Positions 1 through 64,000 of a DNA stretch of 64,000 nt are shown here, in pieces. Position 1 is the stretch's first letter, and each line of letters opens with the position of its first letter. The stretch is from a virus (lineage: Duplodnaviria; Caudoviricetes): IMG/VR virus record IMGVR_UViG_3300044641_005618; one strand, written 5' to 3'. The notes beneath the pieces were generated by a model. It had not been told where the DNA came from, made no database searches, and saw only the letters and a program-made list of their open reading frames with translations. Both the position numbers and the translations under genes were made by a program.

Positions 1-951
1 GAAGGGGGAACGGCATGTTGGGGGAGTGTGAAAGTCGTCCAAAGGTTGAGACATGTACCTCATTTTTTCATAACCAGGGTCTTCACCCTTACTTCTTTTC
101 AGCTTTTGCAGCTGCTTAACAAATAAAGAAGGTGTCATGTCGTGCAAATTCTCCTTAGGTATACACAAGGCTTTGCCCCCATTCCCAAATACAAGCAGCT
201 TAGTTAAACTTTTGTGGTACGGGTGAGTCAAACTTCCAAGAGTGTTAAGCATGATTATCTCTACAGCATCTCTAATTTGCGCATCGGTCAAGTAAGTGTT
301 GAATCTTGTGTTGGGGTACAAACGCAAGTAGGTCTCTAACTCTTCGGCTGACTTATGAGTGAGCCGCCATTTACCCTCTCTCACCACAAGTACAAGTCGG
401 TGGGATTCTTCTAACAACGGGTGAACCCATGTGGAACCATCTATGTAGGATCCTGAAGGTGGGTGGTTTCTGTCGCCGCTCTCGTGCGCCAGAATTGTAA
501 CAGCTCTTGTGGGGGGTAGGTGGTTCCACGGAGTGTACGCGAGCTCTACCCCCGCCGCACCCGCCGCGCCACCGGCTCCACCAGCGCCACCGGACCCCTG
601 CACAAGACTCCCCAAGGGTGAGACACAAGTTTGGTCAAGCAAGGGCACCCAGTTTGAGCTACTCGCGGTCTCCATCCAAATATACCTCCTACCCTCGGCT
701 GGACAGTGGTGTATTTGCCCTTTCGATGGGTTTGGTGGGAAAGTTAGGGTTTTATCAAAAAATGTTATGGGATTGTCTTTTCCGTAATTTTCAAGATCGG
801 CGATAGACGTGGTAGGGTTATTCACCCACTCAAGAAAGTCGTCACAGCTTTCTAGAAACTCGGTGGAGTTAGACGAGTCTGCGCAAATTGGTCGCTTCCC
901 TTCGGAACCAAACCCCAACCACTTTAGTAGCTTTTCTAAGTAGTGTCCCAC
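1..951 (-). CDS. Partial hypothetical protein running off the window start; Gly/Ala linker and FPxNPxxGQ...YxW motif
   Basis: Hand translation: open minus frame from GTG at 951 to position 1 with no stop. Absent from the ORF track because it has no stop codon. Confidence 0.7.
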   Translation of the reverse strand, partial: MGHYLEKLLKWLGFGSEGKRPICADSSNSTEFLESCDDFLEWVNNPTTSIADLENYGKDNPITFFDKTLTFPPNPSKGQIHHCPAEGRRYIWMETASSSNWVPLLDQTCVSPLGSLVQGSGGAGGAGGAAGAAGVELAYTPWNHLPPTRAVTILAHESGDRNHPPSGSYIDGSTWVHPLLEESHRLVLVVREGKWRLTHKSAEELETYLRLYPNTRFNTYLTDAQIRDAVEIIMLNTLGSLTHPYHKSLTKLLVFGNGGKALCIPKENLHDMTPSLFVKQLQKLKRSKGEDPGYEKMRYMSQPLDDFHTPPTCRSPF

Positions 952-968
952 AATTAAGCTCTTGTTAG

Positions 969-1178
969 TTATAGAGAACGAAGCATGCGAATTGCATCAC
1001 CTTGGGAGAAGTACTCTTGTGAGTACAAACAGTCCACAGACGACGGGATGAATCTTCCGTTCTTGTCAAACGGGATCGGCCACCAGTACATGCCTACTTT
1101 TGTTCTGCATGGGTATATGTCTGCGGATTGAACTCGTGGCTTTTTGATCTTGATGGGTGTTTTCATAGTTAGTCTCAA
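969..1178 (-). CDS. Small hypothetical protein
   Basis: ATGA overlap with the polymerase stop; same strand as neighbours. Confidence 0.6.
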   Translation of the reverse strand: MRLTMKTPIKIKKPRVQSADIYPCRTKVGMYWWPIPFDKNGRFIPSSVDCLYSQEYFSQGDAIRMLRSL

Positions 1179-4105
1179 ATCAATCCTTTTTGAATAGCTT
1201 CGTATCGTGTCTTTAGCTTGTCTACAGCCCCAATCTCACCGAGTTCGGTCATCGAGTACTCAACTCCGTTAGGTTCTTTCGCACCGTGGGGGTTTGAAGG
1301 TGTTACCGTGCACTCTTTTGGGGACTTACGAATCCGAGAGTCAATTGCTACTGAGGAGAAGAACGCACGACTCAGTGGAAGCTCCGGTATATCCATTGCG
1401 CTATGGAAATTCGCCCAGGTATAAAGATGGGCAATTTGAAACAAAACGGCAAACTGTGTAGCGTACCGATCGGGAGTCATGAAGTGAAGTTCGTCATGAA
1501 TGCTGATAATGAAGCGGTAGGGAATTTTGTACTCTTCCGCTAGCCACGCGACAGCCGTGAGCGTTATGGATAGAATTTCGGCACCCGATGCCTGGATGGC
1601 CCAGTTTGTGCGTCCTGTCCTAAAGTCGGTCCCAACTGCCGCAGGTCGCATTGCAGTCGAAATTTTGGTACCAAGGCAAGGCAGCTGAGGAACCTTTGTC
1701 TTCATGGAGATTCGCTCCATCAAGTTGAATGCGCCGGAGTCAGAACCACCTTCATACACTCCGTTCACAAGAACACCTTTTTTCGAGGACAGTGCTTTCA
1801 GTGCGAAATCCTTAACTTCTCTCTCTCCTTTCTCAGGAAAAGTTCGTCGAATTGGAGTGCTCAATGCTCTTACGCTCCCCCCGTACAAGGTTGCAAAACC
1901 GACAATCTTACTCAGGTCTCTGGCTTTCGCCAGGAGTTTGTACAACTGGGGTTCAATTGGGCTTAACCATTTTTCTCCAGCCTTTACACAATTTGGTACA
2001 TTCAACGGTTCACTCTCATGACTGTAACAAATTCCTAGCTTCCTGTCCCACACAAGCCCCTTATACATCTCAGGGAGAATGGCCCGAGCAAGAGCGGTGT
2101 GGGGGTCAGTGCCGTTTTCCTTGGATCCTGACAGGACATTGTAGCCCATCGGCGAGCATCCGACAAAGCCACCCTCCCAAGTATCGCTGTATATGGATGC
2201 GATCTGAAGCTCTTGACCATCGTAGTCGGCGCTTACAATTTTCCAGCCTTCGGGGGCCTGCACTCGTGTTTTCAGCTCCGTGCCAATTCTCCAGTTTTTC
2301 GTGGAGCACATGGTTGCCATCAAGCTTTCAACGGTTCTTCGAGTTACCGTCCCGTGGCAGAGAATCTCGGGAAGAGTCACGAGAGCGGACGAACCATGCG
2401 GGTTTTCAGCGCGGAGGAAGATCCGGTCCATCACCCGCTTACGAACAGAAGTCCAGTAAGAAATAGCGTTTGAAATCTCCAGAGCTCTCTTAGCTTCAGG
2501 GAGATCGCTACTTAGCCTCCCGGTTTCCATATCTTGGACAAAGTCCTTGCTGAGTAACACTCCGGTATTATCCCCGGTCCCTTTAGGGTGGGGAACTTTT
2601 ACAAGGCTACCTGTTTCATCGTAGTAGCACCAACCCTCTGTTTTGGTTTGAACAATGTGTGATCCCTCGTACTTGAGCTTCAACAGCAAGTGAGCCAATT
2701 GAGACTTCACTCCGATGTGCTGTTGCGGATCTTTCACAAAGGGTTGCACCCAAGTAGGGACCCACGCGTACTTTCCTTTTCTACTCCAAAGCTCCCAATT
2801 AAGCTGAGACACCCAAGGGTCTTGCTCTGCCCACTCCTGCGCCTTCGTGATGCCCTCCTCCGGGTCCTCCACGCTATTAAGGACAGTCTTCCACTCGTTG
2901 TACGTTTTCCACACAAGTTCTCTGCACAGCTCGGTCATTTCCTGGCTGTGCTCATGGAACACTCTTTCTGTGTTCTGAATCCACTCAGCCCAGTTTTCTA
3001 CCAGTGGTACGACCGAGCCGTTTAAGTGGTAGTGGCCGCAAAGGCCCACCATTGAGGGAGTGCTATCGAGATACTTCGGCCACAAAGCCTGAAAAAGCTC
3101 TGCCGTGTAAAATGCGTCCCTTACCGCGTACTCTACGGCCTTCTCAAGAACTGCTGTGATTTGCGAGATGTGCGTAGCGTCTACGAAAATGTCTCGTATC
3201 TTCTTGTCCCCTTGGTTAAGCGGGCGGACAGTCTCATCGCCGAAATACTTTCGAACCTCATAAACGTGAAAGTTGTAACACTGGACCAAGCTGTTTGTTG
3301 AGCCCTCATCTAGCCACTTTGGTGCGTACCTGAGCTTTCTCTTTTCCTCTTCAGTCAGGTTTTCTGGGTCTTTTGCCGCAAGAAGGTACAACCACCGTTG
3401 TCCTGATGCCAAACCCGACACTCCGATATGCGCGGAGAGGGTGTCAAAGTAAAAGTTTTCAGGCTTGTTACGGCTAAGTGAGTATCCTTCTCGTGTTCTC
3501 ACACGATCGTAGCTAATGTTGTGGCCCGCTACAAACCGGTTCTCCCCAATGGGAATAAGGTCGTGTTGGTCCCACTCTTCCTCGGGTAGGGTTGGGTCAA
3601 TAAGCTCTGCCGCGAGCCAAATGTAGGTTGCTTTTTCGCTTAGTGCTGTCCCAATAATTGGAAATGCACCCGCTTTTACAAAGGTTTCAGTGTCGTACGT
3701 GAAAGCCTCTTCGAGAGGGAAGGGTACGGACTCGACAATAAACTTCCCGTCCACAAACTCATAGCGTGTCCATCCCGCCTGATATACGAAATCGGAAACT
3801 GCAGGGAGTTTTGGGAGTTTGCACCCCGCTAGAGAATTCGCAAGGGTTTTGTACACCCCTACCTGCTCTGTTGCTATGTTTTCAAAGTGCTCCTGTAAAT
3901 TGCTACCCCTTAAGCTTGGAAGGGGCAAGGGACCATCGTACAGGTTGTCTGGGTGATCAACAGGGACAGATATACCAAATTGCTTTAAGAGTCGTTCGGC
4001 CTTTTGACGTGCCTTAACTCCCATTGAAGCTGCCTTTTGTCTGCCGAAAACCTTATTGTGCAGTGGAGTAGACAGGACAGGGTAGCCGAGTTCGCTGGTT
4101 CTCAT
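1175..4105 (-). CDS. Family A DNA polymerase with 3'-5' exonuclease, Pol-gamma (POLG/Mip1)-like
   Basis: Exo DTETF, GHNISYDR, FDTLSAH; motif A ADYDGQELQIAS; motif B ARDLSKIVGFATLYG; motif C ISIHDE; POLG-type segments KVPHPKG..NTG..LSKDF and GTVTRRTVE..RIGTELK..VQAPEG. Confidence 0.95.
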   Translation of the reverse strand: MRTSELGYPVLSTPLHNKVFGRQKAASMGVKARQKAERLLKQFGISVPVDHPDNLYDGPLPLPSLRGSNLQEHFENIATEQVGVYKTLANSLAGCKLPKLPAVSDFVYQAGWTRYEFVDGKFIVESVPFPLEEAFTYDTETFVKAGAFPIIGTALSEKATYIWLAAELIDPTLPEEEWDQHDLIPIGENRFVAGHNISYDRVRTREGYSLSRNKPENFYFDTLSAHIGVSGLASGQRWLYLLAAKDPENLTEEEKRKLRYAPKWLDEGSTNSLVQCYNFHVYEVRKYFGDETVRPLNQGDKKIRDIFVDATHISQITAVLEKAVEYAVRDAFYTAELFQALWPKYLDSTPSMVGLCGHYHLNGSVVPLVENWAEWIQNTERVFHEHSQEMTELCRELVWKTYNEWKTVLNSVEDPEEGITKAQEWAEQDPWVSQLNWELWSRKGKYAWVPTWVQPFVKDPQQHIGVKSQLAHLLLKLKYEGSHIVQTKTEGWCYYDETGSLVKVPHPKGTGDNTGVLLSKDFVQDMETGRLSSDLPEAKRALEISNAISYWTSVRKRVMDRIFLRAENPHGSSALVTLPEILCHGTVTRRTVESLMATMCSTKNWRIGTELKTRVQAPEGWKIVSADYDGQELQIASIYSDTWEGGFVGCSPMGYNVLSGSKENGTDPHTALARAILPEMYKGLVWDRKLGICYSHESEPLNVPNCVKAGEKWLSPIEPQLYKLLAKARDLSKIVGFATLYGGSVRALSTPIRRTFPEKGEREVKDFALKALSSKKGVLVNGVYEGGSDSGAFNLMERISMKTKVPQLPCLGTKISTAMRPAAVGTDFRTGRTNWAIQASGAEILSITLTAVAWLAEEYKIPYRFIISIHDELHFMTPDRYATQFAVLFQIAHLYTWANFHSAMDIPELPLSRAFFSSVAIDSRIRKSPKECTVTPSNPHGAKEPNGVEYSMTELGEIGAVDKLKTRYEAIQKGLI

Positions 4106-4159
4106 GTCGTTGAATTGTTATGGTTTAGTTTATCCTAGGGGGTTGTCGTAGCGGAAGCT

Positions 4160-5026
4160 TTAAGGCTTCCTGTAAACAGGTCGTGCCAGAATGACTGGGG
4201 GCTTCACTTCTTCCTCGGGGGCTCCGGAGTCGAATTTGTGCATTTTTAGGTCGAAAGCTCGAACACCGCTGCTTGTGTAAACAGCGTCTTTGTGAAGCTT
4301 GTAGGTTTCGTAGGCGTCGAAAATCGGTGAGAAGTGTAGGGGTCGCTCACCCGGTTCGTCACGCCACATTAGAATCTCAACAAGAGAGAGCGGGACGTCT
4401 GTGTCCCATTGTTCGTCTCGTTGCCCGTAAAGCAAAGGAAGAGCGTCGTTCCTCCACCAGTCTGTAACTTGGTCTATGTATTGCTCCCATGCGTCGGGAT
4501 CTGTGACGTGAGTTTTACAGTCTTCTCTCAAGTACGCGACGTACTGCCTCCCCCGGTCAATTACAACTTGTGCGGACTCTGGGAGAGTTTCCAGCAAGTA
4601 CGCGGGGTCGTCGAACGACGCAACTCTTTCTATCACAGCCGGAAAGAGGAAGGCGTAGCTCATTAGTCTGAAGTCGTCTGCTCCTTCGCAGATATGCCTC
4701 AGAAGGCACTCGATAACGGCAAGTGTTGACGCTATTCCGAGCTCTGTCTCGTCCTCCAAAGGAGATTCAGGGGGGAGTGACTCTTTCACTTGTTTTCGAA
4801 GCTTGGTAAGTTCAAGCTCAAGACGCCTCACCTCGCGACCCATTTCCCGTTCTAGCTTAGCCTTGTATATCTCAGTTTGTGTTAAAAGCTTGTCAAACTT
4901 TGTATCAATTTTTTCTACTTCCGAACTGAGTTGTTCGATGCTGATCTTGAAATTTGATATTTTTTTCTTAAGTGAAGAAACCGAAGACCTCATGCTATCG
5001 GTTGCAAACACTATGTTATCCATCAT
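4160..5026 (-). CDS. Hypothetical protein with N-terminal coiled coil
   Basis: 288-aa ORF with heptad-like K/E/L-rich N-terminus. Confidence 0.75.
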   Translation of the reverse strand: MMDNIVFATDSMRSSVSSLKKKISNFKISIEQLSSEVEKIDTKFDKLLTQTEIYKAKLEREMGREVRRLELELTKLRKQVKESLPPESPLEDETELGIASTLAVIECLLRHICEGADDFRLMSYAFLFPAVIERVASFDDPAYLLETLPESAQVVIDRGRQYVAYLREDCKTHVTDPDAWEQYIDQVTDWWRNDALPLLYGQRDEQWDTDVPLSLVEILMWRDEPGERPLHFSPIFDAYETYKLHKDAVYTSSGVRAFDLKMHKFDSGAPEEEVKPPVILARPVYRKP

Positions 5027-5038
5027 GGGTGTTTCGCT

Positions 5039-5596
5039 TTAAATGGGTTTGATTTTGGCTTCTAAGTGGTCAGACTCAGGGTCTACTGAGGTTATTGTAA
5101 AGGAAAACTTTTTGTCGGGGTCCGATCGAAGGTGAAAACTACCGGAGAATCCTTCCCCGTCTTTTGAGCTTAAGAAGCTGTTTCCCGGTGTTGGGGGGTG
5201 CTCGAACGAAATATCGTCTTTGAGCTCCGGGTGGGAGTCTTCGATTGCTGAGATGAGCCGGTTGTTCACTGCAGATGCTGTCGCCAACTCAAACTCGGTG
5301 GAAATTTGAGGGTGAAAGCCGTCTTCTGTAACTTCGAGTTTGAACGACGCACCCGTGTCAAAGTAGATATGGTAAACAAGCCCGTCCTCCTCAACTTCAA
5401 AGCACGCCTCTTCTGCGGAAAACTCACATTCTTCGTCAGGAGACCCGTTAATTTCTACTTCCAGGAGTTCGTAAAAAACGTCTCTCAGTACCTCTGCATC
5501 TAGAACTCCTCCCAAATGATTTGAGATGGCTAGGAAAATTCGGGGGTTTGAAAGTAACCTGGAAACCGGATAGACTACAGTCATGGTTCTGTTCAA
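5039..5596 (-). CDS. Hypothetical acidic protein
   Basis: 185-aa ORF in the operon between topoisomerase and polymerase. Confidence 0.7.
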   Translation of the reverse strand: MNRTMTVVYPVSRLLSNPRIFLAISNHLGGVLDAEVLRDVFYELLEVEINGSPDEECEFSAEEACFEVEEDGLVYHIYFDTGASFKLEVTEDGFHPQISTEFELATASAVNNRLISAIEDSHPELKDDISFEHPPTPGNSFLSSKDGEGFSGSFHLRSDPDKKFSFTITSVDPESDHLEAKIKPI

Positions 5597-5674
5597 CTAT
5601 TAAGAGTTTAGCCGGGCAATGTCCAACGTAAAGTCCCGTACCCAATTTTACCCGGTTTCACTCCGTTTTTCGTC

Positions 5675-7696
5675 CTAAGGTAGTTTCACCTCATCTATAT
5701 TTGCGACTTTAATTCCTTTGCCCCCCGGCTTCCCGAGCTTTACTGACAGGTCGAGTTTCGTTGCCTTCTTTCGAGTGGAAACCCAGTCCAGGGTGAAACT
5801 CCCCTCCCCAAAGTGCCTGAGTGTGGCGCCTTCGGGCAGCCACCTTTTGCCCTTGCTCGTTACCTTGCAAAGGTCTTCTCCGCTCAGGGTCAGTGCTTTG
5901 AGCTGCCCGTCGAGTTCGAGCACAACTAGGTACTTTTTCAAGGAAACCTCAGACTCCTTCTTCGCCAAGCAAACAGCGGAGTACGCTGTTGAGATAACTC
6001 CCTTGAAGGTTGCTGACACCTTTTTCAGTGTCCCGTCCTCAGTCATAAGAATAACCTTGTCTTTGGGGTCTACGACAAGAGCTCCACGTGGCCCTTTCAC
6101 CTGCTCAACAGTGCCCTTCTTCGAGTCAATCTTCAGGAACCGTGGCTTTGGAGCGGCTGCAGGACGCTTCACGCTTTCCCCAGGAGCACGGGTCACACCG
6201 CCAGTTGGGGGGTCTATGAGGGGGCTTCGGCGAGCCTCTCCGTGGCGTTTTCCTATCTCGGTCAGCTCATTGAGCATATACACTTGTCTCGCGGTAGTCC
6301 CTCTGGTTTCGTCGCTGGACAGCTCTACCAGCTCTTGAATCCGACCTTGAAGGTAGTTATCCTCATCAATAAGGTCGTTTTGGTCAAGGTTCGTAAGCTG
6401 ACGCAAGCGCATATCCAGAATGGCCTCAGCTTGCTTATCTGAGAACTTCAGCGGTGCGGTCGTTAGAGCAACTTTCGCCTCAGATTTATCCTTTGCCGCA
6501 CGAATACGCTTAATAATCAAGTCCATCTTGTCAATGGCTTTGAGCAACCCCTGAACAATTTCCAGGCGATCCTCTCGATGAGTGAGCTCATTCTCGAATT
6601 TAACTTGTAATCTACCCAACCTCCATGTCACCCATTTCTCTACAATTTCCACCGGGGAGAGCTCTATGGGCTTCGTGCCATCGATAACTAAGGTTCTCGC
6701 TGAGAACTTGGAGTCAAGGTCGGTGTAGGCATAAAGTTGATCTCTTAGCTTTTCCGGGCTCACACCGGGCTTGGCCACAATTTGAACGCAGTCCCCCGTA
6801 AGATCGGACAGGTCGTTGACCTCAGCGACACCCTCAACCCTCCCTCGCTCAACCTCATTTTTCACTTGCTCACCGATTTTCTCAGGATTGGTTCCTGGCG
6901 GTAAGTTCGTGAAGGTTAAGGACGGACGGTCCTTTGCCTTTCCACTACGGGTCTGGGTACCAATCTCAACCTTCGCCATGCAGCGAATGCTGCCAATGCC
7001 TGTTAGTGAGTATTGCTCCAACTGATCGTCTTTTACAATCAGGGTCCCAGTTGGAAAGTCAGGGAAGAGAACCTCTCGTGCTTTTCGTAGGTTTTCTGCG
7101 CGTGCTTCAAACGTTATCGCTTCCTTGCAAACCAGCTTGGTTGCTTCAACAATCGAACGGAGACTGTGAGAGGCGATTTTACAGGCGTATCCCACGCCAA
7201 TGCCCTCTTGACCATTGAGCAAAACGTAGGGAATCTTTGCGTTTAACTCGATTGGCTCCTGCAGCGTACCGTCGTAGTTTGGCATCGTCTCCCAGGTTTC
7301 TGAGTCGTCGAGGAGGCAGTCCCAGGCGAAAGGGGAGAGCTTGCACTCAGTGTACCTTGACGACGCCGCAGAGTCTGTCGAAGACCCCCAATTCCCGTGC
7401 CCGTCTACGAGCGGGGCCATATTATTCCACGGGGCAGCCAAAGTGACAATAGAGCTGTAGCTTCCGCCGTGGGGGCTCAATTTACCCATAACCTCCCCCT
7501 CTACCCTGGCGCTTTTCATGTAGCGACCGTCTGGCTTCAAGTTGAGCCACTTCATAGCTGTTACAATGCGCCGAGAGATACTCTTGCACCCGTCCGTGTA
7601 CCGAGGGAAGGCTCGCCCCACGATTACACTGAGCGAGTAGGCAAGGTAGTCGTCTTGAATTTGCTGGACTAGGTTTACATTGACAGTGTTTGTCAT
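5675..7696 (-). CDS. gyrA: Type IIA topoisomerase subunit A (GyrA/ParC family), short C-terminal domain
   Basis: DGCKSISRRI, KSARVEGEVMGKLSPHG, DGHGNWGS, catalytic SRYTECKL, NGQEGIGVG, FPDFPTG, QAEAILDMRLRQL. Confidence 0.93.
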   Translation of the reverse strand: MTNTVNVNLVQQIQDDYLAYSLSVIVGRAFPRYTDGCKSISRRIVTAMKWLNLKPDGRYMKSARVEGEVMGKLSPHGGSYSSIVTLAAPWNNMAPLVDGHGNWGSSTDSAASSRYTECKLSPFAWDCLLDDSETWETMPNYDGTLQEPIELNAKIPYVLLNGQEGIGVGYACKIASHSLRSIVEATKLVCKEAITFEARAENLRKAREVLFPDFPTGTLIVKDDQLEQYSLTGIGSIRCMAKVEIGTQTRSGKAKDRPSLTFTNLPPGTNPEKIGEQVKNEVERGRVEGVAEVNDLSDLTGDCVQIVAKPGVSPEKLRDQLYAYTDLDSKFSARTLVIDGTKPIELSPVEIVEKWVTWRLGRLQVKFENELTHREDRLEIVQGLLKAIDKMDLIIKRIRAAKDKSEAKVALTTAPLKFSDKQAEAILDMRLRQLTNLDQNDLIDEDNYLQGRIQELVELSSDETRGTTARQVYMLNELTEIGKRHGEARRSPLIDPPTGGVTRAPGESVKRPAAAPKPRFLKIDSKKGTVEQVKGPRGALVVDPKDKVILMTEDGTLKKVSATFKGVISTAYSAVCLAKKESEVSLKKYLVVLELDGQLKALTLSGEDLCKVTSKGKRWLPEGATLRHFGEGSFTLDWVSTRKKATKLDLSVKLGKPGGKGIKVANIDEVKLP

Positions 7697-7742
7697 TTCA
7701 AGGGTAATTGCTGAGCTAATTTGGTTGTTAAAGAAGGGTGTA

Positions 7743-8248
7743 TTAATTATTGTCGTTCAAATCCCACAAGCCATTGCTCTGCAGCCAGTGATCGGCAAGA
7801 GTCTGGGAGGTCCAACCCCATGAGTCCTTGCTGTTAAACTTTTCCAGCATCTCTCTCAGAACTTGGTCCTCTTTGTACAAGTGGGATAGACCAAGCTCGC
7901 GAAGTGTCTCAATAACTTTTCTAGCAGCGTCACCGACCCTGCGAGGAGTCACAAGCATGGGCGAAGTTTCTGCTTACTGAGGTGAGTGTGCCCCACTGCA
8001 AGAACCCTCTGTGCTACCTCTCGTGTAACATTGTACTTGCATCCACTAGGGGATCTGTCAACAAGGTACTGTTTTTTCTGCTCCAGCGACAAAAGGTCAA
8101 ACAATTTGTCTTCGTCTACCCACATACCATAGTTGTAGTTTCTATCGAGAAAGACACGAACTCGGTTTCGGTAAAATCGTGCGGGATCAATACTTTTGTT
8201 CTCCGTTACAAGTAGCTCAATCATGCTTTCTTCCTCTTTTAAGGTCAT
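7743..8248 (-). other. Two small hypothetical CDS (7949-8248, 7743-7958)
   Basis: Tightly overlapping minus-strand ORFs. Confidence 0.55.
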
Positions 8249-8501
8249 TGTCGTAGTTTAGTTGAAGGGTGAGCCAAAACTTTTCAGTTGGTTGTCCGAA
8301 CACGTACTCAAGGCGCTCCGCTAGATGAGGGTCGATGCGAAGGTTCCCTTCCTCAAGTTCAAGAACTTCGGGTACGGTTAACCCTGTTTCTCCCGCAAAG
8401 TCGTGAAGAGAAATTCTACGCTCCAGACGTAACTCCCTTACGATAGACCCTGGAGGTGAAGCCCAGTCTGGGTTGAATGACATTGGTTCTTCGAAGGTCA
8501 C
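8217..8501 (-). CDS. HigA-like XRE helix-turn-helix protein, no adjacent toxin
   Basis: PPGSIVRELRLERRISLHDFAGETG...AERLEYVFGQPTEKFWLTLQLNYD; in-frame GTG 6 nt after the -10 box. Confidence 0.8.
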   Translation of the reverse strand: MTFEEPMSFNPDWASPPGSIVRELRLERRISLHDFAGETGLTVPEVLELEEGNLRIDPHLAERLEYVFGQPTEKFWLTLQLNYDNDLKRGRKHD

Positions 8502-8507
8502 GTAAAT

Positions 8508-8569
8508 ACTATAGCGTTTTCCTTCTGGAAAACAAACGGGGAAACCGCCCAAGGCAAGGGGGCTAACCG
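8508..8569 (-). promoter_or_regulatory. Repeated promoter element (tandem box, -35/-10), leaderless
   Basis: CGGTTAGCC-N13-CGGTTTCCC..TTGTTT..TATAGT-N6-GTG; spacer TTTTCC-AGAA-GGAAAA. Confidence 0.8.
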
Positions 8570-8593
8570 CTCACCGCCCAACGGGGGTCAAGG

Positions 8594-8770
8594 TCAATCG
8601 TCAATTGAGACACCTTCAACAAGCCTGGAAAGGCGTTGAAACCGAGAAGAAGTGAGGGGCACAAGGCCTCCTTCGCACGACACGGACTCCAGTAGAAGAC
8701 GGTCCAGGAAGTTTAACAGAGTCTCGCTGTCGTTGAAGGGGTAGGTATCTGAGTCCGGGTTGTATGACAT
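8594..8770 (-). CDS. Small hypothetical protein (58 aa, starts MSYNPD)
   Basis: Hand translation; below the ORF-track cutoff. Confidence 0.5.
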   Translation of the reverse strand: MSYNPDSDTYPFNDSETLLNFLDRLLLESVSCEGGLVPLTSSRFQRLSRLVEGVSIDD

Positions 8771-8849
8771 TGGTTTTCAGGATTTATGAGCGTATTATAG
8801 CTGTTTTGCCCCAGCAAAGCAAGCCGGGGAACCATCCTAAGGCAACACT

Positions 8850-9035
8850 TTACCTTGTTGCAGTTGAAAGAAAGGGGTGCCCTTCATCAAGCGGTGTGTC
8901 ATCCAAACAGGTAGACACTCCAAAGTGCGACACTCCAAAAAATTCCCCGTCTACCTCCACAGTAGCGTCCTTGTCCAGGTCATCGTTAGAAAAAGTCTGC
9001 AAACTTTCTAAAAGTTCTCGGAAAGTTAGTGTCAC
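8850..9035 (-). CDS. Small acidic hypothetical protein
   Basis: GTGA overlap with upstream ATPase stop. Confidence 0.6.
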   Translation of the reverse strand: MTLTFRELLESLQTFSNDDLDKDATVEVDGEFFGVSHFGVSTCLDDTPLDEGHPFLSTATR

Positions 9036-9601
9036 AGCGAGGGAGCCTCCTTAAAATGTAGCTCACCAAGATAGCTCAAAATCTCTGTGTCCCTGCGTTC
9101 GTCCGGTCCAGATATTGAGATTGGACGGAACCCACTGTACTTGCACAGATAGTCGTAGACAAACTCGTCAACTCTTTTGGCTTGGTCTTCGGTTTCGTAA
9201 CGTCCGCGAGGGTCGAAGGGCTTGATGCGATTTAGGAAGAAATTCTTGTACGTTACACCCCTTTCCTCTGCGTGAGCCATGAAGGATTGAGCGGCGGAAC
9301 TTACGTACGTGTCTTTGCCTTGAGACCGGTAGTCTTGGTAGATTCCTGCCAGAAGTATAGGGCTGTCGGTAACAATGTAGTCAACTTTGCCGTACAGCAT
9401 GCTCTCGTAGGCGCTTTGCTTACCGAGGAGGTAGAGTTGGTCCCACTCACGCACTTTGCGGTCGTTCCACGCCCAGTACTTCACATACTCTCTTACAAGT
9501 TCAACGTGAATGCCGGCCAGCTTCATTCTGGCGAAGAGGAGCGCAGCTGTGGTTGATTTTCCGCAACCGGACCCGCCGAAGAGGTTAATTACTGTTGTCA
9601 T
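9032..9601 (-). CDS. P-loop ATPase/kinase (AAA_28/NadR-kinase-like)
   Basis: Walker A GGSGCGKST; ELVREYVK; IVTDSPILL. Confidence 0.8.
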   Translation of the reverse strand: MTTVINLFGGSGCGKSTTAALLFARMKLAGIHVELVREYVKYWAWNDRKVREWDQLYLLGKQSAYESMLYGKVDYIVTDSPILLAGIYQDYRSQGKDTYVSSAAQSFMAHAEERGVTYKNFFLNRIKPFDPRGRYETEDQAKRVDEFVYDYLCKYSGFRPISISGPDERRDTEILSYLGELHFKEAPSL

Positions 9602-9730
9602 TTTGCTTTAATGGTGGTTTTGATTTAAGGCTTATAGGTAGAAAGAAGGGGGGGGGCCACAAACTTAGTATAGCGGTGTAGCTGCCTTGTAACTAACACC
9701 CGTACAGCGTCCCTTGTGAGCAGGGTTCCA

Positions 9731-10366
9731 CTAAACGTCCAGGTCTAGGAAGGACAGCTCACCAAGTCCAACAAACTCTACCCCTTTGTACACCGTATGG
9801 TGATTTAGATGCCAGTGGCCATGAATCCATAGTTCCGGTTTGTGGGTCTCGAGCATGTTGTCGAAACACCTTCGTGTTACCGAAGGGATGTCAAATTTTT
9901 GCTTTCCTATTTTGTGACACACTAACGAAATTACGGAGTCAGGACACTCATGTGTGACAACGATCTTGGGTTTCACAAGCTCATACGCGTCCATAATGTT
10001 GGAAAGCTCTCCGTAAGAAAGCTCTTCGTCAGGCCACCAGTCGTAGCGCTCGGTACGTCGGTCCCTGTCGATGGAGTAAGCTCCACCCACACAAAAAATG
10101 TCGCCGCGACCGAACACCGACCCCCCGTCTTTCACCCAGTAGGGGTGTCTTTTGCAGGCACCGGGACTGTCGTGGTTTCCCCGTATGAAAAAGTGCTCAC
10201 CCTTTGACATCGCGTCGTAGGGTGGGCTGCTGTATGGCTTTTCGGTCTTCGGGTCAATGAAACCCACACCGAAGTCTCCCACTTGGACTGAGCGGTTGCA
10301 TTCTCTGATTAGCTTCTCATACTTTGACCATTTGCCATGTACATCACCAATAAATCTGATTTTCAC
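9731..10366 (-). CDS. Calcineurin-like metallophosphoesterase
   Basis: GDVHG, GDFG, GNHD, THECP, HGHWH. Confidence 0.9.
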   Translation of the reverse strand: MKIRFIGDVHGKWSKYEKLIRECNRSVQVGDFGVGFIDPKTEKPYSSPPYDAMSKGEHFFIRGNHDSPGACKRHPYWVKDGGSVFGRGDIFCVGGAYSIDRDRRTERYDWWPDEELSYGELSNIMDAYELVKPKIVVTHECPDSVISLVCHKIGKQKFDIPSVTRRCFDNMLETHKPELWIHGHWHLNHHTVYKGVEFVGLGELSFLDLDV

Positions 10367-10596
10367 AGTGTTCCCCTAAACAAGTCAATCACTCTCTGTA
10401 TCGCCTCAGATATTTCACCGGAGTCGTTATCAATAACTCTCTGGTCAACCATCCAAGAAATGAGATTGAAGATGTCTTTTTCAGTCGGTCCCTTTACCTG
10501 CGACTCTTTCAACGCTGCAAGTGCGAGGCATGTTGTAGCGGACTCGTAGGGTATCTCGTCGAGTAGGGCAGCGCAAATGGCGCGAAAGTTTTTCAT
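10363..10596 (-). CDS. Small hypothetical protein, leaderless start
   Basis: ATG exactly 6 nt after TATAGT. Confidence 0.65.
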   Translation of the reverse strand: MKNFRAICAALLDEIPYESATTCLALAALKESQVKGPTEKDIFNLISWMVDQRVIDNDSGEISEAIQRVIDLFRGTL

Positions 10597-10602
10597 ACAC
10601 TT

Positions 10603-10665
10603 ACTATAGCGTTTTTGTCGCTATAAGGCAAGGGCCTAAACCGCCCCGCTCAGGGCGGTTATCCG
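10603..10665 (-). promoter_or_regulatory. Repeated promoter element, leaderless
   Basis: CGGATAACC-N13-CGGTTTAGG..TTGCCT-N17-TATAGT-N6-ATG. Confidence 0.8.
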
Positions 10666-10897
10666 CTTTTTCTAGCTGTAGGCCTGCCGCTACCATTCGC
10701 AGTGAGTGCTCGGCGTCAGCTACGGCTTGTTCCTCAGGCGACGGCAGCTTTCGTTCCAGCAACTCGTCACCCCACTGCCATTTAGCCGCTTGTTCTTGGG
10801 TGGGTTCTCTTTGGTTAGTCATTATAACATGTGAACAATAAGGGTTCTTAAAGTGACTAAGGAAGTGCCTGTACGACACTTCTTTTGCACTTTATTT

Positions 10898-12004
10898 CTA
10901 CAGAACGTTTAAGTCAGGATACAGGCTCAAAAGTTCATCCTTTGACAGAACATCAAACTCGTCTTCGGGTTGCCAAATAACTTCCAGTGCCATCAGATCC
11001 TCAGGAGAGACTGAACCAAGGGTTACAAGATTGGCGTTTAAGCTCTCGTGCGAGTCCGACAGTTTGAGATCCAGCTTTCGGTCCGATGCCACAAGCACGC
11101 TCACAAGGATATATTCGTTCTCCTTGGCGTCCCTTTGGGGTTTGACCTTACGCTCTGTGACGCTCCCGCCCACATTCGTGAGAACTTCCTCTGATGCCTT
11201 CGAGCGTTCTTCCATGGAAAGTTGGTCGAATCGGCTTTCTGCCTCTCCTGACGCCACCTGCTCAGTACTGCTCCACGCGTAAACAACTTTGTCGGGGTGG
11301 CGAAGAAGGGCGAGGGAAGTTTCTTGCAGGATCTTCGAGAGACCCTCAGCACTGTCCGTGTCCCCTCGCCGAGCGAGTCGTATTAGGTCTGTTTGTAGGT
11401 CCTTTGCAGAGGCGAGCAAGGCCACTCGCTGCCTCACCACGGTCGTCTTTCTAAGCTTGTCCCGCTGAGTACTCACCCATGGGCTCACAAAGTCGTCCCA
11501 ACCCCCAGCCAGCAGAAAGATAGCCAAGCCTCCTACGCCTAACACGGCAAGGATCCCAAAAAAGAATGCGGGACTCACAGGTGTTTGAGGCACTGGTGCC
11601 ACTTGCGAAGAGTAAAGTGGCGGAGCAACCGGATAGACGTTCGGTGTCATGTCCGGCATCACAATGATGTTCGTTCTGTTGTTTCCGGGGTTGCTGTAGG
11701 GTAGTGTTGTTCGGTACGGTTTCGAAGGGCTGCCACCGTAGTAGCTTGGACTTCTATTCAGCCCCGGTGCAGGGGTGCTTCTTAGCACCGGTGAGGGAGA
11801 GGTCCTATAGCTTGGAGAGCTGGAGCGACTACTCCCGAAACTTGGGGACCGAGATGGTCGGCTATAGCTAGACGAACTGCGAAAGCTCCGTCCGCTTATT
11901 CGTCCGGCTGACGCTGCGAGTGCCGGTGTTGCCGAGAGCAGGGTTGCTAAGGCGAAAGTCAAAGCCAAGACAGTTGCTGCGGTTGCTGCGGTTTTTGTTT
12001 TCAT
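10898..12004 (-). CDS. DUF1517 family membrane protein (FLAP1/FlpA homologue)
   Basis: Signal peptide ending PALA, ASAGRISGRSF Ser/Arg-rich segment, one TM helix, LQETSLALLRHP, EAESRFDQLSMEERSK, EYILVSVLVA, LEVIWQPE, LLSLYPDL C-terminus. Confidence 0.88.
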   Translation of the reverse strand: MKTKTAATAATVLALTFALATLLSATPALAASAGRISGRSFRSSSSYSRPSRSPSFGSSRSSSPSYRTSPSPVLRSTPAPGLNRSPSYYGGSPSKPYRTTLPYSNPGNNRTNIIVMPDMTPNVYPVAPPLYSSQVAPVPQTPVSPAFFFGILAVLGVGGLAIFLLAGGWDDFVSPWVSTQRDKLRKTTVVRQRVALLASAKDLQTDLIRLARRGDTDSAEGLSKILQETSLALLRHPDKVVYAWSSTEQVASGEAESRFDQLSMEERSKASEEVLTNVGGSVTERKVKPQRDAKENEYILVSVLVASDRKLDLKLSDSHESLNANLVTLGSVSPEDLMALEVIWQPEDEFDVLSKDELLSLYPDLNVL

Positions 12005-12080
12005 TGTGTTGCAGTAGTGTTACCTAGAAAATGCTAGGCGAAATGTTATGGGACAATCTTCCTTAATACCTGGGGATCGC

Positions 12081-12857
12081 TCATACAGCGTCCCACTCAT
12101 TCGCCTTGAATTTCGGTCGCCACCAGTTTCGAACTTTACCGGCTTTGTCGATAGACAAGATAATGTAGTCGCCGAACCCCGCGTCACCTTTGCACAAATA
12201 CTCGTCAGGAACGTAATCCCCACGGTACTTAAATAAGCGGTGCTCCGAGTCTCTGAGCCAGTACTCACCTTGGTCGCACACTTTGTAGTAAATTTCGGCT
12301 GTGACTCCGTAGGGCCACTCCATCACCTGACCGTCTTTCAGGCGAATGGTTGGAGTCCAGCATTTCCCGGTTCGGAGAGGGATGAGTGTCCCCTCTTTGT
12401 CAATCGTCTCATTGACTGTCGCGTCTTCCCAGTACCTCACTTCTGCCGATATCTCAAGAAACTCTAGTTTTGGAGTCTTAGTGCCGGAGAGGCTAACCGT
12501 GCTCTTAGCACTCGACATGTCCGGGAACCAAGTGTCTTTTCGGCTAGAGTATACGGCGGTGTCGTCTTCGGTGAAAGACCTCTTTCGGCCAAACTTGTAG
12601 ACCTCCACTTGGTCCTTCGTAAAGACATAGCAAAAGTCGGTAGATGCGCTGGTTTCCCATTTCCAGGGCCAACCCTCTTCAGGAGAGTGAAAGTCGTCCC
12701 GTTTGGCTATGCGCCTGATTCCGGACCGGAACTCGTGCGCGGAGGTGACGAACGTGATTTCCGGACAAATAGTTTCAAGAACACCACCGTCGGAGGAAAT
12801 AGACCCGAGCCACTCCACGGACTTTGGACTTCTAACGTAAAAGTCTGCCGGTTGCAT
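12081..12857 (-). CDS. Hypothetical protein
   Basis: 258-aa ORF directly downstream of a promoter element. Confidence 0.7.
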   Translation of the reverse strand: MQPADFYVRSPKSVEWLGSISSDGGVLETICPEITFVTSAHEFRSGIRRIAKRDDFHSPEEGWPWKWETSASTDFCYVFTKDQVEVYKFGRKRSFTEDDTAVYSSRKDTWFPDMSSAKSTVSLSGTKTPKLEFLEISAEVRYWEDATVNETIDKEGTLIPLRTGKCWTPTIRLKDGQVMEWPYGVTAEIYYKVCDQGEYWLRDSEHRLFKYRGDYVPDEYLCKGDAGFGDYIILSIDKAGKVRNWWRPKFKANEWDAV

Positions 12858-12893
12858 AATGAAAGTTGAGTCTGCGCGAGTATGTATAAGGTA

Positions 12894-12956
12894 ACTATAC
12901 CGCTTTCCTTGCGGAAAGGCAAGGCGGTAAACCGCCCCAGAGCAGCCGGTTAACCG
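12894..12956 (-). promoter_or_regulatory. Repeated promoter element
   Basis: CGGTTAACC-N13-CGGTTTACC..TTGCCT-N17-TATAGT; spacer CTTTCC-GCAA-GGAAAG. Confidence 0.8.
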
Positions 12957-13853
12957 TGCCCATCCAACTCAGTTGCAATCGCGTACAACTTCTCTTGGTA
13001 GTGCCCGTGTGCGCCAAGCGGTGTTAGTCCGAGTTCACCTCTAAATTCAATCTGCGTTATCAGTTCTCGAAGAAAAGCAGCCAGTGCTTCACCGGTGTCT
13101 TCAAAAACCCCTAGGCGGTCTGCAACGTCGCAGTAGGCGTTCCATGCGGCTTCGGCTTCAGGGCTGAGTTTGTGCTTAGTCATTTATTCCCAAAAAGTGG
13201 ATAATTAGAATAGACAGCAAGAAACAACCGGCGATAGTACCGAGGGTTGAGTACAAAATTTCAAACATTGTCGCATGGAAGTTTTATATTCCTTTCTGCA
13301 GAAAAATTGTGTAAAGCCCGTGACACCTCGTCTCCAATGGCGTCCTCTATGTCATTGAAGCAGGAACCAGCGTAGGTTCGCCAGGACTGAGTCTCTTCGT
13401 CAAAGTCTTCTAACCGGGTCTCCACGATTGTTCGGTACGGCTCGTAAATCGCGAGGATCGTTTCAAATTGCGCCTTGGATAGGCTTACCCTGCGGGTGTT
13501 TATTCCGAGTGCTTCAGCGATCTGAAGAGATGTGTTTGCACTGAGATACCTAATAACGACAAGGTTATGGTTCCACATTATGTAGGACTCAAGGGTGAGA
13601 CCAGGGATGCTACTCATTTACTTCACCATTCATCAACAGGAATGTCATCGACGGGTAATATGCGTAAGTGACGCACGGTGGGGTACTTCTCGGGAAGCCC
13701 CCTAGTTGCTCCGCAGGTTGAGCACCTGTGCGGGTATTGTAGGGGTTCAGTTAGCCAGGCAACGGTGCCGTAAGGCTGCATTGTTCCACTTTCACACTCG
13801 TCGCATTCATACTCAACCCCGACTACTTGTAGCGGAAAAGTTTTCTCAGCCAT
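12950..13853 (-). other. Three small CDS: 12950-13183, 13261-13617 and a CxxC..CxxC zinc-ribbon protein at 13623-13853
   Basis: ORF track; CDEC and RCSTC motifs. Confidence 0.6.
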
Positions 13854-13970
13854 TGTGCCCCCGAATGCTAGCTTTCTTTTGTGCTGCTGCGTAAACTTCT
13901 GCGGTTACCATTATCTTATGTTAGTGTGTTTGAGTCATAGGAGGAGTCTGTGTCAGCGGAATTGCTGGAC

Positions 13971-13993
13971 AAAAAAGCCCCCGTTAAGGGGCT
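13971..13993 (-). terminator. Rho-independent terminator
   Basis: AGCCCC-TTAACG-GGGGCT followed by a T run. Confidence 0.8.
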
Positions 13994-14004
13994 AGTGTTT
14001 TAGC

Positions 14005-16099
14005 TCATTCAGCTGAACTAAATGAATTAAGGTAGTCAATCACTTTGTTGGTGACGATTACCCGAGCAAGCTCGTCGCTTGCCTTGGTGTCGGCATCACT
14101 TTCGTGATACCGTTGTAACTCTACGACCGTAGTCAAAAATAAAGACTGTAAAGTCTCTTCTAGTTCGTTAAGCGAGACATCAGGTACTCCTGTTTGTTCA
14201 ATTTCTTGAACCAGTGAAAACATAGAGATTTGAGTTTTAATCATTGTTTAAAGGTGTAATGAGAGACGTTGACCCTCAAGATCGTAGGCTAGGTTCATAA
14301 GAACTTGTCTTGTCATTTGAGTTTGCGTGGTCATTCCCCAGGCCATAGCATCTCTTCTACTTTCCAGGTTCTCTTGTGGTCTAATTTCAATCCAGGGAAT
14401 AGTCAGATCTGTAACTGCACAGATCACGGCGGCAACGCACTGCGGCGGGCATTCTGCCCCGGCGGCGGACCGGACTGCCTGAGCAACCGGGCTTAAATTC
14501 TCTGGGAACTCAGTAGGCATTTTCGTCTCCGACTAGATTTGCAAGTTCCTGAATAGTCATTTTGCGAAGGTCTTCGATCATGATCGTGTCTTCTGTTGCC
14601 ATCTTCAGTCCAAAGGAGTAACCTTGCTCATAACCTTCTCTTCCTGCTTCGTTATACGCCCCGTTCCACTCTAAGTTTTTCTTTCTTAAGTGTCTGTGAC
14701 TCTCAATTAGTGATGCAACAGTAAGTGGTTCCAGGGGTGTGTATTCTCCGTGAATTTCGGAGTCGTAGTCAGCAAGGAGCTTGTCGTCGTCAGTCATTTT
14801 GTTCGTGCCTATAAGAGTCTTCTTGGTCCAGCCTCGCCTCTAGCTTAGCGATCTTGTCGTAAAGGTCTACAATGGTGTCAATTAGGTCTTCGTAACACAG
14901 AGTCGGGGACTCCCCGTCTTCTGAAAGCTTGGTGTAATACGTTTGCCACTCTTCGGGCTTTGTGTAATAGCTGTAAGGGTGTATTTTCAAAACTCCTCCA
15001 CAATTAGTGTGTTACCTACATAAGTGATTCCTGTTTTATTAAGTTTGTCACTGGTGTCAAGTTCATCGGTACTCGTCAGGCGTCCCGACACACCAGCCCC
15101 ACTATCCCGACTAGTTAGCGGGTAGGTTTCGTCACCAATGCAGCGCTCAATCAAGTTGGCCAGTTGATAACGAGTTAAGCCAGGTGGGGGTTCCCTTATC
15201 ATCTGAACCGCAAGGGCTAATCCCTCGTCCAAAGCTGCTAAGGTTTCCTGTATCAGGATGGCCCTTAAAAAGCTCTCTTGCTCAAGGGTGAATTCCTGAA
15301 CCAACCTAAGATCAACCTTCTCCCCAGTGTCTTTAATACACTGAAGGGTCTTCTCGTCGTAATTCATTGGTTTCGATTTGTAAGTGATTTGAGTGGTCTT
15401 AAGGCGAGCCCAAAAATGTTCTTAAGGAGCCCAGCAAATTTTGAGAGGGGTGATACTTCTGTAGTAGGGTAGGGAATGAAAGAACCTGTGTCCAGCCACC
15501 TTTGCAAAACAGTAACCAGGGACTGAACCTGTTCTTCCCCAAGGTGCATTCTATCTTCCCCTTGGCCCAACCACACCGCAGACGTCCCTGGCTCCCAATA
15601 AACGGCAAGGGAGCTTTGTTGCAGGCTGCACTCCTTGTTGTATAGATCTTGAAAGCCAATGACCTCAAATCCCCTCTCGGTGCGGGTCACCAACCCAAGT
15701 TCTCCGGTGAGTTCGAGATCTTCCATTGCTTCCTCAAAGGAATATGTTTTTTCTTCTCCGGACTCAACACGCTTTGCTATGGTAATGGCATCGAGAACGT
15801 CCTCGTCACTCCAATTCGTGTCCTGGAACCAGTTCTGGTAGTAGCTCTGGATTCTCGCTATCAAAGTTCGGTTAATCATTCTCGTTGATTTCGCTCAGTG
15901 TTTGTTTTTTCGAGGTGCTCCGGTCGTATCGTTTACCAACCCAGTGCGGGCAGCTGTGACCCCAGTCGGGCTTTGTGCGTGCGTCAAGAAACTCACACAG
16001 TCCTGAGGCTAATTCACCTCCTTTACCGCCGTTTGATTGCACAAGGGAATCTTTTTTCCACTTGGTGTAGTAGACACAAGACCCGCAGCTTTTGCTCAT
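14005..16099 (-). other. Run of small hypothetical CDS (14005-14244, 14248-14520, 14510-14797, 14790-14990, 14987-15367, 15364-15879, 15872-16099)
   Basis: Head-to-tail minus-strand ORFs with start/stop overlaps. Confidence 0.65.
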
Positions 16100-16133
16100 T
16101 GCTTCGCCCCACGTGTTAGGTCATCTTTCACTA

Positions 16134-16196
16134 AGTATGCCGGTTTTCACCAGGGAAGTAAAGGCGGGAAACCGTCTCGAAGCAAACGGTCAACCA
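16134..16196 (-). promoter_or_regulatory. Repeated promoter element
   Basis: TGGTTGACC-N13-CGGTTTCCC..TTTACT-N17-CATACT. Confidence 0.7.
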
Positions 16197-16222
16197 TACT
16201 TTACACAGGGAAGGACACAGAA

Positions 16223-19200
16223 CTATTTCGGTGGCGCAAAGTTTCGAGGGAGAACGGAATGAGGGTCTGACAGCAAAATGCGGTACATTTGTTCTTCGAG
16301 CCCCCTTGTAATGTCCTTGGCAATTAACCCGGCGAGTTTTGAAACGGCTTCTGCGCTCTTCTCACACCGTCCATTTTTGTACTCCGACCCGAGGGCAGAG
16401 AAAGTTGTCGATTGTGTGAATTTCTTTCCGTTTAGGGTCCACCTTGCTTCTAGGGTGGTTTCCCTGGAAAGGGGTTCTAGGTATCCTTCAACGCCCACAC
16501 TTAGTGTGTTTTCAGGAGAAACAACACCTTTCGGGTGTAAGGCACGAAAATGATCAGAGAGCTCTTGCCATTCTTGGAGTTGCTGTAGGGGTGTTTTTTC
16601 GTTCATCTTGCAGAGTGTTAGGTGGTGTGAAAATTGGGGTTGAAGCCTATCCACGTATCAACGACGTGGCCCCCTTAGAAGCTTTGCGGTTAAGGGGTAG
16701 GGCCAGAGTAAAACGTGGCCGCAAACGTCCAAAATTCTTACCCTATGCCCGATAACTGGTAGATCGTAGTCTGGGAGTGAGGAAAGGAGCCTTGCAAAGC
16801 CCACAAGCAGGTAAGTTACGGCAAGTAGGGCGAGCATGGGGGTCTACGGTTAACTATGCCGGTAGTATAGCTTGAGATTTTTCTGGTAAAGTTTGTCGCC
16901 TTTTTTTATATGCGGTCTCTGGATCGCCACTGGTAGCACCAATCTTTGTCGGCATTGATTTCCTTCGGTGGACCTTGTATGTGGCACTTTGTGGAAATTC
17001 GCCACGCTGCCAAGCCGTGTGTGTCAGGAAGCGAAGCTACTACAGGGTCCACAACTGGGGAAGAAACCGAGTAGTCACAAGTTGAGCATTGTCTCTTATT
17101 GTCCATGTTCTTTTACTAAGACGCACTGGGGGTTACAATTGCCCACCAGGGTAACCAGTGAGTGTAGCTGTAACCGCTCCCGGAGAGGTTATATTTTCTA
17201 ACTGGCTAGTCAAATTGTAGCATTTCCCACATACCCTCAACTGCTGACCCGTCGGCGTCGGTTCTCCACCACCAACATAGTTCTTCGGCGTCAGAATCAG
17301 AGAGCTTAGGTAGACGGTCAACAACACTTACGGGCTCAATGGCTTCACCCCGAACCGCTCTGTAGAGCTTACTCTCGGCTTCTCTTTCTCTCACCAAGCC
17401 GTACTCAATTTCAGCAGAAATCTGCAAGGCTTTCTCTCGTGCTTCGCGCAAGTTCATTTTAAACGGGGGCAGGGAATTGAGTTGTATGACAACCAATGAG
17501 TGAGACCGTATTCTTCCCGAGACTCTAAGTTCTGGCTGTCGTACCTCATAAGTTCCCAACAGTCGCTACAACCGATTCCTGGGCAAAACACCCAAAACTC
17601 CCCGTTTGTACTACAGTCTTCCGGTCCAGGGTACCGCTCGGTAAAGGGTACGGGTACTTGCGTCGTCATGCTGGAGAAAGGTCAGTGTGTGTAATGCTAG
17701 GTAAGGTGTAGCGGCTTCCCAATTGCCCTGCTTCGTTGCTTCCGCTGCAGTTGAACGAGTGGTGAGTTCCCTTTGGACACCTTTTGTTGCCGCAAGTTGG
17801 ACAAACGGCCATAGGGTGAACCAAAGGTTGCGCTGTGGCGTTTGCTCTTTCCTTGACACAATAAAAGCACGGGCACCCCTGTTTGTACAATGTATCAGCC
17901 ATTGAGCTCTTTTAGAGCCTCCCCTCCTTCAACCAAAGCTCTTACAATAGTGCTTGTAATCTCGGGTAGGTACCGTCCGTCTTTCTCGATGGTCCCCATG
18001 AATTGCAGAGCAATTTCATTAAGTGTAGGTACGTTGGGCCTGCGTGCTTCACGAAGTTCCTGGTCTTTACCCACCCACCCGTCGTCGGAACTAAACTGAG
18101 GATCTTCTTGGAGGCGCAACCATTCGCAGCAAGCATCAAGCTCTTGGTCGGCGCCCCATTGTGCGACCTTGTTAGCGAAGTTGCGCGTAGGCTGGAGGGC
18201 ACTGGTGGGGGGCATCTCCTGATCAATGGGCCACCAGCTCTCTATTAGTTCATCGGGAACTTCAATCGAATTGTGCTGAGTCATTGCGTCGGAATTTTGT
18301 TCAATTGGATGAGATACATTCGGGACAGAAGGGGAAGAACCATCTTTAGTCAAATCCCACTCTTTTAGGGACTCTCGAAACGCTGTGCGCAGTCCTTCGT
18401 CAACTTGCTCAAGGGTTTGTGGTTGTGGTACCCAGCTTTCCTGGGGACTCGCTAGTTTGTTACGTAGCGCCTTCTCAAGGTAGTGTAAACACCCCACACT
18501 AGTACGCCACCGGGCAACCACCCTTGGAATCTCTTCAGTCCGGCCCACCCACCATGGGCCTTCCTGATGAATCACTGCTGTAACGGTTGTTTGGAGTTTA
18601 ATTCTTTCTTCTCTGTTTGTCATTCTTAAAACTCGTCAAGTTTCGCCAGAACTTCACGTCTCGTGGGTAAGTTAAGTGCCATGCGCAACGTGTCATTTTC
18701 GTGTATCAACAGTATTACCATATCTGGCGTAGTAACTTCGCATTCTGGGAATTGCGACCCGATAAGGGTTGAAATTCTCATATACTCCGTTTTGTAGTCA
18801 GTTTCTTCCATACTAGAACCTTCGGTGTTGGCTTAAATGAGTTAAAAGTGTGGCATCAAGGTCGCACAGTTAGAACCGTCTTGCCGGAGTCGAAGGGCAA
18901 TCCATAGTCTCTTGAGCAGCGGTTCTTTTCTGTACCGTTCTAACCTCCCTTCAGTAACCTTAAGGGAGTTTGCTAAGGCACGAGCATCATTCTGGGACTT
19001 CTCAAGGTTTCGCCCTAGCGTCCAAAGTTTCTGCCCTTGGTCTTGTACTGTGTTCTCAAGCTTGACCACCTTATTACGGAGTTTGGAGTTAATGTAGGTG
19101 GATAAAATCTTCTCGGTCTGAGGCTCAATCGCAAATAAGTGAAGGTAGGAGGGGTCGTAGTTCCCGGACTTCCGGCCCCCGTCGTAACTCTCCAAGTATA

Positions 19201-19435
19201 AACGTTCAACCTCAGGAAGATCATGAAGAGGTAAACTTGAGCAGAAACCAACCTCGTGTAGTGGGAGACTTTCTACGTGATTCTTCCTCGTGAGTAAAAC
19301 CTTGTTATCCGGGTCATCTGTAGGTATGCGGAATAGCTCGTCAGGGTCTAAGAGTGGAGCGTACCTGACGTATTTGTCATTGTCATAAACGGGTACGACC
19401 GTTTTAGTTAGAGTGTATATTGTGGCGTTTCTCAT
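16223..19435 (-). other. Run of small hypothetical CDS, including DUF551-like ERxP..W proteins (17206-17559, 17454-17669), a Cys-rich protein (17666-17902) and a WGADQELDACCEWL protein (17895-18623)
   Basis: ORF track; motifs resemble small-protein families of picocyanobacterial phages (recognised by eye). Confidence 0.55.
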
Positions 19436-19508
19436 TTTTCAGTGGTTTAGGGGTGTGAATTAGTATGCTGGACCGGAGTCGAGGTAAAGGTTCCCTGGCG
19501 AGGTCCCC

Positions 19509-19838
19509 CTAGTCGGACTCGTCCGGCGATAGGATCTCGTCGAGGTCGACTTGGACACCCGCCACCAGTAACTGGAGTCGTTCGACCAGGCTCGCGCCCA
19601 CAGCCCGCAGGTATTCTCCTTGGTTTATTTCGTCGAGTCTGCACCACTCTTCAAGATTTGGATTCAAGTCTGGGGGCGAAATGGGCCAGTGCTTGGCCTC
19701 GTATTCCTCTACTAAAATTGTCAAGGTCTCTAACTGGAGGTACTCGGGGCTACCAACCAATGCACCCAAGCAGCTATCAATGTCCTTAAGCGCAAGGTCG
19801 TACTCGGCTTCGTTTGCGAGAGGTTTAACGGATTGCAT
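19509..19838 (-). CDS. HigA-type antitoxin N-terminal domain protein without HTH
   Basis: NEAEYDLALKDID...LETLTILVEEYEAKHWPISPPD. Confidence 0.65.
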   Translation of the reverse strand: MQSVKPLANEAEYDLALKDIDSCLGALVGSPEYLQLETLTILVEEYEAKHWPISPPDLNPNLEEWCRLDEINQGEYLRAVGASLVERLQLLVAGVQVDLDEILSPDESD

Positions 19839-19863
19839 GGTGTTTTGGCGTATGATGTCTAAG

Positions 19864-20268
19864 TTATAATGTTGTGTTTCTAATTAGGACCCCCAACTTA
19901 TTTGGCAGAGAAACAGGGATTCCACCGCAAACTTTGCAGTAGTCCTCGGGTTCAGGTTCAGGGGTTAGAAGCCGATGTTTGTTATTGTACTGAAGTTCAT
20001 CTAACCGCTCCCTCACCTCGATGAGTGACGCGAGGGGGAACAACCACCTACCATCAGACTGAAAAGCTCCAGGAAAGTACCCGCCTTCAAGCCAGTTACT
20101 GACACTTTCGTCGGAGTCAATCTCAAGGAAAGCCGCAGCTTGCTCTGAGTCATACAGGTCTGCTTTTGACACGAGAGTATAGTTTTCAGCTACCGATTGC
20201 AGAATAGCGTTGTTGTCTCGGATTCTTTCCACAACAGTTCTCGGGCCAAAAGGTGCTGAGTAATCCAT
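19864..20268 (-). CDS. Excisionase/MerR-like helix-turn-helix protein
   Basis: YDSEQAAAFLEI...VSNWLEGGYFPGA...GRWLFP. Confidence 0.7.
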   Translation of the reverse strand: MDYSAPFGPRTVVERIRDNNAILQSVAENYTLVSKADLYDSEQAAAFLEIDSDESVSNWLEGGYFPGAFQSDGRWLFPLASLIEVRERLDELQYNNKHRLLTPEPEPEDYCKVCGGIPVSLPNKLGVLIRNTTL

Positions 20269-20319
20269 CGCGTTATTTCAGGGTTATAAGGTTTACCCTG
20301 CGGATTCTTTCGGGGACTA

Positions 20320-20907
20320 CTAGTTGGTGTCCATAGGTTCGTCAAACCGGTGAAGTTCCTGGAGAAGTCTAGCATAGTGGAGCTCAATCGTGTAATGATC
20401 AACCAAAACACAGCAGTTTGGGTGGGCTCCTCTTCCGAGTGTCATTGTTCTGAAGTCAAAGTTTGGTAACCCACCTGGAGTCTCGAACTTTATGCCGAGT
20501 CTAAGGGATTCCCCCTTTCCGTACATATCGTCAAAGTCGCACTCCATTTTAAGTGCGTAGTCGTGACGGCAGGCCAGGACATAAACTGCCCTCCCCTCGG
20601 AAGCAAGGCGATAAGCCTCCTTAAGCAGGCGAGTAGTGCGACCTGTTTGCCTTAGGTTGTCGAAAGGTGCTGTTGTTGATTTAGTCATAGAGGACTCGGG
20701 TGCCTGGAGACCGGGATCGAGCGTACAAGCTTGGACAATTTGCTTAAGGTGACCTCGAGATAACCGCCCCATTTTCTTAGTTTCCTCCTTGCGTGCGTCA
20801 TTTTCTCGTCTAATTCTCTCAGTTTCTTCTCTGAACGCAGCATTTTGGGCAGCCAGCGCTTCAGTTTCTCGTTGAAAGGGTTTCAGCCAGTTGGGGCAGT
20901 TACTCAT
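20320..20907 (-). CDS. Hypothetical protein with P-loop-like RQTGRTT segment
   Basis: RQTGRTTRLL...VYVLA...VLVDH; the true start may be internal. Confidence 0.5.
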   Translation of the reverse strand: MSNCPNWLKPFQRETEALAAQNAAFREETERIRRENDARKEETKKMGRLSRGHLKQIVQACTLDPGLQAPESSMTKSTTAPFDNLRQTGRTTRLLKEAYRLASEGRAVYVLACRHDYALKMECDFDDMYGKGESLRLGIKFETPGGLPNFDFRTMTLGRGAHPNCCVLVDHYTIELHYARLLQELHRFDEPMDTN

Positions 20908-21430
20908 TGCCCCCCTTTCGTAGTAAAGTCAACACTCTCAGTGTTAACCCTGTCAACGTTAATTGCCTGAATGTCGTCAATTCCAGACTTGGTCACGATC
21001 CAGTATCCATCCCGATGGTCGAACGTAACCCATCGCTTTGTGCCGGGACACCTGGTTACTCGTAGCCTATCTCCCTTTTTCAGAGTGGTTTTGGCACTAT
21101 CTGTAGCCAGCTTAGTTAGCCTTACGCGTCTAGCTCGCTCCTCTTCAGTGTGGTTCATACTAGTGCTCTCATTGAAACTTCGCAAGCTTTCAACCAAAGG
21201 GTGTCACGGCCAATCCTATCGGCAATCGTCTTCAGCTCAGATACATCACAAGGTACCTGTAGCCAAATTGTCTCGGGGTCTTTACTGAGGGTGGATTCAG
21301 GGGGGGAGCCGGTTTGCTTTTATGCAAAGGCGCCCATCGTCGTCCATACCACATTCCTGTCCCGTTACGTCAGTAACAGTGTGTCCCGCCAGCAAGACTC
21401 TGAGTAGGATTTCTACGGGCTCTTTCATTG

Positions 21431-21649
21431 TCAGATACCCAATCCTGTAACATTTCGCAAGGTGCCATCTGCGTCACTAGTAAGCACATAACCCCCCGCT
21501 GAACGAGTCTTTATTGCTAACTTACAGAGTGCCAATGCCCTTTGAAAGATTGCACCGCGAGAAAGGCCGGTCGTTTGTTCAAGGTCTTGCAGGTCTCGGG
21601 CCATGTCGGGTGGCATGATAACGTCAAATCTTGTTGGGGTCATAATCAA
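21431..21649 (-). CDS. Ribbon-helix-helix (CopG-like) regulator
   Basis: RFDVIMP strand, then MARDLQDLEQTTGLSRGAIFQRAL helices. Confidence 0.7.
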   Translation of the reverse strand: MIMTPTRFDVIMPPDMARDLQDLEQTTGLSRGAIFQRALALCKLAIKTRSAGGYVLTSDADGTLRNVTGLGI

Positions 21650-21849
21650 TGAATGTAAATTGCATCGGTATCACCATCTTTTTCTATTTCATGTGGCTCT
21701 AAATCACAATCATAGATATTGACATTGAGTTCTAACTTTACCATTTCAACATCTAAATTAGTAGTGCAACCACCTCTCCAGCCTCTTACAACTACTAAAG
21801 TATCGTCTGGACATGGGCTTAAGGCTTCAATCAATTCTGCTTTTGTCAT
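21646..21849 (-). CDS. Small AT-rich hypothetical gene bracketed by 20-nt direct repeats
   Basis: Repeats at 21644-21663 and 21857-21876, 1 mismatch. Confidence 0.6.
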   Translation of the reverse strand: MTKAELIEALSPCPDDTLVVVRGWRGGCTTNLDVEMVKLELNVNIYDCDLEPHEIEKDGDTDAIYIH

Positions 21850-21947
21850 TTTGGGGAATCAATGAATGCAAATTGCGTTTTCGGTGTAGGGCTTGGCCCT
21901 GCCTGGGCTGTAGCATTCTGGCTTTTTGCGAACTCGATTAAGTCTCC

Positions 21948-22409
21948 TCAAGACTCACCTTCGTCAATTTTCGGTAGCCGGGCCATAATCTCCAGGTAGA
22001 AAACATGGTACTTTACAGTTCGAGCAATGTCCCCATCGGTGACACCTTTCAGACGCCGAACGTCGGTATTATGCCTCAAGTCACAGAGTTTTACTCTCAT
22101 GGCGTCTTCGTTTGAGAAAACACGGAACTTGTACTCTTCGTAGGTTTCTCCTGGTGCTTTTGTTAGGCAGCGAATGCCTTCGATAATTCGGGCAGTGAAC
22201 CCCTGATCACGTAAATCTGCGTAGGTGACCTTAGTGTCTTCAATAATGTCGTGACCGAGCGCAATGCACTGAAGCTCAACGTCGTTTGTTTCCAGGTAAT
22301 GCATCACCTTGAGCGGGTGCAAAATGTAAGGGTTGCCACCCTTGTCGTACTGATCGGCGTGGGCGTTGGTCGCCAGTACCAGCATTTTATTGAGGAGTTG
22401 TCCTTTCAT
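21948..22409 (-). CDS. HD-domain hydrolase, small alarmone hydrolase (Mesh1/SpoT-HD)-like
   Basis: HADQYDKGGNPYILHP, ALGHDIIEDT, VKLCDLRHN. Confidence 0.85.
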   Translation of the reverse strand: MKGQLLNKMLVLATNAHADQYDKGGNPYILHPLKVMHYLETNDVELQCIALGHDIIEDTKVTYADLRDQGFTARIIEGIRCLTKAPGETYEEYKFRVFSNEDAMRVKLCDLRHNTDVRRLKGVTDGDIARTVKYHVFYLEIMARLPKIDEGES

Positions 22410-22439
22410 GTCTTTCCCAGAAGCGTTTGTCTTGTAAAT

Positions 22440-22502
22440 ACTATAGCGTTTTCTCTTCGAGAAAACAAGGCGGGAAACCATCCCGATACAGCCGGTTATC
22501 CA
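22440..22502 (-). promoter_or_regulatory. Repeated promoter element
   Basis: TGGATAACC-N13-TGGTTTCCC..TTGTTT-N17-TATAGT; spacer TTTTCTC-GAA-GAGAAAA. Confidence 0.8.
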
Positions 22503-22873
22503 CCGTTTTTCGCTACCTCCCTAGCCCGGTCTCGCATTGAGTATATGCGTCGGCATTCGTCGTCGCTGAGCCCAAGGGCCATGGAATGAAGGTGACTAGC
22601 ACAGGTAATTTTGTCCAAAACTCTTGACAAAGCCCATGCAAAGTCTCCCTCTGGGGGGTCGTAAGTTGGGACCCAGTCTTTGGTGTGACGCCAAGGGTGC
22701 GTTAACCCCTGGTTTCTATAGTGCGCCACATTCTCGAAACGAGTATGTTGGTACCCGTCCTCTTCTTCTCCCATCAAAATTTCAATGGCACCGTCCGAGT
22801 CCATGTCTTCGAAGTCCGGGAGATGGGGTGGATAGTTGTATGAGGTGGATGATGTGTGGGTGGTGTAAATCAT
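22496..22873 (-). CDS. Hypothetical protein
   Basis: 125-aa ORF in operon. Confidence 0.6.
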   Translation of the reverse strand: MIYTTHTSSTSYNYPPHLPDFEDMDSDGAIEILMGEEEDGYQHTRFENVAHYRNQGLTHPWRHTKDWVPTYDPPEGDFAWALSRVLDKITCASHLHSMALGLSDDECRRIYSMRDRAREVAKNGG

Positions 22874-22875
22874 GT

Positions 22876-23379
22876 TTAATATACGAAACTTTTCTGAAAC
22901 CTGTCACTTTCAGTTCGTATTGCAAGCTCAAGTCCGTTCAAGGTTGAAACCTGGGGAACACCATAACGCTCACAAACAATGTCAACGTTGCCCTTACGGT
23001 GGAATCCTTCGGGGCAGCATACAACAGTCTTCCTGACAGTGTGGAAACTGAGTCCGGTGTCGAAGCCAAGTTCGAACAAAGAAACGGGGGCCATGGTGCC
23101 CGGTGCTAGATATACTACAACCATACTGGCCCTCTCTAGGCCGTCAAGCTCCCACTCAACCTGCTCTCGAAACACCGGGTTATCGGCGCTTTGAACCCAA
23201 GTTGGGTCCCAATCGTCGCGTCGCGGATTGTAAATATCAATGTCGTGGTCAGCAAGACTACGTTCGAGGTCAGCTTGCCAGTCGGGTGCAGAGCCCATTT
23301 CTATCGAACCTGCAAGAAACACACTGAGCCTCGACGAGAAAGGGGGTAGCTGTGCCGGTGGTTTGTAAATAGTTGCCAT
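22876..23379 (-). CDS. Nucleoside 2-deoxyribosyltransferase-like protein
   Basis: VFLAGSIEMG..DWQ, YNPRRDDWD, EQVEWELDGL, PVSLFELG. Confidence 0.85.
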   Translation of the reverse strand: MATIYKPPAQLPPFSSRLSVFLAGSIEMGSAPDWQADLERSLADHDIDIYNPRRDDWDPTWVQSADNPVFREQVEWELDGLERASMVVVYLAPGTMAPVSLFELGFDTGLSFHTVRKTVVCCPEGFHRKGNVDIVCERYGVPQVSTLNGLELAIRTESDRFQKSFVY

Positions 23380-23408
23380 GGTTTCAAGGTTAAGTAGTTG
23401 TGATTAAA

Positions 23409-23696
23409 TTACCAGGAAATTAAAATGTGAAGGGTCCCAACTAGTCTAACCTTGTACCCATCTTCTTCTTCTAGAACTCTAGCAACTTCCCCTTTAGTGG
23501 AGTAATCGCAGTCTCCAAAGTAAACGTTCGTATACTTGACACCGTAACCCCTCTTAATATCCTCACGTATGGCTTTGTAGCAGTGCTCCAAAAATCTCCT
23601 CACGGTTTCAGGGTTAGCTTGTGGGTACGGGGGAGTTACAGACCTCTGTGAAGCTTCAGCAGCTGTGATTCGGTTTGAAACCTCAAGGTTTAGCAT
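23409..23696 (-). CDS. Small hypothetical protein
   Basis: 95-aa ORF in operon. Confidence 0.55.
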   Translation of the reverse strand: MLNLEVSNRITAAEASQRSVTPPYPQANPETVRRFLEHCYKAIREDIKRGYGVKYTNVYFGDCDYSTKGEVARVLEEEDGYKVRLVGTLHILISW

Positions 23697-23706
23697 TGTT
23701 GTTGTT

Positions 23707-24339
23707 TTAGGTTACTAAAGAGTTAGGTACAAGCTGCTGCGTCCTCCAGTGCTTGTCAGTTTGAACGTGACCTTTACGGACAAACTTAGCAACAGAAGTG
23801 CTAAAGTTATCGTAGTGAAAGGAATCAGCAAGGCGAACTACATAGCCTTCTGTCGTGTTGGTGTCCAGGCCCTTTGCCAGATTAAGGGCCACGGTCTCGT
23901 CCCAGAGTCCAGAGTAAAGAACGGAAACAGGGGTGACCCCTAACATTTCAAAGTAGTCTTCAGTGTCCTCCCATGACAATGCCCGGTTGTGCTCGTCAAA
24001 AATGCTAAACCCGTAAAAGTATGAGTGCAAGTTGGAGTAAGAAACAGAATGTTTCGCCCAGAGGTTTTCACCACAGATTCGCCACCCTTCAGGGATTTCA
24101 CTACGGATCGAAGCCCAGAATTGCTTCACCCATGCGCGGTCTTCACCACCTTTGCTGTCCAGGCTCCTGGCGTGAACATAGTCTCGGTACATCGTTGTAT
24201 TCTCACCGTCCATCTTTTCCGTCACAACCACGCGGTTGCCCTCAAAATGAACGACGGACGGAACAACCTTGTCGTCAGACGTTACAGCTTCTGACCAAGG
24301 TAGATGAAAAGTCCTGGGGTACTTGGTGCGGGATTCCAT
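23707..24339 (-). CDS. ATP-dependent RNA ligase (Rnl2-like nucleotidyltransferase domain)
   Basis: KYPRTFHLPWS, motif I TEKMDGEN, CGEN, EGYVVR, AKFVR. Confidence 0.85.
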   Translation of the reverse strand: MESRTKYPRTFHLPWSEAVTSDDKVVPSVVHFEGNRVVVTEKMDGENTTMYRDYVHARSLDSKGGEDRAWVKQFWASIRSEIPEGWRICGENLWAKHSVSYSNLHSYFYGFSIFDEHNRALSWEDTEDYFEMLGVTPVSVLYSGLWDETVALNLAKGLDTNTTEGYVVRLADSFHYDNFSTSVAKFVRKGHVQTDKHWRTQQLVPNSLVT

Positions 24340-24363
24340 GTCAGTTTCTCTGGTCTTGTACTA

Positions 24364-24407
24364 AGTATACCGTTTCCGCCGAGCAGAAGAAAGCGGGGGA
24401 AACCGCC
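24364..24407 (-). promoter_or_regulatory. Repeated promoter element (single box)
   Basis: GGCGGTTTCCC..TTTCTT-N17-TATACT. Confidence 0.7.
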
Positions 24408-24506
24408 TTAGCAAAGATCCGCTTAGGTTGAACCCTCGGAAACCATTGGTGAATGTGGGGAATAAACGAACGTTCGTACGATTATCTATCGCCCTTGGAC
24501 TGAACT

Positions 24507-24794
24507 TTAAAAACCCATCGGTGAGCGACCCTTGTAGCAGTCGGGTGTCTCTCCACCCTTGTAGTCGTTTATTGGGGTGAGTGGAAGCTTTGTGAAACTG
24601 AAGAACCACTTTGAGTTGGGGTTAGGGGTAAGAGTTAATTTCTTTAATGGGGGTTGGACGCTATTTAGCCACCCTTCCTCGAGGAAAGGGGGCAGTTCTC
24701 GCATGCTGGCAGCAGCGGCGTTAGCAATGTCTTGAGTGCTCGGGTCTCCCTCTAGCTTAAGGGACAAAGTGATCGTGACTTGATGAGTTTCCAT
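24507..24794 (-). CDS. Small hypothetical protein
   Basis: Directly downstream of a promoter element. Confidence 0.55.
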   Translation of the reverse strand: METHQVTITLSLKLEGDPSTQDIANAAAASMRELPPFLEEGWLNSVQPPLKKLTLTPNPNSKWFFSFTKLPLTPINDYKGGETPDCYKGRSPMGF

Positions 24795-24818
24795 TGGGAA
24801 TTTGCTTTCAACATACTT

Positions 24819-24883
24819 AGTATACCGTTTCTGCGCTGCAGAAACAAAGGAGGGTAAACCGTCCTAGAGCAACCGGGACCCCG
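24819..24883 (-). promoter_or_regulatory. Repeated promoter element
   Basis: CGGGGTCCC-N13-CGGTTTACC..TTGTTT-N17-TATACT; spacer GTTTCTGC-AGC-GCAGAAAC. Confidence 0.8.
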
Positions 24884-24901
24884 CCTAAGCAAATGACTCG
24901 C

Positions 24902-25420
24902 TTAGAGAGAATCCCCGGAAAGTGGAGGCAGCGGTAAGGGTACAGCACCGGGAATGGCCTTGGGCACCCCGATCTTGCGCTCTTTCGGCGGTCCCACTTG
25001 CGCGTCTGCGGACAGGCCCCCGTAAGCCGGTGCTTCCAAACCTGTTGGACTGAAAGTTGGTCCAGGTGAGGGAGTGTTGGAAAGCTCTGTGAACTCAGGG
25101 GGAAGGCTCGGGGGAGCTGAGCCAGGGGGCGAGAGACTAACCACAAGGTGGTTGAGACAGTCTGTGTAGGGGGGCATTGCACCCGTTTCTACTATCTTCT
25201 GGGAGAGGCTCGTTCGCTGAGTGTGAACCCACTCAGATAAAATCTGCGAAATTTTGTCGGCCCAGAATTCTGCGTTCTCTTCGTCGTTGCCTTCCTGGAG
25301 AAATGCACCTTGAATTTGGCTCCAAAGGGAATTTGACTTTCGTTGGGCCCGTTCGAGCTCAGCGGTTAGGAACGAAATTTGTTCCTTAAGCTTTTCAATT
25401 AGGTCTTGGGAGTTTGACAT
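24902..25420 (-). CDS. Hypothetical protein, coiled-coil N-terminus and Pro-rich C-terminus
   Basis: 172-aa ORF overlapping the kinase stop. Confidence 0.6.
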   Translation of the reverse strand: MSNSQDLIEKLKEQISFLTAELERAQRKSNSLWSQIQGAFLQEGNDEENAEFWADKISQILSEWVHTQRTSLSQKIVETGAMPPYTDCLNHLVVSLSPPGSAPPSLPPEFTELSNTPSPGPTFSPTGLEAPAYGGLSADAQVGPPKERKIGVPKAIPGAVPLPLPPLSGDSL

Positions 25421-25917
25421 TGCTTAGTTTCGTCGTTGCGGAATATGGTGTGCGGATACTTTTGAGCCAGGTTGGTCATTCTTGTTTGCATACCCTTCAT
25501 CCAAGTTTCGTTCTGGGTATTGTTCCGGGCTGCTCGTCTCTTCTCAAGCTCTTCGTCGCTAACCTGGACAAGAACAAGCGTCATGTTCCCTGTGGCGAAC
25601 ATTGCATCTAAGGTGGGGTTATTAGAGAAGCGTTCACCTTCAGAAAGAATATCCCATTCCTTGTATTTTTCTTCATTGTCCAGCAACCATTGGCGGAACT
25701 TTGGACCAACCCCTTTTGAAAGTTTGTCCGATCCTGCAAAAGTGCTATCGTCGTATACACCCAGCACGATAGTTTTTTGCTTCTCAAATTTGTGATATCT
25801 AACGAGTCCTTCTTGCACGTTCTCCCCCCGCTCATTGGCTTCAAGGGCGTTAAGTTTGTTACGCATTAGCGTGGTTTTACCACAGCCAGGGACTCCGAAG
25901 TAATGTGTCAGTTTCAT
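25399..25917 (-). CDS. P-loop nucleotide kinase, candidate 5-hmdU DNA kinase
   Basis: Walker A GVPGCGKTT; FAGSDKLS; EGERFSN; adjacent to the transferase-like gene. Confidence 0.7.
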   Translation of the reverse strand: MKLTHYFGVPGCGKTTLMRNKLNALEANERGENVQEGLVRYHKFEKQKTIVLGVYDDSTFAGSDKLSKGVGPKFRQWLLDNEEKYKEWDILSEGERFSNNPTLDAMFATGNMTLVLVQVSDEELEKRRAARNNTQNETWMKGMQTRMTNLAQKYPHTIFRNDETKQCQTPKT

Positions 25918-25939
25918 GCTGTTTTGCAGGTGTATCTTC

Positions 25940-25968
25940 ATTATAGTGTGAGGTGGCGGTCCAGTAAA
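25940..25968 (-). promoter_or_regulatory. Sigma70-like promoter without tandem box
   Basis: TTTACT-N17-TATAAT upstream of the kinase. Confidence 0.55.
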
Positions 25969-25984
25969 CAGTGTGCCCTGACTC

Positions 25985-27049
25985 TTAGAGTTTGATTAGA
26001 TTATCATTCTGCCAAGTGTAGTGAAAACTTCCATTTTCAACGAAACGTTTCATCTTTTCCTTGTCAATCGAATCAGCGGAGCTTAAACGATTGTTGGAAC
26101 ACTCCGCTCTACACTGATGCAAAACTTGCCATTCTATACCATACCAACCATCACCTTCCGCTTTGTGAATTTGCTCAGCAACACGGTCATTGTAGTAGTT
26201 TATGTAACGACCATTGGAAGTCCGAAAAACTTTTTTGTACGAACACAATACTGTCTCAAGGGAAAAGTTGTCGAAGTCTTTAGTAAACTCTGGCCATCGG
26301 GATTGGGCTTCCGAACTAAGATCAGAGCCGAATCCCCCCAACCACTCGTATTCTTGTGCTGTTAACCGCTGGTTAACCCAATCGTCCTTACCCGCCGCCA
26401 GACATAAGCCGTTGCGGTGACTTTTGGAGCCGGAGTAATCATCCAGGAACAGGGATGGACACTCTATAGGTAAGTCACAAGTTGCTTTGAGAGTCTGAAG
26501 ATAGAAGAAGGTGGTGTAACGGCCAAACTTGAAAAAGTTTTTAATGACGATATTCCAGAGCGTCCAAAAATTATCTTCAAGGGAACCCTGGCACAATCGG
26601 GTAAACTTGTCTTGTTGGGAAGAACTACCAATAAATTGGTGGTAACTTGCATACATGGTAGCAAGGTGCCCCCTCGACCATTTGCAATCTCGTTCGTGGC
26701 GTATACGACTGTAATTCTCAGCTACAAATGAGTCAAATCGTTCTACACTCGCAAGCTCTTCGTCTGGAAACTCTTGCTTAAATGCCCAAGATGTGGGTAA
26801 GTAATATGTATGAAAGAGCCAAGCGAACCACAGCTTTTCTTCAATACTATGCTCAAACCTTTCGTTTAAGTATCGCATCATCCACATGGATGGGTCAATG
26901 TCCAGAGCTGCAGCTGAAGACACCCACCATTGCAAAAAACCCTCTCTTCTATTCTCCAATAATCTGTAGTCAACATGACTAATATTTTGTTTATATGCAC
27001 AGGCAACATCAACAGGTCCGCTGCTGCGCACGTTATTCTTGACAGTCAT
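25985..27049 (-). CDS. Amino acid:DNA transferase-like protein (aGPT-Pplase2, HhH-glycosylase fold)
   Basis: DYR..RREGF, KLWFAWLF, FGRYTTFFYLQTL, SHRNGL, ETVLCSYKK. Confidence 0.75.
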   Translation of the reverse strand: MTVKNNVRSSGPVDVACAYKQNISHVDYRLLENRREGFLQWWVSSAAALDIDPSMWMMRYLNERFEHSIEEKLWFAWLFHTYYLPTSWAFKQEFPDEELASVERFDSFVAENYSRIRHERDCKWSRGHLATMYASYHQFIGSSSQQDKFTRLCQGSLEDNFWTLWNIVIKNFFKFGRYTTFFYLQTLKATCDLPIECPSLFLDDYSGSKSHRNGLCLAAGKDDWVNQRLTAQEYEWLGGFGSDLSSEAQSRWPEFTKDFDNFSLETVLCSYKKVFRTSNGRYINYYNDRVAEQIHKAEGDGWYGIEWQVLHQCRAECSNNRLSSADSIDKEKMKRFVENGSFHYTWQNDNLIKL

Positions 27050-27388
27050 AATACGGGTTGTTACGAGGTGAACTCATGTGGTACTTCTAAAACGGCGGCT
27101 AAATTTCCTCGAATGGCCCCTAAAATGAGAAGAATAATGTCAGAAATGGGTTATAGCGGAGAGGAACATTTAGCTAAACCTTATGATCAAACCCTCCTGG
27201 ACTGGTCGGATCTCATAGTTTGTATGAGTAAAGTACACATTACTCGCATTAATGAGAACTTCAGTGTTGACACCGACAAGATAGCTAACTGGGAAGTTAT
27301 AGACCCATTTTTTCACAAGGGCGAGGAGGTACATCGAAGTGTGGCCCACCAGATTAAAGAGCTAGTTTTCCGCCACTTTCTAGACTGA
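26975..27388 (+). CDS. Low-molecular-weight protein tyrosine phosphatase/ArsC family
   Basis: P-loop CTGNINRS, SDLIVCM, WEVIDPF. Confidence 0.85.
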   Translation: MTNILFICTGNINRSAAAHVILDSHNTGCYEVNSCGTSKTAAKFPRMAPKMRRIMSEMGYSGEEHLAKPYDQTLLDWSDLIVCMSKVHITRINENFSVDTDKIANWEVIDPFFHKGEEVHRSVAHQIKELVFRHFLD

Positions 27389-28304
27389 CAAAGTTTGACA
27401 TCTCAGCAGCAGGTTGTTTATAAATGTCAAAGTGCTCTGACATTCTGTTCAGACGCTGACCCACCACGGTTCTAGTGTTTTTCTCCAGATCTGTCCATCT
27501 AAAGATAGTATCGATATTATGGTCGTAGGGTGCGAACTGTGGAAACTTCCAGTTTCTCGAGGAGTAGATCTGGTCGGGGGTTTCACCTGTAAACAACGCT
27601 GCTTCCACAAACCTATGAATCCAACTAAAACAGCATTCGATCTCACTGCTATCTAGCGAAGGCGTGAAATGTCTAAACTCAATGGTGTTTGTTTCCCTAA
27701 GCTGAGACAAATTGATACCACCCCGGATAGCTAGTGCCCAAAGAGGCTTACCGGTCTTATCTTTGGGTGCATGACCATTTATGAACTCTTCCGGAGTTTC
27801 AGCCCCCATGCAAGCAGCTATTTGTTTCGGTTTTAGCTTATTTTGGTGGCTTACCAATCGTCTTTTGTATCTTTGTATGGCCCCCTTATACGAGGCTTCG
27901 GTTTGAAACTGGTGTCGTTCGGGGATGTCTAACGGTTCAACCAGCTCGTATACACGGTTCTGGTGACCCAGAACATACTGCATCAGACGCTTCAGAGCAG
28001 TCAGATCTTCACGCAATCCTGGCACCTGTATATGCAGATGTAGGTTGGTCCGGTGGTTGATATGTATGCGCTCTAGAGACTTAACCAAACTGTTCCATAT
28101 ATCTAGCTGCCCCTCTATACTATCCGTAGGGTCTGTGTTTATTTCCCCCCCGAGGGTATACAACTTTGCCTTTTCATCATTAGCCACACCAGTAGAGTTG
28201 GCTATACTATGATCTTTAAAGTTCCAGTTAGCGCCTCTAGGTAGTGTAACCAATCTGTCAACATCACCCAGTTCATACTCTGCACCATAAGTAGCTTCAA
28301 TCAT
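27354..28304 (-). CDS. Putative amidoligase (COOH-NH2 ligase, Amidoligase_2-like), copy 1
   Basis: GAEYE, GGEINT, NLHLHI, INL, TIEFRHF. Confidence 0.8.
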   Translation of the reverse strand: MIEATYGAEYELGDVDRLVTLPRGANWNFKDHSIANSTGVANDEKAKLYTLGGEINTDPTDSIEGQLDIWNSLVKSLERIHINHRTNLHLHIQVPGLREDLTALKRLMQYVLGHQNRVYELVEPLDIPERHQFQTEASYKGAIQRYKRRLVSHQNKLKPKQIAACMGAETPEEFINGHAPKDKTGKPLWALAIRGGINLSQLRETNTIEFRHFTPSLDSSEIECCFSWIHRFVEAALFTGETPDQIYSSRNWKFPQFAPYDHNIDTIFRWTDLEKNTRTVVGQRLNRMSEHFDIYKQPAAEMSNFVSLESGGKLAL

Positions 28305-29173
28305 ATAACCTCGTGGTATTGTCGTTGTTTCTTTCCTCTTTTCTTATCCCACTTAGTGGCAGCCCAACCTTTCCAGGTATCGGCATCAAACTCGAAAGGT
28401 GGGAATTGAAAATCGTTGCTGTTCAAAATTTCTTTCACCGTTGGTCCATCATTCAGTGCAGCGGATATAAACAGAGTAGCAAATCTAAAGCAGCTTTCTA
28501 ACTGTTTACGGTCTAAACTGTTTCTAAAACACCGGAACTCAATAGTCTTTGTATGCTTCAGGCAGTAAGTGTTAATGGCGTATCTGAATGGTCGACCTTG
28601 TGAGACGCCATCTTTGCCGCTACCGTGCAACTTTATAAAGTGATCAAAGTTAGTAGAGAGATTGACTATATTGTCACACATCCACGAAGGCATTAAACGA
28701 CCTCCGTCGTACTTCATGTAAGACTTTACATTTTTCAGACCTTTCATGTTATCCGTTTCTGTGAACGGGTAAACAGCATCCACAACATCTTTTTGATTAT
28801 CTTTAACGTAAGCAACAAGTTTTTTCAGTGATACTAAATCCCCTGTTAAACCAGGTACATGAACGTGAACATGAGCATGGGTCCGACAACAAATTGTAGG
28901 CTCATGGTTGTTGTTAGCGAACAGGTCACGTATATCAAAAATCCTATCAACTTGCTCTCGCCATGTACTTGTCGGTTTGGTATTAATTTCCCCACCCACG
29001 GGAGGGTCAAGACCCAACGGGTCGGCGGCAACATACTTGTAAGGATCTCGAAGATTAACAATGTCCCGTTCAGAGTATTCCCAGCTCCCTAAATGGGAGG
29101 GAATGTCGAAAGATCTGGGGACATCGCCCCATTCTATTTCAAAGCCATAAGTCCAGGTTGCTGGATCAAACAC
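28301..29173 (-). CDS. Putative amidoligase, copy 2
   Basis: GFEIE, GGEINT, HAHVHV, YAIN, TIEFRCF. Confidence 0.8.
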   Translation of the reverse strand: MFDPATWTYGFEIEWGDVPRSFDIPSHLGSWEYSERDIVNLRDPYKYVAADPLGLDPPVGGEINTKPTSTWREQVDRIFDIRDLFANNNHEPTICCRTHAHVHVHVPGLTGDLVSLKKLVAYVKDNQKDVVDAVYPFTETDNMKGLKNVKSYMKYDGGRLMPSWMCDNIVNLSTNFDHFIKLHGSGKDGVSQGRPFRYAINTYCLKHTKTIEFRCFRNSLDRKQLESCFRFATLFISAALNDGPTVKEILNSNDFQFPPFEFDADTWKGWAATKWDKKRGKKQRQYHEVI

Positions 29174-29828
29174 TGATTAAGTCCTCAACTTCAACTAGTT
29201 TAGTTGCAGCCTTACCCTGGTAAAGGAAACCCGGAAGGCAGCGGATAGGGTTCTTCAAACCCGCTCTCAAAGCAATATCTTTCGTTGAGGTTAAAAAGAA
29301 ACCGTTTTTAACTTCGCTTTTCCACAGGGGTCTCTTCCCATTGCGGTAATAACGCATGGAGCCAGTCTCTCTTAGCTCCAAAACAGCCATGGAAGCGTCT
29401 GTAAACTTTTTCAACGGTTGTTCCTTGTTTTCGATAGCACGAAGCACAAGCTCTGAATCGTTGGTGGTTTTTAACTGGTACCCAAACTTTATCCAAGTTT
29501 CAGGGGGCGACTGCTCAATGACACCATTGTGGGCTATGGCTAGAGAGCCGTTCGTTAGCGGTTGATTGTATCTAATATCAGAGGTAGAATAGCGGCAATG
29601 TCCAATCAACGTTAAACAATCGTCTGAGACGCAATCATTCAGATCATAAAGATTGAGAAACTCCTGTGCACAAACTGGCTCAGTGATCGTCTCAAGACCG
29701 TTTTTTCCAATATAAGAAATGCCAGTAGCATGTTTGCCCCTGACCTGCGATTCAAGGGCAATGCGTTGAATTGTTTGAATGTTGTTTTGTGTAACTTCTT
29801 CTAAGTCACATCCAAATAAGGCGCACAT
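29166..29828 (-). CDS. Class II (Ntn) glutamine amidotransferase, stand-alone
   Basis: N-terminal Cys2, RGKHATG, GHCRYST, NQP, HNGVI, DSE, RPLW. Confidence 0.9.
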   Translation of the reverse strand: MCALFGCDLEEVTQNNIQTIQRIALESQVRGKHATGISYIGKNGLETITEPVCAQEFLNLYDLNDCVSDDCLTLIGHCRYSTSDIRYNQPLTNGSLAIAHNGVIEQSPPETWIKFGYQLKTTNDSELVLRAIENKEQPLKKFTDASMAVLELRETGSMRYYRNGKRPLWKSEVKNGFFLTSTKDIALRAGLKNPIRCLPGFLYQGKAATKLVEVEDLISV

Positions 29829-30592
29829 TACACTAAGTTACAGAAAAGAATTTGTCTCCAGCGAGACACCAGCATGTCAGCGTACTGCTGTCGAGTTGGA
29901 GGGTTTGATTGCGGGTCACTATTTTCGTAAAATCCCAGTGACCACGCATCGTTAAGTTCAACTAGGCAGTACCGATTCAGGTCAGGCCTCCAGCCGATGT
30001 CAATCGTGTAAGCACCGGGCGCAATATTTGCCTCTAGCACACCCATAATCTCTTCAACCAGGCCAAAGTCAGGTTCAGGGTTTCTTACGGGCTTGTCGTC
30101 ATACCGCGACCACCCCTGAATTTTACCACCCCCAATGAAGTCGTGAATGTAGAACCGAAATTCCGACTCAAAGGGCACAGCCTGAGAGACCCACACTGAA
30201 GTGTTATCAGAAATTAGTCCAGGTATCTTCAGTTCGAGCTCTCTCTTGATGTCCCCGGTAAACAACTTTATTGCGGTTGGCTTCACAAAGTCTTCCAAGG
30301 TTGCTTCACCGTACACTCCTTGTCGAACGGACCTCATAAGGTACTTTTTCAGTTCTCCATTACACCCGTAGGAAAAGTCCTCAGGTAGCACAATACCTGC
30401 GTGTTCACTATAAGCTTGAACAAATTCCACCGATCCCACAGGAATCAATGTAGCCAGGAAACCTTTAGGGTCTAACTTCGATAGGCCGTTAAACGAGCAA
30501 TATTGGACAGGGTAACAGGAGAAGCTACACGCAACCTTCTCGATTTGTAGTGGTCCTCCGGACTGGAGTAGGAAAGTAGGATTTTTCATCAC
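29828..30592 (-). CDS. ATP-grasp protein (R2K/DUF4343-like)
   Basis: FVKP...KLFTG, EFRFYI, YTIDIG, LVELNDAWSLGFY. Confidence 0.8.
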   Translation of the reverse strand: MMKNPTFLLQSGGPLQIEKVACSFSCYPVQYCSFNGLSKLDPKGFLATLIPVGSVEFVQAYSEHAGIVLPEDFSYGCNGELKKYLMRSVRQGVYGEATLEDFVKPTAIKLFTGDIKRELELKIPGLISDNTSVWVSQAVPFESEFRFYIHDFIGGGKIQGWSRYDDKPVRNPEPDFGLVEEIMGVLEANIAPGAYTIDIGWRPDLNRYCLVELNDAWSLGFYENSDPQSNPPTRQQYADMLVSRWRQILFCNLV

Positions 30593-30773
30593 GGTGGGCA
30601 GTTAGTTAGGTAACAACGACAGTATATTGGCATTAACCCACTGGGTCTCTTCTCTCGACAACTTAAGCCACAGAAGGTCAAGCTCGTCGAGCAAGGCCTC
30701 CTCCGCGTCCTCGTTTCCCTCTCCCCTTAACTTTAGGGACAAGCTAAGTTTTTCGCAGTAATCTTTAACTTCG

Positions 30774-31364
30774 TCAGTCATTAAGATTGGATCGAAGCAT
30801 ATTGCAGAAAATACGACCTTGCTCGATGGCATCATCCACAGCGATGTGAGTGTGCTTGTTTTCGAGTGGAAACCACTCCTTTGGGTAGTTCCGTTTGGTG
30901 GACTCCCGGTATCCTCTTTTGAGCAAGGCCATAGCATAGGTCTTACCGTCAAGCGCCGAGAAGCTAAATGGGGACTGTCCAGTGAACCGAATAAGGTACC
31001 AATACACGAAAAGAAAGTCAAACCCTGCAGGAAAACCCACGAATACGGGCAAGGCTTTCCGACCACCTGAACCTTGGTTACTGTTAGCTTTCACGGTCTG
31101 GTCAACCCAACCCGAGAAGAGCAACATGGCTTGGTCCGGACTCCAGGTATGCTCCCGAGAGGCTCTGTAAGCCTCTGGGTGGGCCTCCCACCACGCTTGA
31201 GTGGTAGGGTCCGCCTGAGCCTCCGGAAGGGTCTCCAGGTTCACCGAGAAGGTGCTTAGGAGTATCCCATCGGGTGAGAACGCAGCCGACCCGAGCGAAA
31301 GCATGCTGTTAGGTCCGGGGATCGGTCCGTCGGTCTCAACGTCTGTGCTGAAGTAGATTTCCAT
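30774..31364 (-). CDS. DEDDh 3'-5' exonuclease (Rv2179c-like), leaderless start
   Basis: [22 protein letters not shown]. Confidence 0.85.
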
Positions 31365-31370
31365 AAAACA

Positions 31371-31432
31371 ATCATAGCATTTATGCGAAGCAGAAACAAG
31401 GGGGAAGCCGAAGGCTTCAGGGCGGTTTACCG
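31371..31432 (-). promoter_or_regulatory. Repeated promoter element, leaderless
   Basis: CGGTAAACC-N13-CGGCTTCCC..TTGTTT-N17-TATGAT-N6-ATG. Confidence 0.8.
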
Positions 31433-32914
31433 ATCTTGTGTAAACACTTGTACGAGTTTCCACCCTTCGCCTGGATCATCCTTGAACAACTTCACCTCTT
31501 TCGTAACGTCGTTCTCGTACGGCGAGGAAAGCTGCCAATTAGAGTTTGAACAGTGTTCCAAGTTTCTTTCTTTTCTAAAGTCTAGCCATTCTTGAGAAGT
31601 CCACATACCTTGCCAAACACCTCTCCAATCTTTATGATCTTTGCCCCGTTCTTTCAGAGACTGAAGTGAAAACTTCATGAACTGTTTTCGGCATTCTTCG
31701 CACTCAAGATCGTCCAATCGGGTCATGTTCTCTCGTGAGTAGAAAACCAGAGAAACCCGCTCAGCATCTTCAGTAAGTTTTGTCATGGGGCTGTTACCAT
31801 GGAGCAAAGTTTGAGTATCCCCTACGATGAAGTCCCCGTCTCTTAAATTGAAGGCCAATCTCACTTCGGGAAACACTAAGTAGTGACCTTCATAAACACC
31901 TTTTGTAAAAGCAGTTAAGACGGCCATACTCCCTTTCAAATTGTTCTTGTCAACGTGGTAGGCAGTCTTGAAATTGAAATTTACGGTTACACTCGTAAAG
32001 GCAGTGCCGAACAAGTTGTAGTTAGGGTCTTTAGCCCTCGAAATCACTTCCTTGACTTTGACCCAAGTCTCCGGAAAATTGTACCTGAAACCTTCGCAGG
32101 CTGTGAAATAAATGTCTTTGTATTTTGAGAACTGCTCATAGTATCTCTGAGTGGTTCCGCTTAAACGACCGTAGGGGAATCTAGCCCCACGGTCAATTGC
32201 CCCAAGGACGTTACTGTAGCAGTGGTTAAAGTTCAACTGGGAACTTATGTAAGTGTTTAGAACTTTTTTAACTTCTTCGACTTTGTTTTCTGAGGGCAGC
32301 CAAACTTCTAGTAACCAAGATTCGAACCAACCCCAAAGCTGTTCTCTTCTCTGGTTTCTCAGACTTTCTAGTTTCGGGTCTTCGGAGTTCAGTGTGCGAA
32401 TTTCCGCCTCTAACGGTTTCATTTTCTCCGCAAGTTCGGGGTAGTCTTTCTTCACGTATTTGATTTTCAGAGTCTTGCTGGTGAGCTCATCCGAACTTTC
32501 TAGGGCTTCTCGCGCTTGAGCGAGCGTTGTGATCAAGCCCACGGAAGCACCAGCGAAAAAGGCAACCTGTCCTTTAGTTAAGCGTGATTCGGGGCGAGTT
32601 GTAAACTCTGTGCCCGCAACGACACCTCTTTGGGTGCCGTAAACTTCTTTTGAAGCTGCTCGGAAAAAGTCCCAAGTCTCCTTCTGTTTGGAAGAACCCT
32701 CGGAAAGAAGTGGGAAAAGAGCTTTCCGGAAGGACAAGACTTTTACACCTGAGACGTAAACATCACAGTCTTCATCGATTACGCGGTCATAGTCTGTCGC
32801 CTTAGGGAATTGTCCAATATATTCACTGCGAGGGCAGTATTCAAGAGCACCCCTATCAATCTGTAAGGGTTCGACCCTTGACTGTAACTCTTTTGATATT
32901 ACCTCTCGGATCAT
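31427..32914 (-). CDS. TET/JBP-family Fe(II)/2-oxoglutarate dioxygenase, paralogue 1
   Basis: [17 protein letters not shown] (HxD), LLHGN (distal His), [12 protein letters not shown]. Confidence 0.85.
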
Positions 32915-33375
32915 TGCCTATTTCCAGGAAGAATCAAGTTAGACGCGGGCTCATCTTCGATGCGAATTGCTTCCTTGGCGGTCAGGTCATTGGTTCCTTC
33001 GATGCGAGTGAACGTTAGTCCGTACCCTTCACTCTCGGCTTGAGATGCAACGGAGTAGAGCCCGAGCGATCGTACAATAAGGTTACTCTCCGACAACTCC
33101 TCTTGTTCAGCAAGTGCTCGAAAAGCCTCAGCGAAGTTTACAGGGAGTTCCACTGTAATGGCGGTTGTTGCTTCACGGGGGTCACTAATCCCTGAGGCAA
33201 CTTGCCGCTCCTCGGCAATGTCTCTTGGGGAGTAGGTTATTCCCGCAGAGTTTGTTCGAGTGCGACCGAACATTTGTTCGTCTGTAAGGGGGGTTGTTGA
33301 TTCACGGGGGTCATTAATCCCCGAGGCAACTTGCCGCTCCGCGTAGCCACCGTTAAGCTGTTTGTTTGTGTCCAT
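32911..33375 (-). CDS. Chimeric protein: internal repeats, DUF6915-derived peptide, C-terminal ribbon-helix-helix
   Basis: RQVASGI(N/S)DPRE twice; EQMFGRTRTNSAGITYSPRDIAE; AITVELP...LSESNLIVRSL. Confidence 0.65.
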   Translation of the reverse strand: MDTNKQLNGGYAERQVASGINDPRESTTPLTDEQMFGRTRTNSAGITYSPRDIAEERQVASGISDPREATTAITVELPVNFAEAFRALAEQEELSESNLIVRSLGLYSVASQAESEGYGLTFTRIEGTNDLTAKEAIRIEDEPASNLILPGNRQ

Positions 33376-33430
33376 AGTTAGTAATCCTGTGTTTTCGTTC
33401 GTTAAATGCCACTTTGGTAGTCTTTAGGAC

Positions 33431-34918
33431 TCAATTCTCGGTGCCCCGATAGTTAGTATTTGAGCAACGTTCTAAGCCGTGTTCGGCTTTATACGTCATC
33501 CATTCCGGTGATTTCCACATTCCGCTCCAAACACCATTCCAGGTCTTGTGACCATTTCCGTATTCCTTGTGGTTGTCTGCCGCGTATCGCATGAAATCTC
33601 GGCGGCAGTCCTCGCACTCCATATCGTCAAGAGCGGTCATGCGCTCTCGTGAATAGAAAACGAACGAAACTCGTTCAGCGTCCGGCGTCTTCGGAATCAT
33701 TGCAGTGTTACCGTGAATCAGTCCCTGATTGTCACCGGCAATAAAGTCCCCATCACGAAGGTCGAAAGCGCAACGAATTTCAGGGAACACAAGGTAATGG
33801 CCGTCATATTCCCCTTGAGTAATTGCAGTAAGAACGGCAATACCACCTTCGCAGTTATTTCCATCATAGTGCATCGCACAGCGGAAGTTCCAGTTTAACG
33901 TAAGGGCAGTGAACACCGTACCGAAGAGGTTATAGTGCGGGTCTTTCACGTTACTGAACCGTTCGTGAAGGAGGTCCCACCGAGGGTTTTCCGGAGTGTT
34001 CAAGGTCTCTTTGAGCGCAGAGCACGCGGTCTGATAAATATCCGTGTGGCTTACGAACCCCTCATAGTCTTTTACAGTTGTTGCGGTCAAACGACCGTAA
34101 GGGTTACGTGCACCCCTATCAAAAGCACCAATCACGTTGGAATAGCACTTGTTTGAACGGTATTGTTTTCCCACATACCTGTCGTCGGCACGTTTCGCCT
34201 CAGAAACCTTATCCGTAGATGCACTCCAAGTCTCAGACAGCCAAGTCGGGAACCACTTCGCAAGTTCTCTACCCTTCGCTTCCTTCAGCTCTACCTTTCT
34301 TTCTTCGCTCAGCGTTTTCTTGCGAAGTTCCTTCTCGATAGATTCTAAAGCTTTCTCAATTTCTGGGAAGTCCTTTTTAACATCATTCACTCGGACAGTG
34401 AGCTTTGACATGTCGGGGGAGAGAGAAGCAATTTTCAGTGCCTCTTCCACGTCAGTGACTTGACCGGCCATCGCCTTCTTGAAGAAGTTTAGAATACCGT
34501 TGGTTACCCTTATCTCGAGTTGGGTAGTTAGTTCTCTACCAGCAACTAGGCCTCGTTGGTCTGAGTACAAGTCTCTTGCTGCCCAGCGGAAGTATTTCCA
34601 AGTTTCCGGGCTACCTTTCGAACCATCGCGCAGCTTCGGAAAAAGTGCCTTACGAAAGGCAACAACTTTCACTCCGCCCACATAAACGTCGCAGTCTTCT
34701 TGAATAAGGTTGTCGTAAGAGGTTTCGTCGGCGAAATAGCCAATGTAGTCTTTCGGGTCACACTCGTATAGCTTGTCGAGGTCGATTCGGCGGGGCTCTT
34801 GGCGAGAGCGTAAATCACAGACAACGGCTTCACTTACAGAACAGTTATCGTTGCATTTTTCATTTCCGGTTGAAGCGGCTTTAGAACTCTTCGTTAAGTT
34901 TTCTGTCACAAATGTCAT
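33431..34918 (-). CDS. TET/JBP-family dioxygenase, paralogue 2
   Basis: FTALTLNWNFRCAMHYD, LIHGN, RVSFVFYSRERM; colinear with paralogue 1. Confidence 0.85.
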   Translation of the reverse strand: MTFVTENLTKSSKAASTGNEKCNDNCSVSEAVVCDLRSRQEPRRIDLDKLYECDPKDYIGYFADETSYDNLIQEDCDVYVGGVKVVAFRKALFPKLRDGSKGSPETWKYFRWAARDLYSDQRGLVAGRELTTQLEIRVTNGILNFFKKAMAGQVTDVEEALKIASLSPDMSKLTVRVNDVKKDFPEIEKALESIEKELRKKTLSEERKVELKEAKGRELAKWFPTWLSETWSASTDKVSEAKRADDRYVGKQYRSNKCYSNVIGAFDRGARNPYGRLTATTVKDYEGFVSHTDIYQTACSALKETLNTPENPRWDLLHERFSNVKDPHYNLFGTVFTALTLNWNFRCAMHYDGNNCEGGIAVLTAITQGEYDGHYLVFPEIRCAFDLRDGDFIAGDNQGLIHGNTAMIPKTPDAERVSFVFYSRERMTALDDMECEDCRRDFMRYAADNHKEYGNGHKTWNGVWSGMWKSPEWMTYKAEHGLERCSNTNYRGTEN

Positions 34919-35036
34919 CTTTGGTTGATCGGGAGGAATTATTACCCAACGATGTTAACTGGCTCTTTTTCTTGCGACTAAACAAAAGAGTTGACCCTAG
35001 TAAAAGGTGTCACTAATTAACATCAATCACACACTC

Positions 35037-35378
35037 TTAAAGAGTATTGGTTGGTGTCTCGGGCAAGGTTGAAATAACGGTTAACAGCAGCTTGTATGAA
35101 CTTTTCTCCCTGTCCTCGAGGGGCACAAGTTCGTTTAGAGCAAGCAAGGAAAGCTGCTTGAGTGTTGGGCCAGATGGCGAACCAAACTGTCGTACTAGCT
35201 TAGCGGGAAGACTCGGCCCGTAACCTTTTGCACCTGCTTGTTCTTTCCTGTCAAACTCCTGTGCAATTTCCTTGACTACCCACTCTGCCACCTCTTGCAC
35301 AAAAAGTTCGGTTTTAGACTGGTCTTCACAGAAGTAACGTTCTCCCCATTCGTTCAATTGTTCTTGTTTAGGTCTCAT
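35037..35378 (-). CDS. Hypothetical protein
   Basis: 113-aa ORF. Confidence 0.55.
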   Translation of the reverse strand: MRPKQEQLNEWGERYFCEDQSKTELFVQEVAEWVVKEIAQEFDRKEQAGAKGYGPSLPAKLVRQFGSPSGPTLKQLSLLALNELVPLEDREKSSYKLLLTVISTLPETPTNTL

Positions 35379-35399
35379 AGTACATGTTTCGGTTGAAAT

Positions 35400-35420
35400 A
35401 AAAAGAGACCCGAAGGTCTC
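35400..35420 (-). terminator. Rho-independent terminator
   Basis: GAGACC-TTCG-GGTCTC followed by TTTTT. Confidence 0.85.
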
Positions 35421-36024
35421 ACTGAAAGTACTCGAATTTTTGTGAGAATGCGGCCCTCATCACAGACTGCATGTTGCGAGCGATATCGAGGTCTTTGCTG
35501 CAATGAACTTTGTCTCCCAGAAGCTCTGGTAAAACAAACGGATAACTCTGTGTAATCTCCTCTTCGTAGAAGTGAATGCGGTGCTTAACTCTAGTTCTTT
35601 CACAAAGTTCGTTGATTCTCTTTGCCTCCTTCACGAAGTTTTCACCGTGGCCTTTAATCCCGTCGTCTCGGCGCTCAAGATCAAGATACTTGTGAAGCAT
35701 CTCGTGCAGAAGGACGCTTCGTGTTTTTACAGGGTCACCTGCAATTACGCGAGAGAGGCGAATGGTTCCGAACCCACGTCGTGCAGACGTTTTGTATGAG
35801 CCCAGGTTTCTGCGACCCATGCGACCATCCCACTTTAGGGTGTAGTATCGCGACCAAGTTTCTCCGTTTTCGTCAGTCCGAGTCTTACAGGGAAGAACTG
35901 GTAAGTCCCCGTTGAAGTAGCGGGCGTTAAATTCTGCGTAAATCTCTCCAAGATCGTACATCACCGTGGGGTCTGGGCAGAACCGGCGAAAGAACGACTC
36001 AGAAAGGGTCGATTTTAGTTCCAT
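35419..36024 (-). CDS. SprT-like zinc metalloprotease, leaderless start
   Basis: FNARYFNGDL, LLHEMLH, GHGENF. Confidence 0.85.
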   Translation of the reverse strand: MELKSTLSESFFRRFCPDPTVMYDLGEIYAEFNARYFNGDLPVLPCKTRTDENGETWSRYYTLKWDGRMGRRNLGSYKTSARRGFGTIRLSRVIAGDPVKTRSVLLHEMLHKYLDLERRDDGIKGHGENFVKEAKRINELCERTRVKHRIHFYEEEITQSYPFVLPELLGDKVHCSKDLDIARNMQSVMRAAFSQKFEYFQ

Positions 36025-36030
36025 ACACCT

Positions 36031-36094
36031 ACTATAGCGTCTTACGATTGAAAAGGCAAGCGGGGAAACCGTCCTCGAAAGGTTTGGTTAACCG
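36031..36094 (-). promoter_or_regulatory. Repeated promoter element, leaderless
   Basis: CGGTTAACC-N14-CGGTTTCCC..TTGCCT-N17-TATAGT-N6-ATG. Confidence 0.8.
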
Positions 36095-36134
36095 TCGCTT
36101 GCCCGGTGAAAGTGCTGCTAGAGACTAACAGATC

Positions 36135-36677
36135 TCAGTTAGCTTTGTAGCTGTACGTGAGCTTTGCTTGGTGCTTACCGTAATTCTGTTTTTTCGCAGA
36201 CCAGGACACGGCCAAGTTCTCCCTGGTCACTTTCTTCCCACCTCGGTCTTCAAGGGGGAAGTCAAAGACGTCAACAGTGTTTCGCTGAGGATTGACAGCA
36301 ACGAGCAAGACTGAGTCTGGCTTATCCGCTTCAGTTGCGAAGTTGATGGGGCTTATCTCAGCAGAGTTCGCACAAGCGACCAGTGCGTTATTAGCCCTCC
36401 GTAAAATTACACGAGTGAACACTCGCAGCCTTTTACCGTTGTCCGTAACAACGTCCACGTACTTTCCATCCGTTTCGTCAGCAGTTCGGCCCCGAAAGAC
36501 CTCACGCACGAGGTCTCGCCCCAGCCAACGAGTATCGAGTGCTACATCCCCCGGTAGCTGCTGAACAGACCCGTCGGGTCGGTAGCTTGTTAGGGGTGCA
36601 GTCAGGAGTCGCGTGGCACGAAGGAGAATTTGTCCAGCGTGCTGCTTATCAAGGGGCTGAGCAGTTTGGGTAAGCAT
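36135..36677 (-). CDS. Hypothetical protein
   Basis: 180-aa ORF behind a promoter element. Confidence 0.65.
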   Translation of the reverse strand: MLTQTAQPLDKQHAGQILLRATRLLTAPLTSYRPDGSVQQLPGDVALDTRWLGRDLVREVFRGRTADETDGKYVDVVTDNGKRLRVFTRVILRRANNALVACANSAEISPINFATEADKPDSVLLVAVNPQRNTVDVFDFPLEDRGGKKVTRENLAVSWSAKKQNYGKHQAKLTYSYKAN

Positions 36678-36701
36678 TTTCGTTGTCGGATTGACTCTTT
36701 A

Positions 36702-36763
36702 ACTATACCGTTTCTGTGGAGCAGAGCAAAGGGGGGTAAACCGCCCTAAGGTAAGGTTAACCG
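36702..36763 (-). promoter_or_regulatory. Repeated promoter element
   Basis: CGGTTAACC-N11-CGGTTTACC..TTTGCT-N17-TATAGT. Confidence 0.8.
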
Positions 36764-36781
36764 TTCAACCCCTTCACCAAG

Positions 36782-37231
36782 TCAGTCATGTTCAGCGTAG
36801 CCTACGCTGAAACCCTCCCGAGTCGCAACTATGACGTTGTCAGAACCAAACATGATCTCCATGATAGGCTCCATGACACTTGATGTGAGTAGCTTCGCCA
36901 GGGATTGTGTGGACTCAACGTTCACGCCGTCGAACTCAGGGTCTTGATCTGACCACACACCCTCCTTCTCACCGTCGTACTCCCCCCAGCGTGACAAGTC
37001 GTCAAGATCGTCTCCTTCGGCGTTCGTGAAGTACGGGTCATGCACACTAAACGTACAAGGTTCCCCATCGTTGAAGTACGGGGCGTATTGAGACCAGTGT
37101 ATGGCCTTAATTGCAGGGTTCTTTTCCCAGAACTCAGCAAAGTACTCTTTTAGCCTCTCCTGTGCGACCTTTTGGAATCTCTCTTGTTGCTCTGTAAACT
37201 CTTGAATAAGTAAGTCGAGGGATTGTGACAT
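36782..37231 (-). CDS. Conserved phage hypothetical protein
   Basis: WSQYAPYFNDGEPCTFSV motif. Confidence 0.7.
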   Translation of the reverse strand: MSQSLDLLIQEFTEQQERFQKVAQERLKEYFAEFWEKNPAIKAIHWSQYAPYFNDGEPCTFSVHDPYFTNAEGDDLDDLSRWGEYDGEKEGVWSDQDPEFDGVNVESTQSLAKLLTSSVMEPIMEIMFGSDNVIVATREGFSVGYAEHD

Positions 37232-37234
37232 GGT

Positions 37235-37597
37235 TTAGTCTCCGATTGGAATGAATTTGGTTTGTTTGTTGGGTGACTTGTTAGTGCCAGACATCCACGG
37301 TTGTGCAACCATGTTGTTTAAGTACTTTTCGACAGTGGGAATGAACCCGAGGTCTTGAATAATGTGATCTTCGGCGATGTCTCGGGGAGAGTAAGTTATT
37401 CCAGCAGAGTTTGTGCGTGTGCGACCGAACATCTGCTCAACGACAAAACACCCGAACGACGAGTGCAGCAATGCCCGGTGACGAATGTCGGGAAAGGCAA
37501 TCTTGCTACTGTCAATAAAGTCGTCTATATCAGCGTAGTCGTCGGGTGAGCCTCCGTACTTTCTGGCATGTATCCTCCCGTGTAGAAAAGGTTTCAT
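37235..37597 (-). CDS. DUF6915-like protein
   Basis: KP..H..HARKYGG..DDY..IDDFIDSSK..DIRHRALLHSSFG. Confidence 0.7.
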   Translation of the reverse strand: MKPFLHGRIHARKYGGSPDDYADIDDFIDSSKIAFPDIRHRALLHSSFGCFVVEQMFGRTRTNSAGITYSPRDIAEDHIIQDLGFIPTVEKYLNNMVAQPWMSGTNKSPNKQTKFIPIGD

Positions 37598-37613
37598 ATC
37601 AAATGTGGAAGTT

Positions 37614-38417
37614 TTAACAAAGTTTTTCGTCAGTCTTGCAAGATCGTGGCTGACTCCATGAGGTCTCCCGCTCAAGCCGAACTTTGTAGGTTTCTTTAGA
37701 AGTGTCGTACCAAAACTCGGGATCTTTTACTCGGCACGGTGGCACATTCGTGAAGTTCTCCTCACGTGGTAAAAGCTTGGACACTTGTCGTATGCATTCC
37801 TGAGTAATCTCGTCAACCGTTTGACACCCGTCGATTGTAACCACGGGGTAACATTTCAGTCCCAGTTGTTCGTTGGGCTTATGAAATCCTGTAAGTATGC
37901 GGTCGAAAAAAGGTCGTTCTGACCGCTCAAATCTGTCTCGGACAGACAGCCCTTCGCCTTCTCGCCTTGAGAGCCGTCTCATTGACTCATCGACGGGAAC
38001 GTCAAAAAACAGTTCTAAGTCGGGGTACAATACTCCGCAGGCAAGTTCGTGGGCTTTCTCTACCGCTTCAGGTCCCAAACCTCTTCCCCACCCTTGATAG
38101 GCTAGGGTACTCGCGTAAAATCGGTCGCATAACACCCAGTTGCCCTTTTCTAGCTCCGGCATTATTACTGTTGCAACGTGCTGAGCCCGGTCGGCCATGA
38201 GCAGTAAAAGTTCGGCTTTCGGTGTGATCGCAGCCTTAGGGTTCTTAAGCAAGTCTCGCACACCGGGTAAACATCCTGGTTCTCGAGTTTTAACAACCTT
38301 GGTCCCTTCGGGTAGTCTCCCACTACGTGATAGCCAGTCAAACACAGCGTGGAGCTGGGTTGTTTTTCCGCAGCCGTCAAGACCTTCAAAGGTTATTAAC
38401 TGTCCTGTGTAACTCAT
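37614..38417 (-). CDS. tmk: Thymidylate kinase
   Basis: ITFEGLDGCGKTTQ, TREPG, ADRAQH, LCDRFYASTLAYQG, PDL. Confidence 0.92.
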   Translation of the reverse strand: MSYTGQLITFEGLDGCGKTTQLHAVFDWLSRSGRLPEGTKVVKTREPGCLPGVRDLLKNPKAAITPKAELLLLMADRAQHVATVIMPELEKGNWVLCDRFYASTLAYQGWGRGLGPEAVEKAHELACGVLYPDLELFFDVPVDESMRRLSRREGEGLSVRDRFERSERPFFDRILTGFHKPNEQLGLKCYPVVTIDGCQTVDEITQECIRQVSKLLPREENFTNVPPCRVKDPEFWYDTSKETYKVRLERETSWSQPRSCKTDEKLC

Positions 38418-38585
38418 AGCGAAATAGTTCGAATATAGTTTTGGTAACGGGTGAAGCGACCAACAGACGCTTTCACGTTTAAGCTCCGACAAGCTTCACA
38501 GTAGGAGAGAAACTCGTACCACGGGGTCGTGGGGTCTAAAGTCTCGAGCTTGGCCTCTGCCCCTGTGACAGAAGCGTCAGGGGCT

Positions 38586-39347
38586 TTAGTCATGTCTCAG
38601 CCACGGAGGCGCCCTGAAAAAGTTTGCAAGATCGTCTGGGGATTGGGGTCCAACTAAATGAGAGGAAGGATCCGCAAAGCCGAGGTTCATCCCGTCGATA
38701 AGTTCGTCGAGAGACCCCGGCTCAGGCTCCCCCGAGATTGCCCTCCGACGTGCTTTCTGAAGGATCTCGTAGGCGTGGCGATTGTGGTCTGACCATTTCT
38801 GAATAAGGGAAATCTCCTCAAAGGAAACCTCATCGTTTCTTGAGATTCGGTCTGCAATGGTTTGTAGTTGAAGTCGTGTGCCAGTAGATAACATTTGACC
38901 GGGGGATTGTGGGACTCAGAGGTCGAAGGACGCCAGGGAATGTGCTAAACAGATTTCGTCTGATGCTTGCTTGCATTGCTCGGCGTAGTCAATTAACACC
39001 TGGGCGTAGTCGGCTCTGCCGATGTCGTCCACTCGGTCAATGTCACGTTCGAAAGACGCTTGCTTCTCCTTGAGAAGGTCATTGATGAGCAACCAAGTTT
39101 CACGAGGCAGGGAAACGGAAATAACAGGATCAATTCTCATGGTTGTTGTTTGGTGTTTTGAGTAGTTGTTTGGCACCGTGGGCGCACCACGAAGTTGCTC
39201 TACCATAAAGTTTGCAACAAGCTCCTGTCGCTCAGGTACGACGTTTGGCAGGTGGAAGCTCATTTCGGCCATGGTAGCCATTATGTCTCTTCTTTTCCTA
39301 GGGGGGTGGTGCGAGTGTGTATGAATCATTGCATAACCTGAACACAA
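38586..39347 (-). other. Two hypothetical CDS (38586-38894, 38916-39347)
   Basis: ORF track. Confidence 0.55.
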
Positions 39348-39727
39348 GGAATCCCAAGTTCTCTCACAACTTTACAGTTGTCTTGGTTGTCGTCGTACCA
39401 AAGCGAAGGACGTCCGAAATCTTCAATAATTGCGAGAGCTTGCTCGGTCTTAACGTAGTGGTCGGGGCGATCGTCCCCGTCCTCTCTCATGTATAAGGCG
39501 TCGAACTTAACACCCACACTTTGTAGCCAGTTTTCTGAGTCGGCTCGAAGACGATTTGGGCGAGCAGTGGATATCACGATTGAAACCCCGGAGTCAGCCA
39601 GCAATGTCGCAAGTTGAACGAGTGGCAAATTGGCTCGAAGCGTTGCAACATTATCTTCGTAATACCACTCACTCGTAAGTGTCATATCAATGTCAAACAC
39701 TACTAAGGGGTTATTTTTAGGTGTCAC
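39326..39727 (-). CDS. HAD phosphatase, T4 PNK 3'-phosphatase-like
   Basis: FDIDMTL, STARP, LYMREDGDDRPD..VK, YDDN. Confidence 0.8.
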   Translation of the reverse strand: MTPKNNPLVVFDIDMTLTSEWYYEDNVATLRANLPLVQLATLLADSGVSIVISTARPNRLRADSENWLQSVGVKFDALYMREDGDDRPDHYVKTEQALAIIEDFGRPSLWYDDNQDNCKVVRELGIPCVQVMQ

Positions 39728-41102
39728 GACACAAGGGCAATATAAATACTGTCTAGTTTTTGAAGCAATATGTTCATTTTCGCTGCCTCGCTCACAGCCA
39801 AATCAAGCTGTCCACGTGTCACATAAGTTGCAATAACCTGACTCGCTTGTGCCCTGAAGGTGGAGGAAAAGGCTTCGGCACACTGAGCTAAAACGAGCCA
39901 GTCTGAGTTGGGGAGACTCACCGAACGGTGAATTTCTTCACCTTCACACTGTGTAAAGACCTGTGTAATCGCGGAAGTATGGCTCATGGGTTAGGATTGG
40001 GGTTTTTTGGCCATTTCAAGCTGAGCCTTGTAGAGTGCCACCCTCTTCTGGGTACCCTTCTTAACAAGGTTCAGATGGTTGAGTGTTCGAGTGGGGTTTG
40101 TTGGTTTCATTGGGTATGGTGTCGCCTCTTGTGAAGTTGGTTTAGGAAGAGAAAGCCCCCTATCTTAGTGAAAACCTCGATTGGTTGCCACCTTAGGTAC
40201 GAAGAGGTAAGATACCACTTTCCTTCGGCATTTTTGTAAACTTTCCCCACGAGTACATCCGTAGTGGGGCACTTGTAGGTTACGAACGATGGGAAGTTAA
40301 ACCCAACTCGAAGGGGTGACTTGTACGGGGCAGGTTTATCGTACACGGTTGACCTCCTCCCAGTAGTCTGATCGTGGTTTGCTGGTTTTCGTCACAACTC
40401 GGACTTGGACCGTAGCTCTTCGCTTTCTAAGCATTTCAGCCAGGGTGGCCCTAAGTTTAGGGTCCGTGGTGGTATTATAGGCTTGTTCGAGTCTCTCGTA
40501 AACTGCGGCCCGGTTAGGGATCTGCAGGTTTTCCTTGTTCAGCACCTCAGAGCTGAGGTCCAGGGTTCCTAGTTTACCTTGGATTTTGTTCCTTCCGAAG
40601 TTCCCCGAGACTCTGCCGTTCGTTCGCAGTTTCGGCTTAATTTTGCTTAAGTTGCTGTTTTCCATGTCCTACACATGCTACACAGAAAGGTTGCGAGAAG
40701 CTTCGCATGAGTACTGGAAAGCCAAGTCCATGAGGTAGTCCTCTACTTGCCTGAGCTTTTCAAGAGCCGCTTCCCGTTCCTCGCAGAATAACTCCCATGC
40801 TTCCTCATCCCTAGTACCGCGAGAGGGGCAGTTCGCTTGGATAAGTTTCTTTCGGGCATCGTGAACAGACGCCCAAACCCCGTTGTACTCAGACGCAAGG
40901 GCAGAAGCATTAGTTTCACTCTTCTCAGTGGCAGGGGTGCAGGTCATTGCTTTGCTTGTGGGTGGGACTGAGGAGTCAACTTTTGAAGGAGGCAGGCGCG
41001 GCGAGCTCTCGCTTGGCGAAGGGCTTGGGGCTTGGCCCTGCCTTTTCGTTTTCGGCCCTTTTGGCGGGGTCCAAGTTTGGAGCGGACTGAGTCGTTTTCC
41101 AT
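39724..41102 (-). other. Run of small CDS including basic proteins 40336-40665 and 40944-41102 (leaderless)
   Basis: ORF track; MENDSVRSK start lies 6 nt after TATAGT. Confidence 0.55.
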
Positions 41103-41108
41103 ACATTT

Positions 41109-41172
41109 ACTATACCGTTTCTGCGAGGCAGAAACAAAGGGTGGAAACCGCCCCATGAAGGAGGGTTAACCG
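41109..41172 (-). promoter_or_regulatory. Repeated promoter element, leaderless
   Basis: CGGTTAACC-N13-CGGTTTCCA..TTGTTT-N17-TATAGT-N6-ATG; spacer GTTTCTGC-CTC-GCAGAAAC. Confidence 0.8.
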
Positions 41173-41190
41173 CCCACTCTCCCACAAGGA

Positions 41191-41436
41191 CTAGTTAGGG
41201 ACTGGATTGTGTATTAGCCCAAAGACGTTCAAGGTTGTTCCAACTACGATGACAGCTACTACATCCCACTGCTTTTTCTTTACAAAAAATGGAAGGCTCA
41301 GAGTGCTCCCTGTAATCAGAATTAATAGGCCCACCTTGCGGTCCAAGAAAAGCAAAACAAATTGTCCAACTACCAACGCAATATTTCCAAGGATGCGGAG
41401 GTAAGTGAGTCTGGGGCAGACACGTGGGTATTTCAT
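41191..41436 (-). CDS. Small membrane protein
   Basis: Three hydrophobic segments. Confidence 0.6.
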   Translation of the reverse strand: MKYPRVCPRLTYLRILGNIALVVGQFVLLFLDRKVGLLILITGSTLSLPFFVKKKQWDVVAVIVVGTTLNVFGLIHNPVPN

Positions 41437-41467
41437 GGTCCGAAGGTGTGATCAGTAGTTATTCGTC

Positions 41468-42352
41468 CTACGAAACAACCTTGAGTGTTTCCAGAATCTT
41501 GCTCAACCGTGCTGGCTTCAAGTACGACTTGAACTCTAAACCCTCAAAGACTGCTTTTAAACTCTGTTCAGACGGCGGTGAAGAGGCGTACCACGACATG
41601 TCGGGGACGTCGTTCTCAAGAGTGACCAAGCGAAGGTTACTAAAGAATGTGGACGCAGCGGGAATAACCTTAGGGTGAAATGCTATACGATCAGCAAGGG
41701 ACAACTCTGAGTTTGTACCGCTGGTGTGGCACTCTTGGATTATCTTCACAGCGGTCTTAGGGCCAACGCCGGAGACACCTGATATGTTATCTGAGGAGTC
41801 CCCAGACAAAGCCTTGAAGAACTTGACGTCTGAGGGGGGAACACCGAAGTGCCCTTTAACACCCTCAATGTCAACCAGCTCCATCTTCTTAGCTGAGTTG
41901 AAAAGCAGCACCTTTACCCTGTCGTTGACAAGCTGAAGCAAGTCCTTGTCGCAAGTCAAAATGTGAACTTCACTATACCCGGGAGAGTTACGAGAAATAT
42001 GGGCTACAACATCGTCCGCCTCAAAACCCTGGGCACCCACTGGCGAAAAGCCAAGAGCTGGAAGGACGTCTTCAACCAGGAGGGAAAGGTCGGAGTAGTG
42101 CTCAACGCTGGCTTTTTCTCGGTTCGCCTTATAAGTACCAGATTCTTTCTTGCGAAAGTTCCCACCCTTATCGGTACAAGGAACTACGCAATCGTACTCG
42201 TACTGAGCCATTACGGCGAATAAGGCGTTGCAAAACCCATAAGTCCCAGTTACCGGTGCTCCATAGCTCGTAACCATTTCACCCATAGCTCGACAGAGAG
42301 CTGAGCGAGAGCGAAAGAATAGCGCGGATGTGTCTACGAGAAGCAGTTTCAT
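41468..42352 (-). CDS. 5'-3' exonuclease/flap endonuclease (Pol I N-terminal, T5 D15-like)
   Basis: LLVD, FRKKES..YKANR, EADDVV, DKDLLQL, LSGDSSDNISGV.GVGPKTA. Confidence 0.92.
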   Translation of the reverse strand: MKLLLVDTSALFFRSRSALCRAMGEMVTSYGAPVTGTYGFCNALFAVMAQYEYDCVVPCTDKGGNFRKKESGTYKANREKASVEHYSDLSLLVEDVLPALGFSPVGAQGFEADDVVAHISRNSPGYSEVHILTCDKDLLQLVNDRVKVLLFNSAKKMELVDIEGVKGHFGVPPSDVKFFKALSGDSSDNISGVSGVGPKTAVKIIQECHTSGTNSELSLADRIAFHPKVIPAASTFFSNLRLVTLENDVPDMSWYASSPPSEQSLKAVFEGLEFKSYLKPARLSKILETLKVVS

Positions 42353-42412
42353 TGTTTAGGTTCTGGTGTGGTTTTAGTGTCGGAACTTGGCTCTATACTA
42401 GTCCTTGTAAGG

Positions 42413-43207
42413 TTACCGTGAGAACTGGTGAAAAGTATTTTGAGTGACGTTGTAAGCGGTTAGGCGACCCTTCGTCTTAATAAACGCACCCGTATCTATA
42501 TTTACGCGTTGTCCCTTCACAACGGGACGGTGGTCCTGAGGTGGTTCCTCGAAGTTGGTTGGTGTGTGACCATGAACGACTTTCTTCAGCCGTGGGTTCC
42601 ACCCTTCGAACTCCGGCCCGTATTTTAGAAAAGGTTGTCGAATCCACAGGAGTGCCTCGCCTCTTCCATCGACAATGAGCTTTGCAGGGTCGTGACCAGG
42701 GTACACCCCTGCGTGAATGAAAAGGGTATCTCCAATTGTCATATACAAGGGTAGATTTCGAATCCACTCCTTATGTTCCCTCTCCATGTCACCCACTTGG
42801 TCATAGTTTCCGCCGTTTTGAATCCACAGGCCGTAACTACTTGGGTCGTCAAGGGCGTCAAGAAACATCCTCTCGTGGTTCCCCATCAGGGAATAAAAGG
42901 CTTGAAGCCCCCAACTTTCCGGATCGTCGAGGAGATTTTTCGTATGCTCCAAAACTTTCAGGTCGCCCCTACCACGATCAATCATGTCACCTAAAAGTAT
43001 GACGGTGGCTTGAGACCCTTTCACCCAATTCAGAAATTGTTCGAAAAGAGTCCAGGTCGCGTGAATGTCCCCCAGAGCAACTACGTCCCCCGGCTGTATT
43101 TTGTTGTCGTAAGTTATCATCTCGTCAGTATATAAAGTCAATACGGTGGAAGGGTTCGTTGGTGATATTCTTGAGGGAAGCTTGTAAGGAGGCGTGCATG
43201 CGCTCAA
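42413..43207 (-). CDS. Ser/Thr phosphatase-like metallophosphoesterase (true start probably MITYDN)
   Basis: GDIH, GDMIDRG, GNHE, FIHAG, VVHGHT, IDTG. Confidence 0.9.
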   Translation of the reverse strand: MSACTPPYKLPSRISPTNPSTVLTLYTDEMITYDNKIQPGDVVALGDIHATWTLFEQFLNWVKGSQATVILLGDMIDRGRGDLKVLEHTKNLLDDPESWGLQAFYSLMGNHERMFLDALDDPSSYGLWIQNGGNYDQVGDMEREHKEWIRNLPLYMTIGDTLFIHAGVYPGHDPAKLIVDGRGEALLWIRQPFLKYGPEFEGWNPRLKKVVHGHTPTNFEEPPQDHRPVVKGQRVNIDTGAFIKTKGRLTAYNVTQNTFHQFSR

Positions 43208-43589
43208 TCACCTCTTCTGGAACTTTACGGTCGCGAGAAGCATTCTGGCGTAGGCAAACGGCGAGCGGCTTTTCAATGACTACAGCAGTAACCTTGTCGT
43301 AGCCGTACGAGTTCAGCGTAGCAATTGCTTCCTTGCGGTAAGCTGCCTTGTAGTGGGTACCATCCATAACTATAGTCCGACCTACACTCTCCTCCAGAAT
43401 CTCCAGCATACGGTCGTGAATCTCGGTGTAGTTTCCCTGAATGTCGGCGTTCCCGTAGAGCTCGGCGCGGATTTCATCGCCGGAAAGTACAACGGCATCT
43501 GGGTGAAGCTCTAGTAGCTTAGCCACATGGGTTGACTTACCGGAGCCGGGGGCACCGACCATCACGTATGCTTCGAGGTTGTTTTCCAT
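43125..43589 (-). CDS. Polynucleotide kinase-like P-loop protein (AAA_33), leaderless start
   Basis: GAPGSGKST, SGDEIR, VMDGT, RNASRDRKVPEEVI-type lid. Confidence 0.85.
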   Translation of the reverse strand: MENNLEAYVMVGAPGSGKSTHVAKLLELHPDAVVLSGDEIRAELYGNADIQGNYTEIHDRMLEILEESVGRTIVMDGTHYKAAYRKEAIATLNSYGYDKVTAVVIEKPLAVCLRQNASRDRKVPEEVIERMHASLQASLKNITNEPFHRIDFIY

Positions 43590-43595
43590 ACTTGT

Positions 43596-43657
43596 ATTAT
43601 ACCGTTATTCCTCGTCAGGGCAAGGCGGGAAACCGCCCAAGGACAAGCGGTTTACCG
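43596..43657 (-). promoter_or_regulatory. Repeated promoter element, leaderless
   Basis: CGGTAAACC-N13-CGGTTTCCC..TTGCCC-N16-TATAAT-N6-ATG. Confidence 0.8.
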
Positions 43658-43839
43658 GCCGACTTTAGCTTTTGGTCTCAGACCGGAAAAAGTTATACTC
43701 TTCGACCCACTCATGAAGAGGGTCCTCATTCACAACGTCCCCACTGTTGTTCACATAGTCTTGAACCACCCACGCAATCTCTCCGAACTCCAGGTCGTTC
43801 CATGGCCATGACGCACCCACTTTGACGCCAGGGTAGCTC

Positions 43840-44343
43840 CTAAGCAGACACCTTAGCTTTTCTTTGAGCTTTTCTGAACTTTTCATTGTGCCTCAAGAGT
43901 GTTGCAAGTTTAAAAGCGTACCTGTTTCCCTGGAAAGGCGCAGGAGTTTTGCCTTGGTCTAAAACCTTTCTTAGTGCCGTGCTCGAACCACTTCGTTCGT
44001 TCTCGTGAAAAGAAACACCAAAGCAGTGCGAAAGTTGCAGTCCGAGTGAAGCTTGGTCAGACCCCAGAACGAGAACCACCTCGCTTGGCTTCCTGCTTTT
44101 TAGAACATCTGATAACCCCGCATAGGGATCGATGGCCTTTAGAAATGATACCCTACTTAGGTCGATACTTGCTTGGCGGCATAGCGTTCGCAGAAGTAAT
44201 ACCCGAAGGTCCCAGTCGTTGTTCTTTCTCCCCACGGACACATATACTTTAGCGGTCGAACCAAGGGTGAGCAACTTTTTAACTAGCTCAACATGGCCGG
44301 GGTGGCCTATGTTAAACCTCCCGAACGTTACAGCGGTTTTCAC
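43840..44343 (-). CDS. Cytidyltransferase-like nucleotidyltransferase (HxGH)
   Basis: TFGRFNIGHPGH, LVLGSDQ, SST. Confidence 0.75.
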   Translation of the reverse strand: MKTAVTFGRFNIGHPGHVELVKKLLTLGSTAKVYVSVGRKNNDWDLRVLLLRTLCRQASIDLSRVSFLKAIDPYAGLSDVLKSRKPSEVVLVLGSDQASLGLQLSHCFGVSFHENERSGSSTALRKVLDQGKTPAPFQGNRYAFKLATLLRHNEKFRKAQRKAKVSA

Positions 44344-44956
44344 AGTTGTTTTGGGTGTCAGTTGTTTTGGGTGTTTTCGGGACCGGTTGCCCTATCAGTT
44401 CGAGCAGGGGGGCTTCAGGGTCGTAGTGCACGTATCCCTTTCGAGATCCTTGCCACATTCGGCTAGGGTCCATGCTATGCTTGTCCGCCACCCCTTTCCC
44501 AGCTAACGCGGCAAGTGCTTTGATAAAGCCATGAGTTTCTTCGTAGGAAACATTTAGATTCACGTCAACTTTCCACAGGAGTCGGTAGGAGCTTTTTCCG
44601 GGGTGTTGGCCGTCAGAAAACGTTCGGTAGGCGAGCCAAGGCTTGTACCCTAGCTCAGTGTAAAGCTTGACCATTTTCCCAGGGTTAACCTCACACTTGT
44701 CAAAATCCACTCCAATGAGAGTTTGCGTATGCCAGCACAAACGCTGATACTGAAGTTCCATGAGGTCGAGTCCTTTGAACAGGCAACCGTAAAAGGTTGC
44801 ACCTTTCTCGGTAACTAGCTCAATGAAGGCCCCGTCACTGAGCGACTCCCAGGGCCTTTGAATCATGTAGTCCCGAAGCTTTCCGTACTCCTGAAGTGTT
44901 TCAGGTTTTTGTAGGCGCCCTCGGGGGTCAATTTGGCAGAGAATACTTTTCGGCAC
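44312..44956 (-). CDS. Possible primase-polymerase (AEP)-like domain protein
   Basis: GVDFD, YRTFS, YRLLW, DPSRMWQGS. Confidence 0.5.
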   Translation of the reverse strand: MPKSILCQIDPRGRLQKPETLQEYGKLRDYMIQRPWESLSDGAFIELVTEKGATFYGCLFKGLDLMELQYQRLCWHTQTLIGVDFDKCEVNPGKMVKLYTELGYKPWLAYRTFSDGQHPGKSSYRLLWKVDVNLNVSYEETHGFIKALAALAGKGVADKHSMDPSRMWQGSRKGYVHYDPEAPLLELIGQPVPKTPKTTDTQNNCENRCNVREV

Positions 44957-45186
44957 CTTTAACTCGTGAAGTTAGTCAGTTGAAGATGAATCTTTCGTTA
45001 TACTCAGCTTTTATGTCCTGAAACTTTGCCCTAACCTTCCTTTCTAAATCAACTTCAGGCACTCCGTAGATAATCGCAGGCCAAGACAGGTCATCAATTC
45101 TACCGTCTCCGCCACCATCCCAGTTTAAAAAGGCATGGTGAGCGACCTGTTCGACAAAAGAATTAAGTGGGAGAAGTTTTGGCATA

Positions 45187-45711
45187 CTAAACTTTGTTAA
45201 GGGGGCTAACGAGAAAGAACCAGCAGCCGTTGGCCATCCAAGAGTGCGTTTCCCTATCGTCAAAAACTAGCGCGTCCCCTGGCCTCATCAATGTCATTTT
45301 TCCGCCAGCGTAAAATTCGCCTTCAGATATGAGCTGGCTGCCGTAGGGAGCTTCGTCGTCAGGGGTGTGCCCCCCGAGAAAAACCAGGAGAGACAAACCA
45401 GTCATTTCGTAGTCTTCGTGCGAACCTACGGACCCTTTCCCGTACACAACCGTGGCGCCCTCGCGACGCATATTTTCAGTCGGGTCGGGAAACCTGTATT
45501 GCTGGTCCGCACGGTTCAGAAGCGTAAGAGCCTCGGGCAAAGTGGCGCGAAGCCAGTCTGGAACTGACCTAGATCCAACATCCCCCAGAGTCCACAACCG
45601 TGGGTCGGACCTACGTGTGCCCGCCGCATCTTCTGACACCGATCGTAGGAGTTTTTCAATAGTGAAATTAGGGACAGTAACCTTGCCGTCAATTTTGATG
45701 GCACGCTTCAT
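45187..45711 (-). CDS. 2OG-Fe(II) oxygenase/cupin-like protein
   Basis: VGSHED (HxD), GEF, PGDALVFD..THS. Confidence 0.6.
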   Translation of the reverse strand: MKRAIKIDGKVTVPNFTIEKLLRSVSEDAAGTRRSDPRLWTLGDVGSRSVPDWLRATLPEALTLLNRADQQYRFPDPTENMRREGATVVYGKGSVGSHEDYEMTGLSLLVFLGGHTPDDEAPYGSQLISEGEFYAGGKMTLMRPGDALVFDDRETHSWMANGCWFFLVSPLNKV

Positions 45712-45741
45712 ACTTGGAGAACTAAGCTCGCTTACACACCC

Positions 45742-45786
45742 ATTATAGCCCCCCTTGATCCAGGAAGGCAAGGGTGGAAACCGTCC
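45742..45786 (-). promoter_or_regulatory. Repeated promoter element (single clear box)
   Basis: GGACGGTTTCCA..TTGCCT-N18-TATAAT. Confidence 0.7.
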
Positions 45787-45969
45787 CTTTTCACAGGGTT
45801 TTAAGTATAGTCCGCAGAATCTGCGATTCTTGTTCTTGGAGCTCTACTCTCCTCTGCCTCAGTTTCCGCTTAGTTCGCCTCATCTCCCTAACTCGACTTT
45901 CCAAGGAAAGTGCACGCACCTCCGCTAAAGAGGATGCTTGCCTCAGAGGCAAAAGCCAGTCAGTCTCGT

Positions 45970-46311
45970 CTAGGAAGGGGAACATTCGTCCAGGCACAGA
46001 CCAACGTCAAGGTTAAGCTCGTCAAGAGCACTTTGAACTTCCGACCTTCCTGTGTTATCGTAAACCACACTTCCTTCACCCCCCGAGAAACCCTCAACAA
46101 ATTCGTCAAGGTCGTCAAGGTCTGTGTACTTTTCAATTAGGTCTGTGTACCCTGCGTTAAGCACGGCCTGAAAGAAGCCGTCGTCGTCAAGTTCATCAAT
46201 TGCCGCTTTTACGGAGAGGGAGTATACGCGGAGAACTTCGCTTATTGGTGCATTGTTAATAACTCGTGAAATCACTTCATTCACGAATTCCGGTTTGTCT
46301 TTAATTGTCAT
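45970..46311 (-). CDS. Acidic hypothetical protein ending EVQSALDELNLDVG
   Basis: ORF track. Confidence 0.6.
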   Translation of the reverse strand: MTIKDKPEFVNEVISRVINNAPISEVLRVYSLSVKAAIDELDDDGFFQAVLNAGYTDLIEKYTDLDDLDEFVEGFSGGEGSVVYDNTGRSEVQSALDELNLDVGLCLDECSPS

Positions 46312-46378
46312 TTTGAATGTGTATAACGGTTTCTTTAGCGCCGTTGAACCTCTGTAAGTTCAAAGAGGAAACCGTAAA

Positions 46379-46463
46379 CGGAAGAGGGGGGATTTGAACC
46401 CCCGGAGGTTTAACCCTCTACAGTGTTCGAAGCTGCTGCTTTCGGCCGCTCAGCCACTCTTCC
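46379..46463 (-). tRNA. trnS: tRNA-Ser(CGA)
   Basis: GGAAGAG/CTCTTCC acceptor, loop TTCGAAC, long variable arm, GGTTCAAATCC T-arm, G73. Confidence 0.9.
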
Positions 46464-46553
46464 TTGGTACCGCGATGGGCCACTCCTGTGTCATTCACCG
46501 GATATGGCCTGTGGGTGTGTTCTTTAACGAGTTTTCTAGGACTTGAAACTAAG

Positions 46554-46642
46554 TAGGCGTGTAGGGAGTCGAACCCTAACTAGCCGGTAATCTGCCGGAG
46601 AGGACTTTATAATGGTCCCTGTGCACCGTACACCACGCGCCC
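46554..46642 (-). tRNA. Atypical tRNA, Ile(TAT) or Tyr(ATA), with long variable arm
   Basis: GGGCGCG/CACGCCT acceptor, GGGAC-CATTATAAA-GTCCT anticodon arm with 9-nt loop, TAGGG-TTCGACT-CCCTA T-arm. Confidence 0.7.
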
Positions 46643-46683
46643 ATGAAAGGGAACCACCATACGAGATGGCCCCAAGGTGAGGC

Positions 46684-46848
46684 TCAGGCAGAGGGAGTTT
46701 GAACTCCGACCGCCAAGTCAAATTCGTCAAGGGCACTTTGAACTTCAGTGCCGGTGCTTGCCTCGCTGAGTCTTAGGAGGAGCTTTGCGCCGTCGGGGTT
46801 TTCGACGCCAATTCGTGCGGCACGATCAACTATAGAAAGATTTGCCAT
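46684..46848 (-). CDS. Small protein inside the tRNA cluster ending EVQSALDEFDLAVG
   Basis: 54 aa from ATG at 46848. Confidence 0.6.
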   Translation of the reverse strand: MANLSIVDRAARIGVENPDGAKLLLRLSEASTGTEVQSALDEFDLAVGVQTPSA

Positions 46849-46895
46849 TTTGTATTGTTGCTGTTGTTGTTTAGTGTGGCTGCAAAGGCAGCCGA

Positions 46896-46967
46896 CGCCC
46901 TGAGAGGGATTCGAACCCACGACCGGTGTCTTAGAAGGACAGTGCTCTTCCACTGAGCTACCAGGGC
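46896..46967 (-). tRNA. trnR: tRNA-Arg(TCT)
   Basis: GCCCTGG/TCAGGGC acceptor, loop CTTCTAA, GGTTCGAATCC. Confidence 0.92.
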
Positions 46968-47028
46968 TTTCACGTTTAGAATAGCGTTTCACAAGGGGAG
47001 TAAACCTTATCTGCAAGGCACCCTTGAC

Positions 47029-47385
47029 TTAAGCCCCCTCTCCCGCGTCATTGGACTCCCCTCTCACCCACTCAACCCAGTAGTCTCGCGGGCACCGCAT
47101 GTTTGCCATGGTTGTCTTAGCGGGAAGAAAGCATCCGCACTCGTCACAGGTTGAACTTTTTTCTTCAAAGGATCCGCACACATTGCTCTCACAAATTGAG
47201 AGTCGGTCCTTTGCCACTTGGCGAGGGGCAAACGACGGATCTTCCAGCATTCGTTTAGCTGTGTCAATCAATGATGCGCCGAAACTTCTGCGGCAACATT
47301 CTGGCTCTTTATTCGTTTGTTCCAACGTTGCTCTGCGAAAGGTCTGTACAGTGTAATTTACCCGGATCAGTCCGTAAAGGTGCAC
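47029..47385 (-). CDS. Cys-rich zinc-binding protein (DUF6171-like)
   Basis: RLSICE..C...CDECGCFLPAK...CP..W. Confidence 0.6.
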   Translation of the reverse strand: MHLYGLIRVNYTVQTFRRATLEQTNKEPECCRRSFGASLIDTAKRMLEDPSFAPRQVAKDRLSICESNVCGSFEEKSSTCDECGCFLPAKTTMANMRCPRDYWVEWVRGESNDAGEGA

Positions 47386-49313
47386 AAGACCGAGAGATGC
47401 TTGTACAAAATACTCTCATCGAAAAACCGGTACTCCGACGAAAACTCTTCTCTCTGCTGAAAGTGTTCGAGCTCTTTTAAGGTGGCCCTAACAACCGGGC
47501 AGTCTGAAACGTAATCCTTGTACCAGAAAGTGTTGAACTTTGGAATGTACTTCCACCTATCTCCGTGCGGAATCCAAACTTTTTCAAAGTTCGTTTCGTG
47601 TAGCGAGCACGGGTCGTTCCACGTATCGGGGTCTACAACACTTATCTGCTGCACGATATCTTTCGTATCGTCAAGGAACGCCTGAAAGTAAAAGTCGTCA
47701 GGTGAGATTTTCCAGGTTAGGTTGACAATAAGATAGGGGATGTCGGGAAAGTCCCCTGACTGCACCGAAACCTTCTCGGCCACCCTTAAGCTAGTGATTG
47801 CCGTTTTCATCTTCCTCCGAAATGTTTGAAACTTCCGGGGTTCCCCTCAAAAGAAGCGTCTCAAAGAATTCGACCACGTCTATGCGATTAGTCGTATCAA
47901 CTCCCGCCGTGCGACAGAACTCGATCGCTTCGTACTCAAAGGGGAAGAACGGGTTGGACAAGCCGAAAGATTTAAGTCTCTGCAGGAAACAGTCTCGGAT
48001 TGCGCCATAAAGGGGTGGGAAATCGGACTCGTTAAGTTCGACGGTGCGTTCAACTTTCGACGGTGCGTTATACGTGATTTTCATACTACTCAGTGGGGTG
48101 TACTGAATGGGAATTACGTTCAATAACTTGTTCCAGGAAAACAAGTGCTTGTTCGTCAGTGTCGAAGAAGTGGCCTGCTGCATTCGATCCGAGAAGCACC
48201 TCTCCCGCTTCTTTAGGTGTGAGAGTAAAAGCACCAACCCCTCCCATAACCTGCGCGAAGCCCGCCAGACAGTGAGTGGTCCCGCACGTGTGAAAACCTG
48301 CTTCGTTCGATGGTTCCTTCCAGAAGGACCAATCTTCGTAAGTTGTTCTGTCAGTGTCAAACCAGAGCTTGTGCCACCTCTCCATGTGGAGGTTTTTCCG
48401 GTCGCGCTCAACAATCCATAGTGCGACATAGAGGAGATTGGCTTCCTGTTGTTCGGGTGTCAACCCTCCCAAGTCTTCTACGTTTCTGTACGTGCACTCC
48501 TCAAAGGCGTCAAGGGCGAGTAGGAAATTCGCCGGGATATGCGGGAGCGGAGGGAGCCCTTGTGATGTGCACATCCGGTGAGCAACCCGAGTGGCTTCAG
48601 CTGGCGTCAGTGCTTCGGTGCAAGTTGCTGTGGTCATTGTTTCGTTCGAAAATACAGTAGTTTGTTTGGAAAAGGTGAACGGTGCGGGGTTTTCCTCGCC
48701 CAGCAAACCTAGGGGAAAGGCTTACGCGTTACAAAGTAAGTTGAGACCCCTTGGTCGTTGCAAATGTGGAGACTTAGGGTCCTCTCGGTTATGTACGGGT
48801 CTGCACGAACTGAGTTACTCACCAGCTTGCACTTTTCGGCTAAAACCTTCGCTTCTTCCCTCTCAATCTCAGCGTTGTGCTCTTCCGCTCTTCGGTAGCT
48901 CAAGTTAATTACCGCCACCACTAGAACTGCTAGCCCTAGCACAGTGACAATAGTCACTAAGCCAAGGATACCGCCAACATACGGGTTCTCAGTTTTCATA
49001 CTTCGTGAAATACCACTTCTGTTAACTCTAAGGACTGAAAATGATCGCGCAGCGCCGTTAGCGCTTCTTGCTTTGTATTAAAGAAAACGTCCGGGCCTGG
49101 GCAACCGTCTACGCCTTCATTAAAGAAGGTAAGGAACCACCACCATAAGAACTTGTGTTCGCAGTAGAACCGGCTAATCCTTTCACCGTTTTCGGTACGG
49201 ATTTCTTCTCGAATGCGGTACTTCATTGGGGTTGAGGGTCGGGGGGGATTGAGGGCTAGCCAACTAACTTTAGCGTGTTCACGGCAAGGGAGAGGGGGCG
49301 GAAAACCGCCCAT
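47367..49313 (-). other. Run of small hypothetical CDS including a CGTTHCLAG protein (48086-48706) and a TM protein (48709-48999)
   Basis: ORF track. Confidence 0.55.
49267..49311 (-). promoter_or_regulatory. Variant promoter element with palindromic box
   Basis: GGCGGTTTTCCGCC upstream of CGC-TAAAGT. Confidence 0.5.
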
Positions 49314-49364
49314 TCCCCTTGGTAAGATCTTGGGAGCGGGACCCTTGGGCCCGGTGCCCTAGGG

Positions 49365-50192
49365 CTAGACAGTAGCCATTTCAAGGGCTACTTCCATGGC
49401 CCGCTGGTTGATGGTTGCGCCTTGACCGAAGTTTGCGTAACCGAAGCGTCCGGTCTCGCTCTTTCGACTACGATTGGAACTAAAGTCCGTAACCGCATTC
49501 ATGGCATCGTAAAAGGTGCGACCTTCGTTACCAGCGCCGTTGTAAAACAAGTCGTTGAGAACGTTGACATTGCGCATTTTGTCCGCTTCTTTCTTGTAAG
49601 TCGCCTCAAGGAAGGCACGGAATTGGGCGGAAGTGCAAGTTGCCGAGGCGATGACTTCAACTCTTTTAGAATACATCTTCATGGCGCTATTCACAAAGTC
49701 GAGCACTGCGGTGCTCTCAAGAATGCGCTCGTTCACTCCGGAAGAGTGGCGGAATTTTTCTCCGATGTTAGAATAAGCCATCGAAAAGGTGTTTCCACAA
49801 ATTACGCGAGTGGCAACCGGGCCGATGGCTACGGATGCGTTCCCTGTGTGCCCATTCAGAAGTGTGATGTATGCGTTGTAATCTTCACCAATTACACGAA
49901 ACTCCTGGTTGATTTTCGCCTGGACGAACACCTTGGCCCCGTGAGCCAAGTATCCCATGTTTTCCACTGTCAGCAACCCCTCTTCAACCATGGGGTTGAC
50001 CATCTGTAGAATCTGTGCATTTTGCACCACCTCGTACCCGGTGGAAACATATCCGAGGCGTTCGTCGGTGTCGTCCCGGTGAATCGCTTTGCGGTCTGGA
50101 TCCGCAACCCAGACTCCCTGGGAGTTAAGCGATGCCGTGGGCCTTGGGGAAACAGACCAATTAAGGTTGTTGGTGATGGCGAAAGCGGGCAT
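49365..50192 (-). CDS. DUF932/DUF945 family phage-plasmid protein
   Basis: LGYVSTGYEVVQN, GAKVFVQAK, YITLLNGHTG, TRVICGNT, RHSS, NAVT. Confidence 0.85.
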   Translation of the reverse strand: MPAFAITNNLNWSVSPRPTASLNSQGVWVADPDRKAIHRDDTDERLGYVSTGYEVVQNAQILQMVNPMVEEGLLTVENMGYLAHGAKVFVQAKINQEFRVIGEDYNAYITLLNGHTGNASVAIGPVATRVICGNTFSMAYSNIGEKFRHSSGVNERILESTAVLDFVNSAMKMYSKRVEVIASATCTSAQFRAFLEATYKKEADKMRNVNVLNDLFYNGAGNEGRTFYDAMNAVTDFSSNRSRKSETGRFGYANFGQGATINQRAMEVALEMATV

Positions 50193-50222
50193 GGTTTGTG
50201 AGGGGTTGCTTGGACTGAAATA

Positions 50223-50266
50223 ACTATACCGCTTTCCTGTCGGAAAGGAAAGGGGGTAAACCGCCC
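50223..50266 (-). promoter_or_regulatory. Repeated promoter element
   Basis: GGCGGTTTACC..TTTCCT-N17-TATAGT; spacer CTTTCC-GACA-GGAAAG. Confidence 0.75.
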
Positions 50267-50501
50267 TTCCTCTGGAGCTAAGACCCGAACCTCAATCTCT
50301 TTCCCACAATTGGGAGCACCGTTGACTACACTTTAGCGGCCTGAGCGGGTAGCTCATTTTGGCCCTGAACGCATTTCTTTGTACTTCTTCTGCGTTCCTG
50401 CCTGTCACAACCATTTGAGTCTTGCACAATGCATCGTTGCCAGATAAAGCGGTGCAAAGCGCCAAGATCGCAATTGAAACTCTGTTCATTGTTCGTGTGA
50501 A

Positions 50502-50532
50502 AATGGAACCGGCGGGACTCAAACCTGAAACC
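50502..50532 (-). repeat. Degenerate copy of the tRNA-Lys 3' end (att-like)
   Basis: 27/31 identical to 51111-51141. Confidence 0.75.
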
Positions 50533-50555
50533 GAACCTTAGACACCCGAAGTACC

Positions 50556-51098
50556 TTAACTTGCGGGCTTTTCCGGCGAAGAGCCAAGTTCCTGGGATGC
50601 GGCTAGATAGTCTTCGATGGCTGCATGAAAGTTGGATTCAAATTCAGCTATCGTTTCGCCGTGAAACGAGATAATGTCGTCGATGTCTAGGACACGACCA
50701 ACAATAATCTTGTCTTCAGTATCGAAGACCATACTGGCTGTGTAGTCTTTGTAGGCCATGGAATTGATCATGGCTTTCCGCACCCAAGTAGAAGAATACG
50801 GTTCAATAAGCATGTACAAACCTTCCTCAAACTTCCCCGTAGAGAGAATGATTTGGAGGGCTGTTTGAGTTTGTTCGTGAAGTTGCCTGTACTCCTCTTC
50901 CTGTGACTCGGTCAATTCTTCTAGGTCTTCTCCAGTCAGAATTTCGTGTATGTCTCCGATAACCCAACTGTTGCCATACGGTCTTTTCGGGTCTATTTCC
51001 GGAGCACCGAATTCACAGTTGCTCCACCCAACGTGCATTCTTCTCAGCAGTTTCAGGTGGTTTTGAGTTAGGAGAAATGAGGTCTTGCTGTTAGTCAT
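50556..51098 (-). CDS. Phage hypothetical domain fused in frame to a HicB-like antitoxin N-terminal domain (from 50759)
   Basis: MAYKDYTASMVFD..DKIIVGRVLDIDDIISFHGETIAE....FHAAIEDYL. Confidence 0.75.
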   Translation of the reverse strand: MTNSKTSFLLTQNHLKLLRRMHVGWSNCEFGAPEIDPKRPYGNSWVIGDIHEILTGEDLEELTESQEEEYRQLHEQTQTALQIILSTGKFEEGLYMLIEPYSSTWVRKAMINSMAYKDYTASMVFDTEDKIIVGRVLDIDDIISFHGETIAEFESNFHAAIEDYLAASQELGSSPEKPAS

Positions 51099-51112
51099 AG
51101 TAAAAATGGGAA

Positions 51113-51224
51113 TGGGACCGGCAGGACTCGAACCTGCAACCGCGCCTTTAAAAGAGGTAATTTAATTGCTGATGTATCTTTGTCAAGATAACTTTTCGTG
51201 CTCTACCAGTTGAGCTACGGTCCC
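51113..51224 (-). tRNA. trnK: tRNA-Lys(TTT) interrupted by a 39-nt insert in the anticodon stem
   Basis: Removing 51158-51196 gives a fully paired 73-nt cloverleaf with CGCCT-CTTTTAA-AGGCG. Confidence 0.85.
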
Positions 51225-51696
51225 GTATTTGCTCCGAAAACTACCTGGAGCAATATTGAAAGTTTTTCTTAGCCCTTGAGCTACTCTCCAATTTTAGTGG
51301 GTTCAAAGGTTAAATTAAACCACTCCCCGTCAGAGTTACAGAACAAGAGCTTAGAGTCGCTATCGTCAGGGTAATGCCAGATCAGCATGTTCTTTAACGA
51401 TTTGTTTTGGGAGTTTTTGGGTAGGGTCTTACCTCGCTTCAGTCGATACAATACGTCATGCCCTATCCCTTTACTCGGCACGTCTAACCGTATGCCCTTG
51501 TCACCGTCAAAACCTGCTTCAGTAGGTGTCATGTCTTTTTGTTGGGTCTACGTTCGCTTGGCAAATTACTTGGATCGAGAACAAAGGTCTTTTACTACCA
51601 TTATGGAGATAAAGTTTGGGTTTAACTAGATAGTTGTTTTTCCCAAGAGAGTTAGGGTAAATCGCTGAACTATCTACGTTTCCCATAGAGAAACAA

Positions 51697-51818
51697 TCGA
51701 AGAGGCAAGATTCGAACTTGCGTATGGCGGTTCCTTTTGCGTATTGGGTAGTTGCTGAATTACCTAAGCTAGGTAATCTTTTTGCATTACCGCTGCCTAA
51801 CCACTTGGCTACTCTTCG
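51697..51818 (-). tRNA. tRNA-like gene with a 57-nt anticodon-loop region (best guess Cys, GCA)
   Basis: CGAAGAG/CTCTTCG acceptor, GCC/GGC D-stem, GCGGT/ACCGC stem, GCAAG-TTCGAAT-CTTGC T-arm. Confidence 0.75.
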
Positions 51819-51944
51819 GTTTTCGCACCGCTTTGCTGGGTGGAGGTTAAGGGGGCGAGGAGTGGAACCTTGAGCTCCACATCCGTATCATAGGTTGGAA
51901 GTGCTAGGGGTAAACGGAATCAAGCAGAGACCCTTACTCGGGGC

Positions 51945-52349
51945 CTATCGCGGGGCACCACCCATGTACTCTCGAAAGGCGTTCATAAAGTACCTTACGT
52001 CCTTCTCGTAAGATGTGTCAGGGTCGTACCACGAGAAGGGGACTTTTTGTGATATCTTCTTGGAGAAAATAAGGTCATACTTGGCTTCATCGGAGAGCTT
52101 AGACTCGTAGATTGAGTTGGCCTCCCTGTACACTCTGCTTAGCTCATCAAAGCCACCTGCTCCACTTGCTTCTTCGTTCAACTCCAGGGCACCTTCGTAC
52201 CACTCTTCGAGGGACTCCACAATTTCTCCAAGCCTTGTGGCGTAGGTGTGTTGGTCGTCCCTTAGCAAACTTTGACGGAAAGTGCGTAACTGACACAAGG
52301 TGTTATGAAGTTTTGTAAAGTCTTCGGAGAAGAGTGTGATGTTTGCCAT
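51945..52349 (-). CDS. Hypothetical protein, leaderless start
   Basis: ATG 6 nt after TATAGT. Confidence 0.65.
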   Translation of the reverse strand: MANITLFSEDFTKLHNTLCQLRTFRQSLLRDDQHTYATRLGEIVESLEEWYEGALELNEEASGAGGFDELSRVYREANSIYESKLSDEAKYDLIFSKKISQKVPFSWYDPDTSYEKDVRYFMNAFREYMGGAPR

Positions 52350-52355
52350 ACAGTA

Positions 52356-52418
52356 ACTATAGCGGTTTTACTGAGCGAAGGCAAGGGGGGAAACCGCCCC
52401 CAGGACGAGTGTTAACCG
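52356..52418 (-). promoter_or_regulatory. Repeated promoter element, leaderless
   Basis: CGGTTAACA-N13-CGGTTTCCC..TTGCCT-N17-TATAGT-N6-ATG. Confidence 0.8.
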
Positions 52419-52856
52419 CCCTGGCTCAAGTTAATTTCCTTGCGACTTCCTCCGTAAGACTCAATAACTTTCCCCGCATTAGACACACTCACATCTAAGT
52501 GTCTGTACTCCGTGGGGGTGTTCTGGAGTATGTGCTGAAATTGCCCCTTAAACTCCTCCCAGGAAATAGTGTCCGACACTCCCTGCCCCCTTTCAATCTG
52601 TACGACACTGTCGTACAACTCTCTCAGGGAAGAAAACTCTATAACCTGAGAGTACATCTCCCACTCGCTATGCGATTCACTTGACTGACCTTGCATATAA
52701 AATTAACAGGATGAGGAACAAAGTATACGCACAGCCTAAGATCATGAACGGGCTAAGCACCGAGACCCATGGCCAGGATATTTGCCCCGTTAATTTCAAT
52801 CCGATGAGAAGACCCTGGGCTGTCATTAACGAAGCTGAGAGATTCGTAAACATTAG

Positions 52857-53042
52857 TTATTTCTCATGTGTAAGTACCTGAAGAATCATCCAAAGGGCTC
52901 CCAACCCAAGTAGAAAAATTGGCACAAGAGTCGGTGAAAGCACTGTGAGCCAGGGCCAGGAAACCTGACCCGCTACCTTCAAAGTTATGAAAACGGTTTG
53001 CAGAACGATGCAGAGGGCACCCGGCAATTTGATCCAGATCAT
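52857..53042 (-). CDS. Small two-TM protein (LKxxGxxxWPW motif)
   Basis: Hydrophobic; related to the frameshifted gene at 62630-62850. Confidence 0.6.
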   Translation of the reverse strand: MIWIKLPGALCIVLQTVFITLKVAGQVSWPWLTVLSPTLVPIFLLGLGALWMILQVLTHEK

Positions 53043-54517
53043 GCTCCTTCAGCAAATACGGCACCGACAGCGTCGTACCTTTCAGTGTAAACAGCGTCAC
53101 GCATAACCCCTACAGGCGTAATTACCCCACCAGTAAGAACAGCTTTCAGGATTGAAGGGCTGCATCCGGAGACCAGGCAAGTTCCCGTGTCATGCATTTT
53201 CATGGGCACGTTGCCGCTAGAGTTAACATTCCAGAAGACAAGTTCCGGCAAGGAGTACCCTGCTTGAGCATACTTGATTCGCACCGCCTCAAAGTTTGTC
53301 ACTGAGTTGTTTCTGCAGCAGGAATCAAACTGCATGTCTGAGACAATGATAAGCTTCCGGGGCATTTCCCCTTCAGGAATATGGTTCCTCGTTGCGGTAG
53401 CCAACACAAGATTGAAGACTGCTTGAAGGTCCGTATTCATGTCCCACTTGGCTCGACTAAGGTTATTAACACGCTCAGCAATGTTTCTCCCGGTGACAGA
53501 CTGCAGCTTCGGGCTTCCTGAGAAGGTTAGGAACTTATCCTTCCATGCCCCGGTGTTACGCTCAGCGATGTACATCGCCAGCGAGATTGAAACCGCCATG
53601 GGCATGCCGCCGTTCTGGCCCATAGACCCCGAGACATCAGCAACTACAAGGCCGTTTAGCTGCTCTCCCTCCATGTAGTTGGGTAGAGCCTCCCACATTA
53701 AGTTTAGAGTCTGATCGCTCTTTTCACCCCCGTAAAGGTACTTGTGCACGATTTCGTAAGGGTAGATCGTACCGGCATTGATTTTTGCCTCACCTTTCTC
53801 TACCGAGTCAAGGTAGGATTGGTAACGGTTGCCGTCGCGCTTGGCGAAAGCTTTACGATACATGAAGCCGGCCCGAGAAGGCAACTTGCTATAGTCAATG
53901 CTTTCCCACTCACGAGCACACATTGGCTGCTCAACAATTTTGACTTGAGTCCTGAGGGCAGTCAGTGCCTTGCGGTACTGCCTCTCGGTCCAACCCATTG
54001 CTTCGGCAATTTTTCGGCCAATCCTCTTAGAGTCCTGGCTGGAAGCGTTAATGGAAGGCAGCCACTTTGCCAGAAGTGACACTGACTTTCCAACTTCCGT
54101 ATTTAGGTCGGCGTTCAGTTGTGCCTTAATTGCTTCGAGTGCGATGCCCCAAACTGGGGTCCCGTCGAGGGCTACCACATCATCCCAGCGACCGTACTGT
54201 GGAATCAGGCTAACTAGCCTGGCACCAATTGCAGCATCATTTCGAACCAGCTCCTTGAAAACTTCTCGAAAGATCTTTCTCTCACCCTGGCCCCCACGAA
54301 TGTCGCGTGCCCAGAACAGGATTCGGGTTGCGGTCTCAGGGTCTTCTGCGTAGGCAAGGTTGAACAGTCGAGTTGCTTCGCTGATGTTGTCACGGCAAGC
54401 TGCAATCTTTCCAAAAAGGTCCAGGCACTTAGACTCGGTGGACTTGTATGCCTTTGCACCGTTAGCGGTGATGGTTTGGTTAAACTCGTTTTCGAGTGCG
54501 TTTAAAAAGGTTGTCAT
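53039..54517 (-). CDS. DUF2828 family protein (helical repeat plus vWA, TROVE/Ro60-like)
   Basis: WARDIRGGQGER, GRWDD, AKWLPS, YRKAL..LR, IDYSKLPS, MIDAS DVSGSM, SDMQFD, VFWNV. Confidence 0.85.
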   Translation of the reverse strand: MTTFLNALENEFNQTITANGAKAYKSTESKCLDLFGKIAACRDNISEATRLFNLAYAEDPETATRILFWARDIRGGQGERKIFREVFKELVRNDAAIGARLVSLIPQYGRWDDVVALDGTPVWGIALEAIKAQLNADLNTEVGKSVSLLAKWLPSINASSQDSKRIGRKIAEAMGWTERQYRKALTALRTQVKIVEQPMCAREWESIDYSKLPSRAGFMYRKAFAKRDGNRYQSYLDSVEKGEAKINAGTIYPYEIVHKYLYGGEKSDQTLNLMWEALPNYMEGEQLNGLVVADVSGSMGQNGGMPMAVSISLAMYIAERNTGAWKDKFLTFSGSPKLQSVTGRNIAERVNNLSRAKWDMNTDLQAVFNLVLATATRNHIPEGEMPRKLIIVSDMQFDSCCRNNSVTNFEAVRIKYAQAGYSLPELVFWNVNSSGNVPMKMHDTGTCLVSGCSPSILKAVLTGGVITPVGVMRDAVYTERYDAVGAVFAEGA

Positions 54518-54623
54518 TTTCTCAAGTTGATTGTTTGTTTGGATACAAATTAAAGCTGTATCAACTTTGCTCCCGTCCAAATGAACTAAGGGAACTTTAG
54601 TGGGTTTACAGTGGTAGCTTCAC

Positions 54624-55127
54624 TCACCAAGAGGCACGGTACACGAAAGTCCAACTCCAGTCTCCATCAGGGATAGCAGGGTGGTTGAGGACTTTCTCCA
54701 GGACTTTGACTGTGTGTTCAAGGTCGGCGTAGTAATTCTCACCGTAGTCTGTCGAGCCGAAGAAGAATCCCCCTTCGGTGGGTAGGATCTCCGCAGGGTT
54801 TACTGTGTTTGTTTCCGCAGGGGTGTCCCTACTTTCGAGGAGTTTTTTGCACCGAGAGAGAAGTTCTACCAAGTCGTCTCGGCCAACATCAATGTCTTCG
54901 CAGTTGTCTTCCCCCTCAGATAGATCCACAAAGAACTTGTGAATGTGGTTGGCTTTACGCCAGTAAGCAACTTCGACTCGCGTGTAAAGACTGTTGCGCC
55001 TAACGGCTGCAAAGTCGGTCAGACCCAAAGCTGTTACAATCTTGTTATACGTTTCTTTTTCTTCGTCGGACGAATGGTCGTAGTTGCCAAGGTATTTCTC
55101 AGCGTAAAGGTAGGAGTCAAGTCCCAT
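54624..55127 (-). CDS. Conserved phage hypothetical protein
   Basis: MGLD, YWRKANHIH, GFFFGSTDY, YRASW. Confidence 0.7.
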   Translation of the reverse strand: MGLDSYLYAEKYLGNYDHSSDEEKETYNKIVTALGLTDFAAVRRNSLYTRVEVAYWRKANHIHKFFVDLSEGEDNCEDIDVGRDDLVELLSRCKKLLESRDTPAETNTVNPAEILPTEGGFFFGSTDYGENYYADLEHTVKVLEKVLNHPAIPDGDWSWTFVYRASW

Positions 55128-55382
55128 GGTTTTGCGAGGTTGGTTGATCAGGAGTTTGGGTCGGACGGCGGTGCAATCAGCGCAGGTTGTCCGTACCTGC
55201 GATCTCTTCTTGAAGACGTTCAATAGCTCCACGAACCATACCTTCCCAGAAGGAAGGGTCAAAGGCAAGGTCAACGCCCCTATCTACCCATTCCTCAATT
55301 TTCGTTTCGTGAATGGTGTCGCGTCCAGACTTTGTGAATCGGCCACGGGACTCGTTCCAAATCTGGCCAAAGTTGTCGAAGT

Positions 55383-55772
55383 TCATTGTTTTGTTAAGAA
55401 GTAGAGTTGCGGTTGTTGGTTTTCCTCGTACCGTGAGTAGCCGATAAAGTCACCCTTATCGCCGGCTACCCACGGTGAAATCCATTCAAAGAACTTTTGA
55501 ATCTCTCCCTGGTAGTTCTTAATGTCGCCTTTTCCGAGAAGCGCCCATTGCTTCGAGATCGTGTCTTGTTCTAGGAACTTGCAGTGTGTTCGTGGAGTGT
55601 AATAGCTGCCGTCACTGAAAAGCCAACCCCAGCGGTCTGGAAGGTCCTTCAGGGCCTCTCTTTCCGAGTCTTCGTCGAGCTTTCCGCACATTGCCTTGAG
55701 AACGGTAATGACGTCGTCGGGTGTCGATGCTTTGAGGTCAACGTTGACGTAAATCTCTGTGTACATTCCCAT
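55383..55772 (-). CDS. Conserved phage hypothetical protein
   Basis: MGMYTE, KNY..EI..F, GYSRYEE. Confidence 0.65.
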   Translation of the reverse strand: MGMYTEIYVNVDLKASTPDDVITVLKAMCGKLDEDSEREALKDLPDRWGWLFSDGSYYTPRTHCKFLEQDTISKQWALLGKGDIKNYQGEIQKFFEWISPWVAGDKGDFIGYSRYEENQQPQLYFLTKQ

Positions 55773-55828
55773 GTTTTCTTTGCGGTTTCCTCTGGGTTAT
55801 GGTGCCAGTGCGATGGTTTTGTAAGGGT

Positions 55829-55874
55829 ATACTAGCGTGTTTGCTACGGGGAAGCAAGGGGCGGCTTCCCGCCC
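55829..55874 (-). promoter_or_regulatory. Variant promoter element
   Basis: GGGCGGGAAGCCGCCC..TTGCTT-N17-TAGTAT. Confidence 0.55.
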
Positions 55875-55891
55875 TTACCCCCGGACCACAC

Positions 55892-56326
55892 TCACTTCGT
55901 GTTAAAAACACCCTCGGATAGGGAGAGCACGTTGGCACCGTTAATCAGAATCTTCTGAATACTGCCGTTTTTCATGGCTTCACGGAGAACCTCAAGACGT
56001 TGGTACTCAAGAGACTGCAAGGGACTCTGCCCCATCGTAGTCCGTAACCTTAAACATAACCCCTCAGGTACCCAGTAAATTGAAAGTTCTCCCGCGCCGC
56101 CGCCATAAAAGTGGGAGTCAGGATAAACGGACTCAACGTACTCTGGAATGGAGTCTCGGCGGTCGTCTTCAACCATGTGCACCAGGGTGGGGTCGAACAA
56201 CAGAAAGTTTTCGAGACCGTCGTCACCCTCACCATCACTGGAGTTCCATGTGCTCCAACCAGCGCCAAAGCCTGGGCTATATAACACGGCGACTTTGCCG
56301 CCTCGAACTACTCTGTCAGCTTTCAT
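55892..56326 (-). CDS. Conserved phage hypothetical protein, possibly with a compensated frameshift
   Basis: KVAVLYSPGFGAGWSTWN motif. Confidence 0.65.
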   Translation of the reverse strand: MKADRVVRGGKVAVLYSPGFGAGWSTWNSSDGEGDDGLENFLLFDPTLVHMVEDDRRDSIPEYVESVYPDSHFYGGGAGELSIYWVPEGLCLRLRTTMGQSPLQSLEYQRLEVLREAMKNGSIQKILINGANVLSLSEGVFNTK

Positions 56327-56558
56327 TTTGGTTAAAGTGTGTTACAAGGAAGGTTTCTTGGTTTTCGTAGGCCTGAGCGAGAGCTTCGCCCTCAGCTTGG
56401 AGGAGCCTTACGAGGTCAAACTGTCCGCGATCAAGGAGGAGATGACATTGCACGGAAAGGTCCCATAGTCGAGTCTGAATTGCATCGCCAAGGGAAAACG
56501 CCTTACCATGTAAGGCAGTGTCGTAGGGGTTGGGGTTCATAAGTTAAGGGTTGGGAGA

Positions 56559-57296
56559 CTAAGCAAACTGAACAAGGGTCTGTTCTTCCAGGTTCCACAC
56601 ACAGAGGCGAGCGTGCGCCGGGTCGAAACTTTTCTGAGTGCTGCCACCCATCTGACCGTCGAGAACCAGGCTCTTCTCGCTCGTGTGAACGTGGTGGTAG
56701 TGCCCCGCGACACGAACCCAGGTCCGATCGCATTCCTCTTCCCACCAAAAGACACGAGTCTCATCTTGAGGGTACACCGCACCGGGACGGCGAGGACCAA
56801 ACAGCATGTAGTCCTTGGCTTTTCTCGTCACCTCGTTCACACGGTACACTCCAGTGTAAGACGGCGGAACAAGAACCCACTTCGGAAACATCGCGTGAGC
56901 ACAACGGTACTCGGTCCCTCGGGAATCTCGCAAGGCAACCCCGTAGGGAAAAGTTTCCAGCCAGGCAGAGACTTCCTCAATAGGGATACCTGCGTCTGAG
57001 AAGTCTTGCACAGTACGCTCAAAGCCCTCTTTAAGAACCACGTTGTTCCCGCGAGCGTAACGCTCCAGCTTGTTTTGGTGGTTGCTTCGAAGCACAATCG
57101 CCCCTTCTTCCATGGCTTGCCGAACGGCTTTGTACACACCGACACTGTCGCTTGTTTCCATGCGAGAGTCAAAGAGGTCGCCGAGGAAAATTGGTGTGCA
57201 ATTTGCTCCTCGGCAATAATCGAGTGCTTTGAGCAGGGGCTTTCTCTGAGAGTGTAGGTCGCCGATGAAGGCAAAATTGGAAGTAACGTTATTCAT
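56559..57296 (-). CDS. Metallophosphoesterase, leaderless start
   Basis: GDLH, GDLFD, SNH, CAHA, AGHYH, LDG. Confidence 0.85.
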   Translation of the reverse strand: MNNVTSNFAFIGDLHSQRKPLLKALDYCRGANCTPIFLGDLFDSRMETSDSVGVYKAVRQAMEEGAIVLRSNHQNKLERYARGNNVVLKEGFERTVQDFSDAGIPIEEVSAWLETFPYGVALRDSRGTEYRCAHAMFPKWVLVPPSYTGVYRVNEVTRKAKDYMLFGPRRPGAVYPQDETRVFWWEEECDRTWVRVAGHYHHVHTSEKSLVLDGQMGGSTQKSFDPAHARLCVWNLEEQTLVQFA

Positions 57297-57302
57297 GATA
57301 TT

Positions 57303-57347
57303 ACTATAGCGTTTTTCCGTCTGAAAGGCAAGGGCGGGAAACCGCCC
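57303..57347 (-). promoter_or_regulatory. Repeated promoter element, leaderless
   Basis: GGCGGTTTCCC..TTGCCT-N17-TATAGT-N6-ATG. Confidence 0.8.
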
Positions 57348-57668
57348 TTAGCCACGTAGAAATCCTTTGTGTTGTGCAGGCTCGCGACGGGTGGGCCTTT
57401 TTCTGGCGACAGCAGGTGCTGAGACAACCGGGGATGGCGCAGGAGACTCTGCAAGAGCAAGGGGTTGGACCGGTGACGGTGGCTCCTCCAGGGCATTAAG
57501 CAGTGCCTTCAGGGCAACGACAAGGTGGGGTCTTAGAGCCTTGACAGCCTTACTCGCAAGGCCAAAAAGGAGAACGGACCACGCAATCGTAGTCAGTGCC
57601 GCGTTCACGGCTCTGTTACCAACAACCACGTAGTTGACTCTGCGCAAGGGTTCGAGAAGGTTTTTCAT
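57348..57668 (-). CDS. Hypothetical single-TM protein
   Basis: Hydrophobic N-terminal half, Pro/Ala-rich tail. Confidence 0.55.
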   Translation of the reverse strand: MKNLLEPLRRVNYVVVGNRAVNAALTTIAWSVLLFGLASKAVKALRPHLVVALKALLNALEEPPSPVQPLALAESPAPSPVVSAPAVARKRPTRREPAQHKGFLRG

Positions 57669-57723
57669 TTTCTTTGCGAAAGGTTTCTAGGAGTTCGTTG
57701 TAGAGGGTGAACTCCCTAAAGCT

Positions 57724-57768
57724 AGTATAGCCCATTTGCCCCGAAAAGCAAAGGGGGAAAACCGTCCC
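57724..57768 (-). promoter_or_regulatory. Repeated promoter element
   Basis: GGACGGTTTTCC..TTTGCT-N17-TATACT. Confidence 0.7.
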
Positions 57769-57964
57769 CTTTACCTCTGGCTTGGGCTGTTCGACGTAAA
57801 ATGTGCCCTTAAGCGAGCCATAATGGCCATGTTCGCCTTAGACAGAGCCATGTCCAAGGTAGCCTTTTCTCCGACCTTGGCTTCGGTGGTGGACGACCCT
57901 CGAAGCCGTAGAGCGGAAAGGCGACGAGCAGCACACGAGGCGATGTTTAACCACTGCAGCGAGG

Positions 57965-58474
57965 TCATCGCACGTACCGTACGAGAGTAACGTCCGCAAT
58001 ATCGCGGCACGATTCGGAAAAACTTTCGAGCATATTCACTATCTTTTCTTCGTCTCCGCCAGCGAGACCGCACCCAATGTATGGGAATCCTACCGCAAAC
58101 TTCCCGTCTAGTGGCGCAGCCATGGAGCCGCTCCTCAAAAAAGTTTGAAAACTTTTGAGAAAGTCTCGGAAAAAGTCGTACTCGAAAATGTCTTTGCCCC
58201 TTCCGTACGAGTACTGAGTATATGCGTTGACAATGTAGAAAGTATGGCTGCCTTCCCCGTGCACCTTCACCATGCTCCAACGACCGAGCTTGCTTCGGTC
58301 CCCTGCCCGAGTGGAAAGGTCAACGCTCGCTGCTTCTGGGTGCTCACGGCTTATTTGCCCCGCGATGCCTGAAGCCATCTTATTAAAACAATTGGCGCCG
58401 TGGACAATTATGTCAAACTGGCCCTTGCGAGCCAGCACTAACAGGTCTCCGTTGGCCCTATAAAGTGTACTCAT
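57965..58474 (-). CDS. Macrodomain protein (ADP-ribose binding/hydrolase)
   Basis: GDL, IVHGANCFNKMASGIA, VNAYTQ, FPYIGCGLAGGD. Confidence 0.88.
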   Translation of the reverse strand: MSTLYRANGDLLVLARKGQFDIIVHGANCFNKMASGIAGQISREHPEAASVDLSTRAGDRSKLGRWSMVKVHGEGSHTFYIVNAYTQYSYGRGKDIFEYDFFRDFLKSFQTFLRSGSMAAPLDGKFAVGFPYIGCGLAGGDEEKIVNMLESFSESCRDIADVTLVRYVR

Positions 58475-59522
58475 ACGATTAATTGGGTGTCAGACGCAAA
58501 AATATAAGGTTGCAAAGTGCTAATACGGTGGTAAAAAAATTAAAGGAAGCCCACCCTAGTTTATTTTCCCTGTAACGTACGAGACCCAAAAATATGGACA
58601 CCCACATTATAAACATCCAGAAAAACGCGGAAAGTACTTGAGTCATTTTGTAGAGTGAAAAGTTAGTCGGCTGGGGGCTAAGGCAGAGTATTGTGTTAAT
58701 GCGGATACTTAGGTGAACTACCAAAGTCCTCATCGTCGTACTCAACGAAAAGGTTAAGTTCCCAGAAGTCAAACTCTTCCTTGATTTTATTTTTAGCCCT
58801 GCTGTACTCAGGTTCTGTCATGCAGCCAGGGTTTTGGTACAGAACCTTAAGTTCTCCAAGGGCACTCTGAAGATTGCGAATGTACTCGAACTGGTGTGTC
58901 CTTTGTTTGTACTCGGCCAGAGTTTCTTGAATCCCGTTAGGATACGTGAAAGTTTCAGTGAGAGGGTCGAACAAGATTCGGTCTTCTGGATTCATCATTT
59001 GGGGAGTTGAAATGGCACGGTTGAGGGCACTAGGAAACTTTCGAGTGATCGACGGGGTAAGAAATCCAAATGTAGTTGTCAGACCCGTCTTTGTATCCTC
59101 GGGAACCGTCGCTTGCGGTGTCAAACTGAACCCACGGTTTTCCGGACTCCCTGCAGAAGCCCCCGTTCCAGTCTCTTCGATCGCTTATATAGCCGAAGGC
59201 ACCGATGGCTACACTGAACAGGGCTATGGCAAGTAGTTCCATTTTTGAGATTTGCGGTTTGGACCGGAGAGTGTAACCGTAGGGCGTACTGAGCCGTATG
59301 TGAATAACGTACAGCTACAACTAAGGTTAGGTCAGGAGAGTTCGGAATAGTAGCTTTACTATCGTGTGTAGTCGCCGAACGAGTCGTAATTTGCGGTTGC
59401 GTTTCGGAATCGCTCCAGGTCCCCAACCCTTTCATCCAAGTTGGAGAGATCGCGGGAAAGTTGCTCAAATATGGAAATCCGGCCGGAAATAAACCCCTTC
59501 AGGAAAATTTCAAAGACGGAGC

Positions 59523-60226
59523 CTAGGCGGACGTCGTCTTCAGGTGTTTGACACCATAAGGTGCGAAAGGCTTCAATCGCTTCGGGAGTTGTGCCCGTAG
59601 GGTATTCGTACGGGGGTTGGGGCTGACATTTAGGTTTAGTGCGGGGTGAACTGACTTAGTTAGTATAGCGTTTCTGCCGAGCAAAAACAAGCCGGGAAAC
59701 CGTCCCGGAACAAACGGGAAACCGCCCCAACCACTTTGGCTTTCACGAGGGAACACTACCCCCCAGGTATCCGGCCTATCGGAATTTGGACGATGAACAT
59801 ACAACGTGAATGCAACACCGAGGAGTCCAAGTACCACACTCGTAACGGACAGAAAAGTTACAGGGACATGAACTCCGACAACTATCGCCAAGGACGAAAT
59901 TAAGCATTGTATAGCAAAGACTGCCGCTATTGCTACGGTTAGTGTGTTATCACGGTAGTTTCGAATTACTAGATTGCAGTCACGAAAGAACTTACGCATT
60001 AGGAATCATTGTGTATGTTGGGACGATGAATGTAACATGTAATGGCAAGGAGTGAGATGCCATATGACACCAGGAAGTGGTTCACAGGAGTTGCCAAGAT
60101 CCCTAGACTTAAGGTGAAGCAGGCTACCAAACAATGAAAAGCAAATATAAGTGCTAGGGTTAGGGTAGAAGTGCCTTGTCTATAGCGGCGAATGTGCCAA
60201 TTTGCGTAGCGAATTAAAGAGAGCAT
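59523..60226 (-). other. Tandem paralogous small membrane proteins (59999-60226 and the 5' part of 59523-59999)
   Basis: Both follow IRxYR...A..FA..CL...G...Y(I/V)HRPN. Confidence 0.6.
59662..59724 (-). promoter_or_regulatory. Repeated promoter element
   Basis: CGGTTTCCC-N13-CGGTTTCCC..TTGTTT-N17-TATACT. Confidence 0.8.
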
Positions 60227-60407
60227 TTTTATTTTAGATTGGATAAACTCTTGAGTATTTGGTCAATCTTTCGCTTGAGGGCGTCTTGGTATATTATAAC
60301 CTCGCTCAGTAACCTCCCTAGATTTTCGTCGTCTAAGATAGCTTGAGCAGCTTTCTGCTCAGATTCAATTAGTGAAGTCCAAGGGACTTCTAGATTCACT
60401 TCAGCCA

Positions 60408-60635
60408 TCACTTCTCCTTCTTTTTCAGCAACTATTCATTACTGATGGCCTTAAAAGTGAAGCCATACTCATTGGATTTGAGGACAATCCCTTCTCGCTT
60501 AACCTTGGGGTTCAGAGACGGGCCATCGGCGTAAGCTGGCAGCTCCTCCTGGGAGCCGAACCGGTCGATCAGCACTAGGGAAAGGTCCAGGACGGGTGCG
60601 TGCTCCAGGGGGGCTTTAGCGTCCCCAGGCACCAA
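60408..60635 (-). pseudogene. Stranded 3' fragment of an RNA ligase gene
   Basis: HAPVL...YADGPS...REGIVLKS..FTFKAISNE*LLK, with TAG where the intact ligase has Tyr. Confidence 0.8.
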
Positions 60636-60700
60636 GAGCCGTCTAGTTTTAACTAGGCGAAATCATTCAGGGTAAACCTTAACAAGTCGTTCTGAAACCA

Positions 60701-61834
60701 ATGAGAAATTGCTACACATACAGAGTGGGTTGGTCCCGGTTCAATAAGTACTACTACGGAGTTAGATTCGCCAAAGGATGTCACCCTGCTGACCTTTGGG
60801 TTGCCTATTTCACTAGCTCCCGGCATGTAAAAGCATTTAGAAAAGTTCACGGGGAGCCAGATATCATAGAAGTGAGAAAAACTTTTGGAGACGAACCTAA
60901 AAAGGCAGCCGAATGGGAACAAACTGTTTTACGAAGACTAAACATAGAGTTCAACGAACTATACTTAAACAGAAGCCGAAAGAACGCTTTCGGGGCCAAG
61001 GGGGCGCCATGGAATGTGGGTAGAACCAAGGAGAATTGCCCCGTGACACATTTAACTGCGGAGAAGATTAGCAAGACTAGAAAAGGTTTTAAAGCCTCAG
61101 AAGAAACTAAGAAGAAACTGTCTATGGCTGCAAAGGGAAGGGCCGAAGAAAATTCCTGGAAGCAGCTATTAAAAAGTCCAGCAATTAGAAACAGATTTCA
61201 CTCCTATAAACATTTCTTAGTTGAGATAGAAAACCTATACGAGTCTTGTTGGGGTATCGCGGAGGTCATTTCAAAAGCCCTGGGAGTGAACGTCAGAGGC
61301 GTTGCTAAAGCCCTAGAGCGCCTAAATCTGACTTCTTTGAACGACCAGCAGAGAACTAAAGTGTATAATAAGTACGGGAACAAGTTCTCTAGTTACAGCG
61401 ACTACTGCATAAGTATCTTAGTTTTACATCTCAAGGGCTACACTCCCAGTCAAATTGGTAGTCAGTTGGATGTAAATGAATGCGGAGTGGGGAACCTTCT
61501 TCTTAGGGTTGATTTAACCCCTAACAAGGCCAAAACGGGACCGTCAAAGCCCGCTTTTAAGAAGGTACTGATTGCTGATGCTCTTGAAGCTAAAAGCACC
61601 ACATTCACTCTTGAAGACAATCCCCTCCCGGAGAGTCTTATTGCTAAGTTGAGAGAAACCGTCTGCCATACCGAGGATCTCTTCCACACCCATATCCTTT
61701 ATAGAGAAGCTTCCCAACACAGGGACGTGGCCCAAACCAAATTGATCGCAAAAGTTTTTCCTTTCCAGGGGGGTCATGTACCTCCCCATATCCGTAAGGT
61801 AGACATCAAAAACAAAGAACTTGAAGTCATTTAG
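60701..61834 (+). mobile_element. Free-standing GIY-YIG (Seg-like) homing endonuclease with NUMOD3-like motifs
   Basis: YTYRV...YYYGVR, YFTSS, WEQTVL, YLN; PWNVG and KISKTRKG..SEETKKKLS; opposite strand to neighbours. Confidence 0.8.
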
Positions 61835-62623
61835 CTTGTAGATGTTTTGCTGTATTTTTGGGCCTACAACTTCTCCCTGTACAGCCACATTGTCAAACCC
61901 TGCAGTCTTCAGTTTTTCTTCTAGATTGACTTTTCTAGCGACGGACCAATAAGTGTTATTATAATCCTCTTTTAGGTCTAAGTTACGGGAGCAAACTCCG
62001 AACTCTCCGTTGTTAAGGTACATCGTACAGGATGTACCCTCTAGTTTCTCCGTAACTTCGTATATAACATTCTTGTATTCCCCCAGTTTGTCGTATAGAG
62101 ATTGAACTCTCGGCTGGTCCGTTTTGGTAATGAAACTCGGGAAGTTTCCACGCACTTGTCCGGCAAGGCATGCGGGGACCGTGGCCTCCCACTTTTGAAT
62201 ACCAAACTCTAGAGTGAAGTCTTCGCCTTCTTGCCACACACACTCATCAACTCGGAGAGATCCCCTCCCCCCATAAGGTTCAGCTAGCGAAACAACGTAG
62301 AAGCTTGGAGAGATGTCCGAGAAGCGAAGTAGGAGACCCTGGGAGACTTGACCACGGAGCCGGACGGTTTTCAACCTTTCCCCCTTCACTCCATTGTACT
62401 CCCTTGGTTCCTTCCCCTTGGACAAGAACGGGGCAAGTTCGTGGGGGATCCACGAGTCAATCTCGAAATAGATTGCAAGATCACCGGCCTGGAATTCCCC
62501 CCTCTTCACGACAACGGGCCAGCCACCTCCCACGATGGCGCACTCAATTGCGTCGGCGTCTGGAATTGGTCGGATCTCCGTTACTTTTCGGACGGAGGCG
62601 AGTTTGCGTTCGATGTTTGCCAT
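61544..62623 (-). CDS. RNA ligase, DRB0094 family
   Basis: RKLASVRKV..I.PIPDADAIE, YFEIDS, LRGQVSQGL, TEKLEGTS, GEVVGP, REGIVFK, FKSISNQYLLK. Confidence 0.92.
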   Translation of the reverse strand: MANIERKLASVRKVTEIRPIPDADAIECAIVGGGWPVVVKRGEFQAGDLAIYFEIDSWIPHELAPFLSKGKEPREYNGVKGERLKTVRLRGQVSQGLLLRFSDISPSFYVVSLAEPYGGRGSLRVDECVWQEGEDFTLEFGIQKWEATVPACLAGQVRGNFPSFITKTDQPRVQSLYDKLGEYKNVIYEVTEKLEGTSCTMYLNNGEFGVCSRNLDLKEDYNNTYWSVARKVNLEEKLKTAGFDNVAVQGEVVGPKIQQNIYKLNDFKFFVFDVYLTDMGRYMTPLERKNFCDQFGLGHVPVLGSFSIKDMGVEEILGMADGFSQLSNKTLREGIVFKSECGAFSFKSISNQYLLKSGL

Positions 62624-62629
62624 TTTGGT

Positions 62630-62850
62630 TTAGGTTGGTTGTTGAGAAAGTGATAAATTATTTGTGGAGGAACCTTCCGTTGGTCCGGAAACCATAGACC
62701 CAGATGTTTTTCCAAAGGGGTAGTACCAAAACCCTACATAGAGAGATACAAGCGAAAAGTCGATGATCGATGGAAGGAGCACCAGAAGCCAGGGCCAGGA
62801 TATATACCCTGTGAGTTTGAGGGCTAAAAGAGAAGAGTGAAAGGTGTCAT
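62630..62850 (-). pseudogene. Frameshifted small membrane protein gene (MTPFTLLF/LALKLTGYISWPW)
   Basis: One extra T in the run at 62826-62829 restores a 73-aa ORF. Confidence 0.55.
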
Positions 62851-63070
62851 GAAGTCAAATGTTGTGAAGCTTACGCGATTGCTCAGCTAGCTTTTCTCTC
62901 TCCTTAGCTAACTTAACGATCAAAGTCATCTGAAGATTACCGCTGAACTGCGAGAGCGTGAAGATTTCAATTGCAGCGTCGATTAAAAGAGCATAGGGTA
63001 CTAAAATCCTCATTACCCGACAGTTTAGGTGGGGTTCCTTCACAGGGTTTCTAGTAATTTTGAATTTCAC

Positions 63071-63493
63071 TTAAGCTCCTCCCACTGGGTCACCGCCTTC
63101 GGCTGCCTCTCTGGCGAATAGCTCCACAGCCCTTCTTATGACGTCGGCTTTACTTATACCGTCAGCCTTTGCAAGAAGGGTCACCACGTCATAAAAGTTT
63201 TGCGATACACGCAGCTCAATGGTATGTTGAGCACCCCCTTCGGTAGAACCCTCAGTTGGTGCAGCGCCAGCAGAATCCCCCTGGGTCACCGCCTTCGGCT
63301 TCACCGCCCAATCCGCCGGATCGCACTCGGTAGCAGCCGCAAAGTCAATTTCCATGACGGAGTTCCCACGGTTGATGCGGGGAACCCCATAACGTACCTC
63401 AGACCCCCTGGGGACAGGGAGATAGTTTTCGTGAACCCAGTCCCAAAACTCGGGAAGGTGGATTTCGATTGTTCCTTCGGATGTGAATGCCAT
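63071..63493 (-). CDS. Hypothetical domain fused to a C-terminal ribbon-helix-helix
   Basis: TIELRVSQNFYDVVTLLAKADGISKADVIRRAV. Confidence 0.7.
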   Translation of the reverse strand: MAFTSEGTIEIHLPEFWDWVHENYLPVPRGSEVRYGVPRINRGNSVMEIDFAAATECDPADWAVKPKAVTQGDSAGAAPTEGSTEGGAQHTIELRVSQNFYDVVTLLAKADGISKADVIRRAVELFAREAAEGGDPVGGA

Positions 63494-63538
63494 TTTTCTG
63501 GTAAAAGGTGGATTGCGGGGTTTGCCCCGTATAAACCT

Positions 63539-63602
63539 GCTATAGCGTTTTCCGTCTGAAAAACAAACGGGGGGAAACCGCCCCAAGGTAACCGGGAAAC
63601 CG
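63539..63602 (-). promoter_or_regulatory. Repeated promoter element
   Basis: CGGTTTCCC-N13-CGGTTTCCC..TTTGTT-N17-TATAGC. Confidence 0.75.
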
Positions 63603-63604
63603 CT

Positions 63605-64000
63605 CTAAGGAAGAACAAAAGGCGAGTCAGGATCGTCTGTGAAAGCAGTAAAGTATGTTTCTGTGGCTAGGTTTCCCAGGTTGAGAACGGGAATGTTGTG
63701 AAACCTAGCGATGCGAATCGCCTGTGAGGTTCCACCGACATCCTTACCATTTTTTGTCCAGCAAATTACCACGTCTGTTGGGCTCTTGCAGTCTCTCCCT
63801 AGAACTTGCATCGCGTTCCTAGCCATTAACTTTCGCCCCTTATCGTAGAGCCGAGAGGGTGCGGGATGGAACCGCTCCACGCTTTCTTGAGCTAGCTCTC
63901 GTCCTGGGCACAAAAGATAATCAAAGTGGGATTTACCGTCGTGGTACCGTCCGTTGAATCCGTTCCACGGCAAGAATATCTCCTTTCTCCTGGAGTTTGC
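63605..64000 (-). CDS. Partial DprA/SLOG-fold phage protein (5' end outside the window)
   Basis: KEIFLPWNGF, MARNAMQVLG, VICWT, GGTSQAIRIA..IPVLNL; frame open to 64000. Confidence 0.7.
   Translation of the reverse strand, partial: ANSRRKEIFLPWNGFNGRYHDGKSHFDYLLCPGRELAQESVERFHPAPSRLYDKGRKLMARNAMQVLGRDCKSPTDVVICWTKNGKDVGGTSQAIRIARFHNIPVLNLGNLATETYFTAFTDDPDSPFVLP

What the first reader, a model, noticed from the sequence alone, without database searches (positions are those of the whole stretch)
51113..51818. Two tRNA genes carry the same structured insert (AAAAG - 19-nt hairpin - TCAGCAA) in the anticodon arm
Seen: tRNA-Lys(UUU) has 39 nt inserted between positions 28 and 29 (51158-51196), and clean removal gives a perfect cloverleaf. 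The neighbouring tRNA-like gene has a 57-nt anticodon loop (51732-51788). Both inserts read AAAAG, exactly 19 nt, TCAGCAA, YTA. The 19-mers form hairpins with compensatory pairs (TATCTT-GACA-AAGATA versus ATTACCTA-GCT-TAGGTAAT). They are far too short for group I/II introns and do not form a bulge-helix-bulge. Inference: a new class of mini-intron or protein-binding module in phage tRNAs.
Basis: partly seen in the sequence, partly recalled or inferred. Interest (0 to 1): 0.85.

Follow-up and report, generated by a model that had tools for sequence, protein, structure and literature searches.

The report
tRNA-shaped partner RNAs of phage Ro60-like protein
The two "tRNAs with inserts" are most likely not intron-bearing tRNAs but tRNA-shaped non-coding RNAs whose insert is a conserved handle (hairpin plus CAGCAA) for the Ro60-like RNA-binding protein encoded next to them, a pairing repeated in many unrelated phages.

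Summary
Two minus-strand genes (51113-51224 and 51697-51818) score as tRNA and both carry AAAAG, a 19-nt hairpin and TCAGCAA in the anticodon arm.

- **Not decoding tRNAs.** Orthologues in related phages keep the insert and its hairpin through compensatory changes. They do not keep U33 or the anticodon. The second gene cannot give a canonical anticodon loop by any single excision.
- **Widespread family.** The same design (tRNA body, A-rich linker, hairpin, 1-5 nt, CAGCAA, G-poor linker, short stem-loop) occurs in dozens of unrelated phage contigs, often 2-5 copies in tandem.
- **Linked to one protein.** Among loci fetched by DNA pattern alone, 32 of 53 with the RNA also hold a DUF2828/DUF7788 gene on the same strand, mostly 80-1200 bp away. 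Only 9 of 292 loci without the RNA do (p = 4e-23).
- **That protein is Ro60-like.** In the window it lies at 53039-54580. Its model matches Ro60/TROVE structures over the full length and carries a vWA MIDAS motif.
- **Best reading.** These are unspliced Y-RNA-like tRNA mimics. Binding and function are inferred, not shown.
- **Status.** I found no Rfam family or paper describing it. This scan has already noted the same protein-plus-handle pairing on other phage DNA.

The parts
51113..51224 (-). tRNA-shaped RNA, 'Lys-type' (body derived from tRNA-Lys; 7-bp acceptor stem, D arm, T arm, A73; no encoded CCA)
   Evidence: Rfam tRNA 48.5 bits. MFE -35.4 kcal/mol, z = -3.3. Orthologues lie in 14 related DUF2828 loci.
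51158..51196 (-). 39-nt insert between tRNA positions 28 and 29. Parts: AAAAG 51192-51196; hairpin UAUCUU-GACA-AAGAUA 51175-51190; spacer CA; UCAGCAA 51166-51172; A/U linker 51158-51165
   Evidence: The same module sits at the same place in orthologues. The closing pairs 27-28:42-43 covary from CG:CG to CU:AG.
51145..51157 (-). Distal stem-loop CCU-CUUUUAA-AGG (former anticodon stem-loop)
   Evidence: The stem is invariant. The loop varies among orthologues: CUUUUAA, CGUUUAA, AUUUUAA, AGGUUAA, ACGUUAA.
51697..51818 (-). tRNA-shaped RNA, 'X-type'. The anticodon stem GCGGU/ACCGC is intact and the loop is replaced by a 57-nt domain
   Evidence: Rfam tRNA 44.7 bits. Ten-sequence alignment A2 shows compensatory changes.
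51732..51788 (-). 57-nt domain. Parts: AAUGCA 51783-51788; AAAAG 51778-51782; hairpin AUUACCUA-GCU-UAGGUAAU 51759-51777; UCAGCAA 51752-51758; G-poor tail 51732-51751
   Evidence: In the hairpin, 5 of 9 pairs changed on both sides among orthologues. A possible 3-bp helix joins UGC to the GCA of CAGCAA. No single excision restores U33.
53039..54580 (-). Ro60-like protein gene (helical TROVE-like ring plus vWA domain with MIDAS motif DVSGSM), 1.2-1.8 kb upstream of the two RNAs on the same strand
   Evidence: Pfam DUF7788 4e-51 and DUF2828 6e-37. PHROG 850 'RNA-binding protein' 5e-153. AlphaFold model pLDDT 82. Top 12 PDB matches are all Ro60/TROVE proteins, full length, E from 1e-7 to 4e-4. Invariant D315, S317, S319 in alignment A1.

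Best explanation
The two genes encode stable, unspliced, tRNA-shaped non-coding RNAs, functionally Y-RNA-like. Each keeps a full tRNA body: an open 7-bp acceptor stem, a D arm and a T arm. That body would let host enzymes end-process and probably modify the RNA like a tRNA.

The anticodon arm has been rebuilt to display a conserved handle: an A-rich linker, a hairpin, 1-5 nt, and the single-stranded word CAGCAA followed by a G-poor linker. The handle is the docking site for the Ro60-like ring protein (DUF2828/DUF7788) encoded beside the RNAs.

The resulting particle would couple the ring protein to whatever recognises tRNA shape. By analogy with Ro60-Y RNA-PNPase particles, that could be an exonuclease, RNA-repair enzymes or tRNA-targeting host factors.

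Shown here: the RNA architecture, hairpin covariation, drift of the anticodon loop, wide distribution, tight same-strand gene linkage, and the Ro60-like fold of the protein. Inferred: physical binding, absence of splicing, and the downstream function.
For: 1. Linkage found from the RNA side. Of 345 loci fetched by DNA pattern only, 32 of 53 with the RNA hold a DUF2828 homologue (37-66% identity) in the roughly 9-kb piece. Only 9 of 292 without the RNA do (Fisher p = 4e-23). All but one of the linked loci have the RNAs on the gene's strand, and most lie 80-1200 bp from the gene.

2. Linkage found from the protein side. All 14 loci of the window's clade, fetched by protein (74-97% identity), carry insert-bearing tRNA-like genes downstream on the same strand, up to four per locus. 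Of all 61 DUF2828 loci, 49 have a strict RNA, and most of the rest have a helix followed by NNN-CAGCAA. No other protein neighbour is conserved.

3. The protein is Ro60-like by fold: full-length matches to phage phiLo Ro60, Xenopus and human Ro60, and Deinococcus Rsr, plus a MIDAS motif.

4. The hairpin is kept by compensatory changes. In alignment A2, 5 of 9 pairs changed on both sides. The observed covariation exceeds all 500 shuffles and all slid controls.

5. Decoding features are not kept. Among 35 members with a 7-nt distal loop, 26 have U33. Loops differ among orthologues with the same body. The X-type has no recoverable anticodon loop.

6. Precedent. Ro60 genes of bacteria and phages lie next to tRNA-mimicking Y RNAs (PMC4201824). 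Phage phiLo Ro60 binds two adjacent Y-like RNAs and host PNPase (PMC12135203).

7. Contigs from four lake metatranscriptome runs cover both genes with the inserts present and show no joints. This is weak evidence.
Against: - No binding or expression experiment exists. The RNA-library contigs are low depth, could include DNA, and cannot show mature small RNAs.
- The window's Lys-type gives a textbook tRNA-Lys(UUU) cloverleaf once the insert is removed.
- Many family members keep U33, A37 and A38, as expected if some are still used as tRNAs after processing.
- The phage encodes an RNA ligase (61544-62623) and several phosphoesterases, so a cut-and-rejoin route is possible.
- The handle does not resemble the canonical Ro60-binding motif GNCGAAN0-1G, and the RNAs do not match Rfam YrlA.
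- In at least one phage (G003) the RNAs lie about 8 kb from the DUF2828 gene.
Confidence: 0.72

Rival explanations
1. These are genuine protein-dependent tRNA introns. The hairpin-CAGCAA module is the recognition element for an unidentified endonuclease, the Ro60-like protein holds or chaperones the precursor, and the phage RNA ligase rejoins the halves to give working tRNAs.
For: - Clean excision of 51158-51196 gives a perfect tRNA-Lys(UUU).
- The tRNA-Asp(GUC) example L129 and several others also restore canonical loops of the form AU-NNN-AA.
- An RNA ligase (PF09414) and metallophosphoesterases lie in the window.
- Enigmatic short introns have been reported in Lak megaphage tRNAs (PMC6784885).
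Against: - The X-type cannot be restored by any single excision.
- U33 and the anticodon drift among orthologues.
- The distance from the conserved motif to the supposed splice sites varies: 0-4 nt on the 5' side and 8-10 nt on the 3' side.
- No joints appear in RNA contigs, and no intron-less allele was found.
- The 98%-complete sister genome has no EndA or RtcB.
- Some DUF2828 loci carry the handle with no tRNA body at all (L255).
Confidence: 0.15
2. The RNAs are tRNA-shaped decoys or baits. Paralogues mimicking different tRNAs (Lys-, Asp-, Val-, Glu-like bodies with varied loops) attract host anticodon nucleases or other tRNA-targeting defences. The Ro60-like ring sequesters them or captures cut ends. 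This is a specific functional version of the best explanation.
For: - Several paralogues with different tRNA-like bodies and varied loops of the form AU-NNN-AA occur per phage.
- Jumbo phages combine tRNAs, RNA ligases and a TROVE protein as counter-defence (PMC7824862).
Against: This is purely inferential. Loop variation may simply reflect relaxed constraint. No nuclease partner has been identified.
Confidence: 0.08
3. The genes are decaying pseudo-tRNAs disrupted by a small mobile DNA element, with no function.
For: The same module sits in different tRNA bodies, as a mobile element would.
Against: - The acceptor, D and T arms stay intact and the hairpin covaries across lineages whose linked proteins are only 37-97% identical.
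- Strand and position relative to one protein gene are constant.
- No terminal repeats or target duplications were seen.
Confidence: 0.03

Closest known systems
YrlA-type bacterial and phage Y RNAs bound by Ro60/Rsr (Chen et al. 2014, PMC4201824; Rfam RF02553)
   Same: A small RNA gene lies next to a Ro60-type ring protein gene. The RNA contains a tRNA mimic with D- and T-arm features, and often there are two or more RNAs per locus. M. smegmatis YrlA is even cut by RNase P and receives CCA.
   Different: In YrlA the RNA ends form the Ro-binding stem (motif GNCGAAN0-1G) and the acceptor-like stem is closed. Here the ends form a normal open acceptor stem, and the presumed binding module is a closed hairpin plus CAGCAA inside the anticodon arm. 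There is no RF02553 match. The protein belongs to DUF2828/DUF7788, not Pfam TROVE.
Thermus phage phiLo Ro60 with Yrl1/Yrl2 (PMC12135203; PDB 9KOP, 9L5Y)
   Same: A phage-encoded Ro60 ring plus vWA protein has adjacent small RNA genes. These structures are the best structural match to the window's protein (E = 1e-7, TM 0.55-0.60). The particle recruits host PNPase.
   Different: Sequence identity is only about 15%. The phiLo RNAs are stem-bulge-stem Y RNAs with a CGAA motif, not full tRNA shapes with a CAGCAA handle.
'Enigmatic' short introns of Lak megaphage tRNAs (Devoto et al. 2019, PMC6784885) and non-canonical archaeal tRNA introns
   Same: Oversized phage tRNA genes have inserts too short for group I or II introns. 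Archaeal introns can also sit in the anticodon stem.
   Different: No bulge-helix-bulge is predicted and no EndA is present. The inserts here share a conserved handle linked to a Ro60-like gene. The anticodon is not conserved.
Dictyostelid Class I RNAs (PMC7919456)
   Same: A short stem is followed by a conserved, unstructured 11-nt motif whose near-invariant positions (T3, C6, C9, A10, A11) fit ..U..CAGCAA. From my own memory the motif is CCUUACAGCAA. Pfam's description of DUF2828 as also eukaryotic is likewise my own knowledge.
   Different: Class I RNAs are eukaryotic, 42-65 nt long and have no tRNA body. No link to a DUF2828 protein is published. This is a resemblance only and was not tested here.

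Membership tests
Decoding elongator tRNA (with or without intron) | Cloverleaf with acceptor, D and T arms | tested here: met
   Rfam tRNA model scores 48.5 and 44.7 bits. Family members elsewhere score 42-52 bits.
Decoding elongator tRNA (with or without intron) | 7-nt anticodon loop with U33 and purine 37; anticodon conserved among orthologues | tested here: not met
   Lys-type orthologue loops are CUUUUAA, CGUUUAA, AUUUUAA, AGGUUAA and ACGUUAA. The GGGGAAU-body type has five different 7-8-nt loops. U33 occurs in 26 of 35 seven-nt loops. The X-type never yields U33.
Group I / group II self-splicing intron | Catalytic core (P3-P9, or domains I-VI), more than about 200 nt | tested here: not met
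   The inserts are 39 and 57 nt. No intron or ribozyme family appears in Rfam at E <= 10.
Archaeal/eukaryal protein-spliced tRNA intron | Bulge-helix-bulge at the splice sites, and an EndA-family endonuclease | tested here: not met
   Predicted and consensus folds show a hairpin with unpaired flanks and no bulge-helix-bulge. PF01974 is absent from the 98%-complete sister genome G001 while archaeal controls are positive. RtcB is also absent.
Small self-cleaving ribozymes (hammerhead, twister, pistol, hatchet, etc.) | Match to the family covariance model | tested here: not met
   No hit at E <= 10 in 46000-53000 or in seven other loci at E <= 0.5.
YrlA / Y RNA | Gene adjacent to a Ro60-type protein gene | tested here: met
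   Window: 1.2 and 1.8 kb downstream, same strand. Across phages: 32 of 53 versus 9 of 292.
YrlA / Y RNA | tRNA-like domain | tested here: met
YrlA / Y RNA | Ro-binding stem formed by the 5' and 3' ends, with motif GNCGAAN0-1G; match to RF02553 | tested here: not met
   The ends form an acceptor stem and the conserved word is CAGCAA, 3' of a hairpin. The only RF02553 hits are weak ones spanning two neighbouring tRNAs.
YrlA / Y RNA | Physical binding to the Ro60 protein | not testable with these tools
   Needs a pull-down or gel-shift assay.
Ro60 / TROVE protein | HEAT-repeat ring plus C-terminal vWA domain with MIDAS | tested here: met
   The model matches Ro60 structures over 511-576 alignment columns, probability 1.00. 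The D-x-S-x-S motif is invariant.
Ro60 / TROVE protein | Sequence match to Pfam TROVE (PF05731) | tested here: not met
   Only DUF7788 and DUF2828 match at E <= 0.01. No PDB sequence hit at E <= 1.

The most novel reading that the evidence does not exclude
DUF2828 proteins and CAGCAA-handle RNAs form a second, very widespread branch of Ro/Y-RNA particles in phages. In this branch complete, end-processed and possibly chargeable tRNA bodies are tethered to a Ro-like ring. The particle would act as a tRNA-shaped bait or repair platform against host tRNA-cleaving defences. The same handle in dictyostelid Class I RNAs would hint at an ancient protein-RNA pair shared with eukaryotes.
Probability: 0.2. 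Interest if true: 0.85.

Novelty: new variant of a known kind. Interest (0 to 1): 0.6.

Why it matters
Ro60-Y RNA particles are central to RNA quality control and to human autoimmunity, yet what their tRNA-like domains do remains unknown. This family offers many natural variants of a different build: a full tRNA body with an internal handle, paired with a divergent Ro-like protein. Relatives occur in phages that can be cultured, so the system can be tested.

There are two practical consequences:
- Oversized phage "tRNAs with introns" of this type are missed by default gene finders.
- With intron options on, ARAGORN gives them wrong anticodons (tRNA-Gly and tRNA-Leu here).

Recognising the handle prevents false claims of new introns and false tRNA counts.

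Tried and rejected
- **GenBank phages.** A blastn search with the 3-kb region found no match.
- **First two IMG/VR pattern scans.** They gave only three outside instances: L034, L129 and L187.
- **Hammerhead, pistol or K-turn readings of AAAAG/UCAGCAA.** I considered these by eye and dropped them. The core words do not fit, and Rfam finds nothing.
- **Hairpin as a copy of the anticodon arm.** The resemblance is striking in the Asp example L129 but does not hold in other members.
- **Pairing of AAAAG with the CUUUU of the Lys loop.** This is absent in other members.
- **Literature.** Searches for mini-introns or ribozyme introns in phage tRNAs found only the Lak 'enigmatic introns'. 'DUF2828' returned no relevant paper.
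- **Burroughs and Aravind 2016.** The paper is not held.
- **Promoter and terminator scan.** Uninformative.
- **Conserved protein neighbours of DUF2828.** Only shadow ORFs inside the gene itself emerged.
- **Metatranscriptome contigs.** They show the unspliced form but cannot rule out DNA carry-over or a rare spliced form.

Full report
**1. The observation**

The region holds two genes on the minus strand. The Rfam tRNA covariance model scores 48.5 bits for 51113-51224 and 44.7 bits for 51697-51818. In each case a block in the anticodon arm stays unaligned, 52 and 57 nt long. ARAGORN with default settings finds neither gene. With introns allowed it calls them tRNA-Gly and tRNA-Leu with arbitrary introns.

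In the first gene, removing 51158-51196 (39 nt between positions 28 and 29) leaves stem CGCCU/AGGCG and loop CUUUUAA. The flanking letters allow no other boundary. In the second gene an intact 5-bp stem GCGGU/ACCGC encloses 57 nt (51732-51788).

Both blocks contain AAAAG, 19 nt and TCAGCAA. The pattern occurs exactly twice in the window against 0.04 expected. Both 19-mers fold as hairpins.

**2. Relatives keep the insert but not the anticodon**

The nearest record held, G001, is a 277-kb jumbo-phage contig that is 98% complete and 93-96% identical here. It has both genes.

I used that protein to fetch 16 related loci. Every locus of the clade with 74-97% protein identity carries insert-bearing tRNA-like genes just downstream on the same strand, up to four per locus.

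- **Lys-type orthologues.** They keep the hairpin, the CAGCAA word and the distal stem CCU/AGG. The two closing pairs covary from CG:CG to CU:AG. Their loops read CUUUUAA, CGUUUAA, AUUUUAA, AGGUUAA and ACGUUAA.
- **A third type (GGGGAAU body).** It has five different loops of 7-8 nt.
- **X-type orthologues.** They keep the whole 57-nt domain. Five of the nine hairpin pairs changed on both sides. The covariation score exceeds all 500 shuffles and every slid control.
- **No recoverable anticodon loop in the X-type.** No single excision from the X-type domain gives a loop with U33.

A decoding tRNA would not lose U33 or change its anticodon among close orthologues. These RNAs are selected for shape and for the insert, not for decoding.

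**3. A large family in unrelated phages**

Filtering for a perfect hairpin, a T arm and a 7-bp acceptor stem left 82 distinct sequences, window clade included, from dozens of contigs.

They share one plan:
- a tRNA body;
- two closing pairs of the anticodon stem;
- an A-rich linker;
- a hairpin, often of the form ..UCA-UGUU-UGA.. or ..YCU-GNNA-AGR..;
- 1-5 nt, then CAGCAA;
- a G-poor linker;
- often a short stem-loop such as UCC-AUNNNAA-GGA;
- a variable region, T arm and acceptor stem.

The bodies resemble different tRNAs (Lys, Asp, Val, Glu and others). Many contigs hold 2-5 copies in tandem. In Rfam they match only the tRNA model. The weak YrlA hits span two neighbouring tRNAs and are artefacts.

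**4. Linkage to one protein**

I ran tblastn with the window's 513-residue protein against all fetched loci.
- Among the 345 loci obtained by DNA pattern alone, 32 of 53 with the RNA encode a homologue (37-66% identity, plus two near-identical copies). Only 9 of 292 without the RNA do (p = 4e-23).
- All but one of the linked loci have the RNAs on the gene's strand.
- In the roughly 40%-identity lineages the RNAs lie mostly 80-1200 bp upstream of the gene. In the window's clade they lie downstream.
- Most of the nine exceptions, and most of the 12 DUF2828 loci without a strict RNA, still show a helix followed by NNN-CAGCAA near the gene. In L255 this occurs without any tRNA body.
- No other protein neighbour is conserved.

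**5. The protein is Ro60-like**

Pfam assigns DUF2828 and DUF7788. PHROGs calls the family an RNA-binding protein. A 16-sequence alignment has an invariant D-x-S-x-S MIDAS motif. The AlphaFold model has a mean pLDDT of 82.

Its 12 best PDB matches are all Ro60/TROVE proteins aligned over their full length: Thermus phage phiLo Ro60, Xenopus and human Ro60, and Deinococcus Rsr. E-values run from 1e-7 to 4e-4. Isolated vWA domains come next. By sequence it matches neither Pfam TROVE nor any PDB chain. It is a divergent branch.

**6. Interpretation**

Ro60 genes of bacteria and phages are known to sit next to Y RNAs that mimic tRNA (PMC4201824). Phage phiLo Ro60 binds two adjacent Y-like RNAs and host PNPase (PMC12135203). 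Jumbo phages were noted to carry a TROVE protein said to work with a tRNA-like partner (PMC7824862).

The present RNAs fit this logic with a different build. The acceptor end is open as in a real tRNA. The presumed protein-binding module is a closed hairpin plus CAGCAA set into the anticodon arm. I therefore read the insert as a handle for the adjacent Ro60-like protein and the RNAs as unspliced tRNA mimics (confidence about 0.7).

What the particle does is inferred only. Tethering the ring to tRNA-recognising enzymes, or acting as bait or a repair platform against tRNA-cleaving defences, are the obvious options.

**7. The intron rival**

Points in its favour:
- The window's Lys-type gives a perfect cloverleaf after excision.
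- Many members keep U33, A37 and A38.
- The phage encodes an RNA ligase (61544-62623) and phosphoesterases.

Points against:
- The X-type cannot be restored.
- The anticodon loops drift among orthologues.
- The linker lengths between the motif and the supposed splice sites vary.
- G001 has no EndA and no RtcB.
- No intron-less allele exists in IMG/VR.
- Contigs from four lake metatranscriptome runs carry the inserts and show no joints. These contigs are low depth and could include DNA, so this point is weak.

I give splicing about 0.15.

**8. Novelty**

I found no Rfam family and no paper describing DUF2828-linked CAGCAA RNAs. Notes from this same scan already describe the pairing on other phage DNA, including an 'ACAGCAA tag' and a possible link to dictyostelid Class I RNAs. 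The published invariant positions of the Class I motif fit ..U..CAGCAA (PMC7919456). I treat that as a lead only.

The finding is a new variant of a known kind (Ro60 with a tRNA-mimic Y RNA). It is not a new intron class.

Noticed in passing
window 46553-46642 (-): A 90-nt 'tRNA-Ile(UAU)' scores poorly as a normal tRNA; its best Rfam hit is tRNA-Sec at 22 bits. It appears to carry two hairpins in tandem where the anticodon arm should be. A 90-95-nt counterpart is present in nearly all related loci and in L129 and L255. It matches an earlier scan note on phage tRNA-Ile with two anticodon arms.
   Followed up: partly
window 61544-62623 (-); also 56559-57296, 42413-43207, 9731-10366: An RNA ligase (PF09414 plus the PHA02142 OB-fold domain) lies 7 kb upstream of the Ro60-like gene. 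Several calcineurin-like phosphoesterases are also present. Together they suggest an RNA-repair tool kit.
   Followed up: partly
window 25985-34918 (-): A DNA hypermodification cluster: two Tet/JBP-type dioxygenases, an amino acid:DNA transferase, an amidoligase, a glutamine amidotransferase and an R2K ATP-grasp protein. A thymidylate kinase lies at 37614-38492.
   Followed up: no
window 50556-51098 (-): The ORF directly downstream of the Lys-type RNA has a C-terminal HicB-like antitoxin domain (PHROG 9151, 1e-21).
   Followed up: no
window 51677-51696 (-), just 3' of the X-type RNA: A small hairpin (GUUUCUC-UAUG-GGAAAC) directly follows the discriminator base. Relatives have a different hairpin sequence at the same place (e.g. 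UUUGCC-UUCG-GGCAAA). It could be a terminator or a processing signal.
   Followed up: no
L248:11500-12200: The intergenic space after the DUF2828 gene holds extra minimal elements lacking a tRNA 5' half: a short hairpin, CAGCAA, a linker and a T-arm-like hairpin. L255 and L256 have two helix+UAA-CAGCAA elements with no tRNA body 50-120 nt upstream of the gene.
   Followed up: partly
L255:6291-6636: A tRNA-Leu(UAA) gene with a 258-nt insert in the anticodon loop, probably a group I intron, lies in a phage that also has the DUF2828 gene.
   Followed up: no
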